DNA of 64,000 nucleotides, from the NCBI GenBank assembly GCA_903844735.1, contig CAIMUX010000121.1:3005-67004 (forward strand), given 5' to 3'. Position numbers and translations under genes: made by a program. Source of the DNA: Candidatus Eiseniibacteriota bacterium. Its GTDB lineage: Bacteria > Eisenbacteria > RBG-16-71-46 > CAIMUX01. The notes below the pieces were generated by a model, which was not told where the DNA came from, ran no database searches, and was given only the letters and a program-made list of their open reading frames with translations. The first letter of the stretch is position 1. Every line of letters begins with the position of its first letter. Below, one piece after another: positions 1-64,000 of the stretch.

Positions 1-730
1 GTTCCATGGAGGGGCGGAGGTTGTCGGTCACAACCAACGCGGTCTTGTGGCCTAGGGTAGCGACGACATCGGGGACGGCGTCCTTGTTGCCGGAGTAGAT
101 CACCGGCAGCTCGTAGCCGCCGCCGAGGCGGGCCTTGGGGTCGGCCGCGGCGATGATCTCGGCCAGCTCCACAACGTGGGTCTTGGTGCCGCCGTCAGTG
201 CCGCCGGAGAGGAGGATCATGTCCGGGCGGAGATCGCGGATACGCCGGATCTTCTGGTGCGGCAGACGACCGTCGTTGGTGGCGATGATGTCCATGACGA
301 TGGCGCCGGCGCCGAGGGCGGCACGCTGGGCGCTCTCACCGGTCATCGACTTGACCACACCGGTGACCATCATCTGCAGGCCGCCCCCCGCGCTCGAGGT
401 GGAGACATAGAGGTCGACCCCCTTGTCCCCCTGCTGCGGCGTAATGATCCGCTCGCCGTCGAGGATGGTCCGGCCCGGGCTTTCTTGCCTGACCAGCTCT
501 TCCACCTCCCCCACGGCGTTCAGGACTCCGCGTGTCACATCCTCGAAGGGAGCCTCCACCGTGGTCGGGGCTTCTCCGCGCACCACCAGGCGGTAGGTGT
601 CTCCCCGTTTCTCGATGAGGATCGCCTTGGTGGTGGTCGAGCCGCAGTCGGTGGCCAGGATCGACCTCAGCTCGGTCACTTCCTTCGCCGACGTTGCCTT
701 GTTCCCCTGCTTGTCGTCCTTCGCCATCAT
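1..730 (-). CDS. Glutamate mutase L (GlmL/MutL-type, actin-like ATPase) family protein, 3' end runs off the window
   Basis: Not in the ORF track because it is truncated. Manual translation from ATG at 730 (ATGA overlap with the upstream stop) gives ILATDCGSTTTKA...EAPTTVEAPFEDV...STSSAGGGLQMMV...PDMILLSGGTDGG, the GlmL/MutL signatures. Confidence 0.85.
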   Translation of the reverse strand, partial: MMAKDDKQGNKATSAKEVTELRSILATDCGSTTTKAILIEKRGDTYRLVVRGEAPTTVEAPFEDVTRGVLNAVGEVEELVRQESPGRTILDGERIITPQQGDKGVDLYVSTSSAGGGLQMMVTGVVKSMTGESAQRAALGAGAIVMDIIATNDGRLPHQKIRRIRDLRPDMILLSGGTDGGTKTHVVELAEIIAAADPKARLGGGYELPVIYSGNKDAVPDVVATLGHKTALVVTDNLRPSME

Positions 731-1308
731 TCCCCCGTGTCCGGGCGGCCGGGCCGGACCCGCTTCAGGATGCGCCGCCAGCGTGGCAGCTCTCCCGGCA
801 GGCCGGCGGTACGGCGCGCAGTCTGGTTCTCCGCGCGCGGCTCCTTCTCCGGTCGCTTCGCGCCGCTCTCCTGTTGCTTCTCTCCGGTCGTCTGCCGCTT
901 CTCGTCCTTCGCCTGCTGCTTCTCGGCCTTCGCCCGCTTCTTCTCCCCCTTCTCCCGCTCCCGCGCGTCTTCGTCCATGTCCTCGATCCTGCGCAGGAGC
1001 TTCTCTATGTTGCTGCGGTCCTCCAACAGGGCGACGAAGCGATCGTAACTCGCCACCGTGAGGACACTCTTCACGAAGGGCTCCAGGAACACCAGCACCT
1101 GGCTCCCCACGTAGCTGAGCGGCTTGGTCGATTCGAGGAAGAAGATAGCCGGGACGGCCAGACCCATGCGCACCACCCGGGCGGCCACGGCGTCGAGGAG
1201 CTTCCGGTCTTCCTCCTCCGAGTCCAGTTCCGGCGAGGTCCCCGGGGCCGGTGGCCGTCCCGAGGCCGGTGGGAGCCCCGAGACAGGTGGGACCACAGAG
1301 CCGCTCAC
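727..1308 (-). CDS. Conserved hypothetical protein with a charged C-terminal tail
   Basis: 193-aa ORF with 4-nt overlaps on both sides and a globular-looking core (PAIFFLESTKPLSYVGSQVLVFLEPFV). Confidence 0.75.
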   Translation of the reverse strand: MSGSVVPPVSGLPPASGRPPAPGTSPELDSEEEDRKLLDAVAARVVRMGLAVPAIFFLESTKPLSYVGSQVLVFLEPFVKSVLTVASYDRFVALLEDRSNIEKLLRRIEDMDEDAREREKGEKKRAKAEKQQAKDEKRQTTGEKQQESGAKRPEKEPRAENQTARRTAGLPGELPRWRRILKRVRPGRPDTGE

Positions 1309-1937
1309 CGCTCCGTCTCCTTCCCGCCCCGCTTGCCGGGCCCGAGCCAGGCAGCCTGTGGACAGCGGGCACGCACCACGTCTTTGATTGCCGTCGCCTC
1401 TCCCCCATCAAACAGCAGCCGCGTCGATCGGTACGGCTCGATGAACGTCCGCCGCCGATATGGGCTCAGCGTGAGCCCGTGCCGGTCCTCGTAGACCCTC
1501 CGAAACGAGGCCCACGGAGTCCGCACCTTCGAGAACGCTTTCTGCACCCCCAGCTCCAAAGCACCCGCCTCGTAGCGGCTCGGCAGAAAGAACGTCTCCA
1601 GCGAGAGGAAGAGCACCCCGGCCGAAAAGACGCCCCAGAACAACGAGCGTGTCCAGAAACCCAGCACCAGCGAGGCCACCATGATGCCGAGGCCGACGAG
1701 CGCCCCGAGCACCCGCCGCCGCAGCAGCGGGTGGGCAACCCAGACCAGAGGCACGATCACGGCCGTCGCCGACTCGTCGATGATCGGCAGCGAAGCATTC
1801 GCCATCGCCGCTTCGTCGATAGCCGACAGCGCGACACTCGCCGTCGCCGACTGGTCGATGACCGACGGCGCGCCCTCCGGAGTCGGCATCTCATCCGGAG
1901 CCGGCGGCGCGCTCTTCGACTCTACCGGCTCGGCCAT
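1305..1937 (-). CDS. Hypothetical membrane protein (about 2 TM helices plus a small soluble domain)
   Basis: Part of ORF 1305..2123. ATG at 1937 lies at the gcvPB end. Hydrophobic pair VLGALVGLGIMVASLVLGF / LFWGVFSAGVLFLSL. Confidence 0.7.
   Translation of the reverse strand: MAEPVESKSAPPAPDEMPTPEGAPSVIDQSATASVALSAIDEAAMANASLPIIDESATAVIVPLVWVAHPLLRRRVLGALVGLGIMVASLVLGFWTRSLFWGVFSAGVLFLSLETFFLPSRYEAGALELGVQKAFSKVRTPWASFRRVYEDRHGLTLSPYRRRTFIEPYRSTRLLFDGGEATAIKDVVRARCPQAAWLGPGKRGGKETER
1762..1870. repeat. Degenerate 39-bp in-frame tandem repeat, about 3 units
   Basis: Units beginning GCC(G/A)TCGCCG... at 1762, 1801 and 1840; they encode IDQSATA / IDEAAMA / IDESATA. Confidence 0.7.
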
Positions 1938-3421
1938 TCCCAGCGCAGCTTCAGCGCTCGCGCCGCTCCCGCTTCGTCCAGCCTTCCCACCGGCGTCCAG
2001 TGCGGCGACGTGGCAAGAACCTCGGGACAGCTCCGCGCCTCTTCCGCGATGTTGCGCAGGCTGACGGCGAACGAATCGAGGCTCGCGCGCGACTCCGTCT
2101 CCGTCGGCTCGATCATGAAACAATCGGGCACGATGAGCGGAAAGCTCACCGTCGGAGCGTGGAAGCCGTCGTCGAGGAGCCGCTTCGCCGCATCGATGTT
2201 TTTCACCCCGAACTTGCGCATCCAGGCCAGCGAGGTGACGAACTCGTGCAGAAACGGGCCCGGATGTGAGGCCGGGTAGTCATCCTCGACTTGCTTGGCC
2301 AGGTAGTTGGCGTTGACGATGGCGCCGCGGCTGACCTCGGCCAGCCCTTCGGGGCCGAGCGAGCGCAGGTAGGCGTAGGCGCGCAGAATGATCCCGACAT
2401 TGCCGAAAAACGGGTGCAGCCGTCCGACCGAGTCCGGCGCCTCCTCGATCCAGCGAAAACGGTCGCCCTCCTTCACCACCCGCGGCACCGGCAGGAACCG
2501 CGCCAGCGCAGCCTTCACGCCGACCGGACCCGAACCCGGACCGCCCCCGCCGTGCGGCGTGGAGAACGTCTTGTGCAGGTTGATGTGGACGATGTCGGCG
2601 CCAATGTCACCGGGCCGCACCAGCCCCACGAGAGCGTTCAGGTTCGCCCCGTCCATGTAGACGAGCCCGTCCACCGAGTGGATCAGGTCGGCCATCTCCT
2701 GGAAGCGCGTCTCGAAGAGGCCGACCGTATTCGGGTTCGTAACCATGATTCCCGCGACATGCAGGCCGATCCGCGAGCGCAAGCGGTCGAGGTCGAGTCG
2801 CCCGTCCGGGCCGGATGCGACCTCCTCGACGTCATAGCCCACCAGACGCACGGTCGCCGGGTTCGTGCCGTGGGCCGAGTCGGGAACGAGGATGGTGGTC
2901 TTGGCGTTCTTCTTTGCCTGGTGATACGCACGGACGAGCTTGATCCCCAGCATCTCCCCCTGCGCTCCGGCCGCGGGATGCAGGCTGATCTCGTCCATCC
3001 CCACCACCGCCGCCAGCTCCCGGGAGAAGTCCCACAGGAGCTCGAGCATTCCCTGACAGGCCTCAGCCGGAGCCAGCGGGTGCAGCGCGGCGAGATCGGG
3101 GCGGCCGCTCAGTTCCTCGTTGATCTTGGGGTTGTACTTCATCGTGCAGGAACCGAGCGGATAGAGCGCCTTGTCAACATGGTGGTTGAGGCTCGACAAG
3201 TTGATGTAGTGGCGCACGACCTCGGGCTCGTTCACGGCAGGCAGGTGCGCGGCGACCTGCCGACGCGTCGCGCCAGGCAACAGCGTGCCCGGATCCTTCC
3301 GCGGGACTTCCATCGGGGGCAAGCGATACCCCGCAGCCCCGGGCGTGTCCTTCTCGAAGATCACTGGGACATTCTTGCGGCGTTTGCGCACGAGGATGTC
3401 GCCCTCACATTGATTGTCCAC
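1922..3421 (-). CDS. gcvPB: Glycine dehydrogenase (decarboxylating) subunit 2
   Basis: Motifs YPLGSCTMKYNP, SAHGTNPA, NLHKTFSTPHGGGGPG (PLP Lys) and MIEPTETES. Start uncertain; GTG at 3421 has GGAGG upstream. Confidence 0.96.
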   Translation of the reverse strand: MDNQCEGDILVRKRRKNVPVIFEKDTPGAAGYRLPPMEVPRKDPGTLLPGATRRQVAAHLPAVNEPEVVRHYINLSSLNHHVDKALYPLGSCTMKYNPKINEELSGRPDLAALHPLAPAEACQGMLELLWDFSRELAAVVGMDEISLHPAAGAQGEMLGIKLVRAYHQAKKNAKTTILVPDSAHGTNPATVRLVGYDVEEVASGPDGRLDLDRLRSRIGLHVAGIMVTNPNTVGLFETRFQEMADLIHSVDGLVYMDGANLNALVGLVRPGDIGADIVHINLHKTFSTPHGGGGPGSGPVGVKAALARFLPVPRVVKEGDRFRWIEEAPDSVGRLHPFFGNVGIILRAYAYLRSLGPEGLAEVSRGAIVNANYLAKQVEDDYPASHPGPFLHEFVTSLAWMRKFGVKNIDAAKRLLDDGFHAPTVSFPLIVPDCFMIEPTETESRASLDSFAVSLRNIAEEARSCPEVLATSPHWTPVGRLDEAGAARALKLRWEWPSR

Positions 3422-3434
3422 AATTCCTCCCACA

Positions 3435-3476
3435 GCTTTCGGGCTTCAGGCTTCGGGCTTCGGGCCTCGGACTTCC
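3435..3476. repeat. Heptamer array (GGCTTCG consensus, about 6 units) in the gcvPA-gcvPB spacer
   Basis: gctttcg-ggcttca-ggcttcg-ggcttcg-ggcctcg-gacttcc. Confidence 0.85.
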
Positions 3477-3492
3477 GGAGAAGCCTCCCCGC

Positions 3493-4878
3493 TTATGCTC
3501 TCAGCGTCTTGGTCAGGACCTCGGCATAGCGGTCGAGCTCCGCGCGCGTCCGCTTTTCCGTCACCGCCACCAGGAGCTGCCGAGCCCTGCCTGCGTCGAT
3601 GCGGCCCAGGTCGAGACCGGCCAGGATCCCCTCGTCGCGCAGCATCCGCGCCACTACGGGTCCCGCCGGGACAGGCAGCTCGACGGCAAACTCCTGGAAG
3701 AACGGCCCCGCATGAACCCGGCGCACGCCGGGGATGGCGGCCAACTTCTCTTCCAGGTAGTGCGCTTTCTGCAGGCACTGGTCGGCCGTCTCGCGCAGCC
3801 CCTCGGGACCGAGCAGCGCGAAGTAGATCGTCACGCCCAGGGCCATCAGATTGTTGTTGGTGCAGATGTTCGACGTCGCCTTGTCACGCCGGATATGCTG
3901 CTCGCGCGTCTGCAGCGTGAGCACGAAGCCGCGATGGCCGTCCTGGTCGTTGGCTTCGGCGACCAGCCTACCGGGCATCCGCCGCACGAGTTCCTTCTTG
4001 GCCGCGAAGTAACCGCACAGCGGGCCGCCGTACTGCGGCGGGTTGCCGCACGACTGGGCCTCGCCCACCGTGATGTCGGCACCCAGCGCCCCGGGCGACT
4101 CCAGCAGGCCGAGGCTCACGAGGTCAGCCGAAATCACGGCGAGGGCACCGGCGGCATGCGTCGCTTCCACCAGCGGACCCGCATCCTCGACGATGCCGAA
4201 GAAGTTCGGGTTCTGTAGAACCAACGCGGCGACGTTTCCACCGGCAGCACTCCCGCCGGCCGTGCTCCCATCGATCAGGGCACGCAGCGCCGCTAGATCG
4301 GTCCGACCATCCGCGCCGAGCGGCACCGTGACCAGATCGAGCCCCGGTCCATCCGCGTAGGTCTCCATCACCTGTCGCGCGTGCGGGTGCAGCGCCGCCG
4401 AAACAAGCACGCGGTTACGGCCGGTGACCGAGGAGGCCAGCAGCACAGCCTCGGCCGCCGCGGAACCGCCGTCGTAGACCGATGCGTTGGCCACGTCCAT
4501 GCCGGTCAGCTCACAGAGGATCGACTGGAACTCATAGATCGTCGCTAGGGTCCCCTGCGCCACCTCCGCCTGGTAGGGCGTGTAGGCGGTATAGAACTCG
4601 CTGCGCAGGGTGAGCTGACGGATCGCCGCGGGAATGAGGTGATCATACAAGCCGGCACCGAGAAAGCTCGGCACCTTCTCGGGATCGTAGTTGCGCGCGC
4701 CCAGGCCGCGGAAGAGCCGCCGCAGCTCTTCCTCGCTCATCCCCGGTGGGATGTCGACCGGAGCCCGCTGGCGCGCCGTCTCCGGAATCCCCACCAGAAG
4801 ATCCTCGAAGCAAGAGACTCCAATGGCCCGAAGCAGGTCGCGCTCTTCCGTGGGGCCGTGCCCGACGTATCCGGCCAT
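3493..4878 (-). CDS. gcvPA: Glycine dehydrogenase (decarboxylating) subunit 1
   Basis: Motifs FLGAGLYDH, EFYTAYTPYQAEVAQG and TREQHIRRDKATSNICTN. Confidence 0.97.
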   Translation of the reverse strand: MAGYVGHGPTEERDLLRAIGVSCFEDLLVGIPETARQRAPVDIPPGMSEEELRRLFRGLGARNYDPEKVPSFLGAGLYDHLIPAAIRQLTLRSEFYTAYTPYQAEVAQGTLATIYEFQSILCELTGMDVANASVYDGGSAAAEAVLLASSVTGRNRVLVSAALHPHARQVMETYADGPGLDLVTVPLGADGRTDLAALRALIDGSTAGGSAAGGNVAALVLQNPNFFGIVEDAGPLVEATHAAGALAVISADLVSLGLLESPGALGADITVGEAQSCGNPPQYGGPLCGYFAAKKELVRRMPGRLVAEANDQDGHRGFVLTLQTREQHIRRDKATSNICTNNNLMALGVTIYFALLGPEGLRETADQCLQKAHYLEEKLAAIPGVRRVHAGPFFQEFAVELPVPAGPVVARMLRDEGILAGLDLGRIDAGRARQLLVAVTEKRTRAELDRYAEVLTKTLRA

Positions 4879-4879
4879 C

Positions 4880-5275
4880 TCAGTGACCGCCTGCCAGACC
4901 CGCCACGAGCTTTTCGTAATCGGCCGGCGAGAGGAGCTGGTCGATCTGCGTGGCGTCGAGCACCTTCGTCTTGATCATCCAGCCGTCACCATGGGGAGAC
5001 TTGTTGACTACGGTGGGGTCGTCGCCGATGGCGGCGTTAATCTCGACCACCTCGCCGTTCACCGGGCTGAAGAGGTCGCTGACCGCCTTCACCGCTTCAA
5101 CCGAGCCGAACGGCTGCTCCGCGACCAGCTTCACTCCGACCTTCGGCAGCTCAACGAAGACGATGTCTCCGAGCGCCGACTGGGCATAATCCGTGATGCC
5201 GACGAGGACGATATCTCCCTCGACGCGGACCCACTCGTGCTCCTTCGTGTACCGGCAATCCTGTGGGACGTTCAT
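4880..5275 (-). CDS. gcvH: Glycine cleavage system H protein
   Basis: YTKEHEW, GITDYAQ..LGDIVFVELP and the lipoyl-Lys motif VEAVKAVSD. Confidence 0.98.
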   Translation of the reverse strand: MNVPQDCRYTKEHEWVRVEGDIVLVGITDYAQSALGDIVFVELPKVGVKLVAEQPFGSVEAVKAVSDLFSPVNGEVVEINAAIGDDPTVVNKSPHGDGWMIKTKVLDATQIDQLLSPADYEKLVAGLAGGH

Positions 5276-5323
5276 GAATGCAAACCCCTCCCTTTCTGCT
5301 CCCTTTCCGCTCCCCGATCCGAC

Positions 5324-6442
5324 CTATTTGTGAGACGCGTGCTTGTAGAATGGGCGCTCCACCACGCGGGCGGGCACCTTGGCACCCCGGATATCCACTT
5401 CCAGCTCCGTACCCACCGCCGAAAGCGCCGGCGGCACGAATCCGAGCCCCATCCCCTGCTTGAGTGAAGGGCAGAACCCACCGCTGGTCACGATGCCAAC
5501 CTCACGGCCACCGACAAAAAGCGCCTGGCCATGGCGGGGCATCCGCTGCCCCTCCACCGCGAAACCGACGATCGAGCGCGTGAGACCCGCCGCCTTCTGG
5601 GCCGCGAGCGCGTCCTTGCCGATGAAATCGGTCTTCTTCATCTTGACGGTCCAACCGATGCCGCCCTCGAGCGGGCTCACATCCAGGTTCAGTTCGTTCC
5701 CGTAGAGGCAGTAGCACATCTCGAGGCGCAGTGTGTCGCGGGCACCGAGGCCGATGGGAGCGGCGCCGATCGATTCGCCCGCGTGCAACAGAGCCCGCCA
5801 TAGATCCCGCGAGCGTCCGGAGGATACGTAGATCTCAAAGCCGTCTTCGCCGGTGTAACCGTTACGTGAGACCACAACGTCCTTGATACCCGCCACCGTC
5901 GCTACGAGGAACCGGTAGTAACCGATGGTGTTGAGATCCGCCGCGACCAGCGGACGGATGACCTCTTCGGCCCGCGGCCCCTGGAATGCGAGCTGGGCCA
6001 GTTCTGTGCTCCGATCGTTCACCTCTACCGGCGGGCCCACCCACGCCAGCGCCCGCGTCTCCATCCAATCCCAAATGCGGCTCAGGTTGCCTGCGTTGGC
6101 CACCACCATGACACGGTCGGCCATCCGATAGACGGTCACGTCGTCCAAGACACCGCCGTCCTCACGGCACATGGCGGCATAGAGAAGCTGCCCCGGCTCG
6201 GCCTTCTCCAGGTCGTTGGTGATGAGATCGTGGACAAAAGGAACCGCACCCGGACCGGTGACTTCGAAGCGCCCCATATGGGACACGTCGAACAGCCCCA
6301 CCGCGGTGCGAACGATCTCGTGCTCGCGAAGAATCCCGGTCGGATACTGTACCGGCATTTCCCATTGGTTGAAGTCCACCAACTTGGCCTGGTGGTTGAC
6401 ATGCTCGTGGAACAACGGAGTCCGCTTGAGATTACCGCCCAT
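5324..6442 (-). CDS. gcvT: Glycine cleavage system aminomethyltransferase T
   Basis: LFDVSHMG, GYTGEDGFE and GLGARDTLRLE; GGAGG upstream. Confidence 0.98.
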   Translation of the reverse strand: MGGNLKRTPLFHEHVNHQAKLVDFNQWEMPVQYPTGILREHEIVRTAVGLFDVSHMGRFEVTGPGAVPFVHDLITNDLEKAEPGQLLYAAMCREDGGVLDDVTVYRMADRVMVVANAGNLSRIWDWMETRALAWVGPPVEVNDRSTELAQLAFQGPRAEEVIRPLVAADLNTIGYYRFLVATVAGIKDVVVSRNGYTGEDGFEIYVSSGRSRDLWRALLHAGESIGAAPIGLGARDTLRLEMCYCLYGNELNLDVSPLEGGIGWTVKMKKTDFIGKDALAAQKAAGLTRSIVGFAVEGQRMPRHGQALFVGGREVGIVTSGGFCPSLKQGMGLGFVPPALSAVGTELEVDIRGAKVPARVVERPFYKHASHK

Positions 6443-6656
6443 GCACCCCTCCTCCCATCATCCTGGACCCGATCAGCTATGGACGGTACCACATCGGAGG
6501 GCCTCGCATCCAGGGCCACGTGCAGCGGCGCGTCCGCGGTCCGGGCCGCGGGATTCGATCGCAACGGGTTGGTTGGGCTTGCCTCGTCGTACGCAAGAAC
6601 CTCGTAACTCACTTCCCACAAGAACTTTCCGCCCTGGTGATCCACACCGAAATCGA

Positions 6657-7001
6657 ATGGAAACACTGACATCGTCGCTCACCGACCGCTTCCGGGCGAT
6701 GCTTCTGTCCCGGACCGATCCGGCTTTGGAGAACGCGGTCTTGCGCCGGCAACTCACGATCTTCCAGAGGAATCTGAAGCATCCACGATCTCGAATCAGG
6801 GATCGCGTCTTGTGGGTCGTCCTCCGCAGGCTCGGGTCGGCGTGGGGGCAGATTTCTCGACTCCTCGTTCGCAATCACGACGGCGTTTTCGGGCGGTCCG
6901 GCAGATGTCCACCAAGGCTCTACCGAATCGATCCGAAAACCCACACCGGGCAACACCCGCCGGCTATACTTCCGCTCCTCAACGGCTACCGCTCGTACTG
7001 A
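6657..7001 (+). pseudogene. Internally deleted remnant of an integrase-core (rve/DDE) transposase
   Basis: ALENAVLRRQLTIFQR..PRSRIRDRVLWVVLRRL resembles the N-terminus of integrase-core IS transposases, and LLVRNHDGVFG resembles their YLIRDRDGIYG motif. Only about 114 aa remain. Similarity is recalled, not searched. Confidence 0.6.
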
Positions 7002-9166
7002 AACACCGTCACCGGCACCGAGCTAGCCTCCGACATCCCATAGAACCGCCCGAGTTGCTCAAACAGTTCCGCCAGCCCTTCCTCGTCCCGCGCCGTCGAC
7101 CAGAGCACTTTCACAGCCGTGCCGCAATGCCCCTGCTCAATCTCCTCGACGCCCGGTAGGGTCGCAAGGATCGTCCCATGCATACCAAGGCGCCGCAGGA
7201 TGAGGTACGCCGTGAGGAACTCGGGTTGCCGCCCCGGGTCGAACTGGACGAAAGTCTCGAGCGTGCGCTCTCCTCGCTTGAGGGCGCAGAGGACCTGCAA
7301 CTCCAGCGTCGGCGTGAGAGCGAAAGTTCGTCCCAGGAGGTCGGCCTCGCCGTCGGCGGCATGCCCCGCCAGGCCACTTTCCGCCTCTGCCACCAGACGG
7401 TCGCGGAGCCGCTCGTCCACCTCGGGGAAGGCGCCCAGGGGAGCGTCGGCCGCCCGCAAGAGCCAGCCTGCGGCGTCGAGCAACAGGTCCACCCGCCGCG
7501 GATCCAGCTCCACGCGGTGGGCACGCAGGAGGTCCAGAAGCGTCTCGAGGTGGTGAGCCGTTCCGGCTGCGGCCTCCGCCTCCAGCATGGTAAAGTCACC
7601 CTTGGCCGCATGCAGGCGCCGGAACGCCTCGTGCAGCGGCTCGATCTCACCGGGGTTCGATTCCAGGTCGAGGAGCGACTCCTGCAGCTTCTGGAGGCTT
7701 TGCCGGAGTTCCGAGCGCAGTTCCTCGGCATCGGCGGCCTGGAGGTGCAGCGTCGCGCCGGCGGACGCCGCGGCTGTGGCTTCGCTCACGCCGGCGGCCC
7801 TGGCTCCAGCGCCGGCCCCGGCCTTCGGCCCAGCCCCGGCCCCGGAGCTTTCGCCCTGCCCGCCCGACCGTTCCCGCCTCGCACCCGAAACAGATGCGGT
7901 CCCCAATCCCGACTCGCCTCCCGTCGGCCCGCTTCCGACCGCACCCCCATCGCCAAGCGCCTCCGAGGCCAGAGCATCGACATTGAGGGTCAATCCGAGT
8001 CGGCCCCCGGTGAAGACCGCGGTCCCCGCGATGGCGCGCGCCCGGTCCCAGGTGCCGTTGAGCGGAACATTGACGAGCTTCTGAGGCCCGAGGAACTCGG
8101 TGATCGAAAGGGCGATGCGGCCTGCCTTCCCCTGGACCACGACCACCGGAATGGGATCGGGCTTTTCCTCTGCCGGTGGTTCGCCCAGGAGATCGAGGAG
8201 ATCGTGCAGGACCAAAGGCTCGCCCCGATGCGTGAAGTAACGGCCTCGCCCGAGAGCATTCTTGACCTGTGCCGCGTTGACTGCGAGCGAGGAAACGACA
8301 TGTTCGATCGGCAGTGCGAACAACCGGTGCCCGGCGCGCATCGTCAGGGCATCGACGATGTTCACAGCGCGCAGCTTGGGCACGGTGAGCCGGAAGATCG
8401 TCTCCTGCCCCAGTGTGGTTTCCACCGCCACCGTCCCACCGAAGTCCTCCACGGTGGTGCGCACGAGGTCGAGCCCGACGCCGCGCCCTGAGGTGGCGGT
8501 CACCGCCGCGGCCATCGAAAACCCGGGTCGGCAAAGGATGTCAGCGAGGCTCGCCCCTTCCACGGGCAGGCCGCGAGAGAGCGCCTCCGCCCGCACCGCC
8601 TCGGCATCGATGCCGCGCCCGTCATCGGAGACCGCGATCTCGGTGTGATGCTCGCGATCCACGGCCGTGACGGTAACCCTTCCCTGCGGCGGCTTCCCGG
8701 CCCGCGCGCGCTCGAGAGGTGCTTCCAGGCCGTGGTCGACCGCGTTGCGCAGAAGGTGAAGCAGCGGGTCGACCAGCCGCTCGGCAAGAGCCTTGTCGAC
8801 GAGGGTCTCCTCTCCCTCGAAAAGAAGCTCGGCGTCACGTCCGAGCGTGCGGACCAGATCGCGTACCGGGCGGCGGAAAAGGCGCAGGGTCTCGCCGATT
8901 TCCACCAGACGGATCGCCATGACCAGATCGTGCAAATCCTGACTCACGCGCCGCGACGCCTCGTTGCTGGTCTTGACCACCTCGAGGCTCTCCGGCCGCA
9001 GTACCTGCCCGAGCGTCACCGATTCCCGCACGCGCCGCTCCAACTCCTGGAGGTTCGCACTGGTGATGATCACTTCTCCCGCGAGCGAGAGGAGACGGTC
9101 GAGGTGCGTGATACGCACCTGCATTCGGTCGATGGTGCCTCGCCGCACCTGCAGCAGCTCAGTCAT
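6986..9166 (-). CDS. cheA: CheA-family histidine kinase with permuted domain order (dimerisation-HATPase-CheW-HPt-P2-like)
   Basis: N-terminal VRITHLDRLLSLAGEVII (P3); HLLRNAVDHG, DDGRGI and SGRGVGLD (P4); CheW-like P5; then AFRRLHAAKG (HPt) near the C-terminus. Start at ATG 9166. Confidence 0.9.
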   Translation of the reverse strand: MTELLQVRRGTIDRMQVRITHLDRLLSLAGEVIITSANLQELERRVRESVTLGQVLRPESLEVVKTSNEASRRVSQDLHDLVMAIRLVEIGETLRLFRRPVRDLVRTLGRDAELLFEGEETLVDKALAERLVDPLLHLLRNAVDHGLEAPLERARAGKPPQGRVTVTAVDREHHTEIAVSDDGRGIDAEAVRAEALSRGLPVEGASLADILCRPGFSMAAAVTATSGRGVGLDLVRTTVEDFGGTVAVETTLGQETIFRLTVPKLRAVNIVDALTMRAGHRLFALPIEHVVSSLAVNAAQVKNALGRGRYFTHRGEPLVLHDLLDLLGEPPAEEKPDPIPVVVVQGKAGRIALSITEFLGPQKLVNVPLNGTWDRARAIAGTAVFTGGRLGLTLNVDALASEALGDGGAVGSGPTGGESGLGTASVSGARRERSGGQGESSGAGAGPKAGAGAGARAAGVSEATAAASAGATLHLQAADAEELRSELRQSLQKLQESLLDLESNPGEIEPLHEAFRRLHAAKGDFTMLEAEAAAGTAHHLETLLDLLRAHRVELDPRRVDLLLDAAGWLLRAADAPLGAFPEVDERLRDRLVAEAESGLAGHAADGEADLLGRTFALTPTLELQVLCALKRGERTLETFVQFDPGRQPEFLTAYLILRRLGMHGTILATLPGVEEIEQGHCGTAVKVLWSTARDEEGLAELFEQLGRFYGMSEASSVPVTVFQYER

Positions 9167-9572
9167 GGTGTAACACCCTCGCAATCACACGGGCCAGGAA
9201 TTCCCGGTCGAACGGCTTGGGAATGTAGTCGTCCGCCCCGAGCTTGAGGGCGCGGACCACGCTCTTCGCGTCACTCTGGGTGGAGACCATGACCACCGGC
9301 GTGCGATCGTACCAGGATGCCTGGTGCAGCCGGGCGCAGAACTCGAAACCGTCCATGCGCGGCATGCTGATGTCGCAGAAGATGAGCCCGGCGGCGTGCG
9401 GATTGCCCTCGAGAAGGTCAAGTGCGATGCGGCCGTCCCCCGCCTCGATCACGTCGAGGCCGAGCGGTTCGAGGTGTGACCGGAAGATACGGCGCGTGGC
9501 CGTGGAGTCATCAATGACTAAGGCGCGCGTCCCGGGAACCAGGACCGTCGCCACCTCGTTCGACCAGCTCAT
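9159..9572 (-). CDS. Single-domain response regulator (CheY-like receiver)
   Basis: LVIDDS, FCDISMPRMDG (phospho-Asp), VST and YIPKPF; GGAGG upstream of ATG 9572; overlaps the cheA start. Confidence 0.93.
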   Translation of the reverse strand: MSWSNEVATVLVPGTRALVIDDSTATRRIFRSHLEPLGLDVIEAGDGRIALDLLEGNPHAAGLIFCDISMPRMDGFEFCARLHQASWYDRTPVVMVSTQSDAKSVVRALKLGADDYIPKPFDREFLARVIARVLHHD

Positions 9573-9621
9573 GCCGGAACCCTCCCATCGCTGCCGCAAG
9601 GGCGAACCGCCCCCTCAGGGA

Positions 9622-9649
9622 CTATCGGCCGGCGGGCGACGGGACTTGC
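9622..9649 (-). promoter_or_regulatory. Putative sigma28 (FliA/SigD)-type promoter for the receiver-cheA pair
   Basis: Minus strand reads GCAAG-N15-GCCGATAG, close to the TAAA/TCAAG-N15-GCCGATAA consensus, 50 nt upstream of the start codon. Confidence 0.55.
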
Positions 9650-9679
9650 GGATTCCGGTCGGAAGTCGGGCGGTGACGA

Positions 9680-9780
9680 TTCAGGTAGTCAGAAGCGAGA
9701 AGTCAGAAGCCAGAAGTCCGAAGTCAGGAATCAGAATGAGGACACTCCTCGACGAGATTTGAGGAGTTGGGGGCGTGGCA
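9680..9780 (-). repeat. Dispersed ~100-bp intergenic element, copy 1 (hairpin core plus heptamer array)
   Basis: The reverse complement of 9731-9780 matches 23751-23800 at 45/50 positions, and both continue into TCTGAC(T)-type heptamer arrays. Confidence 0.9.
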
Positions 9781-9909
9781 AAAGACCCATCCGTATGCGC
9801 TTGGGGCCTACGGTTTGTCTCGGCAGTCCTCCGATCCGAAACGTATGGACTATCGTCTCGATCTCGGCCCGCTGTCATCGTGAATTCCTGCTCCTGAACG
9901 ACTCGATTC

Positions 9910-11673
9910 TCATCCAAGCCGCTCGGACGGCCGCCGAAGGCCATGCACCCGAACCCGGCTGTGAAGATGCTGTCGGCTGATGCCCAGATCCTTCGCGGCG
10001 CGCGTGATATTCCAGTTGTGGCGGCGAAGCACCGTTTCCAGCATCTCCCGCTCGAACTGGCCCGAAGCCTCCTGGAGCGTCCCCTCCGACGACGGCGGAA
10101 CATCCTCCGGTGTGAGGTCGGAGAGCTGCATCCTAAGCTGCGCCTCGTCAACTTGCTTGCCATCGGGAACCAGGGCACAAGCCCCTTCGATAACGTACCG
10201 GAGTTGGCGGACATTCCCGGGCCACGAGTACGTGAGAAGTAACGTTCGCGCCCGATCGGTGAGGCCGTTGATGCGCCGGGGCGAGCGCCGGATCGCCTCC
10301 GCCAGGAAGTGATCCACGAGGAGCGGGAGGTCTTCGCGTCGATCACGCAGCGGAGGCAGCTCGAGACGGATGCCGGCCAAGCGGAAATACAGGTCTTCGC
10401 GGAACGACCGGTCCTTCACCATCGCCCGGACATCGGCATTCGTGGCGGAGACAACCCGCACATCGGCCCGGCGGGTCTCGCTTTCCCCCACCCGACGGAA
10501 TTCGCCGCTTTCCAGAAAGCGAAGCAGCTTCACCTGCATCTGGGGCGGCATGTCGCCTACCTCGTCGAGAAAGAAGGTGCCCCCGTCGGCCTGCTCCACC
10601 AGCCCCGGGTTGTCCTGCACTGCGCCGGTGAACGCCCCGCGGCGATGGCCGAAGACGAGGCTGTCGAGAAGCTCCGCGGGAAAGCCGGCGCAGTTGACAG
10701 GGACGAACGGTCCGCCCTTGCGCAGCCCCTCGGTGTGGAGCGCTCGTGCCACCAGATCCTTGCCGGTACCGCTCTCGCCGAGAAGCAGGACCGGGATGTC
10801 GGTGTCCTTCAGCAGCCGGATCCGATCAAAGAGCGTGGTCATCGCCGGGCTGCGACCGAGCATACGCGCGAAGCCGGTCCCGGCCTGCGCCTCCGCCCGC
10901 AGGGTCTCGTTCTCGCGGGTCAGCAATAGGTGCGCTTCCTCCAGCCGACGCAGCTCACGCGCGTTCATCAGGCAGACAGCAGCCTGCGAGGCAAACGCCT
11001 CCAGGAATGGGATCTCCTGTGGGGTGCTTCGCAGGCCGGGTACCGAGCTGTCGAGGTAGAGCACGCCGCGGGGCGCACCATGCTCGCGGAGCGGCACGCA
11101 CACGGCCGCGTAGGTGTCCAGGGCCCGAATGGAGCGCGCCTCACGCAGCTCGGGAAGAAAGGCCGTGTTCTCCACCGGGATGACGCGGTTCTCGCGCAGG
11201 CACGCGCGGGCCAACGTCTCGGAAACGGTCGAGGCCTCCGGCGCCAATACTTCCCGGGCCGCCCCCCGCGCCTGCACTACCCGAAGGTGACCATGGTCCT
11301 CCACCAGAAGAAGGCCGCGTTCCGCGCCGCTGAGCACGACCGCGCCGTCGAGAACCGCCTCCAACAGCCGGTCCGGGTCTAGGATGGAAGAGAGCTCGCG
11401 CGAGATTTCCAGCAGTCGCCAGAGCCCCTGGCGCTCTCTCTCCAAAGCGGCCGCGACCTCGGCCTCTTCGGCCCGCGCCTGGGCGAGAAGCCCTCGTTCT
11501 TGCGGAGAGACTCCGACGCGGCGCTGCAGGAGGGCCGCCGGGCCGGTCGGCGGCGACGCCATTTCCGGCGACGCGATCTTCGGCGGCGATGCGACTTCCG
11601 GCAAAGGACGAGGAACGGAGACCGGTGGCGGCGTCACGTTGTCGCTACTGCTCTCGAACTCATGGAATCCCAC
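9910..11673 (-). CDS. Sigma54-dependent transcriptional activator (GAF + AAA+ + Fis-type HTH)
   Basis: GAF region (AAVCVPL..GVLYLDS), Walker A GESGTGKD, GAFTGA, FFLDEVG, WPGNVRQL and HTH NITRAAKDLGISR. Confidence 0.94.
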   Translation of the reverse strand: MGFHEFESSSDNVTPPPVSVPRPLPEVASPPKIASPEMASPPTGPAALLQRRVGVSPQERGLLAQARAEEAEVAAALERERQGLWRLLEISRELSSILDPDRLLEAVLDGAVVLSGAERGLLLVEDHGHLRVVQARGAAREVLAPEASTVSETLARACLRENRVIPVENTAFLPELREARSIRALDTYAAVCVPLREHGAPRGVLYLDSSVPGLRSTPQEIPFLEAFASQAAVCLMNARELRRLEEAHLLLTRENETLRAEAQAGTGFARMLGRSPAMTTLFDRIRLLKDTDIPVLLLGESGTGKDLVARALHTEGLRKGGPFVPVNCAGFPAELLDSLVFGHRRGAFTGAVQDNPGLVEQADGGTFFLDEVGDMPPQMQVKLLRFLESGEFRRVGESETRRADVRVVSATNADVRAMVKDRSFREDLYFRLAGIRLELPPLRDRREDLPLLVDHFLAEAIRRSPRRINGLTDRARTLLLTYSWPGNVRQLRYVIEGACALVPDGKQVDEAQLRMQLSDLTPEDVPPSSEGTLQEASGQFEREMLETVLRRHNWNITRAAKDLGISRQHLHSRVRVHGLRRPSERLG

Positions 11674-11687
11674 GATCCGTTCTCCTC

Positions 11688-13457
11688 TCAGTGGACGAGG
11701 GTGATTCGCGCCGTGCGCGGTGTCTTCGATCCGTCGACGCGAACCAGATAGACTCCGGCGCCCGCGGAACGACCGTCGTCGTCTCGGCCATCCCAGGCGA
11801 GGCCTATCCCCGACGCACCGTCGGCGCGGTGGAGAACCCGCACGAGGCGTCCCTCAGAGCTGAAGATCATGGCGCGCGGCGCCGTGGCTGCGAGGCCTGA
11901 GAACTGCACCATGCTCCCGATGCGCGCCGGGTTCGGAACCACGCTCAGCGCGAGCGGATCTCCCGCCGCCGCGACCGGTGGCGTCGCCGCCGGCGCGAGA
12001 CGATTACGGAAGACGTACTCGCCGATGGCCGAGTCCCAGTTGCTGACCGCCAGGTCCAGGGCGAGCGAGCCCGTGTAGTGAACGGTGAGGGGCACGCCGG
12101 GCCCCGGCGGATTTCCGATGGTGAGCCAACCCTGCTCCCCACTAGAAGAGAACTGCGAGTGGCCGAGCGGCACCCCATCCACCTCCACCGACTGCACGCG
12201 GACCGGGCGGCGCGGCAGCGTGAACAGACGCCGCGTCCCGTCCCCCGTGAAGAGCGCTGTGAGGTCCGGCTGCAGGCCGTCGTTGTCCACGTCCTCCCAG
12301 GCGATGTTCTCGATGACGCTGTTGGTGGTCGATTGCCAGGCCGGAACGGTCGGGAGGACGCCCGCCTGGTTCTCGTAGATTCGCACAGTGCCCCACCAGG
12401 AACCGGCGGCGAGGTCCAAGTCCCCGTCAGCGTCCGCATCACCGAAGGAAACATGCGAGCCGTATCCGTCGAAGGCGGAGGTCCAGACCGGGATCGCGCC
12501 CAGGGCTCCGGCGCCATTGTTCAGGAAGAGCTTGACCCGCCCGTTCCCTACTCCACCGATGACTTGATTGTTGTCCGCCACGGCGAGGTCGAGCCCGCCG
12601 TCGCCGTTCAGATCTCCGAGGCAAAGTGTGTTGCCGTAGTCGTGCCCGTCCTGACTCCGCCACGCCGGCGTGTCTTGCAGGGTCGTGCCGGTCCCGAGGT
12701 AGACTTCGTTCGGCTCCGCGGGCAGGCCGCTCCCGCTGCTAGCCCCCGCGAAAGCCAGATCGAGGATGCCGTCCCCGTTGACGTCGCCCCAGGTGACATC
12801 GAGCCCGGCGTGGTTGTCGGCCGACTGCCAGTAGGGCATCGTATCGAGCGTGCCGCCGACATTGCGAAAGACCCGGTACCTCTCTAGGATGTGGTTGTAC
12901 GGCTCACCCGCCGCGCAGGCGAGATCAGGGCGCCCATCCATGTTGACGTCGCCGAACGCCACCGAAAAACAGTAGAAGCTCGTCGAGCAGGTACAGATCG
13001 GGTTGGCGCTGAAGGTGCCGTCACCATTGCCCCGATAAAGCTTCACCTTCCCCGGCGTGCTGAAACCTCCGGCGCCGACGTAGACCGCCACGGCGCAGTC
13101 GAGCATGCCGTCACCATCGACATCCGCGAGGTCGAGATGCCCGTGGTAGTCGATGTCGCTGGAGGTCCAGGTGGGCGTGGCGGGAAAACTCCCCCCGAGA
13201 TTGCGGAAGACGACCAGCGGTTGGCGGGCCATGTCGTTCCCGTTGGCCACGACCAGATCGGGCAGATTGTCGCCGTCGAGATCCCGCAGCGCGCAACCGG
13301 TGCCATAGCGACTTAGCGGCGTGCCCTGCCAGTCGGGCTGGGCGGGGAATTGGATCGCCGCGGTCGCGGTCGTCCCACTCCAGACCAGAAGGAGAAACAC
13401 CAGGAAGCACGGGCGAGAAAAACGGGGACAAGGCGGTTGACCGCATTCCTGCGGCAT
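11688..13457 (-). CDS. Secreted FG-GAP/VCBS repeat protein with C-terminal FlgD-Ig (T9SS-like) domain
   Basis: Signal peptide; about 7 DxDGDGxxDL repeats; C-terminal VVPNP...GRLVRVL...WDGRDDDGR...GVYLVRV. Confidence 0.88.
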   Translation of the reverse strand: MPQECGQPPCPRFSRPCFLVFLLLVWSGTTATAAIQFPAQPDWQGTPLSRYGTGCALRDLDGDNLPDLVVANGNDMARQPLVVFRNLGGSFPATPTWTSSDIDYHGHLDLADVDGDGMLDCAVAVYVGAGGFSTPGKVKLYRGNGDGTFSANPICTCSTSFYCFSVAFGDVNMDGRPDLACAAGEPYNHILERYRVFRNVGGTLDTMPYWQSADNHAGLDVTWGDVNGDGILDLAFAGASSGSGLPAEPNEVYLGTGTTLQDTPAWRSQDGHDYGNTLCLGDLNGDGGLDLAVADNNQVIGGVGNGRVKLFLNNGAGALGAIPVWTSAFDGYGSHVSFGDADADGDLDLAAGSWWGTVRIYENQAGVLPTVPAWQSTTNSVIENIAWEDVDNDGLQPDLTALFTGDGTRRLFTLPRRPVRVQSVEVDGVPLGHSQFSSSGEQGWLTIGNPPGPGVPLTVHYTGSLALDLAVSNWDSAIGEYVFRNRLAPAATPPVAAAGDPLALSVVPNPARIGSMVQFSGLAATAPRAMIFSSEGRLVRVLHRADGASGIGLAWDGRDDDGRSAGAGVYLVRVDGSKTPRTARITLVH

Positions 13458-13566
13458 GAAGCTCCCTCCCGGGTGGCGTCCGCCTCACGACGGTCGCAGG
13501 GAAACGTGGGGTGACACCGAATCAGGATAGCAATCCCAGGCAGACACCGTCAACTTCTGGTTACAT

Positions 13567-13591
13567 CCCTGAGACTCGGAGTACGGAACGA
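13567..13591. repeat. 25-bp dispersed intergenic motif, copy 1
   Basis: CCCTGAGACTCGGAGTACGGAACGA, 24/25 identical to 19153-19177. Confidence 0.85.
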
Positions 13592-13602
13592 CTTCCCATC
13601 CT

Positions 13603-14322
13603 TCAATCCGCAAAGTGGTACCGGAGAATACAGGCAACCGCGTTCACCCCGTCCCGCCAGCCGATCTTCTTCCCGTCCGCGTACGTCCGGCCGTAGTAGG
13701 AGATCGACGTTTCGTAGATGCGCACGCGGCGGCGGGCCAGCTTGGCCGTGACCTCGGGCTCGAAACCAAAGCGGTTTGAGCGCAGGGGTATCGACTGGAT
13801 GATTTCGCGACGGAACGCCTTGTAGCAGGTCTCCATGTCGGTCAGGTTCAGGTTGGTACACATGTTGGAGAACGTGGTCAGGAACTTGTTGCCGAGATAG
13901 TGCCAGTACATGTGGACCCGGTGGGGTCCGGCCAGGAAGCGGGATCCGTAGACGGCATCCGCCTCGCCTTTCTCTATCGGCCCCACCAGGCACCCGTACT
14001 CGCCTGGGTCGTACTCGAGGTCGGCATCCTGGATCAGCACGACGTCATTGCGGGCCTGGCCGATGGCGGTGCGGATGGCCGCCCCCTTCCCCTGGTTCTT
14101 CTCGTGGAAGAAAACCCGGACCTGAGGGTGGGAATAGTCTCGCAGAAACTCGCGGGTGCCATCGGTGGAACAGTCGTCGACGACGAGGAGTTCTTTCTCG
14201 AACGGCACGGTGAGCACGCGGCGCAGGATCTCTTCGATCGTTCGGCGCTCATTGTAGACCGGGATCACTACCGACAGTGAGACGGGCACCACATCCTCCT
14301 GGTCAAGAACCTCGATCTGCAA
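13603..14322 (-). CDS. GT2 glycosyltransferase (polyprenol-phosphate glycosyltransferase-like)
   Basis: [33 protein letters not shown] and DMETCYK. Confidence 0.93.
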
Positions 14323-14445
14323 CCTCGGATCGATACCGCAAGGACTACGCAGGGAGACTCGAGTCTTCCGTCACGGCCGCTGAGGGCGCGTCGTTGCCCG
14401 TTGACCGCACGACTCCTAGCGTGCGCTCAGCCTACCAGCGGGTGA

Positions 14446-15744
14446 TCACCCTGGCCAACCCAGTTCCCCATAGGCGGCGAGAATCCCCTTCACGGTCGCC
14501 GATTCATCGTAGTCGGCGAGCCGCGTCGCCGCCGCCACTCGCCACTCCGCACGCGCCTCCGGAACGCCGAGAAGTCGGCGCGCCGCCGCGCCCCAGGTTT
14601 CCAGCGACCAGGGCAGACAGCCCGCCGCCAGACACCCGGTCAGCACCCCCGGCACCCCGCCCACCGGCGTGGCGAGGACCGGAGTTCCTTCCGCCATCGA
14701 CTCGAGCAAGGCGTAGGGCAACCCCTCCCACCGCGACGGCAGCAGCAGGAGGTCGGCGGCCGCGAGTACGGGCCCGGGGTCTTCGATTTCGCCGGTCCAG
14801 AGAATCGATCCGCCGAGCCCCATCCTTTCTTCGGCTGCGCGTAGCTCCGGCTCCAGCGAACCCGCGCCACAGATCACTGCGCGAAGGGCGGGTGCCGCGG
14901 AAATCGCGGTGCCCGTGGCACCCGAAGCTGGTTCGCCTCGCAGGCTCTGCAACAACTCCAGCACGCGCAGCGGCGCCTTCTGCACCGCCAGTCTGCCGAC
15001 AAACGCGAGGATCGGCTCATCCGGAGTGAATCCGAGTGCTGACCGCGCTGCCTGCCGCCGTTCGGGGGTTCCGGCTCCGGGAGGGATCGTGATGCCGTTG
15101 GACACGACGCGCAGGAGCCGCATGGGTAGTCTGGCCACGTGCTCCATCCACGCAGCGTCGGCCTCGCAGACGCAAAGGGTCCGATGCGCGAGGCGAGACT
15201 TGACACCTTCCCATCGGCGCAATGAGGGAAAGCGAGTGTAGGGCGGCCGCAGCCGCTCGGGGATGCCGTGGCGGGTGTCGACGATGATGGGCACCCGCGC
15301 GAGGCGCGCTGCCAAGCTCGGGAGTCGCCCGGCGTGGGCATGCATCAGAATCGGGCGGTGCTCGCGGAAGAGTCGGACGAGCCCCGCCACATAGCGACGA
15401 CTGTCCAGGCGCGGACGGTGATACCACGCAGCGCCGAGCGCCACCGCGTCGTCGGCCAGCGGTCCCGGCTGGGAGGTTACAAGAAGGACAGGGGTGCCGT
15501 ATGCCCGCAATCCGCGGAGAAGCCCGAGAACATGCCGCTCGGTGCCGGCACGTCCGGCGCCGTCGAGCACCAGCGCCACGGTCCCATCACCCTCGCGGGC
15601 GATGCCCGCTCGCCCATCGCCGCCGAGCACGAACGTCGCGGCTTCCCCACCCGGGCGGGTCGAACCGGCCTCGAAGCGGGTAGAGCCAGCCTCGCGACGG
15701 CCCATGCCGACCGCGTACATCGCGTGCCGGGATTCGCCGCTCAT
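14446..15744 (-). CDS. GT4 (GT-B fold) glycosyltransferase
   Basis: AGTERH, FVGRLAVQKA and LLPSRWEGLPYALLESMA (EX7E). Start taken at ATG 15744. Confidence 0.9.
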   Translation of the reverse strand: MSGESRHAMYAVGMGRREAGSTRFEAGSTRPGGEAATFVLGGDGRAGIAREGDGTVALVLDGAGRAGTERHVLGLLRGLRAYGTPVLLVTSQPGPLADDAVALGAAWYHRPRLDSRRYVAGLVRLFREHRPILMHAHAGRLPSLAARLARVPIIVDTRHGIPERLRPPYTRFPSLRRWEGVKSRLAHRTLCVCEADAAWMEHVARLPMRLLRVVSNGITIPPGAGTPERRQAARSALGFTPDEPILAFVGRLAVQKAPLRVLELLQSLRGEPASGATGTAISAAPALRAVICGAGSLEPELRAAEERMGLGGSILWTGEIEDPGPVLAAADLLLLPSRWEGLPYALLESMAEGTPVLATPVGGVPGVLTGCLAAGCLPWSLETWGAAARRLLGVPEARAEWRVAAATRLADYDESATVKGILAAYGELGWPG

Positions 15745-15763
15745 TCGAGCCTCCCCCGCTTCC

Positions 15764-16696
15764 TCAGAATGAGAACGGCACCGGGGTGAAGGTAACGATG
15801 AAGACCACCATGGCGAAGATGCCGAGGGCACGCCGTCGTCGGTCGAGCGGGATCTCGTCGTCGTAGGCGGGTGGGTGGCCACGGCGCGCGAAGAGCAGCA
15901 GCAGTGCTGCGAGGACGAACCACTCGTGATGGAACATCGCGAGGACGATCACGCCCACCAGCGCCGACCAGGTAATGAGCCTGGCGCGGCGGCCGAACAG
16001 CCCATAGAGAACATGTCCGCCGTCGAGCTGTCCCACCGGGAGCAAGTTGAGTGATGTAAGAAACAACCCGGCCCAACCCGCGTACCCTACCGGATGCAGC
16101 AACACCTCCATTCCGGTCGCCTGGTGCGGATGGATCAGTGCCTCGAGCCCGAAAAGCGCCAGCGAGCTGCCAAGGTTGATCTGCCCGGTATCGGGCAAAG
16201 GGGTCGGCACCAGCGTGGAGTGCGCCAGACCGTAGGCCAGCGCAATGATCGAAGGCACGAGACCCGCCAGAGGCCCGGCGATGCCGATGTCAAAGACCGC
16301 CTTGCGGCTGGCGATCCGTTGACGCATCAGGATCAGAGCCCCGAGAGTCCCGAAAGGGGACGCCAAGACGGGCACATGGGAAAACGGCAACCTCAGCGGG
16401 AAGAACGGAATGAAAAACGGGAGCGTCGAACGCACCCGATAGCGACGGCACATGAAGTAGTGCCCAAGTTCGTGGGAGAGGAGAATCACCATCACGGTCG
16501 CGGCGTAGGCCGAACCGTTGGTGAGCGCCGTGGAAAAGGCGGTGGCGACGAAGAGCCCCACGCAGAGCGCCACCTGCGTGGGCGGGTGCCAGGGACGCGG
16601 CTGAGGCGGTCCGAGGAACGGCCGGTAGGGACCGTACCACCTCGGGACCGCCTCCGGCCGTTCCTCGCGCTCAGGATCGGGCGGGAGTGACTCCAT
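15764..16696 (-). CDS. Site-2 protease (M50 family intramembrane metalloprotease)
   Basis: HELGH, IGIAGP and LNLLPVGQLDGGH; multiple TM segments. Confidence 0.94.
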   Translation of the reverse strand: MESLPPDPEREERPEAVPRWYGPYRPFLGPPQPRPWHPPTQVALCVGLFVATAFSTALTNGSAYAATVMVILLSHELGHYFMCRRYRVRSTLPFFIPFFPLRLPFSHVPVLASPFGTLGALILMRQRIASRKAVFDIGIAGPLAGLVPSIIALAYGLAHSTLVPTPLPDTGQINLGSSLALFGLEALIHPHQATGMEVLLHPVGYAGWAGLFLTSLNLLPVGQLDGGHVLYGLFGRRARLITWSALVGVIVLAMFHHEWFVLAALLLLFARRGHPPAYDDEIPLDRRRRALGIFAMVVFIVTFTPVPFSF

Positions 16697-16729
16697 GCCG
16701 ATTCCGGGTCGATCCGGCGGCCGTGCCGC

Positions 16730-19000
16730 TCACCGACCCTTCGCGTCCTCCAGCATGCCGGCCTCGACCACGGCGAAGGCCGTCATGTTCAAGATGTCAT
16801 TCATTTCTGACTGCGGCTGGAGCACGTGCACCGGTTTCGCCATCCCCTGGAGGATGGGTCCGATCTGCTCCGCTCCGCCCAGCCGCTGCACGAGTTTGTA
16901 AGCGGCGTTGGCCGCCTCAAGCACCGTGAAGATGAGGACATTCGCCGTCCCCCCCGCGAGCTTGCTGAAGGGAAACAGGCTGGAGAGGAGCCCGGGGACC
17001 ACGGCGGTATCGGCATGCACCGGCCCGTCGACGACCAAGTCCGGCTCTTCCTTCGCGAGGATGCGCAGCGCCTCCTCCACTTCCGCGATCCCCGGCCCAC
17101 GGGCGGTCCCGAAGTTGGAGTAAGAGATGAACGCCACCCGCGGGATGACGCCGAATTCACGCGCCGTCTGCGCCGTCTGCCGCGCGATCTCGGCCAGGGC
17201 CCGGCCATCCGGCCGGATGTTGACGGTTGTATCGGCGAAGAAGTACATCTGGTCACGTGTGAGCATGACGTGGACGCCGCTGACCCGGCTCGCCCCCGAC
17301 TTGAGTCCAACGATCTGCACGCAAGGACGGATCGTCTCGGGAAGTCTCTGGGCGATCCCGGCGATCATGCCATCGGCGTCTCCCAGCCGCACCATCATCG
17401 CACCGAATTCGTTCGCCGAACGCATGGCGATCCGCGCGCCATCCAGGGTCTCCCCCTTGCGCTGCCGCAGGCGGTAGTACTCCTGGACATAGGCATCGAA
17501 CCGCGGGTCGTGCTCCGGATCGATGATCACGGTGTCGCCGAGGTCGAGATCGAGCTCGCGGCACTCCTGTTCGATCACCTCACGGCGTCCGATGAGGATC
17601 GGATGGGCCATCTTCTCCTCGCGCACCATGGCGGTGGCGCGGAGGATGCGGCGGTTCTCCCCCTCGGGGTAGACGATCCGCTTGGGTGCGCTGCGCGCCT
17701 TGTGGATGATCGTGCGCATGACCCCGCGGGTCTTCCCGAGCAGACTCTCCAGCTGGTCGCGGTACTCGTCGAGATCAAGCGGCTTCTGCGCCACCCCGGT
17801 TTCCATGGCTGCGCGCGCCACGGCCAAGGCCTCCCAGACCAACACGCGCGAATCGAACGGCTTGGGGATCAGGTACTCGCGGCCGAAGTGGAAATATTGG
17901 TCGCCATACGCTTTGCTGACCGAGTCGGGCACATCCTGCTTGGCCAGCTCCGCGAGGGCGCGGGTGGCCGCCATCTTCATCGCTTCGTTGATGGTGGTGG
18001 CGCGGCAATCCAGCGCTCCGCGGAAGATGAAGGGGAAGCCGAGAACGTTGTTGACCTGGTTCGGGTAGTCGGACCGCCCGGTGGCCATGATGACGTCCTT
18101 GCGAGCGGCCACCGCATCCGGGTAGGTGATCTCAGGATCCGGGTTGGCCATCGCGAAAACGATCGGGTTCGCGTTCATGTGCTTCAACCACTCGGGCTTC
18201 AACAACCCCTTCCCGGAGAGGCCGAGGAAGACGTCGGCTCCCTTCAGCGCGTCCTCCAGCGTGCGCGCCGAGGTCTCGCGGGCGAACTGCTCCTTGTAGG
18301 GGTTCATCCCTTCGGTGCGGCCTTTGTAGATCACGCCTTTCGTGTCGAGCATGAGAATGTTCTCGAGCCGGATCCCGAGGCTGATGTAGTGCTTGGAGCA
18401 GGCAATGCCGGAGGCGCCGGCGCCGGAAACCACAACTCTCGTATCTGACGCTTTGCGCCCAGTCAGTTCGAGAGCGTTGATGAGCGCGGCCCCCGAAATG
18501 ATGGCCGTGCCGTGCTGGTCATCGTGGAAAACCGGGATCTTCATCGTGCGCTTCAGCTCTTCCTCAATGATGAAGCATTCGGGCGCTTTGATGTCCTCGA
18601 GATTGATCCCACCAAAGGTGGGTTCCAGAAGCTGGCAGGTGCGGATGATCTCCTGCGGGTCCAGGCTGTCGATCTCGATGTCGAAGACATCAATGTCGGC
18701 AAAGCGCTTGAAGAGGACCCCCTTCCCCTCCATCACCGGCTTGCCGGCCAGAGCGCCGAGGTTGCCTAGCCCCAGCACGGCGGTACCGTTGCTGATCACC
18801 GCTACGAGGTTTCCGCGCGCGGTGTACTCGAAGGCCAGGTCAGGGTCCTTCTCGATCTCGAGACACGGTTCCGCCACCCCCGGGGTGTAGGCCAGCGAGA
18901 GATCCCTCTGCGTCAAGCACGGCTTGGTCGAGTTCACCTCGATCTTTCCCTTACGCCCTCGGCTGTGGTACTCCAGTGCGTCGCTCAATTTCTTCGTCAT
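16730..19000 (-). CDS. maeB: NADP-dependent malic enzyme with C-terminal PTA-like domain (catalytic residues intact)
   Basis: AYTPGV, KPVMEGK, GINLEDI, FHDDQHGT, GAGASG and GRSDYPNQVNN; AGGAGG RBS. Confidence 0.97.
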   Translation of the reverse strand: MTKKLSDALEYHSRGRKGKIEVNSTKPCLTQRDLSLAYTPGVAEPCLEIEKDPDLAFEYTARGNLVAVISNGTAVLGLGNLGALAGKPVMEGKGVLFKRFADIDVFDIEIDSLDPQEIIRTCQLLEPTFGGINLEDIKAPECFIIEEELKRTMKIPVFHDDQHGTAIISGAALINALELTGRKASDTRVVVSGAGASGIACSKHYISLGIRLENILMLDTKGVIYKGRTEGMNPYKEQFARETSARTLEDALKGADVFLGLSGKGLLKPEWLKHMNANPIVFAMANPDPEITYPDAVAARKDVIMATGRSDYPNQVNNVLGFPFIFRGALDCRATTINEAMKMAATRALAELAKQDVPDSVSKAYGDQYFHFGREYLIPKPFDSRVLVWEALAVARAAMETGVAQKPLDLDEYRDQLESLLGKTRGVMRTIIHKARSAPKRIVYPEGENRRILRATAMVREEKMAHPILIGRREVIEQECRELDLDLGDTVIIDPEHDPRFDAYVQEYYRLRQRKGETLDGARIAMRSANEFGAMMVRLGDADGMIAGIAQRLPETIRPCVQIVGLKSGASRVSGVHVMLTRDQMYFFADTTVNIRPDGRALAEIARQTAQTAREFGVIPRVAFISYSNFGTARGPGIAEVEEALRILAKEEPDLVVDGPVHADTAVVPGLLSSLFPFSKLAGGTANVLIFTVLEAANAAYKLVQRLGGAEQIGPILQGMAKPVHVLQPQSEMNDILNMTAFAVVEAGMLEDAKGR

Positions 19001-19047
19001 GATTCCTCCTCCTCCCGTGGCCCCGGCGGGCCCCCGGGACCCGCTCT

Positions 19048-19089
19048 ACCCGCGGCCCGCTACCCGTAGCCCGCCACCCGCGACTGCGA
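19048..19089. repeat. Heptamer array (RCCCGCN-type) in the maeB leader
   Basis: acccgcg-gcccgct-acccgta-gcccgcc-acccgcg-actgcga. Confidence 0.6.
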
Positions 19090-19152
19090 CCGTCCAGAGC
19101 CGCAACTGGCAGTCTGCGGCCGCGACCGCGGGAAGACAAACGGAATCCGCTC

Positions 19153-19177
19153 CCCTGAGACTCGGAGTAAGGAACGA
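19153..19177. repeat. 25-bp dispersed intergenic motif, copy 2
   Basis: CCCTGAGACTCGGAGTAAGGAACGA, 24/25 identical to 13567-13591. Confidence 0.85.
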
Positions 19178-19185
19178 ATACGGCT

Positions 19186-19340
19186 GGCTTCGGGCTTCGG
19201 GCTTCGGACTTCACGCTTCGGGCCTGAAAGCGTCGAGCCGTCTCGGCATGCCACGAATCAACTCGCCGTACCGGGCCACGGGTTCGGCGTGGTCCCCCGC
19301 ACTCATGGTCTGCCGTCCCGAAGCCTGAACTCCAAAGCCT
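19186..19340. repeat. Element bounded by inverted heptamer arrays
   Basis: Left arm (ggcttcg)x3-gacttca-cgcttcg-ggcctga at 19186-19227; right arm cccgaag-cctgaac-tccaaag-cct at 19317-19340, in the reverse-complement orientation. Confidence 0.7.
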
Positions 19341-19429
19341 TCCGCACGGCGTGTATACTCGGCGGACGCCCCCCGGTACCGAGGCGCGCGGGACAGGCCC
19401 GCGCGGCCCGTGTGCGGAAAGGAGTTCCC

Positions 19430-20482
19430 TTGCCTGACGCCCAAACTCTCGTGGAGGCCCTGCGGAAGGTCCTCTTCCCGGGAATCGAACGCGACATCGT
19501 CTCTCTCGGCTACCTCAAGGACGTCCGCGAGGAGGACGGTCGTTTCGTCGTTCGCCTGGAGCTCTCGACAAACCAGCAGGGAGCCGGCGAACGGATCGAG
19601 GAGGAGGCACACGTCGCGCTGCGCGCCACCGGGGTCCCCTACCGACTGGACATGCGCGTCCGCTACCTCCCCTCGGGAGCGGAGGAAGCCGAGGCCGAGC
19701 CGGAGCGGCTGCTCGACGGGGTACCGGTCAAGATCGCCGTGGCCAGCGGCAAGGGGGGGGTGGGCAAGTCGACTGTCGCGGCCAATCTCGCCATCGGCCT
19801 GGCCCGGCTTGGCGTCAGGACCGGGCTCCTCGATGCCGACATTTACGGCCCGTCGATCCCGATGATGCTCGGCCTGGAGGGGGCGCAGCCACGCGTGGCG
19901 GACCACCGGATGGAACCAGTGGAGCGCTACGGCATCCGCTCCATGTCGATCGGCTACCTGGTGGACCGCCATACTCCGATGGTCTGGCGAGGCCCGATGG
20001 CCGGCAAGGCAATCGAGCAGTTGATGAGCGACGTCGATTGGGAGGGAACCGAGGCGATCGTCTTCGATCTTCCCCCCGGCACCGGCGACATCCACATTTC
20101 TATCTCGCAGAAAATCCGACTCACCGGCGCGATCATCGTCACAACCCCCCAGGAGGTGGCTCTCATCGACGCCGGCAAGGGCGTCTCCATGTTTCGCAAG
20201 GTTTCGGTGCCGATCCTCGGCCTCGTGGAAAACATGAGCCTCTTCATTTGCCCGCACTGCAACGGCCAGACCGAGATCTTCGGCTCTGGCGGCGGCGCGC
20301 GCGAGGCAGAGCGTCTGGGCGTCCCTCTCCTCGGGCAAATTCCGATCGACCCCCAGGTGGTTCTGGGTGGGGACGAAGGCTCCCCGATTCTCGTGCGCAA
20401 CCCGGAATCTCCCGCCGGCCAGGCGTTCCTGGAGCTCGCCGCCCGCGTGGCCGGAATGACCGGCCTTCGCCCCTCGGGCTAG
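19430..20482 (+). CDS. mrp: Mrp/ApbC (NBP35 family) Fe-S cluster carrier ATPase
   Basis: N-terminal DUF59-like region, ASGKGGVGKST, DADIYGPS, WRGPM, DLPPGTGD and ENMS..CPHC. TTG 19430 follows AAGGAG. Confidence 0.94.
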   Translation: MPDAQTLVEALRKVLFPGIERDIVSLGYLKDVREEDGRFVVRLELSTNQQGAGERIEEEAHVALRATGVPYRLDMRVRYLPSGAEEAEAEPERLLDGVPVKIAVASGKGGVGKSTVAANLAIGLARLGVRTGLLDADIYGPSIPMMLGLEGAQPRVADHRMEPVERYGIRSMSIGYLVDRHTPMVWRGPMAGKAIEQLMSDVDWEGTEAIVFDLPPGTGDIHISISQKIRLTGAIIVTTPQEVALIDAGKGVSMFRKVSVPILGLVENMSLFICPHCNGQTEIFGSGGGAREAERLGVPLLGQIPIDPQVVLGGDEGSPILVRNPESPAGQAFLELAARVAGMTGLRPSG

Positions 20483-20521
20483 ACGCCGGCGGCCGGGAAG
20501 CCCGCAGATCCTTCCCCGAAC

Positions 20522-20549
20522 TCAAGACAGCCGACTCGGCGGACGATAG
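20522..20549 (+). promoter_or_regulatory. Putative sigma28-type promoter
   Basis: TCAAG-N15-GACGATAG, the same spacing as 9622-9649, about 40 nt upstream of the next start. Confidence 0.45.
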
Positions 20550-20591
20550 ATATCCCGTCGGCAGTCAGGTCTTTCTGGGGAGGAGTACACG

Positions 20592-21659
20592 TTGGATCCG
20601 GCGATGAACGGCGCGGCGAATCCGGACCGCCCGGACTACCAGGTGGCCCTCTGCTGTCCTGCCTGCGGGGAACGCTCGTTACAGCGGGTCATGAAGTCCA
20701 ACCTGCTCCTCCCGGTGCGGGTCCCGGGGCACCCGTTCTTGCGCGCCTACACCTGGTCTGACGGCAAGCCCAGAGAGTCACATCCGTTGCATTTCGGTGT
20801 CTGTTTCTGCCCGTGCTGCCACTACCCGGATATCGAGGCCGACTTTCGCGATGGAGCGGGCCGCACCCACGACATCAGCCGTACGCTACGACGGTTCTTC
20901 GTGGAGCAGTTGGTCGGATGGGGCCGGCCACTCGCCGACATTCTCGGAACCGGCATGGAGAGCATGGAAGACCCCGAGCGGACGACGCGTCTCCACCTCG
21001 CGGCCATCGCGACGCAACGTCTGATCTATCCCGAACTGTGGCGCCGCCGCGAGATCGGGCAGCTCTATCTTCGTCTGGCTTGGCTCTACCTAGACGAGAA
21101 GCACCTGCGCTGGGATCCGGATCACCCCACCGCACCGCCTACCTACGAGATCGAAGGACCGGGCTACGCACGGATGCAGGCAGTGCTCGCCCAGCTTGAA
21201 CCGATCCGCGCGGCGTGGCCCGAGATTCCCCTGGACGAAGAGTCGACCCGACGCGAGGTCCTCAAGTTCCACCAGGAGGCGTACACCCGGCACAGCGGCA
21301 CCCTCACGCCGGAAGAGAGCGTGGCCGATGAGCGTCTCCTGGCCGTTCTGTTCGGCTTGAACGGGGACCAGGAGATGGCGAAAGAAATGTTCGAGCGTGC
21401 CCTCGACTCCTGCATCCGGCTGCGCCAGGAAGCCACCCAGCAGCAGTCAGGGGCCTGGAACAGCGGCCTCAGCGCCACCGAGACCAAAGCGCTCGCGATC
21501 CGCATCCAACGTCTCAGCAAGAGCGCCGAGGGGATTAGGGATGAGATGAACACGGCATTCCCTCCCCCCAAGGCCCGGGTGTCGGCTCTCCCGCCTTCGC
21601 GCAGGAGCACCACCGCATCATCTCCCAAGAAAAGGCGGATCTTCGGCATCTTCGGCTAG
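20592..21659 (+). CDS. DUF2225-like protein (CxxC...CxxC zinc ribbon plus helical repeat region)
   Basis: CPACG ... HPLHFGVCFCPCCHY ... IGQLYLRLAWLY pattern; GGAGGAG RBS before TTG 20592. Confidence 0.7.
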   Translation: MDPAMNGAANPDRPDYQVALCCPACGERSLQRVMKSNLLLPVRVPGHPFLRAYTWSDGKPRESHPLHFGVCFCPCCHYPDIEADFRDGAGRTHDISRTLRRFFVEQLVGWGRPLADILGTGMESMEDPERTTRLHLAAIATQRLIYPELWRRREIGQLYLRLAWLYLDEKHLRWDPDHPTAPPTYEIEGPGYARMQAVLAQLEPIRAAWPEIPLDEESTRREVLKFHQEAYTRHSGTLTPEESVADERLLAVLFGLNGDQEMAKEMFERALDSCIRLRQEATQQQSGAWNSGLSATETKALAIRIQRLSKSAEGIRDEMNTAFPPPKARVSALPPSRRSTTASSPKKRRIFGIFG

Positions 21660-21681
21660 GAGCCCTGCTAGACTCTCTCGC

Positions 21682-22377
21682 ATGACCCGAAATCGCCTGC
21701 TCCCCGCCCCGGTGGAAGAGATGCCGTGCGTGCTGGCGCCCGGCCGGCTCACGCCACCCCTCGACTGGCGCGCCATCTTCGGTCGCACCGGCGAGGTGGA
21801 GATCGAAATCGGCTGTGGCAAGGGACGTTATATCGTGGAGGCGGCCCGGCTCCGGCCCGGCTCCGATCTCGTGGGAGTCGAGCGGGCCGGGAAGTGGTTT
21901 CGCCGTGCCGTCCAGCGCGCGCATCGCTCCAGCCTTCCCAACCTCCGGCTCGTGCAGGCCGATGCGTTCGATTTCCTGGCCCGCTGGGTTCCGCCCGGTT
22001 CCGCCGCGGCGGTTCATGTGTATTTCCCCGACCCGTGGCCGAAGCAACGGCACGGCAAGCGGCGACTGCTCCAGTCGACTTTCTACCACCTTGCCGCCCG
22101 GGCGCTCTCGACGACCGGATGGCTGTACCTCGCCTCCGACGTAGAGCCATACTTTCAGACCGCCGTGGCGGAGATCGCGGCCCTGGGTCTTTTCGAGCCA
22201 CAGCCATGGCCGGAGGATGCACCGGATCGGATCCCCACCAATTTCGCCGTCAAGTACGCCAGGGAAGGGCGCCCGCTCTTCTATGCGCGCTACTCGATGC
22301 TTACTGGGAGGCTGCGCGCGGAGATGGAGCCCAGCCCTTTCCCCGTGATAGTCTCCCTGGCCGGGGAGGAAACATGA
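21682..22377 (+). CDS. trmB: tRNA (guanine-N7)-methyltransferase
   Basis: EIGCGKG, VGVE, YFPDPWPKQRHGKRRL, LASD and TNFAVKY. Confidence 0.93.
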   Translation: MTRNRLLPAPVEEMPCVLAPGRLTPPLDWRAIFGRTGEVEIEIGCGKGRYIVEAARLRPGSDLVGVERAGKWFRRAVQRAHRSSLPNLRLVQADAFDFLARWVPPGSAAAVHVYFPDPWPKQRHGKRRLLQSTFYHLAARALSTTGWLYLASDVEPYFQTAVAEIAALGLFEPQPWPEDAPDRIPTNFAVKYAREGRPLFYARYSMLTGRLRAEMEPSPFPVIVSLAGEET

Positions 22378-22829
22378 CGCAGCGAACCGAATGGCACGAC
22401 TACTTCATGCGGATCGCCGAAGAAGTGGCGACCAGGGGTACCTGTGACCGACGCCGGGTGGGAGCGCTCATCGTGCGGGACCGGATGATCCTTTCGACCG
22501 GCTACAACGGGAGTGTCCGCGGGATGCCGCACTGTGACGAGGCCGGCCACATGATGGAAGACGACCACTGCGTGGCGACGATTCATGCCGAGGCGAACGC
22601 CATCCTCCAGGCCGCGCGCAACGGCGTGCGGATAGAGGGGGCGGAGATCTACACCACCGCCAGCCCGTGCTGGAACTGTTTCAAGATGATCACCAATGCC
22701 GGGATTACGCGGATCTATTACGGCGCCTTCTACCGGGAGCGCCGGATTTTCGAGGTCGCCGAACGGCTGGGAATCGAGCTGATCGACCTTTCCGCCGGCC
22801 GGGACGACCTACGGGAGGAAAGAGACTGA
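22374..22829 (+). CDS. dCMP deaminase (ComEB-like)
   Basis: WHDYFM, TGYNG, HAEANA and SPCWNC zinc motif; ATG 22374 has GGAGG and overlaps the trmB stop. Confidence 0.93.
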   Translation: MTQRTEWHDYFMRIAEEVATRGTCDRRRVGALIVRDRMILSTGYNGSVRGMPHCDEAGHMMEDDHCVATIHAEANAILQAARNGVRIEGAEIYTTASPCWNCFKMITNAGITRIYYGAFYRERRIFEVAERLGIELIDLSAGRDDLREERD

Positions 22830-22896
22830 AGGGACGCCCGGGACGGGCCGATGCATGACGCGGGGCCGGGTCGCCGGCAGGCAAGGAGGAGGACCG

Positions 22897-23577
22897 ATGA
22901 CGAGGGAACGGACCGGCTCGAGTCACGACGGGCAGCGGAAACGGCCGACGAATCGCACAGGACGCGCCGAAGACGACGAGGACGACGAGGAAGAGACTCC
23001 ATCCGAGGAGACGAAGAAGGGCGAAGGCGAGGAGTCCCGCATGGCGGAGAAATTCCTCCGTGCTCGGACCATCCTAGTCTCCGAGCCGATCAGTAGCGAT
23101 CTCGCCAAGCGGATTTACCAGGGACTGATCCTCCTCGAGTCGGAGGATGCGGAAAAAATGATCACTGTGGTGATCAACTCCCCTGGCGGCGAGGCCGACA
23201 CCGGCTTCGGAATCTACGACATGATGCGCTTCGTCGGCCCGCCGATTCGCACGGTGGTCGCCGGGCTGTGCGCCTCGGCCGCGGTGATGGTATTCCTGGC
23301 GGCTGAGAAAGATCAACGCTTCAGCCTGCCGAACTCGCGGTTCTTGCTCCATCAGCCGTCGTCAGCCAACTTCGGCCAGGCCTCCGATCTCGAGATCGCC
23401 TCGCGCGAGATCTTAAAACTGCGGGACCGCTACAACGAAATCGTGGCCGGGGAGACAGGCAAGACGCTCCAGCAGGTCACCGAGGACACCGACCGCGATT
23501 TCTGGATGTCGGCCCAGGACGCCGACGAGTACGGACTGGTTTCCAAGGTGGTCACGCATCGCAAGGAGATGGGCTGA
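22897..23577 (+). CDS. clpP: ATP-dependent Clp protease proteolytic subunit
   Basis: INSPGG, catalytic CASAA (Ser), LLHQP (His) and DRDFWM (Asp); AGGAGG before ATG 22897; acidic N-terminal extension. Confidence 0.94.
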   Translation: MTRERTGSSHDGQRKRPTNRTGRAEDDEDDEEETPSEETKKGEGEESRMAEKFLRARTILVSEPISSDLAKRIYQGLILLESEDAEKMITVVINSPGGEADTGFGIYDMMRFVGPPIRTVVAGLCASAAVMVFLAAEKDQRFSLPNSRFLLHQPSSANFGQASDLEIASREILKLRDRYNEIVAGETGKTLQQVTEDTDRDFWMSAQDADEYGLVSKVVTHRKEMG

Positions 23578-23727
23578 GACGCAGGTCCCGCGGGATAGCC
23601 GCGCTCACGGAGTGCGGTCCATCGCGCCGCTGTGGAAACGGTGGCCCGACGACAGGCCGGGCCGCCGTCTTGCGAACGGCTCCCGGCCGAGCGGCCATAA
23701 CGGCCTCGTTACTACTCAAGCAAACAG

Positions 23728-23850
23728 GACTCCGGAGTCAGAATTCAGAATGCCACACCACCAAGTCCTCACATCTCGTCGAGGAGCGTCCTCATTCTGA
23801 CTCCTGACTACTGGATTCTGACTCCTGACTTCCGGCCTCTGATTACTGAA
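23728..23850 (+). repeat. Dispersed ~100-bp intergenic element, copy 2, with a short inverted heptamer arm on the left
   Basis: Homologous to the reverse complement of 9680-9780. Left arm GGAGTCAGAATTCAGAAT can pair with right arm ATTCTGACTCCTGACT. Lies between convergent clpP and mdh. Confidence 0.9.
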
Positions 23851-23865
23851 CAGATTCCCCGGCCT

Positions 23866-24873
23866 CTACGTCCGGAGCAACTTGTCGACTTCCCGGCAGG
23901 TCTTCTGTACTGCATCCGCCGATAGCGCCAGACCGTTCTTTTCCTGTGCGGTCAGGTCCACCTCGATGATCCGCTCGATCCCGTTCTTGCCGATGATCGC
24001 GGGCACGCCGACGAAGAGATCCCGCACGCCGTACTCCCCCTGCAGCAGGCAGCACACGGCCAGGATCTTCTTCTTGTCATAGATGATCGCCTCGGCCATC
24101 TCGAGCGCGCTCAGCGCCGGCGAGACGAAGGCGGAGCCGAAGCCGAGGAGTCCGACCACCTCGCCGCCCGCCTTGCGCGTCCGGTCTTCGATCGCGTCCA
24201 GCCGGTCGGGTGCGATGAACGACTCGACGGGCATGCCCGCGATGCGGCAACAACTGCGCACCGGAACCATGGTGTCACCGTGCCCGCCCAGCACCATCGC
24301 CTCGACGTTTTCCACGCTGACCCCGGCCTCCTGCGCCACGAAGTACCGATAGCGAGCGGAGTCGAGCACCCCCGCCATGCCCAGCAGGCGACTCTTCGGC
24401 ACACCGAGTCTCTTGTACAAGGTATACACGATGGCGTCGAGGGGATTGGCAATCGATATGATCATCGCCCTGGGACAGTGCTTCCGGATGGCGTCGGCCA
24501 CCTCCCCGGTGACCTTGAGATTGATCGCCAGCAACTCCTCGCGCGAAGGGAACGTCCCGTCGGCACGCGCCTTGCGCGGCACCCCGGCGGTGTTGATGAC
24601 CATGTCGCACCCGTCGAGAATGTCGTAGTCCCGGCTTGCCTGGAGCACGACATCGCTGCCGATGAGCGGTGCCCCTTCGGCGATGTCCAGAGCCTTGCCC
24701 TGGGCGACCGATTGCTTGCGCACCACGGCCTGCTTCTCGGAAGGATCGTTCGGGTTAACGAAGGGAGCGGGGTCGGTCACGGCCACGACCCTGGCGAGGC
24801 GCCGGCGGGCCAGTTCCTGCACGAGAACGCCGCCGATGAATCCGCCGCCGATGACGCCGATCTTGTCCAACAC
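23866..24873 (-). CDS. mdh: Malate dehydrogenase (LDH-like MDH)
   Basis: IGGGFIG, GKALD, TAGVPRK (Arg specificity residue), NPLD, GVLDSAR and LGGHGD; GTG 24873 follows AAAGGAG. Confidence 0.93.
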   Translation of the reverse strand: MLDKIGVIGGGFIGGVLVQELARRRLARVVAVTDPAPFVNPNDPSEKQAVVRKQSVAQGKALDIAEGAPLIGSDVVLQASRDYDILDGCDMVINTAGVPRKARADGTFPSREELLAINLKVTGEVADAIRKHCPRAMIISIANPLDAIVYTLYKRLGVPKSRLLGMAGVLDSARYRYFVAQEAGVSVENVEAMVLGGHGDTMVPVRSCCRIAGMPVESFIAPDRLDAIEDRTRKAGGEVVGLLGFGSAFVSPALSALEMAEAIIYDKKKILAVCCLLQGEYGVRDLFVGVPAIIGKNGIERIIEVDLTAQEKNGLALSADAVQKTCREVDKLLRT

Positions 24874-25142
24874 GGGTCGGTCTCCTTTCATGGATTTCGG
24901 CCGGGGCCACGCCATCGAGAGCGTTCCGGCCGGCCGGTGTCTGCATGCCGATGCGCGTCAGACGACGAGGAAAGCGCCGCCGCATCATCGAGAAGCATCA
25001 CCGGAAGGCCGTGATTGTCAAGCTCTCTTGCGGCGATCTGAGAGTCGGAGCAATCCAGCTTCGGTCAGACGCACGCCCACCGAGATCGCCACGAAGATGG
25101 AGTCGCGGCCGGGAAGAGAGTATTCTTTGGCGGGTAACACGA

Positions 25143-28100
25143 ATGGATGAAGAGACACCCAAATCGCCGACGCCGACGACGGGTCTGGATCGCCCCCTCG
25201 AAGCCACGGGCCTCGAGGGGCCCTCCGAGACCACGCGCCTCGATGGGCCCTCCGAACGCACGGACTTCGCCCCCCCCCCGCAATACACCGGGACCAATTT
25301 CGGGGCACTGGAGCCCGCGCTTCGGGACCTGGAATCCCAGTTCACGCTGGTCATGGGCCGTCCGGAGCGCGTCGTGGAGGCGTGCCGAATCCTCTCCGTC
25401 CAACTCGAGGCGGCGGACGACCCGGACCTCGCGGATCGTTGCCACGCTCGGGTAGTCACTCAACTGCACGTGCGGCAGGGCGGCGTCGCGCAAGCGCTGA
25501 TCCCCTTCCTGGAGGAGCGAGCGCGGCGCGGACCGAACCCTCGCCGCATTATCCTGAGCCTCCTCGTAGCCCGCGATGATGTTGCGCGGCGCCACGGGCT
25601 TCGACTGGCGTGCGAGATGATCGAGTCGGGGCGGATCGCAGCCGACGTCGCGGCGATCCGGGGCCTGGCGTTCGCGATCGAGGAAGACGAGGCTGCGGGG
25701 AGGGATGTCGCGCTTCTGGAGCGGGTCAGAGATGCCTTGCGGGGCATCAATCTCGCCCCCACGTCTGGGGAGCTGGTGGACCACGGGCCGGTTGCGCGTG
25801 GTGCGGAACCCCTCTCCCCCGCTTCCGCTGGGCTGCACGACCGGCTTGAGGCGCTTCTCCTGCAGGCGCCGGACCCGAGAGTGCGATTCCTGGCCGCCCG
25901 GCTCCTCGATCTCCCGGGAACCCCCGTGCCCGCTGACCGGCTGGCGCGCCTCTTCGGCGCCGAGACGGCTGCCGTGCTCGCCCCGTATCTGGCGTTCACG
26001 CGGGCCACGCACCGCAACATGGTGGAGCTGACCCCCGAATCACGAGTTTCCCCCGCGCTCCTTTCCTCGATGCAGGACGCGGAGCGCGCCCTCGGCCGGC
26101 CCCTGCTCGGCGAAGTGCTGGGCGAACTCGGCTGGGACCGCCTCGCCTGGGGCATCTCGTGCCGACGCCTCGTGGGCTTGAGCCTGGACGGAGGGTTCCC
26201 GCTCGCCGTCACGCCGGCCGAGGCGATGCTCCTCGACTCGTGCGGGCCCGCGCGGCGCACATGGGACCGTTTCCTCGTCGTGGCCCATGGTGGGTCGGCG
26301 TCGGGTGAGAACGACAACGACATGGAAGCGACGGCCGTCCAGCGGTTTCGCAAGTATAACATCCTCCACGCGGAATTGCTGGGCGAAATCCTCGAGGTCG
26401 CGCCACTCACCCCCGCCAAGGTGCGCCGGATCGTCGAACGAATGGAACAGGTGGTCAGCCACTTCGCCGTTCTGTTCAGAGAGCATTCCGAGGATGCGAC
26501 GCGGGTCGAAGCCTGCTTCGCCGCCCTCCGCGATCGGGCCATCCGGCTGATGGCGGAGGCGCCCGATGACCAGCCGCTGCAGGCCGAGGTGGCCCGCGTC
26601 GTGCAGATGTTCGAGGATCCGCGATCACTTGACGATGTGCGCACGCTGCACGGCCTCAAGCGCTACCTGCACCAGCAGGGACTGCGTCTCGCGTTTCGCG
26701 CTTTCCGTTCCGGTCGCGCAACCAACCGGACCGTCGACGTAGCCATCGCCAACGCCAGTCGCGTCCTCCAGGTGGTTCGGCGGATTCGCTACATCGACTT
26801 CGAACCGGACCCGGGAGCCGAGCCGGGAGATCTCCCCTACCCGGTCGCCCTCATCGCTGAGGTACTGGGCCGCCGCCTCGTCCACGGAAAGATCGAGTCG
26901 CCCGACTTCGAGATCCTGGCCTACGGGAACGAAATCCAGATCTTCATCGGGTTCCGTAATCATCCGGTTTTCCTGCGCCTCGATCTCTCGCCGCCCCAGC
27001 GCGGCGGCATGATCGACCTTGAATACTACGGCGTGAGCCAGTACGAGCTCGACCGCCACCCCGATCTTTCGCTTCAGTGGGTGCAGCGGGTGTTCCGCCG
27101 CCTCGACTTTGACGTCCGCGTCGAACAGTTCCGTCTGCACATCCGCTACGACAAGGAGCGGGCGCTCGACTTGGGCGACCTCCTCGCGCATGTGCGCATC
27201 CTCGGTTACCTCTTGCCCCACTTGATGGACCTCGACTGGGTGATCGCCGTGCTCGACTATCCAGAGACGGCCAAGGCGCAGGTCGCCGACGCGTGGGCCG
27301 ACCTCATTCCTGACTGGGGCTGGCTCCCGATCGCGGAACTTCTGACCGCGGACCGACGGCACATCCTGCGCGGAATCGCCGCGGACCCGGCGGGAGAACG
27401 CGAGGTCCGCTGGGATGGACACGGGGAGTATCGCGACCGATTCATTGGCGTGCCCGATCGGGCGGTATGGGGTCGGATCCGTGCGCAACTCGAAGCGGGC
27501 GGCCTGGCCCGGTTTGTCCCCTGGCCGGAGTTGACCGAACTTCCGGTCGCGCAAATTCCGCTGGAGAAGTTTCTCTTCACGCCCCTCCGCGAGGCCGTAC
27601 ACCTCGGAGGCCTGCGAGAGACTCATGCGGGGCCCATGCCGACGGCTCCCGACGGGACACCCTCACCGCACGAGGCCGAGGCGTTAGCACAGATCCTTCT
27701 CCGCGGCGGGGCGCCCCTCGATGAAGCGGCGAGGATCGCCACCGTCGTCGGATCGATCGAGCGACATCTTCGCTTCGTCACGAGCGGCAGCATCCAGGGG
27801 TACCCGGTCCAGCGGGCCACGCTTGTTTTGCGCGGCGAGCGGGTGGAATTGTCGGTCCTGAGGGACGCCGACGGCATCGCGCGACTCGCGCTCGCTGACG
27901 ACTGCCCGATGCAGAGCTGGACCGGCACCCGCGGTCGATCGCATCTCGGCGTCGGACCCCGACTCGATTGCCGCGAGCTGATTCGGCGGCTGCGTCGCGA
28001 CAACTACGTGGCCGTCGCCTACGAGTCGCCAATCGAGCAGGACGGCCGACGGGCGGCGCTCACTGCCGTCTTCGCCGCACCGAACGCGCTGGCCCCGCCC

Positions 28101-30572
28101 GGCCACTCCCCCGGCGACCTAGTCATCGAGGGGATCGTAGCCTCGTCCGGCAGGGCGGCCGGTTTTGCACGCCTTGGCACCGAAGGGCGCTCGCTGGATG
28201 AGCTGGACGGTGCCATCCTCTTCGCTCCTGCGTTCCGGCCGGACGACACGCCGCTTCTTCGCCGGTCTGCCGCGATTGTCTCGACCGGTGGAGGGATTCT
28301 GAGCCACGCCGGGCTGATAGCACTCGAACTGCACAAGCCCGCGCTCGTCATCTCCGGTCGTTGGAGGAAGGATCCCACCGATGGGGGCACGGCCTCCTTC
28401 GAGGGGACGCCGGATGGCAGCAGCGCGCTCGCCTACCGGCACTTCGACTTTCGGGAGGACGAGCGGGCGATCGGTCCGTACGCTGTGCTCCTGCGGCGCG
28501 ACCTGCACGAGCGTGAGCAGATTCTTCGCGAGGGAGATCTTGTCGTGGTGGACGCCGAAGTCGGAACCCTCACCGTTCTCGGGCAGGATCGCGACGCCCT
28601 CGCTCTCCAGCGAGAGCTGCGCCAAATCGACACGGTCGCCGGGGAGCTGGGACGGGAAGAGGCCGGACCCCGGCTCCTTCTCCTGCGCGGGCGGTGGCAC
28701 CGGGCTGTGCACCAATTGAAGAAGCTCCTTTCCCGCATCGACCGACCCGCGCTAGCGCGCCACGCCGCGCGGGAGCTGCTCTTCGCGCGCAGCGCCCCGT
28801 CGTCGATGCCCGGCCGCGACGACGTCGGAGGGCTGCTCCACGCGCTCTTCGCGAATGCGGCGGTAGGCGAGGCCGCCCGGCTGGCGGCGCGGCGACAGCA
28901 CGTCGAACTGGCCCGGCGGCACGGGGCCTATGTCCGCGAGGCGCTGAGGATCATCCCGATCACGGACAGCGTGCCGGAAATTCTTCACCTCCGCCTGGGT
29001 GTGATCCAGGTGCGCAGGCGCCTCGACGCGCTCGCCCGACTGCTGAACTCGGTCGGCATGGCCACGGCCTATGCCGGACAGCATCCGGACCTCGACTTCT
29101 GCGCGCGGCGGCGCCTCGATGAACTGCGGGAACAGCTTCGCCGTGAGTTGGCGTCGACCTCGGACAAGGAAGGAACATCGGACGCGGCAAGTGCCACCAA
29201 CGATGGCGGGCCGTCCTGGATCCGGCGGCATCGTCTCGAACGTCTGGAGTCGCTAGAACGCGTGTTGCCCGGAGCGGATGATACGGCCGTCACTTCCGCG
29301 GAGAGCGCGATTCCCCGGGAGAGCGCGGCCTCCTACGAGGGCGCGGCCGGCGCGGATGGACTGAGAGATCGGCAAACCGATCGACCGGAGAGAGCCAGGA
29401 GCCTCGCAGCGCAGCGTCGCGACTTGGCACGCCGTCTCCCCGGGCGCCTGATCCTCGACTCCCGGGACGGCGGACGCGAGCTCGCTCCCCTCATCGGTAG
29501 CAAGGGCGCCAACCTCGGCGAGATCGCACGGATCCTCGGACCCGATCGGGTCCCTCCGTGGTTTGCCACTACCGACGCGGCGTTTCAGGAGCTCATGGCC
29601 GGTCCACCGGGTCGCGCGGCCGCGGCGGTGGGTATTGATGCGGCTTGCCCGTCGCTGGCAGCGGCCATCGACGAAATCCTGGGGCGACCGGACAGCCGCG
29701 CAGCACGGAAGGCAGCGGCCATCCGGCAGCTCTGGGAAGGAGTGCCGCTTTCCCCGCGCCTCGAGGCCGAGATCGACGCGGCGTACCACGCCCTGGGAGA
29801 GGGGTGCTTCGTCGCCATCCGCTCTTCCGCCTTCGAGGAAGACACAGAGGGCAGCTCGTGGGCCGGACAGTTCGACACTTTCCTTTTCATCCAGAGCGAA
29901 GAGGCGGTGCGCGATCACGTCAAACTGGCGATGGCGAGCCTGTGGACCGAGCGGGCCCTCGTTCACCGCGAGGAGGACGGCGACGTGACGACGCGGCGAG
30001 GCGACGGCGATGTCGTATCGAGCGAAGAGGCCGGCGACCCGACGATGGGGCGAGGTGGCGGCGTCATCGTCCAGAGAATCGTGGACGCACGGGTGGCCGG
30101 CGTGCTGCACACCCTGTCCGCCACCGCCGGCCAGGCCCGCGAGATGGTCATCAACGTCGGCCTCGGTCTCGGCGAGGGGGTCGTCTCGGGGACGGTCGAG
30201 GTGGACCACATCGTCGTCTCGCGCGAAACCTCCCTCGAAGAGGATCCCCTCCGCGTTCACTACCTCGTGGGCGACAAGAGCAGCCGGATCGTCTTCGACC
30301 GGCTCGCCGGCTCCGGGACGCGCCGCGAGGAGACCCTCTACCACCAGCGCTTGCGTGCGGCCCTCGAGTACAGCGATCTCGGAGATCTCGTCCGCGCCGC
30401 CGCGAGCTTAGAGCGCGTCTACGGGTTCCCCCTCGATATCGAGTTCGCCTTCGAGGAGGACTCCCTCTACATTCTTCAGGTGCGACCCATCGTCGCCTTT
30501 CAGAACGCGCTGCGCGCGACGCTCGAACAGGCCCCGCTGACCCCGGTCGTCGCGCACGGCGGAAAGGATTAG
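25143..30572 (+). CDS. Giant PEP-synthase/pyruvate,water-dikinase-like protein: unknown N-terminal ~1000 aa, phospho-His swivel domain, C-terminal ATP-grasp (PPDK_N)
   Basis: GGGILSHAGLIALELHKPA (His at ~28305) precedes GSKGANLGE, VAIRSSA.EED...AGQFDTFL, GLGEGVVSG and DIEFAF...LQVRPI (~29490-30490). Start uncertain; the ORF is open from 24945. Confidence 0.85.
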   Translation: MDEETPKSPTPTTGLDRPLEATGLEGPSETTRLDGPSERTDFAPPPQYTGTNFGALEPALRDLESQFTLVMGRPERVVEACRILSVQLEAADDPDLADRCHARVVTQLHVRQGGVAQALIPFLEERARRGPNPRRIILSLLVARDDVARRHGLRLACEMIESGRIAADVAAIRGLAFAIEEDEAAGRDVALLERVRDALRGINLAPTSGELVDHGPVARGAEPLSPASAGLHDRLEALLLQAPDPRVRFLAARLLDLPGTPVPADRLARLFGAETAAVLAPYLAFTRATHRNMVELTPESRVSPALLSSMQDAERALGRPLLGEVLGELGWDRLAWGISCRRLVGLSLDGGFPLAVTPAEAMLLDSCGPARRTWDRFLVVAHGGSASGENDNDMEATAVQRFRKYNILHAELLGEILEVAPLTPAKVRRIVERMEQVVSHFAVLFREHSEDATRVEACFAALRDRAIRLMAEAPDDQPLQAEVARVVQMFEDPRSLDDVRTLHGLKRYLHQQGLRLAFRAFRSGRATNRTVDVAIANASRVLQVVRRIRYIDFEPDPGAEPGDLPYPVALIAEVLGRRLVHGKIESPDFEILAYGNEIQIFIGFRNHPVFLRLDLSPPQRGGMIDLEYYGVSQYELDRHPDLSLQWVQRVFRRLDFDVRVEQFRLHIRYDKERALDLGDLLAHVRILGYLLPHLMDLDWVIAVLDYPETAKAQVADAWADLIPDWGWLPIAELLTADRRHILRGIAADPAGEREVRWDGHGEYRDRFIGVPDRAVWGRIRAQLEAGGLARFVPWPELTELPVAQIPLEKFLFTPLREAVHLGGLRETHAGPMPTAPDGTPSPHEAEALAQILLRGGAPLDEAARIATVVGSIERHLRFVTSGSIQGYPVQRATLVLRGERVELSVLRDADGIARLALADDCPMQSWTGTRGRSHLGVGPRLDCRELIRRLRRDNYVAVAYESPIEQDGRRAALTAVFAAPNALAPPGHSPGDLVIEGIVASSGRAAGFARLGTEGRSLDELDGAILFAPAFRPDDTPLLRRSAAIVSTGGGILSHAGLIALELHKPALVISGRWRKDPTDGGTASFEGTPDGSSALAYRHFDFREDERAIGPYAVLLRRDLHEREQILREGDLVVVDAEVGTLTVLGQDRDALALQRELRQIDTVAGELGREEAGPRLLLLRGRWHRAVHQLKKLLSRIDRPALARHAARELLFARSAPSSMPGRDDVGGLLHALFANAAVGEAARLAARRQHVELARRHGAYVREALRIIPITDSVPEILHLRLGVIQVRRRLDALARLLNSVGMATAYAGQHPDLDFCARRRLDELREQLRRELASTSDKEGTSDAASATNDGGPSWIRRHRLERLESLERVLPGADDTAVTSAESAIPRESAASYEGAAGADGLRDRQTDRPERARSLAAQRRDLARRLPGRLILDSRDGGRELAPLIGSKGANLGEIARILGPDRVPPWFATTDAAFQELMAGPPGRAAAAVGIDAACPSLAAAIDEILGRPDSRAARKAAAIRQLWEGVPLSPRLEAEIDAAYHALGEGCFVAIRSSAFEEDTEGSSWAGQFDTFLFIQSEEAVRDHVKLAMASLWTERALVHREEDGDVTTRRGDGDVVSSEEAGDPTMGRGGGVIVQRIVDARVAGVLHTLSATAGQAREMVINVGLGLGEGVVSGTVEVDHIVVSRETSLEEDPLRVHYLVGDKSSRIVFDRLAGSGTRREETLYHQRLRAALEYSDLGDLVRAAASLERVYGFPLDIEFAFEEDSLYILQVRPIVAFQNALRATLEQAPLTPVVAHGGKD
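25176..25256. repeat. Degenerate 27-bp in-frame tandem repeat, 3 units
   Basis: Encodes TTGLDRPLE / ATGLEGPSE / TTRLDGPSE. Confidence 0.7.
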
Positions 30573-30578
30573 AACGGC

Positions 30579-32837
30579 ATGATCCGACGCGAAGAAAGCC
30601 TCCGGTACCACGAGGGAGACCGGCCGGGCAAGATCGAAGTCAAGATGAGCAAGCCCTGCCTGAGCCCGCGGGAGATGCGCCTGGCCTACCTTCCCGGTGT
30701 CGCATGGCCCGTGCGGGAGATCGCCGACAACCCGGCCAACGTCTGGCGCTACACCGCGCGCGGCAACCTCGTCGGAATGGTGAGCAACGGGAGCGCAGTC
30801 CCCGGGCTCGGTGACGTGGGCCCCGCCGCCGCCAAGCCGATCCAGGAGGGGATCGCACTGCTCTTCAAGCGGTTCGCCGACATCGACGTCTTCGATCTGG
30901 AGCTCGACGCGCGGGACCCGGAACGGATCGTCGACTTGGTGCGCACGCTGGAGCCGACCTTCGGCGCGATTTGCATCAAGGACATCCGCGCGCCCGAGGG
31001 GCTCGAGATTTATGATCGGCTGCGGGAGACGATGTCGATCCCTGTCTTCCACGAGAATTTGTACAGCACCGCGATCGTGGCCATGGCGGCTCTGATCAAC
31101 GCCCTCGACCTCGCGGACAAGGAGATCTCGTCGGTGCGGGTTGTCATCTGCGGCGCCGGCACCGTCGGTCTCGGGTGCGCGCGCCTGCTCACGGCGCTGG
31201 GCCACCCCCCCGAGAACCTGCTCCTCTACGACATCCGGGGGCTCGTCTCCCCCGACCGGGAAGACCTGCACAGATACCAGAGGGACTTCGCCCGCGACGA
31301 CGCGGCGCGCACCTTGGAGCAGGGGCTCAGGGGCGCCGATGTGTTCCTCGGCGCCTCCACGGGCGGCGTTCTGACCCCCGAGATGATCCGCTCGATGAGC
31401 CGCTTTCCGATCGTCTTCGGCATGGCCACGCCGGCCCCTGAGATCGCCTACCAGGAGGCGCGCAGCACGCGGCGCGATGCCATCGTGGGCACGAGTTTCG
31501 GACAGGACCCGAATGCCATCGTCGACCTCCTGAGCTTCCCCTATGTTTTCCGCGGCGCCCTCGACGTGCAGGCCAAGGGAATCTCCGAACGGATGATGCT
31601 GGCCGCGGCGCGCAGCCTCGCCGAGCTGGCGCGCGAGGAGGTCCCGGAGGAGGTGAGCCGCGCCTACGGCGACGAATCGTTCACGTTCGGCCCGGACTAC
31701 CTCCTGCCCATGCCGATCGATCCGCGCATCCTCGTGCGGCAGTCGGCCGCCGTCGCGCGGCAGGCGATGGAGGAAGGCCTCGCCGGTCGCTCCGTGCCGG
31801 TGGACGGGTACGAGGAGTCGCTCGCGGTGCGCCTCGGAACCACCCGCGAGTTGGTTCGCCGGCTCATCACCAAGGCGCGTTCCGTCAACCCGCGGATCGT
31901 CCTGCCCGAAGGAACGAGCGAGAAGATCCTCCGCGCCTGCGCCCTTCTCATCGACGAGGGAATCGCCAACCCGATCTTGGTCGGCACCGAAGAGGACGTG
32001 CACCGTGCGGCCGAACGCCTCGGGATCGACCTCGGCGGCGTCGCCATCGTCGACCCGGCCCACAGCCCGCACTTCGACGCCTACGCGGCGGAGTACCTCA
32101 CCCTCTGCGGTCGGCGCGGTGTGACTCCCGACCTCGCACGGACCCGGATGACCCACGCCCGGCACTTCGCGGCACTGATGCTACACAAAGGCGACGCCGA
32201 CATGATGATCTGCGGCGCCACCGACCACTACGCCGAGTCGATGCGAACCGTCCTGGAGATTATCGGCCCCGCCCCCGGCGTGCGGCGGATCTCCAGCTTG
32301 CACATGGTCCACCGTCCCAAGGAGGTCTACTTCCTCGCGGACTGCTCCGTGAACATCGAGCCGGATGCCGAGGATCTCGCCGAGATCGCGCTGCTTGCCG
32401 CGCGGACCGTGCGCGCGCTTGGGATCGAGCCACGAGTGGCGATGTTGTCGTTCTCCAACTTTGGAAGCGTCGATCACCCGCTGGCGCGCAAGGTGCGGAC
32501 AGCCACGCGGATCGCGCGCGAGCGGAACCCCGGGCTTGTTATCGAGGGGGAACTCCAGCTTGAGACGGCGCTCGACGCGAAGATCCGGCGGCGGTACTTT
32601 CCGTTTTCGGATCTCACGCAGAATGCGAACGTTCTTGTTTTCCCCGACTTGCAGTCGGGGAATCTCTCGTTGCACTTGTTGCAACAGATCGGCGAGGGGA
32701 TCGCGGTGGGTCCGATCTTGATGGGGACGCGGCTGCCGGTGCACGTGATCCAGCAGGGATCACCGGTGGATGATGTGGTGAATCTGGCGGCGGTGGGGGC
32801 GTTGCAGGTGGCGGGGGCGCTGACTGGAGGGATGTAG
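30579..32837 (+). CDS. MaeB-like malic enzyme/PTA fusion paralogue with degenerate active site
   Basis: Full-length and colinear with 16730-19000, but MEGK is QEGI, NLED is CIKD, HDDQHGT is HENLYST and GRSDYPNQVNN is [11 protein letters not shown]. Confidence 0.9.
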
Positions 32838-33293
32838 CTGGGCGGCGAGCAGCGCCCGACACGCCAAGACTTCTGCGCGGCGCTGAAGTTGTTCACAAAG
32901 AACCTGCCGGTCGGAGACCCCGTGCGGTCTTCATCCGAAACAGCGCATGGCAAGGCACCCGATGCCGCTTGGCCCGATGATCGACCGGCCCGATCGCGCA
33001 GGTTCGGCCGGCGGCGGTGGCTTCCGTGCGTGGCGCTCGTCCCGGGCACGATCATGGCCCTGGTCGGTGCTGGGCAGTCCGGCGCCGAACGCGTGAACTG
33101 CAGCGAGTATCCGCGCTGGGTCGGACGCTGGAGCCATCAGCGTCGCCGTTCGGGGAGACATCGCCTGCGTGCCTTGGCCCGCCGGTGGCGCTCCGAAAGG
33201 CAACCTCGGTCTCACGAACCGGGCGATCACTGGCTTCAGATTGGCCACTCGACATTCTTCCCGCACGGGACACGGCGGGACAGACAACACCAC

Positions 33294-34757
33294 TCAGAAA
33301 CGCGGACCGGCCAAGGCCTGGGCCTCAAACCCATTTCCATCCGTGGCGAGGTCGAGGCTCAACAGACCGGCGAACGGCACGACGAGGCGGAGCCCCGCTC
33401 CGACGCCCCAACGCCCGCGCACGCTGCCCCGGGACCAATCGCCACGATTCCAGATCGCCCCAGCGTCGACGAAAACCGCTCCATCGACGGTGAGATCGAA
33501 GGTATTCGAAAACGGCGGCGGCAGGGTAATCTCCCAGCGGGGAAGCAGCGGGAGGCGCTCCTCCACCCACCCCGACCAGCGATTGTCCCCTTCGTAGACA
33601 TCGGGGCGGTGCCCGCGCAGGTCCGTGGGACCACCGAGGTCCAGCCTTAGAAACGCGGGCACGCCCCCGCGGCTCACGACCGTGCGGGAGGCGAGCGTGA
33701 GCACCGCCACGCCCGCGGCGCGAACGAGCATGGCGTCGAGCGCGTACCGCTCCATCGCCAAGCTCCCACCGAGGAGCCCGCCGTGAGCCGCGGCCCGCAC
33801 CGCGAGTACCTCACCATGGCGCGGGCGTGCTCGATAGTCGCGCGTATCGATCCGCGCTCCGGCCTCGAACCAGCGATGGTCATCGCGGCGCGAGGTGGCG
33901 GCGCCCGTGAAGTCGGGCGGGGGGGTCGCGTCGGGGTGCGCACGCACCTGCTCCCAGCCCGCACCGAACGGGAAGGACAGATGCAGCCCGCGCATCGGAG
34001 CAAGCCCGGCATTGATTCCAGAGTGCCGTTCGATCGAGCCCTGCGAGAGACTCCGAGTCCGCCGCAGGCTCCCCTGCGCGCTGAAGCCAAGCCGCCGGCC
34101 GAGCACCCAGCGGGTCGCGTATCCGGCCTGCAGATAGCGCCGCGCTCCCGTCCCGGCGGCGATCCACGCAGACCGGGCCATGCCGCCGAGGTTCAGCGTT
34201 GACGCAGAAGCACCGTAGGTGAAGCCCTGTCCCTGTTCCCACGAAAGGGTCGGCAATGCGAGAAAATCGGGACGCTCACGCACACGGACAACGAGAATCG
34301 GACGATCAAGGCCTCGATCGCGCCGAGGGACAAGGCTCACACTGGCGAAGAGGCCGAGATCGAGCAGACGCAATCGATCGCGCTCCAGATGATCCCAGTC
34401 GAGATGTGCCCCGGCACGGGCGGATAACTCGCGGCGCACGATCAGCGAACGGGTTCGATCGAGTCCCTGGATCTCCACCGCGAGAAGCGGCCGGTCGATC
34501 CAGAGTCCCGGATCCTCGGTTGCCGCGCCGGAGGCCGGGAAAGAGACGGCGACCAACGACACCAGCAGCAGCGTCACCTGCACCGACAGCCGAGGCACCT
34601 GCCCCGGCCGCCGAATCACCCAGGACGACCTGACCTTTCGAGGCACCGAAACCAGGGGAGAACACGAGGGGCGGGGGCGCATGCCAAGACCGACGCGAGC
34701 CGTCACTTCGGCACTAGGGCGATGGCCCAGTAACCTTGAGGCTGGAGGTGCCGTCAT
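33294..34757 (-). CDS. Omp85/BamA-TamA family outer-membrane protein (single POTRA plus barrel)
   Basis: VEIQGLDRTR..IVRREL...LGLF (POTRA), LGGPTDLRGH, FVDAG, GVGAGLRL and terminal Phe. Start probably somewhat downstream of 34757. Confidence 0.85.
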   Translation of the reverse strand: MTAPPASRLLGHRPSAEVTARVGLGMRPRPSCSPLVSVPRKVRSSWVIRRPGQVPRLSVQVTLLLVSLVAVSFPASGAATEDPGLWIDRPLLAVEIQGLDRTRSLIVRRELSARAGAHLDWDHLERDRLRLLDLGLFASVSLVPRRDRGLDRPILVVRVRERPDFLALPTLSWEQGQGFTYGASASTLNLGGMARSAWIAAGTGARRYLQAGYATRWVLGRRLGFSAQGSLRRTRSLSQGSIERHSGINAGLAPMRGLHLSFPFGAGWEQVRAHPDATPPPDFTGAATSRRDDHRWFEAGARIDTRDYRARPRHGEVLAVRAAAHGGLLGGSLAMERYALDAMLVRAAGVAVLTLASRTVVSRGGVPAFLRLDLGGPTDLRGHRPDVYEGDNRWSGWVEERLPLLPRWEITLPPPFSNTFDLTVDGAVFVDAGAIWNRGDWSRGSVRGRWGVGAGLRLVVPFAGLLSLDLATDGNGFEAQALAGPRF

Positions 34758-35191
34758 TCATTCCCCGAGCTCCCGGAGTCGATCGCCCTAACCATCAAGA
34801 AGCCGACCCCCGCGGCCCCGGTGGCATACAGCAAGGTCTTGGCCGGGTCACGCCGTACGATGGCGACGGAGTCGACCGCAGCCAGCGCCATGTGGTGGGC
34901 GTGGATCTCATCCTCGTAGTAAACCCCGGCATGATCCGCCGTGCCCCCTTTGGAGGATGATCGCTCGACCGTGATTTTGTACTCACCCACCACTGTGTCG
35001 GGATAGACCGCGACGCGCAGAAACTCGTATTTCGCCCCACCCTGAAGGAAGACCACGCTTCGGGCAAAGACATCCCCGGGGTGCAGACTGTCGTGACGGA
35101 TCACCCGGGATGACGTGCATCCCGCCCCCCCGACCGCAAGCCCCGCCGGCACCAGGAGAAGCGCCCAAAGCACCAGGGAACGGACTTTCAT
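34754..35191 (-). CDS. Putative lipoprotein
   Basis: Signal peptide ending GAGC; 4-nt overlap with the Omp85 ORF. Confidence 0.65.
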   Translation of the reverse strand: MKVRSLVLWALLLVPAGLAVGGAGCTSSRVIRHDSLHPGDVFARSVVFLQGGAKYEFLRVAVYPDTVVGEYKITVERSSSKGGTADHAGVYYEDEIHAHHMALAAVDSVAIVRRDPAKTLLYATGAAGVGFLMVRAIDSGSSGNE

Positions 35192-35220
35192 GATGGCGAG
35201 CCCTCCGACTTTGAGTATAG

Positions 35221-35238
35221 CAGGGTTTCGAAACCCTG
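35221..35238. promoter_or_regulatory. Perfect 18-bp palindrome next to a TATACT -10-like hexamer
   Basis: CAGGGTTTCGAAACCCTG; minus-strand TATACT at 35214-35219. Confidence 0.5.
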
Positions 35239-35271
35239 GGTCCGCTCACACCGGCAGATCACACGGGCGAT

Positions 35272-37932
35272 TCACGCCGGCGACTCGCCATCGAGTTCGC
35301 CTCGCCAGCGGTGGAGCAGCTCCAGCGCCTCCAAAGGCGTCAAGCGATCGGGGTTGAGCCCCCGCATCTCCCGCAGGGGGCCAGGCTCGGGCGGAGCGAA
35401 GAGAGAAAGCTGCGTCGCGGCGGCTACGGCGCCCGGAGCGGCCCATGTGGTCCCGCCAACCGCCCCGCCGGCTGCCGCGCTCCCCCGACGTTCCAGCCCG
35501 AGCAGGATCTCCTTGGCCCGATCAATAACCGCATCCGGCACCCCGGCCAGACGCGCCACCTGAATGCCATAGCTGCGGTCCGCCGCTCCCTCCACAACGC
35601 GACGAAGGAAGACCACCCGGTCGCCCCACTCCTTCACCTCGACGTTGAGGTTGGCAAAACCGCGGCCCGCCGCCGCCAGGCGCGTCAACTCATGGAAGTG
35701 CGTGGCGAAAAGGGTGCGCGGGCGTGGTCCCGCGGGTGATTCCAGCGCCTCGGCGACCGCCCAGGCTATGGCCAAGCCGTCGTAGGTAGAGGTTCCGCGC
35801 CCAACCTCGTCGAGAAGGACTAGGCTGCGTGACGTGGCATGGTGCAGGATCCGGCTTGTCTCGATCATCTCGACAAGGAAGGTCGACTGCCCGCGGGCCA
35901 GGGCATCCTGGGCCCCCACCCGGGTGAATATGCGGTCACAGAGCCCCACTACCGCCTCGCGGGCGGGGATGAAGGAACCCAGATGAGTGAGGACCGCAAT
36001 GAGGCCAACCTGGCGCAGGTATGTCGATTTTCCTGCCATGTTCGGACCCGTCAAAATCGCAACGGGACGTTCCGTCGTCTCGATGTCGGTATCATTGGCC
36101 ACGAACTTTCCCGCACCCAGCGCCTGCTCCACCACCGGATGGCGACCATCCCGGATGCGCAGCACCGGCTCCTCCGAGAGCGCCGGCCGCACCCACCGCC
36201 CGCCCGCCGCTGCTTCGGCCAGAGCTTGCAGGAAATCGAGCCCTGAGAGCGCCGAGGCGAGTCCCTGCAGTACGACGGTCTGCGCCCTCACCTCCGTGCC
36301 GAGGGACTCGAACAGTTCTCTCTCCAAGCGCAGCGCCCCCTCCTCGGCGTGAAGGATCTTCTCCTCGAATTCCTTCAGCTCGGGAGTGATGAACCGCTCG
36401 GCTCCGGCGAGTGTCTGCTTCCGTTGGTAGCGCTCCGGCACCCGCACCAACTGCGATTGCGTGACCTCGAGAAAGTAGCCGAAAACACGATTGAATCCGA
36501 TCTTGAGCCCCGCAATGCCGGTGCTCGCACGTTCTTCCTCCTGCAATCGCGCCACCCAGGACTTGGCGTCGCGCGCCATCCCCCGCAGCTCGTCGAGACG
36601 CGGATCCCACCCCTCGCGGAACACGCCACCGGCGGAAAGAAGCGCCGGCGGCTGGTCGTCCAGGGACGCATCAAGTCGCGTCCGCAGCGCAGGCAGCACC
36701 AGCGAGTCGAACGCGGGGAGCCGGGTACCCGATGGGACCGAGGCGGTGAGGCGCTGGAGTTCCGGCACGGCGCGAAGCGTCGAACGCAACGCGGAAAAAT
36801 CACGCGGCTGCGCCCGGCCACAGTGGAGACGCCCCAGAATCCGCTCCAGATCGGCGGTTCCTCTCAATGCCAGACGAATCTCGGCGCGAAGACGCCCGTC
36901 GAGGAGTGTCTCCACCGCGTCTTCTCGTTCCAGAATCTCCGCGGCACGAGCCGGCGGTCGGCGCAGCTCGCGACGGAGCCGCCGGGTGCCCCCTGGGGTC
37001 AGGGTGCGATCCAGCACGCCGAAGAGGGTCGAGGCGGCGGCGCCCCCCGGCATCGGCTCTAGGATCTCCAGCGAGCGCAGCGTCGCCTCGTCGAGAATGA
37101 GCCCCTCATCCGGGCGCAGCAACCGCGGCGGGCGCAGGTGCTTCAACTCCGATTGTTTCTGCTTCCGAGCGTACTCGAGAAGTGCGCCGGCAGCTCCGAG
37201 GGCCGGGCCCAGATCCTCGGCCTCGAAGGCGTCGAGGCTTTGCACCGCGAACTGATCGAGCAGAAGCCGGCGTCCCCGATCGCGACCGAACTCCCACGGC
37301 TCCACTTCGGAGCGAAACGGCGCCACCGCCAAATCCGCCAGCAACGGGAGCGATGCGGCCGCGGCATCCCGGGAGACGAGCACCTCCGCCGGGGCCAAGC
37401 GCGCCAATTCCTCGCGGGCCCGTTCGGAGTCGAGATCGCCGAGGAGAAAACGCCCCGTGGAAATGTCCGCCGCGGCAAGGCCCACGAGATCTCCCTCGAG
37501 CTTGAGGGCTACGAGGAAGTTGTCGCTGCCCGCCGCAAGCACGCCGTCGTTGAGGGTGGTGCCCGGCGAGAGAACCTCGGTCACGCGCCGCTCTAGGAGC
37601 TTCTTCCCCTTCCCCGGCTCCTCCACCTGTTCGCAGATCGCGACGCGATGGCCGGCCCGCAGGAGTTTCGCGACGTAGCTTTCAGCCTGATGCCAGGGGA
37701 AACCTGCCAATGGAATCGGCTCGGGGTCGCCCGCGTTGCGGCTGGTGAGGACGACGCCGGTTTCGCGGGAGAGGAGATGAGCATCCTCGAAAAATGTCTC
37801 GTAGAAGTCGCCCATGCGGAAGAGCAGGAGTGCGTCGGGGTGCTCCGCCTTGGCCCGCAGATACTGCCCCATCATGGGGGACTCGGTCGGCGCCCGGCGC
37901 CGCTTCCCGTCGTCCCCCTCGGCGCGCTTCAA
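35272..37932 (-). CDS. mutS: DNA mismatch repair protein MutS
   Basis: FRMGDFYE, TGPNMAGKSTYLRQ, STFLVEM, DEVGRGTST, FATHFHEL and SYGIQVA. Start uncertain (TTG 37932 or ATG ~37875). Confidence 0.97.
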   Translation of the reverse strand: MKRAEGDDGKRRRAPTESPMMGQYLRAKAEHPDALLLFRMGDFYETFFEDAHLLSRETGVVLTSRNAGDPEPIPLAGFPWHQAESYVAKLLRAGHRVAICEQVEEPGKGKKLLERRVTEVLSPGTTLNDGVLAAGSDNFLVALKLEGDLVGLAAADISTGRFLLGDLDSERAREELARLAPAEVLVSRDAAAASLPLLADLAVAPFRSEVEPWEFGRDRGRRLLLDQFAVQSLDAFEAEDLGPALGAAGALLEYARKQKQSELKHLRPPRLLRPDEGLILDEATLRSLEILEPMPGGAAASTLFGVLDRTLTPGGTRRLRRELRRPPARAAEILEREDAVETLLDGRLRAEIRLALRGTADLERILGRLHCGRAQPRDFSALRSTLRAVPELQRLTASVPSGTRLPAFDSLVLPALRTRLDASLDDQPPALLSAGGVFREGWDPRLDELRGMARDAKSWVARLQEEERASTGIAGLKIGFNRVFGYFLEVTQSQLVRVPERYQRKQTLAGAERFITPELKEFEEKILHAEEGALRLERELFESLGTEVRAQTVVLQGLASALSGLDFLQALAEAAAGGRWVRPALSEEPVLRIRDGRHPVVEQALGAGKFVANDTDIETTERPVAILTGPNMAGKSTYLRQVGLIAVLTHLGSFIPAREAVVGLCDRIFTRVGAQDALARGQSTFLVEMIETSRILHHATSRSLVLLDEVGRGTSTYDGLAIAWAVAEALESPAGPRPRTLFATHFHELTRLAAAGRGFANLNVEVKEWGDRVVFLRRVVEGAADRSYGIQVARLAGVPDAVIDRAKEILLGLERRGSAAAGGAVGGTTWAAPGAVAAATQLSLFAPPEPGPLREMRGLNPDRLTPLEALELLHRWRGELDGESPA

Positions 37933-39146
37933 AGTCCGACCCGGACGACGCGCCAACCCAATCCGGTGCAACGGGCCAGCGCCGACTCCTCCGCGTCCTC
38001 CCGCGTGCGATAGCGGCCAAAGCGAAGCCGATGCCACGTCACACCCTCGACCTCTTCGGCCTCGACGAGTACCGGGAGGCCGAGGCCCTGGAGGCGTCGC
38101 GCCTCGACAGCGGCGCGCTGGGCGTCATGGTAAGAACCGAGTTGCACAGTGAAAGGGGCGTCTCCGGCGGCTCGGGCGCTCGCCGCGCCCGCCGCCCCAG
38201 CCACTGCGCCAGTCGCGGCCCCGGCCACCGTACGGTCCACCGTGCCGTCCGATGCACCGCCCGGCGCCATCCCCGCGCCGCCCTCGGGTGGCAGGCCCTC
38301 TCGCGGGACCACGCCCTGGATCGAGCCGGGATCGGCTGACGACGCCACCACGGCCTCGACGAACGGTGTAGCGGTGGAATCACTGTTCCCGGAGGAGCCA
38401 ACGGAAGCGGTCGGCGGCCGCGCCGGCCGCATCACCTGCACCAACGCATACTCCGGCGACATCGCACAGGCCGGACCCCACGCACGCACCGTGAGCCAGC
38501 CGGGATCACCCCCGGCGGCGCCTGATGCGGCGGCCAGGCCGAACCGATAGAGCAGCGGCCCTAGACAGCCGGCTCGGCGGGCATCCGCTTCGAGCTCGAT
38601 GTATCCGCGCAGGGCGCTCTCCACCCGCCCCACACGCAACTCGCCGTCGAGGCGCGCCACACGAGCGAGGACCGCCACCACTCCCTGACTCCGGTCGCCT
38701 GACTCGCTCTCCTGCACCCGGCCAAGAAGATTGCGGCATTGCGCGACCCAGAAATCCGACTCCGAGCGTTCGAGCGGCCCGCCGTTGATCTCTCGCGCCT
38801 TTTCAAACCAGGTGAGGGCCGTCTCCGCGTCGCCGGCCCCATAGTGGTAGTGCCCTACCCAGAGAGCCGCGCGGGCCGCGATCAAGTCATCACCGGCATG
38901 ATCGGATAGCCCCTCCATCACCTCGCGCGCCGCACCCGCGTTGGGCAGCAGCACCGCTTCGCGCAGGGCTTCGGGTCCACCACGCCCGGTGAGCCGGTCG
39001 CGCAGGTTGCGGAGGAGTCGAGGGCCGCGGGCGCCACTGTGGTCCTGGGCATGCGCGGGGCAAAGCCCCCCAGCGATCAGCCCCGCGGCAGGGCCGGTGC
39101 CCAGACCGAGGAGCACCAGGATCGAAAAGCGCATTCGGAACGGCAT
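37929..39146 (-). CDS. SPOR-domain protein with N-terminal signal peptide and TPR-like helices
   Basis: C-terminal FTVQLGSY...WHRLRFGRYRTREDAE; hydrophobic N-terminus. Confidence 0.8.
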   Translation of the reverse strand: MPFRMRFSILVLLGLGTGPAAGLIAGGLCPAHAQDHSGARGPRLLRNLRDRLTGRGGPEALREAVLLPNAGAAREVMEGLSDHAGDDLIAARAALWVGHYHYGAGDAETALTWFEKAREINGGPLERSESDFWVAQCRNLLGRVQESESGDRSQGVVAVLARVARLDGELRVGRVESALRGYIELEADARRAGCLGPLLYRFGLAAASGAAGGDPGWLTVRAWGPACAMSPEYALVQVMRPARPPTASVGSSGNSDSTATPFVEAVVASSADPGSIQGVVPREGLPPEGGAGMAPGGASDGTVDRTVAGAATGAVAGAAGAASARAAGDAPFTVQLGSYHDAQRAAVEARRLQGLGLPVLVEAEEVEGVTWHRLRFGRYRTREDAEESALARCTGLGWRVVRVGL

Positions 39147-39289
39147 GAGTCCCCCGGGAATACCAGGCAGCCTGGCCCGGGCGACGCACCCGGGCGCGGC
39201 CGATCTTAGGAAGTCGCCCGCCGCCACGGCAACCCCAAAGGGCGCGACGCGGGCGGCGGGTCGAAACAGAAGCGAACGGAAGAGGGCGG

Positions 39290-39322
39290 AAAGGGGCGGG
39301 ATCGCTTACGCGGCCCCGCCCC
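39290..39322 (-). terminator. Putative intrinsic terminator after rpsA
   Basis: Minus strand GGGGCGGGGCCGC-GTAA-GCGATCCCGCCCC followed by TTTCC (short U tract). Confidence 0.55.
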
Positions 39323-39345
39323 CCATGACACATCCGGATCCGGAA

Positions 39346-41448
39346 TCAGGATTCGATGCCGTCGGATCCGGCGGCATCGGGCCGGATCTCCTCCGACTCG
39401 ATGTCGACCGAGCCTATCTCACCCGAAGCGATGGCGTCCAAGCCGCCGTCGTCCAAGCCGCCGTCGTCCAAGCCGCCGTCGTCCAAGCCGCCGTCGTCCA
39501 GGCCGCCGTCCGCCTCGTTCGCCTCGTCGTCCCCATCTTCGTCGTCGCGACGACCCTTGGCGCGCGGCCGAGCATCCTCCTCCCCACCCTCGGTCACGGT
39601 GGCACGCTTGGCGGAGTACTTCTCGACGTACGCCTGCTTCGTCGCCTCATCCTGATCGAGGAGCCAACCCTTCACCGACAGGACCATGCGGTGGTTGGCA
39701 AGATCGATCCGGCTCACCTGGCACGACAGTTCGTCACCCTCGATGAAATTCTCTCCAGGGTGCTTCACGGTGTCGATTCCAAGCTGCCCGATCGGGATGA
39801 ATCCTTCCAGTTCCTTCTCAACCAGCACCACCACGCCGCGATCAATGGCCTTGGCCACGACCGCCTGCACGACGGAGTTGATCGGATACCGATCGAGGAG
39901 CTGAGGCCACGGATCGTCCCCGACCTGCTTCAAACCGAGACTGATCCGTCGCTTGTCCTTGTCCACCGACAGGACTTTCACATCAACCTGCTGCCCCTTC
40001 TTCAGGACCTCGGAAGGGTGGTTGATCCGCCGCATCCACGACATGTCGGAGATGTGAACAAGGCCGTCGATGCCATCCTCCAACTCCACGAAGGCGCCAA
40101 AGTTCGTCAGATTGCGAACCTTCCCCGAAATGACCAACCCAAGCGGGTACTTCTCATCAAGTGTGAGCCACGGATCCGGCTCGACCTGCTTGAGACCGAG
40201 GGAGATCTTTTCGTTCCCCTTATCGACCTTCAAGACCATGCAATCCACATCCTGTCCTTCGGTAAGGATCTTGTTGGGGTGACGGATGTGCTTGGTCCAG
40301 GACATCTCGGAGATGTGGATGAGGCCTTCGACACCCCGCTCCAACTCGACGAAAGCGCCGTACTCCGTGATGGAAACGACACGACCTTGGATGCGGGTCC
40401 CGATCGGGTACTTGTCTTCGACCCGCTCCCACGGGTACTCCTGCAGTTGCTTCAAGCCAAGCGAGATCCGCTCCCGCTCCGGCTCGAAGGAGAGAACCTT
40501 CACATCGAGCTTGTCGCCCACAGTGAGCACCTCCGACGGGTGCTTGATGCGGCCGTAGGAGATGTCGGTAATGTGGAGAAGGCCGTCGATGCCGCCCAGA
40601 TCGATGAAGGCGCCGAAATCCGTGATGTTCTTGACGTATCCGGCGCGCAGTTGCCCCACCTCGAGCGTGCGGAGGATGTCATCCTTCGCGGAAGCGCGCT
40701 CCTCCTCGAGGACCAGGCGACGGCTGACCACGATGTTCCGGCGGCGCTTGTTCAGCTTGATGATCTTGAACTGGAGCACCTGGTGCATGAGGGACTCGAT
40801 CGACTGCGGCGGACGCAGCGCGATCTGGCTCCCAGGAAGGAAAGCGTCCACGCCGAAGAGGTCGACGACAGCGCCGCCCTTGATCTTCCGCGCCAGCCGC
40901 CCTTCAACCACTTCGCCCTTCTCGGCGGCCTCTCTCACCCGGTCCCAGACCTTCACGAAGTCGGCGCGCTGCTTGGAGAGGACGACCAGTCCATCCTGGT
41001 TCTCCATCTTTTCCAAGAAGACATCCACTTCATCGCCCACCTTCACCGAATCGGCGTCCGCGAACTCTTCGAGGGGGATGATCCCCTCCGACTTGAAGCC
41101 GATGTCGACGACGACTTCGTTCTTGTTCACACGCAGAACCCGGCCTTTGAGAATCTCTCCCTCTTCGAGGTTCTTCATCGAGTCCTCGTAGAGTTCGAGC
41201 ATCTCCTTGAGGGCCTCGTTGTCGGGATCCTCCTCGTCGTCGCGGTTGACGATGACGATGCTCGGCTTGCGCCGCGGCGCCTCGCCGTGCTCGCCACCGC
41301 CGTCAGGGCCGCTTTCGTCGCGGACTACCGGGGAGAAGGGGCGGCGCGCAGGAGGGGGCGCCGCGGGAACGGAGGGCAGGCCGGGCGACAGAGGCGGCGC
41401 CACGGGCTGAGGGTTGGGCTGTGCACCTTCCAGACGATCTTCCATCAT
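39346..41448 (-). CDS. rpsA: 30S ribosomal protein S1
   Basis: Six S1 repeats (VDIGFKSEG, AFLPGSQI, TDFGAFIDLGGIDGLLHI, EGLIHISEMSW); Pro-rich N-terminal and acidic C-terminal extensions. Confidence 0.97.
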   Translation of the reverse strand: MMEDRLEGAQPNPQPVAPPLSPGLPSVPAAPPPARRPFSPVVRDESGPDGGGEHGEAPRRKPSIVIVNRDDEEDPDNEALKEMLELYEDSMKNLEEGEILKGRVLRVNKNEVVVDIGFKSEGIIPLEEFADADSVKVGDEVDVFLEKMENQDGLVVLSKQRADFVKVWDRVREAAEKGEVVEGRLARKIKGGAVVDLFGVDAFLPGSQIALRPPQSIESLMHQVLQFKIIKLNKRRRNIVVSRRLVLEEERASAKDDILRTLEVGQLRAGYVKNITDFGAFIDLGGIDGLLHITDISYGRIKHPSEVLTVGDKLDVKVLSFEPERERISLGLKQLQEYPWERVEDKYPIGTRIQGRVVSITEYGAFVELERGVEGLIHISEMSWTKHIRHPNKILTEGQDVDCMVLKVDKGNEKISLGLKQVEPDPWLTLDEKYPLGLVISGKVRNLTNFGAFVELEDGIDGLVHISDMSWMRRINHPSEVLKKGQQVDVKVLSVDKDKRRISLGLKQVGDDPWPQLLDRYPINSVVQAVVAKAIDRGVVVLVEKELEGFIPIGQLGIDTVKHPGENFIEGDELSCQVSRIDLANHRMVLSVKGWLLDQDEATKQAYVEKYSAKRATVTEGGEEDARPRAKGRRDDEDGDDEANEADGGLDDGGLDDGGLDDGGLDDGGLDAIASGEIGSVDIESEEIRPDAAGSDGIES
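39436..39510. repeat. 15-bp tandem repeat x5 inside the rpsA 3' end (DGGLD x5)
   Basis: GTCCAAGCCGCCGTC in four exact copies plus one copy with a single mismatch. Confidence 0.95.
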
Positions 41449-41533
41449 GGATCCAGAGCCTCCCGAAACGGGGTCAGGGCCAAGCGGCCTACCGCAGAGG
41501 GCGTCTCCCTTCCGATCCGACCGCAAAGTTGTA

Positions 41534-41561
41534 AGTGTAGCAGGTCGACCGGTAGGTTCAA
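41534..41561 (-). promoter_or_regulatory. Putative sigma70 promoter for rpsA
   Basis: TTGAAC-N16-TACACT with an extended TGn before the -10. Confidence 0.45.
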
Positions 41562-41577
41562 CCAGGAAACGTAAGCG

Positions 41578-42204
41578 TCACGATCCGACGCAGAGGCGTG
41601 CGATGGCCGCCATGATCTCCAAGGCCGCATCCTCGTAGGCGCGACGCGCTTGCGTGGATTCGGACGGAGCGGCGAAGGACAGAGGCGGCCCGAAGCGGAC
41701 ATCGACCGGCACGCGGCGCAGGAGCGACCGGCGCGGATCCCAGGTCGCGCCGGCCCAGCAGGGGATGACCGGCACGCCGGAACGCACCGCCAGCATCCCG
41801 ATCCCGGGCTTGGCCTCGCCGACCCCTGGCCTGCGAATGCGCGTCCCCTCGGGAAAGACGATCAGGCCCTCCCCATCGCTTAGGATCTTGAGGGCCAGCG
41901 CGAGCGCGCGCCGGTCCGCACCGGTGCGCTCCACCGGCACGGCTCCGTAGGAGCGGATGAGCCACCCGAAAAGCGGGTTGGCAAATAGCTCGCGCTTGGA
42001 AAAGTAGCGCAACTCGCGCGGGAGACCGGCGCCGACGACCAGCGGATCGAGGTAGGACTTGTGGCTGGAGGCCAGGAGAAAGCCACCTTTGCGCGGAATG
42101 TTCTCGGTCCCCGACACGCGGTAACCCAAGAGGAGGTGCGCCGAAGCGCGAATCACTAGCTGGGCCAGCAAGTAGTGCGGACGCCGCACCGACGGCCCGG
42201 CCAT
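41578..42204 (-). CDS. plsC: 1-acyl-sn-glycerol-3-phosphate acyltransferase
   Basis: SHKSYLD (HX4D) and VFPEGTR. Alternative start at 42249. Confidence 0.9.
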   Translation of the reverse strand: MAGPSVRRPHYLLAQLVIRASAHLLLGYRVSGTENIPRKGGFLLASSHKSYLDPLVVGAGLPRELRYFSKRELFANPLFGWLIRSYGAVPVERTGADRRALALALKILSDGEGLIVFPEGTRIRRPGVGEAKPGIGMLAVRSGVPVIPCWAGATWDPRRSLLRRVPVDVRFGPPLSFAAPSESTQARRAYEDAALEIMAAIARLCVGS

Positions 42205-42205
42205 C

Positions 42206-42997
42206 TCACCCTTCCTCGCCGGGGGCCGCCCGGCCGTCTCGGTCTTCATCGACGTGGCCCTGGCCCTGGGGCGGGGCGGCCGCCCTTATGCCTGCCGCCT
42301 GATGAAACGCCCGCAGGATCTCCTCCACCTGCGCCTCGACCGTGCAGGTCCCGGTGTCGAGGCAGAGCGCCTCCTCGGCCTCGCGCAGGGGCGCGTCGGC
42401 CCGTGTCGAGTCGCGCCGATCGCGCTCCTCCAGATCGCGGGCCACCTGCTCCTCCGACTGATCAATCCCCTGGCGCAGCAGGTCGAGTCGGCGGCGACGC
42501 GCCCGCTCGGCAACACGCGCGATGAGGAAGACCTTGAGCGTGGCCTGCGGAAAGACCACGGTGCCGATGTCACGACCCTCCACCACCAGCGGACCGATCC
42601 GGGCCGCTTCACGCAGGAGCCGTCCCACCCGAGCACGCACAGCCCCGTGAACCGCTAGTTGCGAAGCTCGGCGCGAGACCTCCGGAGTCCGCAGTTCCGC
42701 GCCGAGATCGCGCCCCTGGAGCAGAATGTGGAAGCGATCGGCAGCCGGTTCCAGGCGCAGCGGGATCGCCTCGATGGCGGCGGCGAAAGCCGGGGTAGCC
42801 GCGAGAGCGTGGGCAGCGGCGTGGCTCTCGCTCTCTTCACCCAGTGCTACGGCAATGGCGCGGTACAGGGCACCGGAATCGACGTAACAGAACCCGAGTC
42901 GCGCGGCCACCAGGGCGGCGCTCGTCGTCTTGCCCGTGCCCGCTCCGCCATCGATGGCAATGACCGGGTACAAAGACACCGCCTCGGACGCGTTCAT
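42206..42997 (-). CDS. cmk: Cytidylate kinase
   Basis: IAIDGGAGTGKTT, DSGALYRA, VEGRDIGTVVFP and RDRRDSTR. Confidence 0.96.
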   Translation of the reverse strand: MNASEAVSLYPVIAIDGGAGTGKTTSAALVAARLGFCYVDSGALYRAIAVALGEESESHAAAHALAATPAFAAAIEAIPLRLEPAADRFHILLQGRDLGAELRTPEVSRRASQLAVHGAVRARVGRLLREAARIGPLVVEGRDIGTVVFPQATLKVFLIARVAERARRRRLDLLRQGIDQSEEQVARDLEERDRRDSTRADAPLREAEEALCLDTGTCTVEAQVEEILRAFHQAAGIRAAAPPQGQGHVDEDRDGRAAPGEEG

Positions 42998-44331
42998 GGC
43001 TGCTCCCCCCGCAGAATCGCCAGGCGTGCTAGAAACCCGGGGTCGCTGGTATCCACCATGGCGAGCGAATCGACCGTGACCTTCCCGTCCGCCGCGCAAC
43101 CCGCAACCAGTGCCGACATCGCGATCCGGTGGTCGCCGTGTGACGCCACGTGTCCCCCGCGAAGGCCGCGGCCACCATGGACCCCAAACCCCTCCTGCTC
43201 CTCCTCCACATGTACACCGAGCGCGCGCAGGAGACCGCAGGTGCTGCGCACCCGATCCGACTCCTTGACGCGCAGTTCGCCGACATCGGTGAAGCGGCTC
43301 ACGCCTTCCGCACAGGCGGCCGCGACCGCCAGGATCGGCACCTCGTCAATAAGTCTCGGCACCTCCGTCCCGCCCACATCCACGGCCCGCAGAAGCCCGT
43401 GTTCGATCGTGATCGAGCCGGTCGGTTCAGGCCCCGCGGGTGGGTCGGGACGAATGTCGAGCCGCGCGCCCATACGCTGCAACACATCCAGCGCCCCGGT
43501 ACGCGTTGGGTTCAACCCGACCCCATCCACCGTGACGCGACTCCCGGGCGTAATCGCCGCGGCCACCAGGACGAAGAGCGCGGCTGAGATGTCGCCCGGC
43601 ACGCGCCACTCGCGCCCCTGGAGTTCCGCGCCGGCATCCAAGCGAACCGAATAGGCGTCGACCAGGCTCGCCTGGTCCCGGACTCCCCTGTCGTGACACT
43701 GCAGATCGTGATCCCCCGAACCGACCCGAGACACCTGCAGCGGCGCACCCATCCAGGCCAGCATCCGCTCGGTATGATCGCGGGACGGCCGCGGCTCACG
43801 CACGCACACGCTCCCTTGGCGAAGGCCGAGCCCCGCGAGAAGCACAGCCGACTTCACCTGCGCGCTTCCGGTGACATTCTCAAAATCAAGAGCCCGCAGG
43901 ACCGCCCCGCGCACCGCCAGCGGTGCCAGCATCCCCTCCCGCGCGTCAACACGGGCCCCCATCGCCTGGAGAGGGCGGATGATCCGTTCCATCGGTCGGC
44001 CGCGAAGAGAACTGTCGCCGGTCAGGACGGCGAAGAACGGGCGCGCGGCAAGGGCGCCGGCCAAGAGGCGCAAACCCGTACCGGAATTGCCCAGATCGAG
44101 GACATCCTCCGGCTCGCGCAGGCCGTTCCCATCGATGATCCAATGGTCAGGATGACACCGCACCATCACACCCAGCGACTCTACCGCCCGCCGAGTGGCG
44201 GCACAATCCTCGCCGGGGTTGGGGTCATGCACGACGCTGCGCCCGCGTGCGAGTGCGGCCAGCAGCACGCCGCGGTGCGTGATCGATTTGTCCGACACCA
44301 CCCGGATGGTTCCGATGAGCGGCCGGTTCAT
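42994..44331 (-). CDS. aroA: 3-phosphoshikimate 1-carboxyvinyltransferase (EPSP synthase)
   Basis: DKSITHR, LGNSGT, SAQVKSA, RDHTERML, ELRVKESDR and HGDHRIAM. Confidence 0.97.
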   Translation of the reverse strand: MNRPLIGTIRVVSDKSITHRGVLLAALARGRSVVHDPNPGEDCAATRRAVESLGVMVRCHPDHWIIDGNGLREPEDVLDLGNSGTGLRLLAGALAARPFFAVLTGDSSLRGRPMERIIRPLQAMGARVDAREGMLAPLAVRGAVLRALDFENVTGSAQVKSAVLLAGLGLRQGSVCVREPRPSRDHTERMLAWMGAPLQVSRVGSGDHDLQCHDRGVRDQASLVDAYSVRLDAGAELQGREWRVPGDISAALFVLVAAAITPGSRVTVDGVGLNPTRTGALDVLQRMGARLDIRPDPPAGPEPTGSITIEHGLLRAVDVGGTEVPRLIDEVPILAVAAACAEGVSRFTDVGELRVKESDRVRSTCGLLRALGVHVEEEQEGFGVHGGRGLRGGHVASHGDHRIAMSALVAGCAADGKVTVDSLAMVDTSDPGFLARLAILRGEQP

Positions 44332-44341
44332 GGCGCGTGCC

Positions 44342-45070
44342 TCAGAGAATCAGACCGGAACGCTTGGCGAGAAGCTCGCGCTCCAGTTCGGTGAGCGGCC
44401 GAATCCCTCCCGGTTCGAGATCGTTGAGGAGGAGCCCGGCGAAAGAAACGCGGCGCAGAACAAGCACGCGAAGATCAAAAGCCCTGAAGATCCGTCGCAC
44501 TTCCCGATACTTCCCCTCATGGAGTGTGATGCGCACCCGCGCCGGATCGTGCCGACGACCGATGAGGCGCGCCTTGGCCGGCCCGCTGTGGCCGCCACGT
44601 CCGATCGGGACCCCTCCCGCCTCAATGGCCCGAAGGGTGTGAACTCCAGGCGGGGGCGTGACCCAGGCGACGTAGGTGCGTTCATGATGGAAGCGCGGAT
44701 GCAACAGCCGCTCAGCCAGCTCCCCGTTGTTCGTGAAGAGTAGGAGTCCCTCGGTGGCCCGGTCGAGTCGTCCCACCGGAAAGACTCGCCCGCGCAGCCG
44801 CCCCAGAAGCTCGTCCACTGTCTTGCGGCCGCGCTCATCGGCACGAGTGGTCACATACCCGGCGAGTTTATACATGACGTAGTACAACCAGCGGCGCGGC
44901 GCCCGCACCCGCTCACCGTCGGAGCAGACATTGTCGGTACCCGGTTCGACCTCGTGCCCCGGAAACGTGACGATCACACCGTTGACCTCGATGCGACCTT
45001 CCCGAACCAGGTCCTCACACGAGCGGCGCGAGCCGAGTCCGGCCGCCGCGAGGAAACGGTTCAGACGCAT
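44342..45070 (-). CDS. rluB: 23S rRNA pseudouridine synthase (RluB/RsuA family, S4 domain)
   Basis: RLNRFLA..GLGSRR, PVGRLD and EGKYREVRR; position after scpB. Confidence 0.88.
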   Translation of the reverse strand: MRLNRFLAAAGLGSRRSCEDLVREGRIEVNGVIVTFPGHEVEPGTDNVCSDGERVRAPRRWLYYVMYKLAGYVTTRADERGRKTVDELLGRLRGRVFPVGRLDRATEGLLLFTNNGELAERLLHPRFHHERTYVAWVTPPPGVHTLRAIEAGGVPIGRGGHSGPAKARLIGRRHDPARVRITLHEGKYREVRRIFRAFDLRVLVLRRVSFAGLLLNDLEPGGIRPLTELERELLAKRSGLIL

Positions 45071-45858
45071 GGTCCCGCGCCGAGCCCGGCGATTTCTGTG
45101 CCGGCACCGACCTCACTCGCATGGGAAACCGGCTCAAAGCCGTTCGTCGTCAGAGCCCGGCGAATCTCGGGATCATCCAGGGGATCCTCGCCAAGCAGCG
45201 CCTCAAGTTCCTGAGGGCTAGGCAGGTCAGCCAACGAATTGAGCCCGAAGTAGCGCAGAAAATCCTCGGTGGTGCCATAGAGAAGCGGACGGCCCAGGGC
45301 CTGACTGCGTCCCTTCACCGTGACCAGGTTCCGCTCGAGCAGCGTGTGGAAGACCTGCCCCGAGTCGACGCCGCGGATCTCCTCCACCTCGCCGCGCGTG
45401 ATCGGCTGCCGATAGGCAACGATGGCGAGAGTCTCCATGGCCGCACGCGACAGGCGCGTGCGCTTCTTCCCGACAAGAAAACGGGTCACGAACTCGTGCA
45501 TCTCCGGGTCAGTGCGGATCTGCCACCCGCCGGCGCAAGGGAGCAGGCGGAAACCGGCCTCCATCGCGTCGTAGTCGGCAGCCATCTCCTGCAGCTCGCA
45601 CAGCAAGTCATCGTCGGTCCGTTCGGGCAACGCGGCCTGAAGCTGTTCCACAGTGACGGGCCGATCGGTAGCGAACAGGACCGCCTCGAGGATCCGTCGC
45701 AAGCCAGGGCCCTGGGCACGTTCCTCCTCGGCGAGGTGCGGGAACAATCGGGTCGCCGGCATCTCCGTCTCGCCCGGCCCCGACGCCGCGGACGGCGCAT
45801 AGGTGTCGAAGGAGGAAGCGACCGGATCGGCAGCGTGGACGTCATCCATTTCGCTCAT
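45061..45858 (-). CDS. scpB: Segregation and condensation protein B
   Basis: LEAVLFA, LSRAAMETLAIVAYRQPITR..RGV and GRPLLYGTT. Confidence 0.95.
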   Translation of the reverse strand: MSEMDDVHAADPVASSFDTYAPSAASGPGETEMPATRLFPHLAEEERAQGPGLRRILEAVLFATDRPVTVEQLQAALPERTDDDLLCELQEMAADYDAMEAGFRLLPCAGGWQIRTDPEMHEFVTRFLVGKKRTRLSRAAMETLAIVAYRQPITRGEVEEIRGVDSGQVFHTLLERNLVTVKGRSQALGRPLLYGTTEDFLRYFGLNSLADLPSPQELEALLGEDPLDDPEIRRALTTNGFEPVSHASEVGAGTEIAGLGAGPCV

Positions 45859-46781
45859 GTCAACTCCTCGTCCGTCTCGGGCAGGAATGGCCCCAAGGCC
45901 CCCTCCCGGACGGAACGGGCCAGGACCCAGATTTCCTCAAGGGCACGGCGCTGCCACAACTGAAGCTGTTGCATGCGGGCAAGCTCCAGGATAGCGAGAA
46001 ACGTGACCGCAATCTCCATCCGCAACCACGGACGGCGCAGGAGACGGGAAAACGGTATCCCGCTCCCCGGGCCGCCCGGAATCTCCTCGAGCTCCTCGCC
46101 CGACGCCAGTCGGCCGCGCACCCACTCCAGTTGGTCTTCGAGCCGGATCTCTTCCAAGTGGACATGATGGTCCGCAGCGGGCTCCTTCCGGTCCAGCAGG
46201 TCGCGCAGGTACTCGAACAGATCGATGAGCCGCGGTTCGCGCAGAGGATATGCATGCCCTGCGCCCACGCTGGCCACCGTCCCCACCGGATGCCGGCGCG
46301 CTTGGGCCGCCTCCATGCGCAGGAGCGAGCGGGCCGCCTCGCGATATTTCTTGTACTCGACGAGGCGCGCGATCAGCCCCTCGCGGGTCAGCGGCTCCAC
46401 GTCCTCGTCGGTCTCGGGCAGGGCCGATGGGCGTGGGAGCAAGTTCTGGCTCTTGATGCGCATGAGCGTGGCGGCCATAACGAGGAAATCGCCTGCCACC
46501 TCGATGTTCAGAGCGTGCAGGCTAGCAAGATACTCGAGGTACTGTCGGGTGATCCGCGAGATGGAGATCTCCCAGATCTCTACTTGGTCCCTCTTGATGA
46601 GGTGCAAGAGCAGGTCCAGCGGCCCCTCGAAGGCATCTAGGTGGACAGGGTGGCCCCGGAACTGGGAGGCATCCGCTTCCTGCACACCATGGGCTAGATA
46701 CACTGCGACGATCCCCTCCGGGCCCAGCGTGGCCCACTCCGACCCCTCGGCTGGCGATCCCGCACCAGCCAGCCCGACCAA
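45855..46781 (-). CDS. scpA: Segregation and condensation protein A (kleisin)
   Basis: FEGPLDLLLHLI, FLVMAATLMRIKS..LLP and VTFLAILEL. Start uncertain. Confidence 0.93.
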   Translation of the reverse strand: MVGLAGAGSPAEGSEWATLGPEGIVAVYLAHGVQEADASQFRGHPVHLDAFEGPLDLLLHLIKRDQVEIWEISISRITRQYLEYLASLHALNIEVAGDFLVMAATLMRIKSQNLLPRPSALPETDEDVEPLTREGLIARLVEYKKYREAARSLLRMEAAQARRHPVGTVASVGAGHAYPLREPRLIDLFEYLRDLLDRKEPAADHHVHLEEIRLEDQLEWVRGRLASGEELEEIPGGPGSGIPFSRLLRRPWLRMEIAVTFLAILELARMQQLQLWQRRALEEIWVLARSVREGALGPFLPETDEELT

Positions 46782-46982
46782 CTGTCCCCACCGGTCGGCC
46801 CGACGGGCGGTCCCTACCGGCCAGCCTCTCCGGCCGGCCGTTGTGGCCGTCCGGCTCCCTGCATTCCCGAGCCGCACGGATCGTTCGCTCCGCAGCTCCC
46901 GGCGGTCCGCCCGCCCGTGCCCTCGGGAGCGCCGTTGCAAAGCGCGCCCCGATCGCTTTCCTCGTGAGCCCCCGAGAGCGAT

Positions 46983-47011
46983 AACATACTCGGAGGTATG
47001 GGGTCCGTCAA
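46983..47011 (-). promoter_or_regulatory. Putative sigma70 promoter of the scpA...rpsA operon
   Basis: TTGACG-N17-TATGTT on the minus strand. Confidence 0.55.
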
Positions 47012-47405
47012 GCCCCATGCATCTTTGCGGGTGGAGAACAATTCGGGGATCATAAGCAGCGCGCGGCCCCGCTGTTGCGGGACCGCGCGCCGGACACTGG
47101 GCCGGAAGGTCTCCTCCCCGATTGTGCAAGTCAGTGAGTGGAACGGTTACGCGACTCCATCCTGGTTTCCCGCCAGCAAAGATTCGTCCACCTTCCTTCC
47201 AGCCAGCCTCGTACCGGGACAACGTGTCGCCGCCCCGCAAACTGCGCAAACAAGTAGCCACGCGTTCGCCCGGACGGTCTCCGCAAGCGCGAGCGACGCG
47301 CGGGAGAGGCAGGCCAACTCGAGTGATCTGATCCCGGGCCGGTCCCCCTCTCGCGACTGAAGCCGCGGCATGGCGCCGAACCGGCGACGGTCAACCTCGC
47401 CGAAC

Positions 47406-48332
47406 TCACAAGCCACTCCCGGCCGGCGAAGGAGGCGAGCAGTCCTTCTCCGTAGTCGTGTCCTCAAACAGCATCTCTTCCGGGTGGCGATCGAGGGCCA
47501 CCAGCACGAACGGTTGCGTGATCTGAGCCCCTACGGCAGAGGTTGGGCAAGGTGTGACGCGATGAAAGCGAAGGCAGAACCAAGTGATCTTGCCGGATGT
47601 TTCGCTGTCCGTCCCGGTCTGGATGATCTCCGCGCTCTCGAACGCCACGCTGTACTCCGTGCTTGGCCGATCACCCAACCACTCGGCAACCACGATTTGA
47701 CGGCCGAAATCGACAACAGGCACGGCGACCGGCCGGTCGGGAGCATGCGCCCGGAGAAAACGCGCGAGCGCGTCTCGGTCTTGTAGGACCGCGCGCACCG
47801 GTTGATGCAGCGCGCTATGGGTTCCACCGAGTAGAAGCTGGAACGACACAGAGACCGGCTTCGGGGTCTGCCTCGAGGTGCCCACCTCCGAAAGAAACTC
47901 CTGCAGCCGGCGGGCCGACGCCGGGACCGCGCTGTTGGAGCTGTCGCAGGAACCAAAGACGAACGTTCGCACCATGCCCCCGCCCGCCACCGTCATAACA
48001 AAGCCGCCGATGGGACAGGGATCCGGTGCCGCAAACGAAGCAAGGGGAAGGGCGTCGATAAGGCCGGCCAGCGCCTCCATATTCCTTCCCGAGAGAAGCC
48101 CCCGGGACGACACCACATCGCCCTTCCTGACAACCAGGGTGAGCGCACCGTCGGAACGCACGCTGACTTCGGAGACCGAGTTCTCCGCTCGGCCCCCGGC
48201 TTCGACGCGCGTCTCCACAAGAACCACTTGATCCCAGGAATGCCACTGCGGCATGGGAGACGTGACGTGCTCCCTGCCGCAGCCCGCAGCGGCCATTCCG
48301 AGAACCAGGATTGTGATGAGGAAGTTCTTCAT
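47406..48332 (-). CDS. Lipoprotein with PrcB C-terminal-like domain
   Basis: Lipobox AAGC; PVVDFGRQIVVAEWLGDRPSTEYSV...AQITQPFVLV resembles PrcB_C. Confidence 0.7.
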   Translation of the reverse strand: MKNFLITILVLGMAAAGCGREHVTSPMPQWHSWDQVVLVETRVEAGGRAENSVSEVSVRSDGALTLVVRKGDVVSSRGLLSGRNMEALAGLIDALPLASFAAPDPCPIGGFVMTVAGGGMVRTFVFGSCDSSNSAVPASARRLQEFLSEVGTSRQTPKPVSVSFQLLLGGTHSALHQPVRAVLQDRDALARFLRAHAPDRPVAVPVVDFGRQIVVAEWLGDRPSTEYSVAFESAEIIQTGTDSETSGKITWFCLRFHRVTPCPTSAVGAQITQPFVLVALDRHPEEMLFEDTTTEKDCSPPSPAGSGL

Positions 48333-48355
48333 GGCTACACCCACAGGAAGGTACG

Positions 48356-48371
48356 GCCATTGGCGTGCCAA
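48356..48371 (-). promoter_or_regulatory. Putative sigma54 (-24/-12) promoter
   Basis: Minus strand TTGGCACGCCAATGGC: TGGCAC with exact GG-N10-GC spacing, 24 nt upstream of ATG 48332. Confidence 0.55.
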
Positions 48372-48499
48372 GATCGCAGGCTAGGCGCTCGCATTCGTAT
48401 CTAACGCCCGGTGAATGGGTTAGCCTCATGCCTCGCCGAACGGGTCCGGCCCGGCAGGTACCCCCGGACTCTTGGGGCTTCAGCTTTCTGACGTCTCCC

Positions 48500-49657
48500 T
48501 CAGAAACCTGAGGACGAGCCGAAACTCCGGCTGATCCCGAATGAGGCCACCTGCTTGCGGTAGTACACACCGACGAGCAGGGCCTCGTTGCGATACCAGC
48601 CGAGTCGCGCATCCAAATCCCAGCCGTGGCCGATCGGTCTCGCCAATCGCAGTACGATCGTGTTGTCGTCGTCCCCAGCCTCAATCTCGCCGGTACGCGG
48701 AACGAAGAATTGGCGCAGCGCAGGCTCGGTATAGGTGGTTCGCTCAAGACTCCCATAGAACTGCCCGACCACGCGCCAGCCAACGGGACAGGAGACGAGC
48801 CAAGTCACCTCTGGTCGCCGAAACGCACCGTCGATAGAATTCGAGGCCTCCAGGCGGAAACCCGCTTGGGCCTGAAAGATCAAGCGGCCGGTCCTGTGGA
48901 ATCCCACGTGCAGGAATCGGTAATGATCAAGCCGGTCGGCGCCGAACCCGATCGTCAGCGGGTCCGAGCCGCGGTCCACACGCAGCGACGGGAAGCCGTG
49001 GCGCACGGTACCCAATTCGAGCCCACCTCGCAGAACCAGGCGCTGCCCCCAGGGATGCTCGTAAGCGAGATCGAAACCGCCCCCGGCCCGATCGACCCGC
49101 GCCGTCCGGCGGAAGTTGAGTTGCCAGACGTCCAGGCGCGCCGCCAAAGATCCGCGCGGACCGACCGGAGCGACGCCGACGAAACGCCCCCAGGTGCGTT
49201 GATGCCCGCCGCTCGACGAATCAGGTCGGATCGCCGAATTAGGGCGCAGCGAATTGGGATACGTGCGCAGACCGTATCCGGCTTCCAGGGCCAGACGATG
49301 CCGACCGGTCGCCGAAGCCAGATCCCAGGAAAGCGCTGCCTCCCCCTGCCGACGGTTCTCGCTGGAGTAGTCATGGAGCGACTCCGTCAGTCCGCGGAGC
49401 GAGAATCCGGCGCGAGAGGAGAGTGGCAGCTCGGTGGCCTGCAGTTGGACCTCCCCCAGCAGGCGAAGCGAGCCGGCAGTGCGGCGTCCCACGACTTCGA
49501 TGGCCTCGAAGACATTGCTGTCGTGCACGAAAGAGGTCTGCAGGCGCCCCCCGCCACGCAACGCCCCAGCCATCGCCACGCCCGGAAGAAGCGCTAGGAG
49601 TGCCGCCAAACCACGCGTCACCATCCGAACGCGGGCTCGTCGCTCAACGCTGAGCAT
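48500..49657 (-). CDS. Putative outer-membrane beta-barrel protein
   Basis: Signal peptide, HDSNVF near the mature N-terminus, alternating amphipathic strands and terminal Phe. Confidence 0.65.
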   Translation of the reverse strand: MLSVERRARVRMVTRGLAALLALLPGVAMAGALRGGGRLQTSFVHDSNVFEAIEVVGRRTAGSLRLLGEVQLQATELPLSSRAGFSLRGLTESLHDYSSENRRQGEAALSWDLASATGRHRLALEAGYGLRTYPNSLRPNSAIRPDSSSGGHQRTWGRFVGVAPVGPRGSLAARLDVWQLNFRRTARVDRAGGGFDLAYEHPWGQRLVLRGGLELGTVRHGFPSLRVDRGSDPLTIGFGADRLDHYRFLHVGFHRTGRLIFQAQAGFRLEASNSIDGAFRRPEVTWLVSCPVGWRVVGQFYGSLERTTYTEPALRQFFVPRTGEIEAGDDDNTIVLRLARPIGHGWDLDARLGWYRNEALLVGVYYRKQVASFGISRSFGSSSGF

Positions 49658-50672
49658 CAGTCCCGCCCCCCACCCGCCGTCGGATGTCACCGGTCGCTCT
49701 CATCACGACCCCGAGTTCCCTGTCGATCGCCTTGAGATAGCCGTCGAGAAATCGGAGGAGTCGGTCGGATTCCTCGGGAGTCGCGGGGCTTGCGGCCAGG
49801 ATCCGGTCGAGGTCTCCCCCCGAGCCGGCCCGGTCCCCGGCGCTGGCCCCACGCCGAGTGGAATCAGCGGTCGCGTTGTCAATCGGTGCACCACGGAATC
49901 GCACGGTTCCCGATGGCGAGACGCGCCCCCCTTCGTCCAGAAAGCTCAGGTCACGCAGGAGCCGGCCGGCCTCCTCGAGCGACCGCCGTTCCTCCGCCAC
50001 TTCGGAACGCCGGGTTCGCACCCGGTCCCCAAGTTCCCGCAGCGCCCTGATGACCCCCTCGTGGTATCGGAGCTTTTCGGCCAGCGTTTCCGGCGTGTCG
50101 GTGCTGTCGGGAGGAATCAAAGGATAGCCGAGAAAGACCGGTCCGGCCAGCCAACCCTGCAGGCGCGTGCGCAGGGCCCGCAGGCGGAGCAGCTCCGCGG
50201 CCCCGGCTGCACCGCCGCTGTCACCGGCCAGCGCCGCCTCGATGACCGCAATCTGCCGTTCGCATTCCGGCAGTGCCAGCGTGGCCCGCTCCCGGCATTC
50301 GGTCCGCCTCAGCACCAGTTCCAAATCGAGATCCTGCGCCTCGCGATCCAAACGGTCGGCCCGGCGCAAAAGGTCCTGTGGGGCGGCGGTCCCCCCCGCC
50401 CTCGCGGCCTCGATGCGCACCCCCAGGCTTTCGGCCCGGCCGAGGAGCTCTGCCCGTCGCGCCTCCGTACGAGCCTGCTCGTCGAGACAATCAACCACAT
50501 CTTCGGCCACTGTCGCCCGTGACCTCCCGGCCGACAGCATCACCAGGATGCTCACCGCCAGCACCGCCCCAAGGATACCCCGGTCCCCAACCGCGGAGTA
50601 TCGTGTGCGGACCAGTCTCGGCTTCGACGTGTCAGTCTCCCAGTCCCGGCTCGACCAGCCCGTGCTTCTCAA
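49644..50672 (-). CDS. Hypothetical exported coiled-coil protein
   Basis: Hydrophobic leader ILGAVLAVSILVMLSA, then E/R/A/L-rich helices; fills the gap in the operon. True start probably near 50630. Confidence 0.6.
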   Translation of the reverse strand: MRSTGWSSRDWETDTSKPRLVRTRYSAVGDRGILGAVLAVSILVMLSAGRSRATVAEDVVDCLDEQARTEARRAELLGRAESLGVRIEAARAGGTAAPQDLLRRADRLDREAQDLDLELVLRRTECRERATLALPECERQIAVIEAALAGDSGGAAGAAELLRLRALRTRLQGWLAGPVFLGYPLIPPDSTDTPETLAEKLRYHEGVIRALRELGDRVRTRRSEVAEERRSLEEAGRLLRDLSFLDEGGRVSPSGTVRFRGAPIDNATADSTRRGASAGDRAGSGGDLDRILAASPATPEESDRLLRFLDGYLKAIDRELGVVMRATGDIRRRVGGGTDAQR

Positions 50673-52026
50673 GCTTGTAGTAGAGGACGCTCGGCTTCAG
50701 GTCGAGCAGCCGCGCGGCCTCGACCTTGACCCCGTCCGCCGCCTTCATGGCGCGGCAGATCATCTGCCGCTCCAACTCATCCACCGCCTCCCGCAAAGGC
50801 GGGAACCCCTCCGGGGCCCGCACCGCGAAACGTCCGCGTGGGGTCTCGAACGGCAGGTCCGCCGGAGTGATGCGGTCACCCCCGCACAGGACAATCGCCC
50901 GCTCGATGACGTTTTCCAGCTCACGCACGTTGCCCGGCCAGTCGTAGACCCGGAGGAAGTCCAGTGCATCCTTTGTCAGGGTGACGGGCGCGTGCCCCAT
51001 CTCACGGCAGAGTCTTGAGATGAAGTGCTCGGCCAACAGCGGGATGTCCTCGCGACGCTCCCGCAGCGCCGGCACTTGCAGCGGGATCACGAAGAGCCTA
51101 TAGAAGAGGTCCTCACGGAAACGGCCCGCGGCCATCTCTGCACGAAGGTCGCGGTTGGTGGCGGCCAGCACGCGCACGTCAACGGTGAGCGTTTCCTCGC
51201 CCCCCACTCGCTCGAAAGAACGCTCCTGGAGAACTCGCAGCAGCTTCACCTGCAGCGCCGGCGAAATCTCGGCGATCTCGTCGAGGAGAATGGAGCCGCC
51301 GTCGGCCAGCTCAAAGCGGCCGCGTCTGCGCCGGACCGCGCCAGTGAAGGCTCCTTTCTCGTGGCCGAACAGCTCGCTCTCAAGAAGTCCCTCGGCTAGC
51401 GCTCCGCAGTTCACCTTTACGAAAGCGCCCCCGCCCCTTCGGCTGCGGCGATGAATCGCGCGTGCTACCACCTCTTTCCCGGTTCCGCTCTCGCCGAGGA
51501 TCAGGACCGAGCTGGGCGAGGCGGCCACCTTCTCCACCTGACCCAGCAGTTCCAGCATCGGTGCGCTTCGACCGACGATCCGCCCTTCGTCGAAGATCTC
51601 GTCGACCTCGGCCCGCAGGAGATCGGTCTGCTCGCGCTCATGCTCCAGCAGGTCGCGCTCCTCGATGATGGCGAGAACGCGGCGGACCTTCTCGATGAGT
51701 TGGGCCATCGAGAACGGCTTCACGAGAAAGTCGAACGCCCCTGCCCTCATCGCCTCCACCGCCGCTTCCACGGTGGCAAACGCGGTCATGAGGACGACCT
51801 CGCTGCGCGGAGACCGGCCCCGCACGAAGCGGAGCAGCTCGAGGCCGCCCTCCGGTGATTCCAGCCGCAGATCGGTGAGGACGAGCCCGGCCGGCTCTCG
51901 CTCGAATGCGGCTTTCGCCTCCGCCGCGCTCCCGACCCCCTCCACGCCGCACCTGAGCGCCCCCAGCACCTCGACCACCGCTTCCCGCAAGGTCTCTTGG
52001 TCCTCGACCACGAGGATCCGCCTCAC
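50632..52026 (-). CDS. NtrC-family sigma54-dependent response regulator
   Basis: Receiver (VEDQ, LTDLRL, VKPF), GESGTGKE, GAFTGA, WPGNVRELEN and HTH. Confidence 0.95.
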   Translation of the reverse strand: MRRILVVEDQETLREAVVEVLGALRCGVEGVGSAAEAKAAFEREPAGLVLTDLRLESPEGGLELLRFVRGRSPRSEVVLMTAFATVEAAVEAMRAGAFDFLVKPFSMAQLIEKVRRVLAIIEERDLLEHEREQTDLLRAEVDEIFDEGRIVGRSAPMLELLGQVEKVAASPSSVLILGESGTGKEVVARAIHRRSRRGGGAFVKVNCGALAEGLLESELFGHEKGAFTGAVRRRRGRFELADGGSILLDEIAEISPALQVKLLRVLQERSFERVGGEETLTVDVRVLAATNRDLRAEMAAGRFREDLFYRLFVIPLQVPALRERREDIPLLAEHFISRLCREMGHAPVTLTKDALDFLRVYDWPGNVRELENVIERAIVLCGGDRITPADLPFETPRGRFAVRAPEGFPPLREAVDELERQMICRAMKAADGVKVEAARLLDLKPSVLYYKLEKHGLVEPGLGD

Positions 52027-53528
52027 TTTCCCTCCTTCGCCGCCGGGCCCGCACCACGGAGGATGACCGTGAACCGCGCGCCACCACCGACCGTGGCGCC
52101 GAACTCCACGGTAGCGCCGTTCAGGTGGCAGAGACGGCGCACGATGGCGAGACCCAGCCCAGCCCCGGCAGCCTTCGTCGTGTAGAACGGCTCGAAAATC
52201 CGTTCGCTCGCCTCAGGGGTGATCCCCGGTCCCTCGTCCTCGACGCTGACGCGAAGCGCACCCCCAACGCCGCGCGCTACCCTCACCCGCACCTTGCTCC
52301 CCGCCGGTCCAGCCTCCACGGCGTTCAAGACGAGATTTCGAAGAATCTGCCGCAGGTGATTCGGGTCAACCCAGGCCGTAACCGTCGCCATTCCGGCAGC
52401 CTCGAACACCCCGAGAATTCCCCGGAGGTGGGCCTGCGGCGCCACGGCGTCCAGGATTTCCGCCCCCACGTCCACAAGATCGACCAGTTCCGGCGCGGCC
52501 ACCGCGGGCCGAGCAAAAAGCAGGAACTCATCGACAATCGCCCCCAGCCGGTCCATCTCGCGGAGCATCTTGCCGAGGCGCTTTCGCGCCGACTCCCCGG
52601 TCGCCGGGTCGGCAGATAAGATCTCGGCGTAGAGCCGGATGCCGCCCAAGGGGTTTCGAATCTCGTGGGCCACCCCCGCCACCATGGCACGTTGCTCGCG
52701 ATCGCGCGCCTCTAGGCCGAGACGCATCTGCTCGAGGGTAGCGGCCAGGAGACCAATCTCGTCACGACCCGCGGCCGGGGCCGGGCGTGACAGGTCACCC
52801 GCGCCGAGACTTCGGGCCCAGGGGACGATCTTGCCCAGGGGCCCGGTCAGAGTCCGCGCCAACGGCGCCGCCAGAAGAAAGGCCGCGAGAATCCCCCCGG
52901 CGCCGATGGCAAAGACACGAGCGCGCAGCTTTTCCACCGCACCCAAGAAATCGGCGTCGGCCATCACCCCGACCAGTCCCACGACCCGCCCCTCCGACAG
53001 CACCGGAACGTACCCGGTCTTGCGGTACTGTCGGTCGGCATCAAGGAACAGCGGCGCCGCGACGGGCCGCCCAGCCCGCACCGCTCGCATCTCCACGCGG
53101 TCGGTTCGCAACTGTGAGAGCGACGTGCCGGCGGACACCGTACCGTCGGTATCGAGGAAGGAACGCCCCGTCGTGTCGGCAAGAAAAATCCGGCGCACAC
53201 CGGTTCGCTCACGCAGCCGTAACAGCACCGTACGGCGGGGCCGGCGGAGATCAAAGCGGTCATCAGACCCCACAGCGCTGAGGAGGGCGGGGACGAACTC
53301 GGGCCGGATCAGTTCCACTGCCGCCGCACCCACCGACTGGAGCCGCAACGCCATCTCGTCTTCTAGTTCGCGTCGGGCCTGGCTGGCCACTAGCACGGCG
53401 GCGACGGTCAGAAGCAGGGCTGCCAGCAGAGCCAAGGAAAGGAAGAGACGCGTGCGAATGCCGAAAAGCCACAGGCGGGGCGGATCGGGATCATGGGGTC
53501 CTAGACGCGGGTACCCGCCCGTGCTCAT
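52023..53528 (-). CDS. Membrane sensor histidine kinase (2 TM, HAMP, HisKA, HATPase)
   Basis: AHEIRNPL, NLVLNA, DEGPGI and FEPFYTTK..GAGLGL; 4-nt overlap with the regulator. Confidence 0.95.
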   Translation of the reverse strand: MSTGGYPRLGPHDPDPPRLWLFGIRTRLFLSLALLAALLLTVAAVLVASQARRELEDEMALRLQSVGAAAVELIRPEFVPALLSAVGSDDRFDLRRPRRTVLLRLRERTGVRRIFLADTTGRSFLDTDGTVSAGTSLSQLRTDRVEMRAVRAGRPVAAPLFLDADRQYRKTGYVPVLSEGRVVGLVGVMADADFLGAVEKLRARVFAIGAGGILAAFLLAAPLARTLTGPLGKIVPWARSLGAGDLSRPAPAAGRDEIGLLAATLEQMRLGLEARDREQRAMVAGVAHEIRNPLGGIRLYAEILSADPATGESARKRLGKMLREMDRLGAIVDEFLLFARPAVAAPELVDLVDVGAEILDAVAPQAHLRGILGVFEAAGMATVTAWVDPNHLRQILRNLVLNAVEAGPAGSKVRVRVARGVGGALRVSVEDEGPGITPEASERIFEPFYTTKAAGAGLGLAIVRRLCHLNGATVEFGATVGGGARFTVILRGAGPAAKEGK

Positions 53529-53626
53529 ACAGTACGCCCCTCCCGATTGCGGTGACGGTTCCCGTCGCGGAGCCTAGCAGAGCCCGTCGAGAGACAACAA
53601 GTCGCGGCCTAGCAACCTTAAGTCAC

Positions 53627-53660
53627 AAAAAAGCCCGGGCGGCTCACAGGCCGTCCGGGT
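53627..53660 (-). terminator. Intrinsic terminator after tRNA-Leu
   Basis: Minus strand ACCCGGACGGC-CTGTGA-GCCGCCCGGGC-TTTTTT. Confidence 0.8.
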
Positions 53661-53669
53661 CTTCCGTCA

Positions 53670-53754
<85 letters not shown>

Positions 53755-53808
53755 AACCGAATCGAAAACAGCAAGCCATGGCCCCCAAGCCGCGCCCGGA
53801 GCTACAGC

Positions 53809-54198
53809 CTAGTTGCCCCCCGGAGCGGGGAGCGGCGTGCCACCCGTACCGCCACCGCCCGTACCATCACCGCCCCCCGGGGAGGAGTCCGGCGGAGGGA
53901 GTGCCGGCGCGGAGCTCGTGGTCTTGGGGATGAGCCCCTTACCACCGCCGCCGCCGGTGACAGACTTGGCCGAGGTCAGGACGGCTAGAGTCAGGCTGGT
54001 GAGCATGAACGCTCCGCCGAGAACCCAGGTGGCCTTGCCGAGAAAATCGACGGCGCCACGGCCGCCAAAAAGGGTCTGGTTCCCGCCACCTCCGCCGAAG
54101 GCCCCGGCGAGACCTCGCCCCTTGCCGGACTGCAGGAGCACGACCACCATGAGAACAAGGGACACCACAACATGCAAGATCAGCATCACGACATACAT
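53809..54198 (-). CDS. secG: Preprotein translocase subunit SecG
   Basis: [22 protein letters not shown]; two TM helices; follows tpiA. Confidence 0.95.
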
Positions 54199-54240
54199 CG
54201 ATCAACTCCTCAAGAAGCCCCCGACAACACGTAAACGCTG

Positions 54241-54270
54241 AAACTACCAGCTACAATCAGCCATCGTCAA
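54241..54270 (-). promoter_or_regulatory. Putative sigma70 promoter for secG-tRNA-Leu
   Basis: TTGACG-N18-TAGTTT with TGn extension. Confidence 0.4.
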
Positions 54271-54274
54271 GTGG

Positions 54275-55027
54275 TCATTTCGCCGCAGCGATGCCCAGGA
54301 AGGAGGCAGCCTCCAGGCTGGCCCCACCAACGAGGACACCGTTGATCTCCGGTCGCGAGAGAAGCTCGGCGGCGTTCCCCGGCTTGACGCTCCCCCCATA
54401 GAGGAGCGGTACCCCCGACCCGGCGGCGCCCCACCTTTCCACCAACTGCCCGCGGAGGAATCGGTGGGCAGTCTCCGCCTGATCGGGAGTTGCCGTCCGA
54501 CCGGTGCCGATGGCCCAGACCGGTTCGTAGGCCACCACCAGCTTTGCGAGGTCTGCCCCGGAAACCTCACCCAGCCCCAGGCGAACCTGGGACGCGACCA
54601 CCGCCTCGGTCTGGCCGGCCTCACGTTCCGCCAGGGTTTCGCCGAGGCAGAAGACCGGTTCGAGGCCGGCATCCAGGGCCGCTCGAACCTTGCAAGCGAG
54701 AAAGGCATCGTCTTCGGCGAAGAGCGCCCGTCGCTCGGAGTGGCCTACGAGGACGTGGGTCGCTCCCGCCTCTATGAGCATCGCCGCCGAAATCTCACCC
54801 GTGAACGCTCCCTCCCGCTGTGGATGGAGATTCTGCCCACCCACGCTGATCCGGCTGTAGCGGCATCGCTCCACCACTGCCGCGATCGCGGTAGCGGCCG
54901 GAAACACGAGGAGTTCCCGATCCGCGGGCACAGGTCCCGCGCCCGCGAGAATCCCGTTCACGAGAGCCAGTGCCTCGGATCGAGTGCGGTACATCTTCCA
55001 GTTACCTGCAATGATGGTGCGCGCCAT
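54275..55027 (-). CDS. tpiA: Triosephosphate isomerase
   Basis: AGNWKM, GHSERR, AYEPVWAIGTG and YGGSVK. Confidence 0.98.
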   Translation of the reverse strand: MARTIIAGNWKMYRTRSEALALVNGILAGAGPVPADRELLVFPAATAIAAVVERCRYSRISVGGQNLHPQREGAFTGEISAAMLIEAGATHVLVGHSERRALFAEDDAFLACKVRAALDAGLEPVFCLGETLAEREAGQTEAVVASQVRLGLGEVSGADLAKLVVAYEPVWAIGTGRTATPDQAETAHRFLRGQLVERWGAAGSGVPLLYGGSVKPGNAAELLSRPEINGVLVGGASLEAASFLGIAAAK

Positions 55028-55086
55028 GATCTCCCTTCCCGGCGCCGTGGTTACCGGCGCGCGCTGCAAGACCTCCAGGCTGGTGT

Positions 55087-56277
55087 TTAGGGCCTCGGCG
55101 TGAGAGCGGCGACGCCGGGCAGCACTCTTCCCTCGAGGAACTCGAGAGAAGCGCCACCGCCGGTGCTGACATGACTCACCGCCGACTCGAGGCCCGCCTG
55201 GTTCACTGCTGCTGCGGAATCGCCTCCGCCAACCACGGTGATCGCCCCTGCCTTTGTGGCCTCGGCCAAGGCTCGGGCCACCGCGAGCGTTCCTTGAGCG
55301 AAGACCGGCACCTCGAAAACACCCATCGGGCCGTTCCAGAGGATGGTGCGAGCGCCCCGCAGAATGCCGGCGAACTCCTCCGCCGTGGCCGGACCGATGT
55401 CACCTCCGGCAAGGTCGACCGGCATCGCCGAAACGGACACCACGCGCACGGGTGCCGAGCCGTCAAGGACCGTCGCCGCCAGCGTGTCCGAGGGCAACAT
55501 CAGCTTCCCGGCCCCGGGGCCGTGCAGCAGTTCGCGCGCCATCTCCACCCGATCGGCTTCCACCAGCGACTTCCCCACCTCATACCCCTCGGCCCGGAAA
55601 AACGTGAACGCCATGGCCCCGCCCACCAGTAGTCGGTCAACGCGAGGCAGCAGGTTGTGGATCACATCGATCTTGCCGGAGATTTTCGAGCCGCCGAGCA
55701 CTGCGACGAACGGACGGGCCGGTGACTCCAGTGCAGAACCGAGGTAGTCCAACTCCTTCTCCATGAGCAGACCGGCCACGCTCGGCGAGAGAAAGCGGGT
55801 CACCCCCTCGGTGGAGGCGTGGGCCCGATGGGCGGAGCCGAAAGCGTCGTTCACGAAGAGATCGCCCAACGCGGCCAGTTGTCGCGCGAACACTGCATCG
55901 TTCTTCTCCTCCTCCGCATGGAAGCGCACGTTCTCGAGGAGAAGTACGCCGCCGTCCGGGAGCGCGCGCGAGGCAGCCTCCGCCTCGGGACCGATGCAGT
56001 CATCGGCGAAACTCACCGAACCACCGAGAAGTTCCGTCAAACGGTCGGCCACCGGGCGCAGAGACTGCGCCCGGTCCGGCTTTCCCTTGGGCCGTCCGAG
56101 GTGCGACATGAGGATCACTTTCGCCCCGGCCTTCGAGAGGAAGCGGATCGTGGGCAGGGAGGCCTTGATCCGGGTGTCGTCGGCAACCTTCCCGTCTTTG
56201 AACGGCACATTGAAATCGACGCGAACGAGCGCTCTTCTTCCCGGCAGCGTCACCTGCCGCACGGTCGTTCTGTCCAA
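55087..56277 (-). CDS. pgk: Phosphoglycerate kinase
   Basis: RVDFNVP, SHLGRP, NDAFGSAHRAHAS, WNGPMGVFE and STGGGASLE. Confidence 0.98.
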   Translation of the reverse strand: MDRTTVRQVTLPGRRALVRVDFNVPFKDGKVADDTRIKASLPTIRFLSKAGAKVILMSHLGRPKGKPDRAQSLRPVADRLTELLGGSVSFADDCIGPEAEAASRALPDGGVLLLENVRFHAEEEKNDAVFARQLAALGDLFVNDAFGSAHRAHASTEGVTRFLSPSVAGLLMEKELDYLGSALESPARPFVAVLGGSKISGKIDVIHNLLPRVDRLLVGGAMAFTFFRAEGYEVGKSLVEADRVEMARELLHGPGAGKLMLPSDTLAATVLDGSAPVRVVSVSAMPVDLAGGDIGPATAEEFAGILRGARTILWNGPMGVFEVPVFAQGTLAVARALAEATKAGAITVVGGGDSAAAVNQAGLESAVSHVSTGGGASLEFLEGRVLPGVAALTPRP

Positions 56278-56395
56278 GACGAACCCCCTTCTTTCGCGCC
56301 TGACGCGCGTTCAGTGTTTTCCCTGACGCCGGAATCGTAGGAGCAAGCAGCATCAGCGTCAACCGCTGGTCCCCGCGAGGACCCTGCGGTGGGCC

Positions 56396-57955
56396 TCACT
56401 GCAGGGTGCCGGGAGCGTTGGTGTAGACGAGCGTGTAGTCGCCGGTCCCCAACTCATCGACGAAGATGAACTTCAGGCCAAGCTTCTGGCCGGGAGTGAT
56501 GTACTCCGGGAGGAGGGGATCGCCGCGGGTGGCGTATTCCCAAACTTCGTAGGCGCGGTTGTCGAATCGCGAGCGCCGCTTGGTCAGTCGACTGCTCGCC
56601 CCGTCGCCGGTCTCATCGTCGGCGGCCATTTCCTCGGGGATCGCCCCCCAAAGCAGGTTACCGTCATGGGGATTGAGCTCCGCACGGACCTCGTCCGCCG
56701 GTCCCAACCGGATGAAGACGCGCCCTCGGTCGGAGAGCATCCCCGTGCGCTGCCCTCGGAAAAACAGGTCGGCGTGGGCTCGGCGCTCCTCGAAGACGCG
56801 CTCGAGCGAGTTGATTGCACCGGACTCACTCGGAGCGCGGCTGTTCCACAAATCGAGAAAGAACGTCTCCTGCGCTCCGCGATCAAGTTTCTCGAATCTC
56901 TCAAACTCCGGGGACGGGAGGATAACGCGCGCAATATCTAGGAATTCGGCCTGGCTACGCATCCAGCTTCGTTCGTCCCATACCACTTGGAAAGCTCCCG
57001 TCGCCTGCGCCAACGGTTCACCCGCCCCGTCCAGGCGGTGGAGCGTGACCTCCATGCTGTAGGCACCGCCACGCAGCCCCGACAGATCATACCGCCGCAG
57101 CATCCAGGTAGCCTCCGCGGACACGGCCAGCGTCTCTCGCTCCGCGGCGACCTCTAGTAGGTCGGGTAGATGCAGCACACGTCGCGTCTCCACCAGCGCT
57201 CCGGCTTCCTTGCCCTCGCCGGGATACCGTTCCCAATAGACCGTGAGGAACGGTTGGAAAAGTCCGTAGTAGCGATAGGGGTTCGGCTCGAGGCGGGTCC
57301 GGACTCCGCTGAGCCCACCCCTCGCGACGTCCGCATCGACGGTCGCGCTTGGTCCCCAGGCGAAGAGGAGGTCGCTCAGCCTTCCCGGCACGGCCGGTTC
57401 CCCCTCCGGAACGATCCGCCCGGCAAGCTCGCCGTCGAGTCGCTTGTCTCGGAGTTGATCGACGAGTCCCCGCTTGCTTCGGTCCAGATCCTCCACCCGC
57501 ACGCGCAGACCGACTGTTCCTTCCACCCAGCGGGGAAAAAGCCGCAGCCACCCTCGAGAAACAGGAAAGCCGCCATCCTCACGTGAAGCCGCGGGCGGGA
57601 GCCGGACTTCCGTGCGAAAACGGCCGAGGGATCGCTTCCGCCGATCCAGCGGCTCGATCTCGACGGAGAGCCTCGCGCTGTCGTTCTCCGCTAGCAGGCT
57701 GTCCCGCGGGACGGAGATGGCCACCTCCACGATCGGGCCGTCGGGACCCCGGAATCGAGCGGCGTCCGCCTGAAACATGATGTTCCCGCGTGCCTCGAGG
57801 GGAAACACATCCTGGAGCGGATCGGAGGCAAATACCGGCCAGAACCCGGCTATCAGCGGCCATAGGAAAAGCAGCGCTTTTGATCCCACCGGCTCACCTC
57901 CGGCGTCCCGCACCTTCCCGGAGACAACAATCTGCGTCTCCGAGTCTTCCCTCAC
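56396..57955 (-). CDS. GWxTD-domain-containing exported protein (motif variant GMLSD)
   Basis: FFLDLW...ERRAHAD..F...GMLSDRGRVFIRLGPAD...YEVWEY...FIFVD..GTGDY. Start uncertain. Confidence 0.8.
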   Translation of the reverse strand: MREDSETQIVVSGKVRDAGGEPVGSKALLFLWPLIAGFWPVFASDPLQDVFPLEARGNIMFQADAARFRGPDGPIVEVAISVPRDSLLAENDSARLSVEIEPLDRRKRSLGRFRTEVRLPPAASREDGGFPVSRGWLRLFPRWVEGTVGLRVRVEDLDRSKRGLVDQLRDKRLDGELAGRIVPEGEPAVPGRLSDLLFAWGPSATVDADVARGGLSGVRTRLEPNPYRYYGLFQPFLTVYWERYPGEGKEAGALVETRRVLHLPDLLEVAAERETLAVSAEATWMLRRYDLSGLRGGAYSMEVTLHRLDGAGEPLAQATGAFQVVWDERSWMRSQAEFLDIARVILPSPEFERFEKLDRGAQETFFLDLWNSRAPSESGAINSLERVFEERRAHADLFFRGQRTGMLSDRGRVFIRLGPADEVRAELNPHDGNLLWGAIPEEMAADDETGDGASSRLTKRRSRFDNRAYEVWEYATRGDPLLPEYITPGQKLGLKFIFVDELGTGDYTLVYTNAPGTLQ

Positions 57956-58019
57956 AAACGCAAGAACCCCGGCCGCGCACCGGCCGGGGCCCGATCGTTA
58001 CGCCGTCTCCGAGACCGGC

Positions 58020-58958
58020 TCAGAACCGAAAGTCGACCGACACACGATGAACCGCCGGCATGGCGCCCATGTCGGTATACGCGTAGTCCACCCGGGCCTC
58101 GGAGTTCAGCGCGGCGGCGAGCTTGAAGCCGAGCCCGGCGCTGAATGTCTCCAGATCAGAGTTGAACTGGTACCCGCTTCGCACGAAGAAGAACTCCTTG
58201 AAGCCGTATTCCATCCCCCAGCTCGCCCGTTCGCTGTTGTCCGGCGGGTGACTGAAGTCACCGGCCATGAGAACCATCTGGCTGCCGGACTCGTAAAGGT
58301 TCATCGACATCCCGACCCTAAAGACGGTCGGCATCTTCACCTGACTCTCGATGAATGTCATGTCGCTACCGATATTTTGGATCGCCATTCCGATGCGGAG
58401 ACTGCGGTATCCTGTGTTGTACAGCGTGCCGAAGTCGAAAATGACGGCGCTTCCTGTGTATGATGCGAGCGAGGACTGCAGGTAACTCGCACCGATCCCG
58501 GCCGAGAACTTGTCGGTGAGCGAGCGGCCATACGTGACACCCAACGCCATGTCCCCCGAGTCAGACGATCGGCCCTCGCCCTCGGGACGAAAGACAGTAC
58601 GGACCTGCTGCTCGTCCATGTAGAGGCTGCGGGCGCTGATCCCGATCGTCCCCGGGAGAAACCGGGTGTGGAAAAGATAGGTGGCCTGCGCGTAACCGAT
58701 ATCCGCCAGCCAGGTCGTGTGATTGATGCTGAGTACGCCCTTCTGGATGCGGGCGATTCCCGCGGGGTTCCAATAGACAGCGGTCGCGTCATCGGCCACG
58801 GAGACAAACGAACTCCCCATGGCAACCGCCCGGGCGCCGATCCCGATCTTGAGGACCTGTCCTCCGATCGTACCGACCTTGGCGAACTGGCGCGCGCTGT
58901 GCGCCAAGCCCGGGCTGATCAAGGCCAATGCCACCATCAGGATCAAGATGCGCTTCAC
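58020..58958 (-). CDS. PorV/PorQ-family (FadL-like) outer-membrane protein
   Basis: Signal peptide; LKIGIGARAVAMG...DDATAVYWNPAG; ends VDYAY...HRVSVDFRF. Confidence 0.88.
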   Translation of the reverse strand: MKRILILMVALALISPGLAHSARQFAKVGTIGGQVLKIGIGARAVAMGSSFVSVADDATAVYWNPAGIARIQKGVLSINHTTWLADIGYAQATYLFHTRFLPGTIGISARSLYMDEQQVRTVFRPEGEGRSSDSGDMALGVTYGRSLTDKFSAGIGASYLQSSLASYTGSAVIFDFGTLYNTGYRSLRIGMAIQNIGSDMTFIESQVKMPTVFRVGMSMNLYESGSQMVLMAGDFSHPPDNSERASWGMEYGFKEFFFVRSGYQFNSDLETFSAGLGFKLAAALNSEARVDYAYTDMGAMPAVHRVSVDFRF

Positions 58959-59001
58959 CCGACTCCTCCTTCGCTCCTGCCGCCCAGAGACCTTCTCGGC
59001 C

Positions 59002-61488
59002 TCAGCGAACCACCACGAAACGTCCCACCTTGCTCTTGCCGCCGCACTCCACCAAGTAGATGTAAATTCCGGCGACGATATCCTGCCCGTTCCGGCTAAT
59101 CAGGTCCCAATAGACGTCTCCCTGCGCGCGACCACCGCCGGCACCCAGGTGATCGAGTGTCCTCACCAGATCGCCCGCCAATGTGTAGATCTTCACCGTG
59201 CAGGCCTCATTCGGCAAACCCACGAACGCCAGCTTCGTTCCGGTCGGGTCGGCTTTGCTCGGCGTGAGATCCCATCCATTGGGGTTCTTTCCCGCGATAT
59301 ATGGGTTCGGCACGACATAGATTCCGCCCAGATCGCCGGAGGGACTGGAGTCCCACCGCGGATACACGGCGTCTCTCTCCATCGCGGTGGGACTACCCTC
59401 CAGAAGGATTCGCTTCCCCGTTCTCGAGTCCCACCAGGTGGCGAAAGCGGTGACATCATAGAAATAGATCATCCCGTTCTTGAGGCCCATCGTGTCTCGA
59501 TAGCTATACCGCCCGATAGGGTACCGCCATTTGAACGCTTCGGTGGTATCGCTCGACCCGGTGGGAACAGGTCCGAACGAGTCAGGCGTCGCGTGGACGT
59601 ACCTAGGCTCCGAATCCTTCAGCAGGTAGTACGGCGAGTCGACGCCGAGGCTGTCCTCGGGATCAAGGGACAGGGCCGCAATCAGCTGCCAGTCGCTCGG
59701 CCCCGGCCCCGGCGATCCCACCGGCCGGTTCCAACCCTCGACGCGCCAGACTTTGTATCCCGTGAAAAGAATCGTCTTCTGAACCGGGTCCGCGATAAGT
59801 TCAGCCTGGTTGTCCCACGCGATCTCGACCCAGCGATCGCCCGAGGTAGCATTGGCCGCAGGAGCCGGGGGAGCCACCGGACCCACCCAGTGAATGAGCG
59901 CTTCCAGGCCGGGGCCGTTTGCTGCCGCCGTGTTGTCAGGAAACAACGGGGTGCAGCACTCGCAGTCGTGATCCGCGTAGTTGTCAGGGATGCAATAGCT
60001 CTCTTTGATCGTTCGAACAGTCGGGGTCAGCGAATCGCAAGGATCCTTGTAGATCAGCGGCTCGCCGACCACCAAAGCCCGGAGACATGTCTCTTTCCCG
60101 TTCATGCCGGTCAGGGGATCTCCATCCGCGTTGCGCCACTGACCGTTGTAGATGGTCTGGGCGTTCACCGCATTCGTCAGCATCCCGTTCAAGCCCGTGC
60201 CGACCACGAAAGCGACTTGGAGCTGCAAAACCTCCCCGGCCGCCATTTCTGAAAACGGCCCCGCAGAGAAACAATAACGGTAGTCGTCCGGCGCGCCGGT
60301 GATCCGCGTCGGTGTCGTCCCCGCTTGCAGCAGGTCGTACCGTTGTGTGTCATTGGCTGGATCGCCGGCGGGATATGGATTTCCTCCGTTGAAGAAACGC
60401 GCCGTATGCACCTTCACTTCGGAGGGCGCCCGCTCGCCGGAAGGGTCGGTGGTGTGCCCGAGGAACATTCCCCCGAAGTAGCCTTCGACATCGCCGCCCA
60501 TGGCCCCCGCCCCGTCATCCGGGACATCGTACATGTAGCAAATATTCAGAGACAGCTTCTGGTCGGCGCACTTCATGTGTGTGCCGGTCACCCGTTGATC
60601 GCACTCAAAGCTGACGGCCGGGTTGGTGAAAGTCGTGTCCCTGGCGTAAAAGGCCCCGCGGTCATCCGAGTAGTAGTCGGGGTTGCTTTTCGGCCCCACG
60701 TCGGAATCGACGAAAAAGCCGAGGTACACCTGGCGGAGTGTCTCGAATCCGTCGTTGACGATCTTGAAGTCCAATCCGATAAACTCGTTGGCACCCTCGG
60801 TCGACCAGGCATAGCTCTCCTGGTGGACGCGAACGCCGAGCGGCCGGTGCTCGGTCCAACGCGCTCGCGCCTCCTCGGTATAATCCCAGTACTCGCAGGA
60901 AAACATCTGCTGAGAGATCGCCGCAAAGTCCTCGTCAATCCTCCCGTCCCCATCGTCGTCCTTGCCGTTGACAGGATCCTCGTCGATGTTCCCGTCGCGA
61001 TCGTCGTCCGGCTCCGTGGAAAAGCCCTGGCGGTTCCCCTTCAAGGCACCCTCGAAGCTCGCGTAGATGTGGTCCACCGGGGCCAGGCTCGGACGAAGCT
61101 CGGTCTCGTAGGCTCCGGTCGAGACGTAGGCGAGGTTGTCACTGGCCACCGCACCGATCCACATGGAGGCCGCGAACAGGTACTCACCACCCCGCCAGGC
61201 GGCCGCCGATTCCTGCGGAACATACCCGATGTTCCCGATGATCCCGAGATTGGTGATCATCACGTCCAACAGGCCGACATTGTGCCGCCTTCGTCCGAGC
61301 TCCGGGTTCTCCTCGTTAATCCTGTTGGCGTAGACCTTGTCCCCGGCATCCAGAGGATGGTATGCGCCGACCAAATCCACCCGCGCTCCGGCCAAGAACA
61401 GAAGCGTCAGCAAGGCGGCCCGTAGTGACCGCCCACCGACACTATCCGCAATGGACGGCTTCGACAGGCAGGTGCGATCTTTCAACAT
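59002..61488 (-). CDS. Large secreted protein with Asp-rich Ca-binding-like loops and a T9SS-like C-terminal domain
   Basis: Signal-like N-terminus; DDDRDGNIDED..DDDGDGRIDED; C-terminal IYVVPNPY...KIYTLAGDLVRTL...WDLISRNGQDIVAGIYIY...GRFVVVR. Confidence 0.82.
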   Translation of the reverse strand: MLKDRTCLSKPSIADSVGGRSLRAALLTLLFLAGARVDLVGAYHPLDAGDKVYANRINEENPELGRRRHNVGLLDVMITNLGIIGNIGYVPQESAAAWRGGEYLFAASMWIGAVASDNLAYVSTGAYETELRPSLAPVDHIYASFEGALKGNRQGFSTEPDDDRDGNIDEDPVNGKDDDGDGRIDEDFAAISQQMFSCEYWDYTEEARARWTEHRPLGVRVHQESYAWSTEGANEFIGLDFKIVNDGFETLRQVYLGFFVDSDVGPKSNPDYYSDDRGAFYARDTTFTNPAVSFECDQRVTGTHMKCADQKLSLNICYMYDVPDDGAGAMGGDVEGYFGGMFLGHTTDPSGERAPSEVKVHTARFFNGGNPYPAGDPANDTQRYDLLQAGTTPTRITGAPDDYRYCFSAGPFSEMAAGEVLQLQVAFVVGTGLNGMLTNAVNAQTIYNGQWRNADGDPLTGMNGKETCLRALVVGEPLIYKDPCDSLTPTVRTIKESYCIPDNYADHDCECCTPLFPDNTAAANGPGLEALIHWVGPVAPPAPAANATSGDRWVEIAWDNQAELIADPVQKTILFTGYKVWRVEGWNRPVGSPGPGPSDWQLIAALSLDPEDSLGVDSPYYLLKDSEPRYVHATPDSFGPVPTGSSDTTEAFKWRYPIGRYSYRDTMGLKNGMIYFYDVTAFATWWDSRTGKRILLEGSPTAMERDAVYPRWDSSPSGDLGGIYVVPNPYIAGKNPNGWDLTPSKADPTGTKLAFVGLPNEACTVKIYTLAGDLVRTLDHLGAGGGRAQGDVYWDLISRNGQDIVAGIYIYLVECGGKSKVGRFVVVR

Positions 61489-61502
61489 GAGTGCTCCCCG
61501 CT

Positions 61503-64000
61503 CTAAAAGCTGTAGGAAAGGCCGACTTTTACCGCGCGCGGGGCACCGTAAACCCGCGGATCGTACACCGGCACCCAATCCCCGATACCGTCGCCAGTGA
61601 GATCCTCGCCGATGTAGGCCCCGCCGCCGCGTCCGGTCTCTGTGTAGTAGATGTCGTAGTCGTTGACGGTGCGCCCCGGCGGCGTCGGGAAGTTGGACGG
61701 ACTCAGCATCGTGATATTCTCGGTGTCAAGGATGTTCTGGCCGTCGAGAAAGACTCGGAAACGCTGGCCCCAAATCTGATAGAACTTCTCGATCTTCGCG
61801 TCGAGGCCCGTAGTCGACGGCAGCCGGCGCGAGTTGACGACTTCAGGCTTCAGCTCGCGGGTGTTTCGCCCCCACGGTGTGTAGGGAAATCCACTCTCGT
61901 AACTCCAGATGAACGAGGCCGACCAAGCCCCCGGCTGCGCCAGAACGAACTGGACCGAAAAGTTGTGCCGGACATCCCAGTCCAGGGCCTGCTCGGAAAT
62001 CGGCAGATAGACGAAGTTCGACTGGGTGGCCTGGGCCGGGTCAGAGGCGACCCCGGTGGCGACCGAAAAATTGTAGTTCAGCTCCCCCGAGAAGTTGTTG
62101 GCAAAGCGCCGGGTAAGCGTCGCTTCGAAGCCCCGCGAAGAGGCGTAGTCGCGGTTCACCCAGTAGGTGACGTTTCCGACCTGTCCGTCCACAGCGAGTT
62201 CCTCGCTGGTGAGGAGTCCGAAGATGTCTTTGTAGTAGACCGAGAACTGCCCGGAAACAGCTTCGTTGAAAAGGTGCTGGATAGCAGCTTGGTAAGAAAC
62301 GGTTGTCTCGTTGGTAAGATTGGCGTTGCCCCGGGTGCGCCCGTCCAGGACTTGCCGATCGTCGAAGATATAGCTCCGATCCGGAATTTGATAGAATCGC
62401 CCGTAGTGAAAGCTAAACACATCCCGGTCCGAGATCGGGTACGCGATGCCCACGCGCGGCGACCACTGCTTCTTGACGCGTTCCTTCACTTCACTGATCG
62501 AAAGCTGTTCGCCTACACTGAAGACATCGTAGCGAAGCCCGATATTGAGCACCATCCCCTCGTGCTCCCACTTATCCTGAAGGTAGGCTCCGCCCTCCGG
62601 GTTGTAGTAGTGATAGCGCGTTCGGGTGCCAATCTCCCCGGCTGCACTGGTCTGATAGGCGTTATCGACCTGGTAGTAGCGCATATCGTTGTACGCCGCA
62701 TCAATGCCGCTTTGAAAGGTATGGCGCCGGCGCTTGCGGGTGACGTCAATCTTGGAGCCGTAGACCTTGGTTTCGCGGTGACTCAGCGTGGGGTAATCAC
62801 CGCCGGTGGCGAAGAACTCGCTGGAAGCCATGTCTCGGGGATCGTAGTTAAAGTAGAAGTCGCGCGCCGTCCCCTCATACTCCCAGGGATCCTTTCCCTG
62901 CACCCGCGTATCGCTGAAGAAGGAATTTCGACTCAGCTTCACCGAATAAAAGGTCGCGGCGTCGAGAGCGTGGCTCCATGCCAGTTTCACCTGCCCGAAC
63001 TTGCGCTGGAAATTCGGAGTGTGCTCGGCCGCATTGTAGTACACATAGGAGGAGTCGAGTTGGGTCGGCGACCAACGTCCCCGGCGGCGGATCACCTCTC
63101 CGGTGCGGGTTGTGTCGAGGAACGTCGCGACGTAGCCGGACCGGCTCCAGATGTGATAGTAGACATCGGACCGGTTCCGTTCGTTGAGCAGCTCGGCGGT
63201 CAGCTTCTGGGTCTTCCCCGGCCGCCAGGCGAGCTTTCCTTGGAGCTTCACTGTGTTTGACTTGCGGTCTCCCACCGAAATGAAATTCAGGATCTTCGTT
63301 CGACTCCGCCGACGGTTTGTCATCGGATAGTTGTCCTGGAAAACCCCCTCTCCGGAAACATAGTAGGTAAGGTTTCTCACCGGGCTCGGTCCGCCGATCC
63401 CCAGAGTGAAGCGGTCCAGGTTGTCAAAGGTGTTGTCGGGCTGGCCATAGTCGTCGGTAATGTACGACAGATTGCCCTCGAAGCTGTCGCCCCCCTCCCG
63501 AGTCTTATAGTTGATGACAGCGGACTGGGCATTTCCGTACTGAGCGTCGAGTCCGCCCATGATCTGCTCGACGTCCTCGATGGCGACCATGGCGAGACTG
63601 ACGGCACCACCCACCAGCGGGTCGCGTACGGGAACGCCGTCGACCTGAATCTGTACTTCGCCCGCGCGGCCGCCGCGGATATGGAGCCCGTCAGCACGCG
63701 CGACCACGCCGGCCTTGAGGGCGATGAGATCCGTGATGTCGCTGACCGGGAGATTGGCCGCGTCGTCGGTGTTGATCGTATAGCCGGTCTGCGTGCTCTT
63801 GGTCTTGATCCGCTCGCGCACCGCTACGATCTCGACTTCCTGGATGGTGGTCGGCTTCTCCTTGATCTTGAACTCGACGGTGGCCGTGCTGCCCGCCGCC
63901 ACCACCACGCCGGTGACCGACTGATCTTCGTATCCGACCATAGTCACGCGCACCGCGTAGGTTCCCGGGGGGATATTGACGACCTTGAAGGATCCATCGT
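61503..64000 (-). CDS. TonB-dependent receptor with N-terminal carboxypeptidase-regulatory-like domain; 5' end is outside the window
   Basis: IPPGTYAVRVTMVGY, plug LHIRGGR...VDGVPV..P, GGLDAQYGNAQSAVIN, SPRVGIAYPI, and terminal PRAVKVGLSYSF. Confidence 0.92.
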   Translation of the reverse strand, partial: DGSFKVVNIPPGTYAVRVTMVGYEDQSVTGVVVAAGSTATVEFKIKEKPTTIQEVEIVAVRERIKTKSTQTGYTINTDDAANLPVSDITDLIALKAGVVARADGLHIRGGRAGEVQIQVDGVPVRDPLVGGAVSLAMVAIEDVEQIMGGLDAQYGNAQSAVINYKTREGGDSFEGNLSYITDDYGQPDNTFDNLDRFTLGIGGPSPVRNLTYYVSGEGVFQDNYPMTNRRRSRTKILNFISVGDRKSNTVKLQGKLAWRPGKTQKLTAELLNERNRSDVYYHIWSRSGYVATFLDTTRTGEVIRRRGRWSPTQLDSSYVYYNAAEHTPNFQRKFGQVKLAWSHALDAATFYSVKLSRNSFFSDTRVQGKDPWEYEGTARDFYFNYDPRDMASSEFFATGGDYPTLSHRETKVYGSKIDVTRKRRRHTFQSGIDAAYNDMRYYQVDNAYQTSAAGEIGTRTRYHYYNPEGGAYLQDKWEHEGMVLNIGLRYDVFSVGEQLSISEVKERVKKQWSPRVGIAYPISDRDVFSFHYGRFYQIPDRSYIFDDRQVLDGRTRGNANLTNETTVSYQAAIQHLFNEAVSGQFSVYYKDIFGLLTSEELAVDGQVGNVTYWVNRDYASSRGFEATLTRRFANNFSGELNYNFSVATGVASDPAQATQSNFVYLPISEQALDWDVRHNFSVQFVLAQPGAWSASFIWSYESGFPYTPWGRNTRELKPEVVNSRRLPSTTGLDAKIEKFYQIWGQRFRVFLDGQNILDTENITMLSPSNFPTPPGRTVNDYDIYYTETGRGGGAYIGEDLTGDGIGDWVPVYDPRVYGAPRAVKVGLSYSF

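Follow-up and report, generated by a model that had tools for sequence, protein, structure and literature searches.

The window analysed here, a 64,000-nucleotide stretch of DNA from a Candidatus Eiseniibacteriota bacterium, carries two long genes in tandem on one strand: a giant reading frame related to PEP synthase and, directly behind it, a frame related to the malic enzyme MaeB. The original prediction had read the latter as a full-length MaeB paralogue without frameshift or stop, and its frame is indeed open, with all three expected domains in the encoded protein (hereafter Q): malic N-terminal (PF00390), Malic_M (PF03949) and PTA_PTB (PF01515) each exceeded the Pfam gathering score. The same three domains were found in the genome's canonical MaeB, its sole other malic-enzyme match, which shares 347 of 745 positions with Q (47% identity, 3 gaps; BLASTP). 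The malic N-terminal and Malic_M scores were 53.9 and 58.4 bits in Q versus 100.3 and 73.9 bits in the canonical copy, and the NCBIfam model PRK12861 gave 688.5 and 839.2 bits, respectively, both below its cut-off of 1178. The closest solved structure was Bdellovibrio MaeB (6zng), which aligned with Q over its full length (E = 1.7e-203). Single independent contigs from metagenomes X2 (covering 24000-33500, with 19 substitutions) and X4 (29638-33111, with 5 substitutions) reproduced the locus with no indel, and the population carries two synonymous and two non-synonymous SNPs within the Q gene, too few for inference. Both genes are hit by short contigs of metatranscriptome X16 (25923-26132 and 30667-30881, each without differences, and 28547-28748, with 2), a weak hint of expression in which DNA carry-over is possible and from which a joint transcript is not demonstrable. 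Around the gene pair, Rfam searches (E ≤ 0.1) matched neither riboswitches nor any other RNA family in window positions 19000-35000, and at six loci the only match was one tRNA; PADLOC defence models matched neither protein.

We found that Q belongs to a distinct clade, confirming the ENLYST-type group whose existence had been proposed as a check. All of its 120 best database matches (63–95% identical), like Q itself, are without the catalytic Lys, and most carry [IV]N[LI]KD[ILVM] and FHENL[YD][SG]T; the remodelled motifs also occur in 19 genome loci from metagenome-assembled genomes (MAGs) labelled as several different phyla, and all carriers found are MAGs. Search rank, identity and position in the tree, rather than motifs, defined the clade and canonical groups. 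The clade is monophyletic (17/17 tips; FastTree support 1.0, IQ-TREE SH-aLRT 91.8) and forms an offshoot of MaeB on a long stem of 0.58–0.68 substitutions per site. Pairwise dN/dS within it was 0.085 for one pair (L004/L005; dS 0.24) and 0.14–0.30 for five others, the higher values being rough because a dS of 0.7–0.9 in these GC-rich genes is near saturation, and was similar in the malic-enzyme-like (ME-like) and PTA-like halves. The ME-like half underwent a burst on the stem (0.676) and then diverged less within the clade than the PTA half (0.334 versus 0.536), and mean column identity is 75% across 24 members whose MAGs bear the labels of several different phyla. The clade gene is thus maintained by purifying selection; together, the shared motifs, monophyly and low dN/dS speak against decay and support the original prediction that selection has kept the protein for an altered function or one without catalysis.

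Table 1. Features of the gene pair and of the comparator MaeB. Residue counts refer to 137 clade members (Q with its 120 best database matches, plus 16 full-length genome loci) and 51 canonical MaeBs; Bd, numbering of Bdellovibrio MaeB.
Feature	Position (nt)	Strand	Description
Canonical MaeB of the same genome	16730..19000	-	756 aa; comparator outside the module; catalytic motifs all intact
Giant PEP-synthase-like partner	24945..30572	+	ORF of 1875 aa
Giant swivel-domain motif	28287..28313	+	Invariant TGGGxLSH, with His1121
Spacer	30573..30578	+	6 nt from the giant TAG stop to the MaeB-like ATG
Putative pseudo-malic enzyme, MaeB-derived (Q)	30579..32837	+	Open frame of 752 aa; ME-like half aa 1-420, PTA-like half aa 426-752
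AYLPGV	30684..30701	+	Crossover-helix Y37 (Bd Y52 equivalent) kept in 136/137
KPVMEGK to KPIQEGI	30834..30854	+	General-base Lys is Ile92; clade I65/V35/M34/A2, canonical K 51/51
INLEDI to ICIKDI	30969..30986	+	Metal-ligand Glu is K134; clade K132/R4/L1 of 137, canonical E 51/51
FHDDQHGT to FHENLYST	31047..31070	+	DD pair, including the metal-ligand Asp, is Glu-Asn; clade E135, N132 of 137; canonical D, D 51/51 each
GAGTVG	31152..31169	+	Rossmann dinucleotide motif kept; G192 137/137, G194 135/137, G197 136/137
GRSDYPNQVNN, replaced	31494..31526	+	GRSD loop and NN substrate Asn pair lost; first Asn to V62/L54, second Asn to D 135/137
ADCSVN	32337..32354	+	In the CoA cleft of the PTA-like half; equivalent of Bd T614 changed (A 129/137; Ser in Q), that of N616 kept 137/137
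SGNLSLH	32655..32675	+	Bd Y721, K722 to Leu (120/137), His (115/137); canonical Y 51/51, K 49/51

Every change that the original prediction had listed for KPIQEGI, ICIKDI, FHENLYST and the GRSDYPNQVNN segment is present in the alignment, and the features it described as kept, the AYLPGV Tyr, GAGTVG and the PTA-like domain, were all seen (Pfam PTA_PTB and motif coordinates). The Tyr corresponds to Bd Y52 on the crossover helix, which is the general acid according to Harding 2021. None of the 137 clade members has the general-base Lys. Asp135, beside K134, is kept in all members and in all 51 canonical enzymes, and the metal-ligand trio in Q reads K134, D135 and N160, with one of three ligands kept. 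The positions of the former GRSD loop are variable within the clade; other replacements are themselves conserved, including K134 (132/137), E159 (135/137), N160 (132/137), L161 (131/137), D316 (135/137) and S319 (136/137), with K134 and R34, which adjoins the Tyr, standing out as clade-invariant new residues. Of 174 ME-domain columns at least 95% invariant in the 51 canonical MaeBs, 34 are altered in the clade, and these take in seven of the nine positions that we take to be catalytic or substrate-binding (a list drawn partly from the general malic-enzyme literature and partly from Harding 2021; hypergeometric P = 1.7e-4), indicating that losses are clustered at the active site beyond chance, as had been predicted. 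The clade is thus without the residues needed for malate oxidative decarboxylation, and Q presumably no longer turns over malate. An intact fold, lost catalytic residues, conservation across lineages and dN/dS well below 1 together characterize a pseudoenzyme, with inactivity itself read from the sequence.

The nine former active-site positions have a mean entropy of 0.61 in the clade versus an ME-domain average of 0.83, a value as low in 4480 of 20000 random sets, and three of the nine vary freely; such near-average conservation makes a precise new site of catalysis less likely and does not mark a specific ligand pocket either. The predicted retention of nucleotide binding stands in part. GAGTVG is kept, as are D218 and R227 (Bd D233 and R242), but Bd K250, which contacts the NADP 2'-phosphate, and N300, which contacts nicotinamide (both as described in Harding 2021), correspond to Gln in 135/137 members and to Thr or Met, respectively, suggesting that the dinucleotide site is only partly kept despite its motif. 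In the PTA-like half, residues assigned as CoA anchors in Harding 2021 are mostly kept (R535 equivalent 132/137, Y576 130/137, R581 130/137, N616 137/137, Q683 137/137 and Q748 132/137), with K538 replaced by Arg in 127/137. Q itself has Cys at the equivalent of R535, a key contact of the CoA 3'-phosphate, a state seen in only 3/137 members. Bd T614, Y721 and K722, acyl-pocket residues by the same account, are all replaced in most members, and Cys589 in ADCSVN is invariant (137/137) versus Thr in 41/51 canonical enzymes. By these assignments, the CoA-anchoring residues are retained and the putative acyl pocket is altered in a conserved manner.

The upstream protein (the giant) also exists in the databases as a 100% identical form of 1809 aa (P0273), whose start would be M67 at nt 25143. 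Pfam, AF2 models and fold searches give the order helical repeat, 4-helix bundle, alpha/beta core, phospho-His swivel domain, helical linker and C-terminal ATP-grasp (aa 1515-1852). Pfam recognized PPDK_N (PF01326, E = 2.3e-55) and PEP-utilizers (PF00391, E = 4.6e-10), and the PDB PEP synthase 8a8e matched in two stretches (E = 1.1e-30). As its ATP-grasp motifs align with those of PEP synthase and His1121 lies in an invariant motif, the giant looks like a catalytically competent dikinase-like protein. A model of the His domain matched RPH (5hv1, Z 15.0), Enzyme I (2wqd, Z 14.8) and PPDK (1vbg, Z 14.8), and a 1186-aa model matched only this domain (in PPDK, RPH and Enzyme I) and generic helical repeats. 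No PEP-utilizers_C, and hence no PEP/pyruvate TIM barrel, was detected by Pfam in the whole giant (E ≤ 1e-3) or in residues 1-1,533 searched as four pieces (E ≤ 1); the first three pieces gave nothing or chance-level matches (HEAT_2 at 0.88, TetR_C_46 at 0.1) and the fourth re-found PEP-utilizers. Approximately 1,000 N-terminal residues match no family, and the Protein Atlas held no usable match for the N-region or core. A 415-aa core model had no Foldseek match at E ≤ 1e-3, and its best VIA match, the T4 MotA C-terminal domain (Z 5.2), was within noise; in this model, parts of which are barely covered, the core appears to have an unrecognized fold, which we do not claim to be new. The giant family comprises 217 clusters (50% identity) at E ≤ 1e-30, with full-length relatives mostly of 1,600–1,760 aa and none of the 150 best representatives longer than 1942 aa.

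The feature that sets the clade apart in its genomic context, and that is new here, is that the gene immediately upstream, in the same orientation, encodes a homologue of the giant at 19/19 clade loci versus 0/61 canonical loci, within the flanks examined. In the window, a Shine-Dalgarno-like GGAAAGGA stretch sits within the end of the giant ORF, and at 15 of 23 loci the upstream long ORF overlaps the start of the clade gene by a 4-nt ATGA (effectively 14/22, as L017 is unreliable). Among 151 genomes sampled from the window's phylum, 14 encode the giant and in all 14 the MaeB-like gene adjoins it; the MaeB-like gene without a giant appeared only in G120, as a 157-residue match (residues 4-160). 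Across loci, no other neighbour is conserved beyond these two genes. The distance matrices of the two proteins correlate strongly (Mantel r = 0.887, 13 loci; 0/5000 permutations as high). The two genes therefore form a fixed, often translationally coupled module that is inherited together. A candidate Rosetta-stone fusion, P0121 (2410 aa), the sole fused form found, was rejected, as just 57 of its residues match the ATP-grasp domain and it is possibly a frameshift artefact. Complex prediction for one fragment pair (giant aa 340-890 with ME-like aa 1-420) returned no answer (score 0.00 in two runs, with no controls) and so weighs neither for nor against a complex. A canonical MaeB is also present in 16/20 carrier genomes, indicating that most carriers have another gene for the malic enzyme role; it was not found in G124 (completeness 96%), G120 (92%), or G152 and G154 (completeness unestimated).

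At a probability of about 50%, the reading that we prefer is that Q is a non-catalytic, ligand-sensing or substrate-presenting partner of the giant dikinase. The strict pairing suggests that the pseudo-malic enzyme and the giant probably act as one working unit, in which the MaeB scaffold, a CoA-ester-sensing PTA-like ring bearing ME-like domains of ligand-responsive orientation, would have been reused to bind a ligand for the dikinase. Dikinase activity might then be gated by an acyl-CoA, adenine-dinucleotide or carboxylate signal, or a ligand might be presented in the former active site, now metal-free and charge-rebalanced by K134 and R34. The large, densely conserved core of the giant could hold an acceptor site of its own, in which case the link to the MaeB-like protein may be metabolic only and not physical. 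A more elaborate version, which we regard as doubtful, would place a two-protein dikinase machine of a kind not described before at the PEP-pyruvate-malate-acyl-CoA node: a MaeB-derived hexamer would read acyl-CoA and/or dicarboxylate in its remodelled pockets, now free of metal, and, via the rotary allostery of MaeB, license a swivelling-His dikinase whose core, of novel fold, phosphorylates a substrate new to the class.

The main rival, which we consider rather unlikely, is neofunctionalization: the ME-like domain would catalyse some other reaction that needs no metal, K134 and R34 taking the place of the divalent cation, and its substrate might be the product or precursor of the dikinase, making the genes consecutive pathway steps rather than a complex. 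The conserved replacements listed above (K134, E159, N160, L161, D316 and S319) are specific rather than random, Tyr37 (136/137), D135 (137/137), GxGxxG and D218 are kept, and rapid change on the stem with strong constraint thereafter is consistent with a functional change. Some loci are also flanked by carboxylic-acid genes, among them oxaloacetate decarboxylase subunits (L007), a DASS or CitMHS transporter (L015), a GntP permease (L016), an MFS transporter between the two genes (L017) and an Ldh/Mdh-family gene near the pair (the window and L001), but these carboxylic-acid neighbours are anecdotal and none is conserved. True catalytic residues are normally the most invariant, yet here the position of the lost base is hydrophobic but varies (I/V/M), as do two positions once held by substrate Asn residues, and conservation of the former site as a set does not exceed the average. 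The Asn on the nicotinamide side and the Lys that contacts the 2'-phosphate have also been lost.

The strict pairing and coupling would also suit an improbable arrangement in which the giant, as a dikinase acting on proteins, phosphorylates the MaeB-like protein. Swivel His domains pass phosphate to separate proteins in the PTS, the giant His domain matches Enzyme I (Z 14.8), and the conserved Tyr37 and new invariant residues lie near the cleft. To our knowledge, however, ATP-grasp-type dikinases of solved structure phosphorylate small molecules or glucans, the large conserved core of the giant resembles a substrate domain in its own right, and no acceptor residue can be named in the MaeB-like protein. 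Hetero-oligomerization, whereby the dead copy mixes into canonical MaeB hexamers and modulates them, had been put forward in the original prediction and is not favoured by our data. The oligomerizing PTA-like domain is kept, 16/20 carriers have a canonical MaeB and the window has one 11.6 kb away, but in four carriers (G124, G120, G152 and G154) no canonical copy was found, giants are near 0/61 canonical loci, and the invariant neighbour is the giant rather than MaeB, making such mixing quite improbable. That the gene is an inert relic heading for loss is scarcely credible: although frame changes and TGA codons break the pair in G097 (= L086) and G141, these are assemblies of 4 and 7 contigs whose breaks may be sequencing indels, frames are intact in the other carriers, and neither the dN/dS values nor the 75% column identity over 24 members of several labelled phyla fits decay. 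If the preferred reading of a partner of the dikinase is true, the scaffold of an allosteric enzyme would here have been put to new use, sensing on behalf of another enzyme.

Database records name clade members 'NADP-dependent malic enzyme', 'malate dehydrogenase (oxaloacetate-decarboxylating)(NADP+)' or 'phosphate acyltransferase', and the giant 'pyruvate, water dikinase' or 'PEP/pyruvate-binding domain-containing protein'. Given these labels, metabolic reconstructions of carrier MAGs (labelled Acidobacteriota, Eisenbacteria, Gemmatimonadetes, Bacteroidota, Ignavibacteriales, Planctomycetaceae and Anaeromyxobacter) probably list a second malic enzyme and a PEP synthase that the organisms may in fact lack. 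A full-text search of the main text of openly available papers returned no description of an inactive MaeB clade or of the gene pair. The strict pairing offers a testable handle both on the role of a conserved dead malic enzyme and on the substrate of a widespread giant dikinase whose core has an unrecognized fold.

Among known systems, the clade is closest to MaeB (Bdellovibrio bacteriovorus 6ZNG/6ZN4; E. coli 8JZO), with which it shares all three domains along its whole length, the crossover Tyr, Asp135, GxGxxG, D218, R227 and most PTA-like CoA contacts. Both are without the PTA catalytic Asp, by the account of MaeB in Harding 2021. Unlike MaeB, the clade has lost the general-base Lys, two of three metal ligands, three substrate or nicotinamide Asn residues and the 2'-phosphate Lys, carries T614 to A, Y721 to L and K722 to H changes together with new invariant R34, K134 and C589, and is always encoded behind a giant dikinase-like gene. 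In its phylogeny section, Sassa 2025 recognizes clade 1, clade 2 and active enzymes left unclassified, and describes no clade that is inactive. Like Pta (1TD9, 1QZT), the clade protein shows a PTA_PTB fold in its C-terminal half (Pfam E = 8.2e-103; 1td9 E = 1.5e-64), but by the catalytic Asp and Ser/Thr criterion given in Harding 2021 the active-site Asp position (Bd V746) is L/V/I and the Ser/Thr position (Bd Y576) is Tyr in 130/137, and Q scores below the cut-offs of TIGR00651 (272.9 versus 311.2) and PRK09653 (295.5 versus 310). The giant, which scores far below the NCBIfam PEP-synthase cut-off (208 versus 598), shares with PEP synthase, PPDK and rifampin phosphotransferase an ATP-grasp PPDK_N domain and a swivelling phospho-His domain with its catalytic His. 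PEP synthase and PPDK are ordered ATP-grasp, His, TIM, whereas the giant runs core, His, C-terminal ATP-grasp, a His-first, ATP-grasp-last order otherwise known from plant glucan, water dikinases.

The MaeB-like gene encodes a conserved, selected and catalytically stripped derivative of MaeB, and its pairing with the gene for a dikinase-like giant protein is fixed. Its 752-aa open frame aligns end to end with the window's own 756-aa canonical MaeB (47% identity, three gaps), and the region is reproduced without indels in independent metagenome contigs of other studies, confirming the original prediction of a full-length MaeB paralogue with altered motifs; every motif difference described there was found on alignment. 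Malic N-terminal, Malic_M and PTA_PTB domains were found in both proteins, the scores of the two malic domains in the paralogue being about half to four-fifths of those of the canonical copy.

We searched 5.8 billion proteins for relatives and took the best 120 matches, which share 63–95% identity with the window protein, well above its 47% to the canonical paralogue. Search rank, identity and tree position defined the clade and canonical groups; motifs were counted afterwards. The catalytic Lys is missing from the window protein and all 120 matches, which carry KPxQEG[IVM] and variants there, and most also carry [IV]N[LI]KD[ILVM] and FHENL[YD][SG]T. Scanning a single genome from each species, we found 19 clade loci at 60–80% identity and 61 canonical loci at 42–52%; the former come from metagenome-assembled genomes labelled Acidobacteriota, Terriglobia, Thermoanaerobaculia, Eisenbacteria, Planctomycetaceae, Ignavibacteriales, Bacteroidota, Gemmatimonadetes and Anaeromyxobacter. 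The ENLYST-type clade that the original prediction proposed to look for does exist. Trees of 74 sequences recovered it as monophyletic (17/17; FastTree support 1.0, IQ-TREE SH-aLRT 91.8) and nested among canonical MaeBs, on a stem of 0.58–0.68 substitutions per site; its sister is a Myxococcales MAG enzyme. A search for longer forms also returned P0122, a 2926-aa Symbiodinium protein named maeB (41% identity to the query; extra Pfam domains PF01597 and PF14349), which is unrelated to the clade.

Comparing 137 clade with 51 canonical sequences, we found 34 of 174 canonical-invariant ME-domain columns changed in the clade; among them are 7 of the 9 positions with a catalytic or substrate role (P = 1.7e-4). 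The general-base Lys position holds Ile, Val or Met, the metal Glu position Lys (132/137), the DD pair E-N, the ANP Asn position Thr or Met, and the NN pair V/L-D, while Gln (135/137) replaces the Lys that contacts the NADP 2'-phosphate in Bdellovibrio bacteriovorus MaeB (Harding 2021). Retained are the general acid Tyr37 (136/137), the metal ligand Asp135 (137/137), GxGxxG, D218 and R227; R34, adjoining the Tyr, is a new clade-invariant residue. The protein probably has no malic enzyme role.

The 1875-aa ORF of the giant lies 6 nt upstream of the MaeB-like gene, and a homologue occupies the same position and strand at 19/19 clade loci versus 0/61 canonical loci within the flanks examined; we found no other conserved neighbours around the pair. 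At 15 of 23 loci an upstream long ORF and the MaeB-like start overlap by 4 nt (ATGA), the variant locus L017 being unreliable here. Among 151 genomes of the window's phylum, a sample that may overlap the 19 loci, 14 carry the giant's N-region, each with the MaeB-like gene adjoining on the same strand; the sole MaeB-like match without a giant, in G120, spans 157 residues (residues 4–160), and the unpublished genome G015 has a canonical copy only. Across 13 loci, the distance matrix of the giant tracks that of the MaeB-like protein (Mantel r = 0.887; 0/5000 permutations reached this value), compatible with co-inheritance as a unit, relatedness alone contributing to the correlation. Both genes are interrupted in two carrier genomes, where the pair is decaying together or the few-contig assemblies contain indel errors. 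A 2410-aa ORF on one metagenome contig (P0121, 62% identity to the window protein) joins giant and MaeB-like protein; since only 57 ATP-grasp residues match, it could be a gene call with a frameshift and not a real fusion. Outside the window, only the closest relative, L001, has the divergently transcribed dehydrogenase-family gene in this place (87% identity), and carboxylic-acid genes beside three other pairs are anecdotal and not conserved.

Locations of the features discussed (window positions unless a locus or genome is named)
Feature	Location	Strand	Remark
MaeB-like gene	30579-32837	+	
Canonical MaeB	16730-19000	-	
First 66 codons of giant ORF	24945-25142		Arg/Pro-rich, unmatched in relatives
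Giant, M67	25143		Presumed start of database form
Lactate/malate dehydrogenase-family gene	23866-24915	-	Divergent from giant gene
MaeB-like protein, aa 509-514	32103-32120		Includes Cys510
Variant module	L017:3763-12256		Giant homologue 1612 aa, more divergent, N-terminus divergent
MFS transporter gene	L017:8704-9930		Inserted between giant homologue and MaeB-like gene
Interrupted pair, L086	G097:C1:2148000-2160000		Frame changes, 3 TGA in MaeB-like match
Interrupted pair	G141:C2:349458-356700		MaeB-like match 41% identity, 4 TGA, directly downstream of giant
Oxaloacetate decarboxylase beta and alpha subunits	L007:12299-14722		Beside the pair
DASS/CitMHS-type transporter	L015:12264-13715		Beside the pair
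GntP-family permease	L016:266-1582		Beside the pair

The giant carries a PEP-utilizers swivel domain with His1121, followed by a C-terminal PPDK_N ATP-grasp; a PEP/pyruvate TIM barrel was not found by Pfam. A database form, P0273 (1809 aa), is 100% identical, and family starts lie about 15–30 residues ahead of the conserved region. AF2 models (mean pLDDT 77.7 over 1186 aa and 76.5 over a 415-aa core) contain a helical repeat, a four-helix bundle, an alpha/beta core, the His domain and a helical linker. Only the His domain matched known structures (RPH, Enzyme I and PPDK, Z ~15); the core, dense in invariant polar residues, had no fold-search match above noise. At E <= 1e-30 the family is sizeable, comprising 217 clusters; full-length members measure 1600–1760 aa, and database names are generic or 'hypothetical'.

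That the MaeB-like gene is decaying is a minor alternative, against which its evolutionary history speaks. Pairwise dN/dS (NG86) was 0.085 for the closest clade pair, L004/L005 (dS 0.24), 0.14 for the window versus L001, and 0.16–0.30 in four more distant pairs with dS near saturation, one very distant pair giving no estimate; five close canonical pairs gave 0.016–0.064 and a sixth, of short ME-only forms, 0.114. Ratios were alike in the ME-like and PTA-like halves. In separate trees, stem change was larger in the ME-like half (0.676, tree total 14.2, versus 0.501, tree total 22.2) and divergence since the stem smaller (0.334 versus 0.536), indicating an initial burst and then constraint rather than decay. 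Together with the existence of the clade, these values support the predicted selection.

The main rival holds that the protein gained a metal-independent enzyme activity in the same pathway as the giant; a new catalytic site is disfavoured by the nine positions of the former active site, whose conservation in the clade, taken as a set, does not exceed that of average sites. Less weight falls on a phospho-acceptor role, or on modulation of the canonical MaeB, which was detected in 13 of the phylum sample's 15 carriers and in 3 of 5 from other phyla, and is thus usually, not always, alongside.

We favour a role for the MaeB-like protein as the giant's ligand-sensing or ligand-presenting subunit, for which the allosteric scaffold of MaeB would have been reused. 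Few of the invariant PTA columns, 4 of 41, differ in the clade. By the roles assigned in Bdellovibrio MaeB (Harding 2021), CoA-anchoring residues are kept (R535, K538 as Arg, Y576, R581, N616, Q683, P735 and Q748), acyl-pocket residues are replaced by others conserved in the clade (T614 to Ala, Y721 to Leu, K722 to His), and C589, in the CoA cleft, is newly clade-invariant. At the position where 132/137 clade and 51/51 canonical sequences carry the Arg in contact with the CoA 3'-phosphate in Bdellovibrio MaeB (Harding 2021), the window protein has Cys510, and it may bind CoA esters more weakly than its relatives. PTA activity is not expected, because the PTA catalytic Asp is missing, as it is from MaeB. 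Full-text literature searches returned no prior description of an inactive MaeB clade or of the gene pair; the phylogeny section of Sassa 2025 covers active clades only, and databases label clade genes as ordinary malic enzymes and the partner as PEP synthase or PEP/pyruvate-binding protein.
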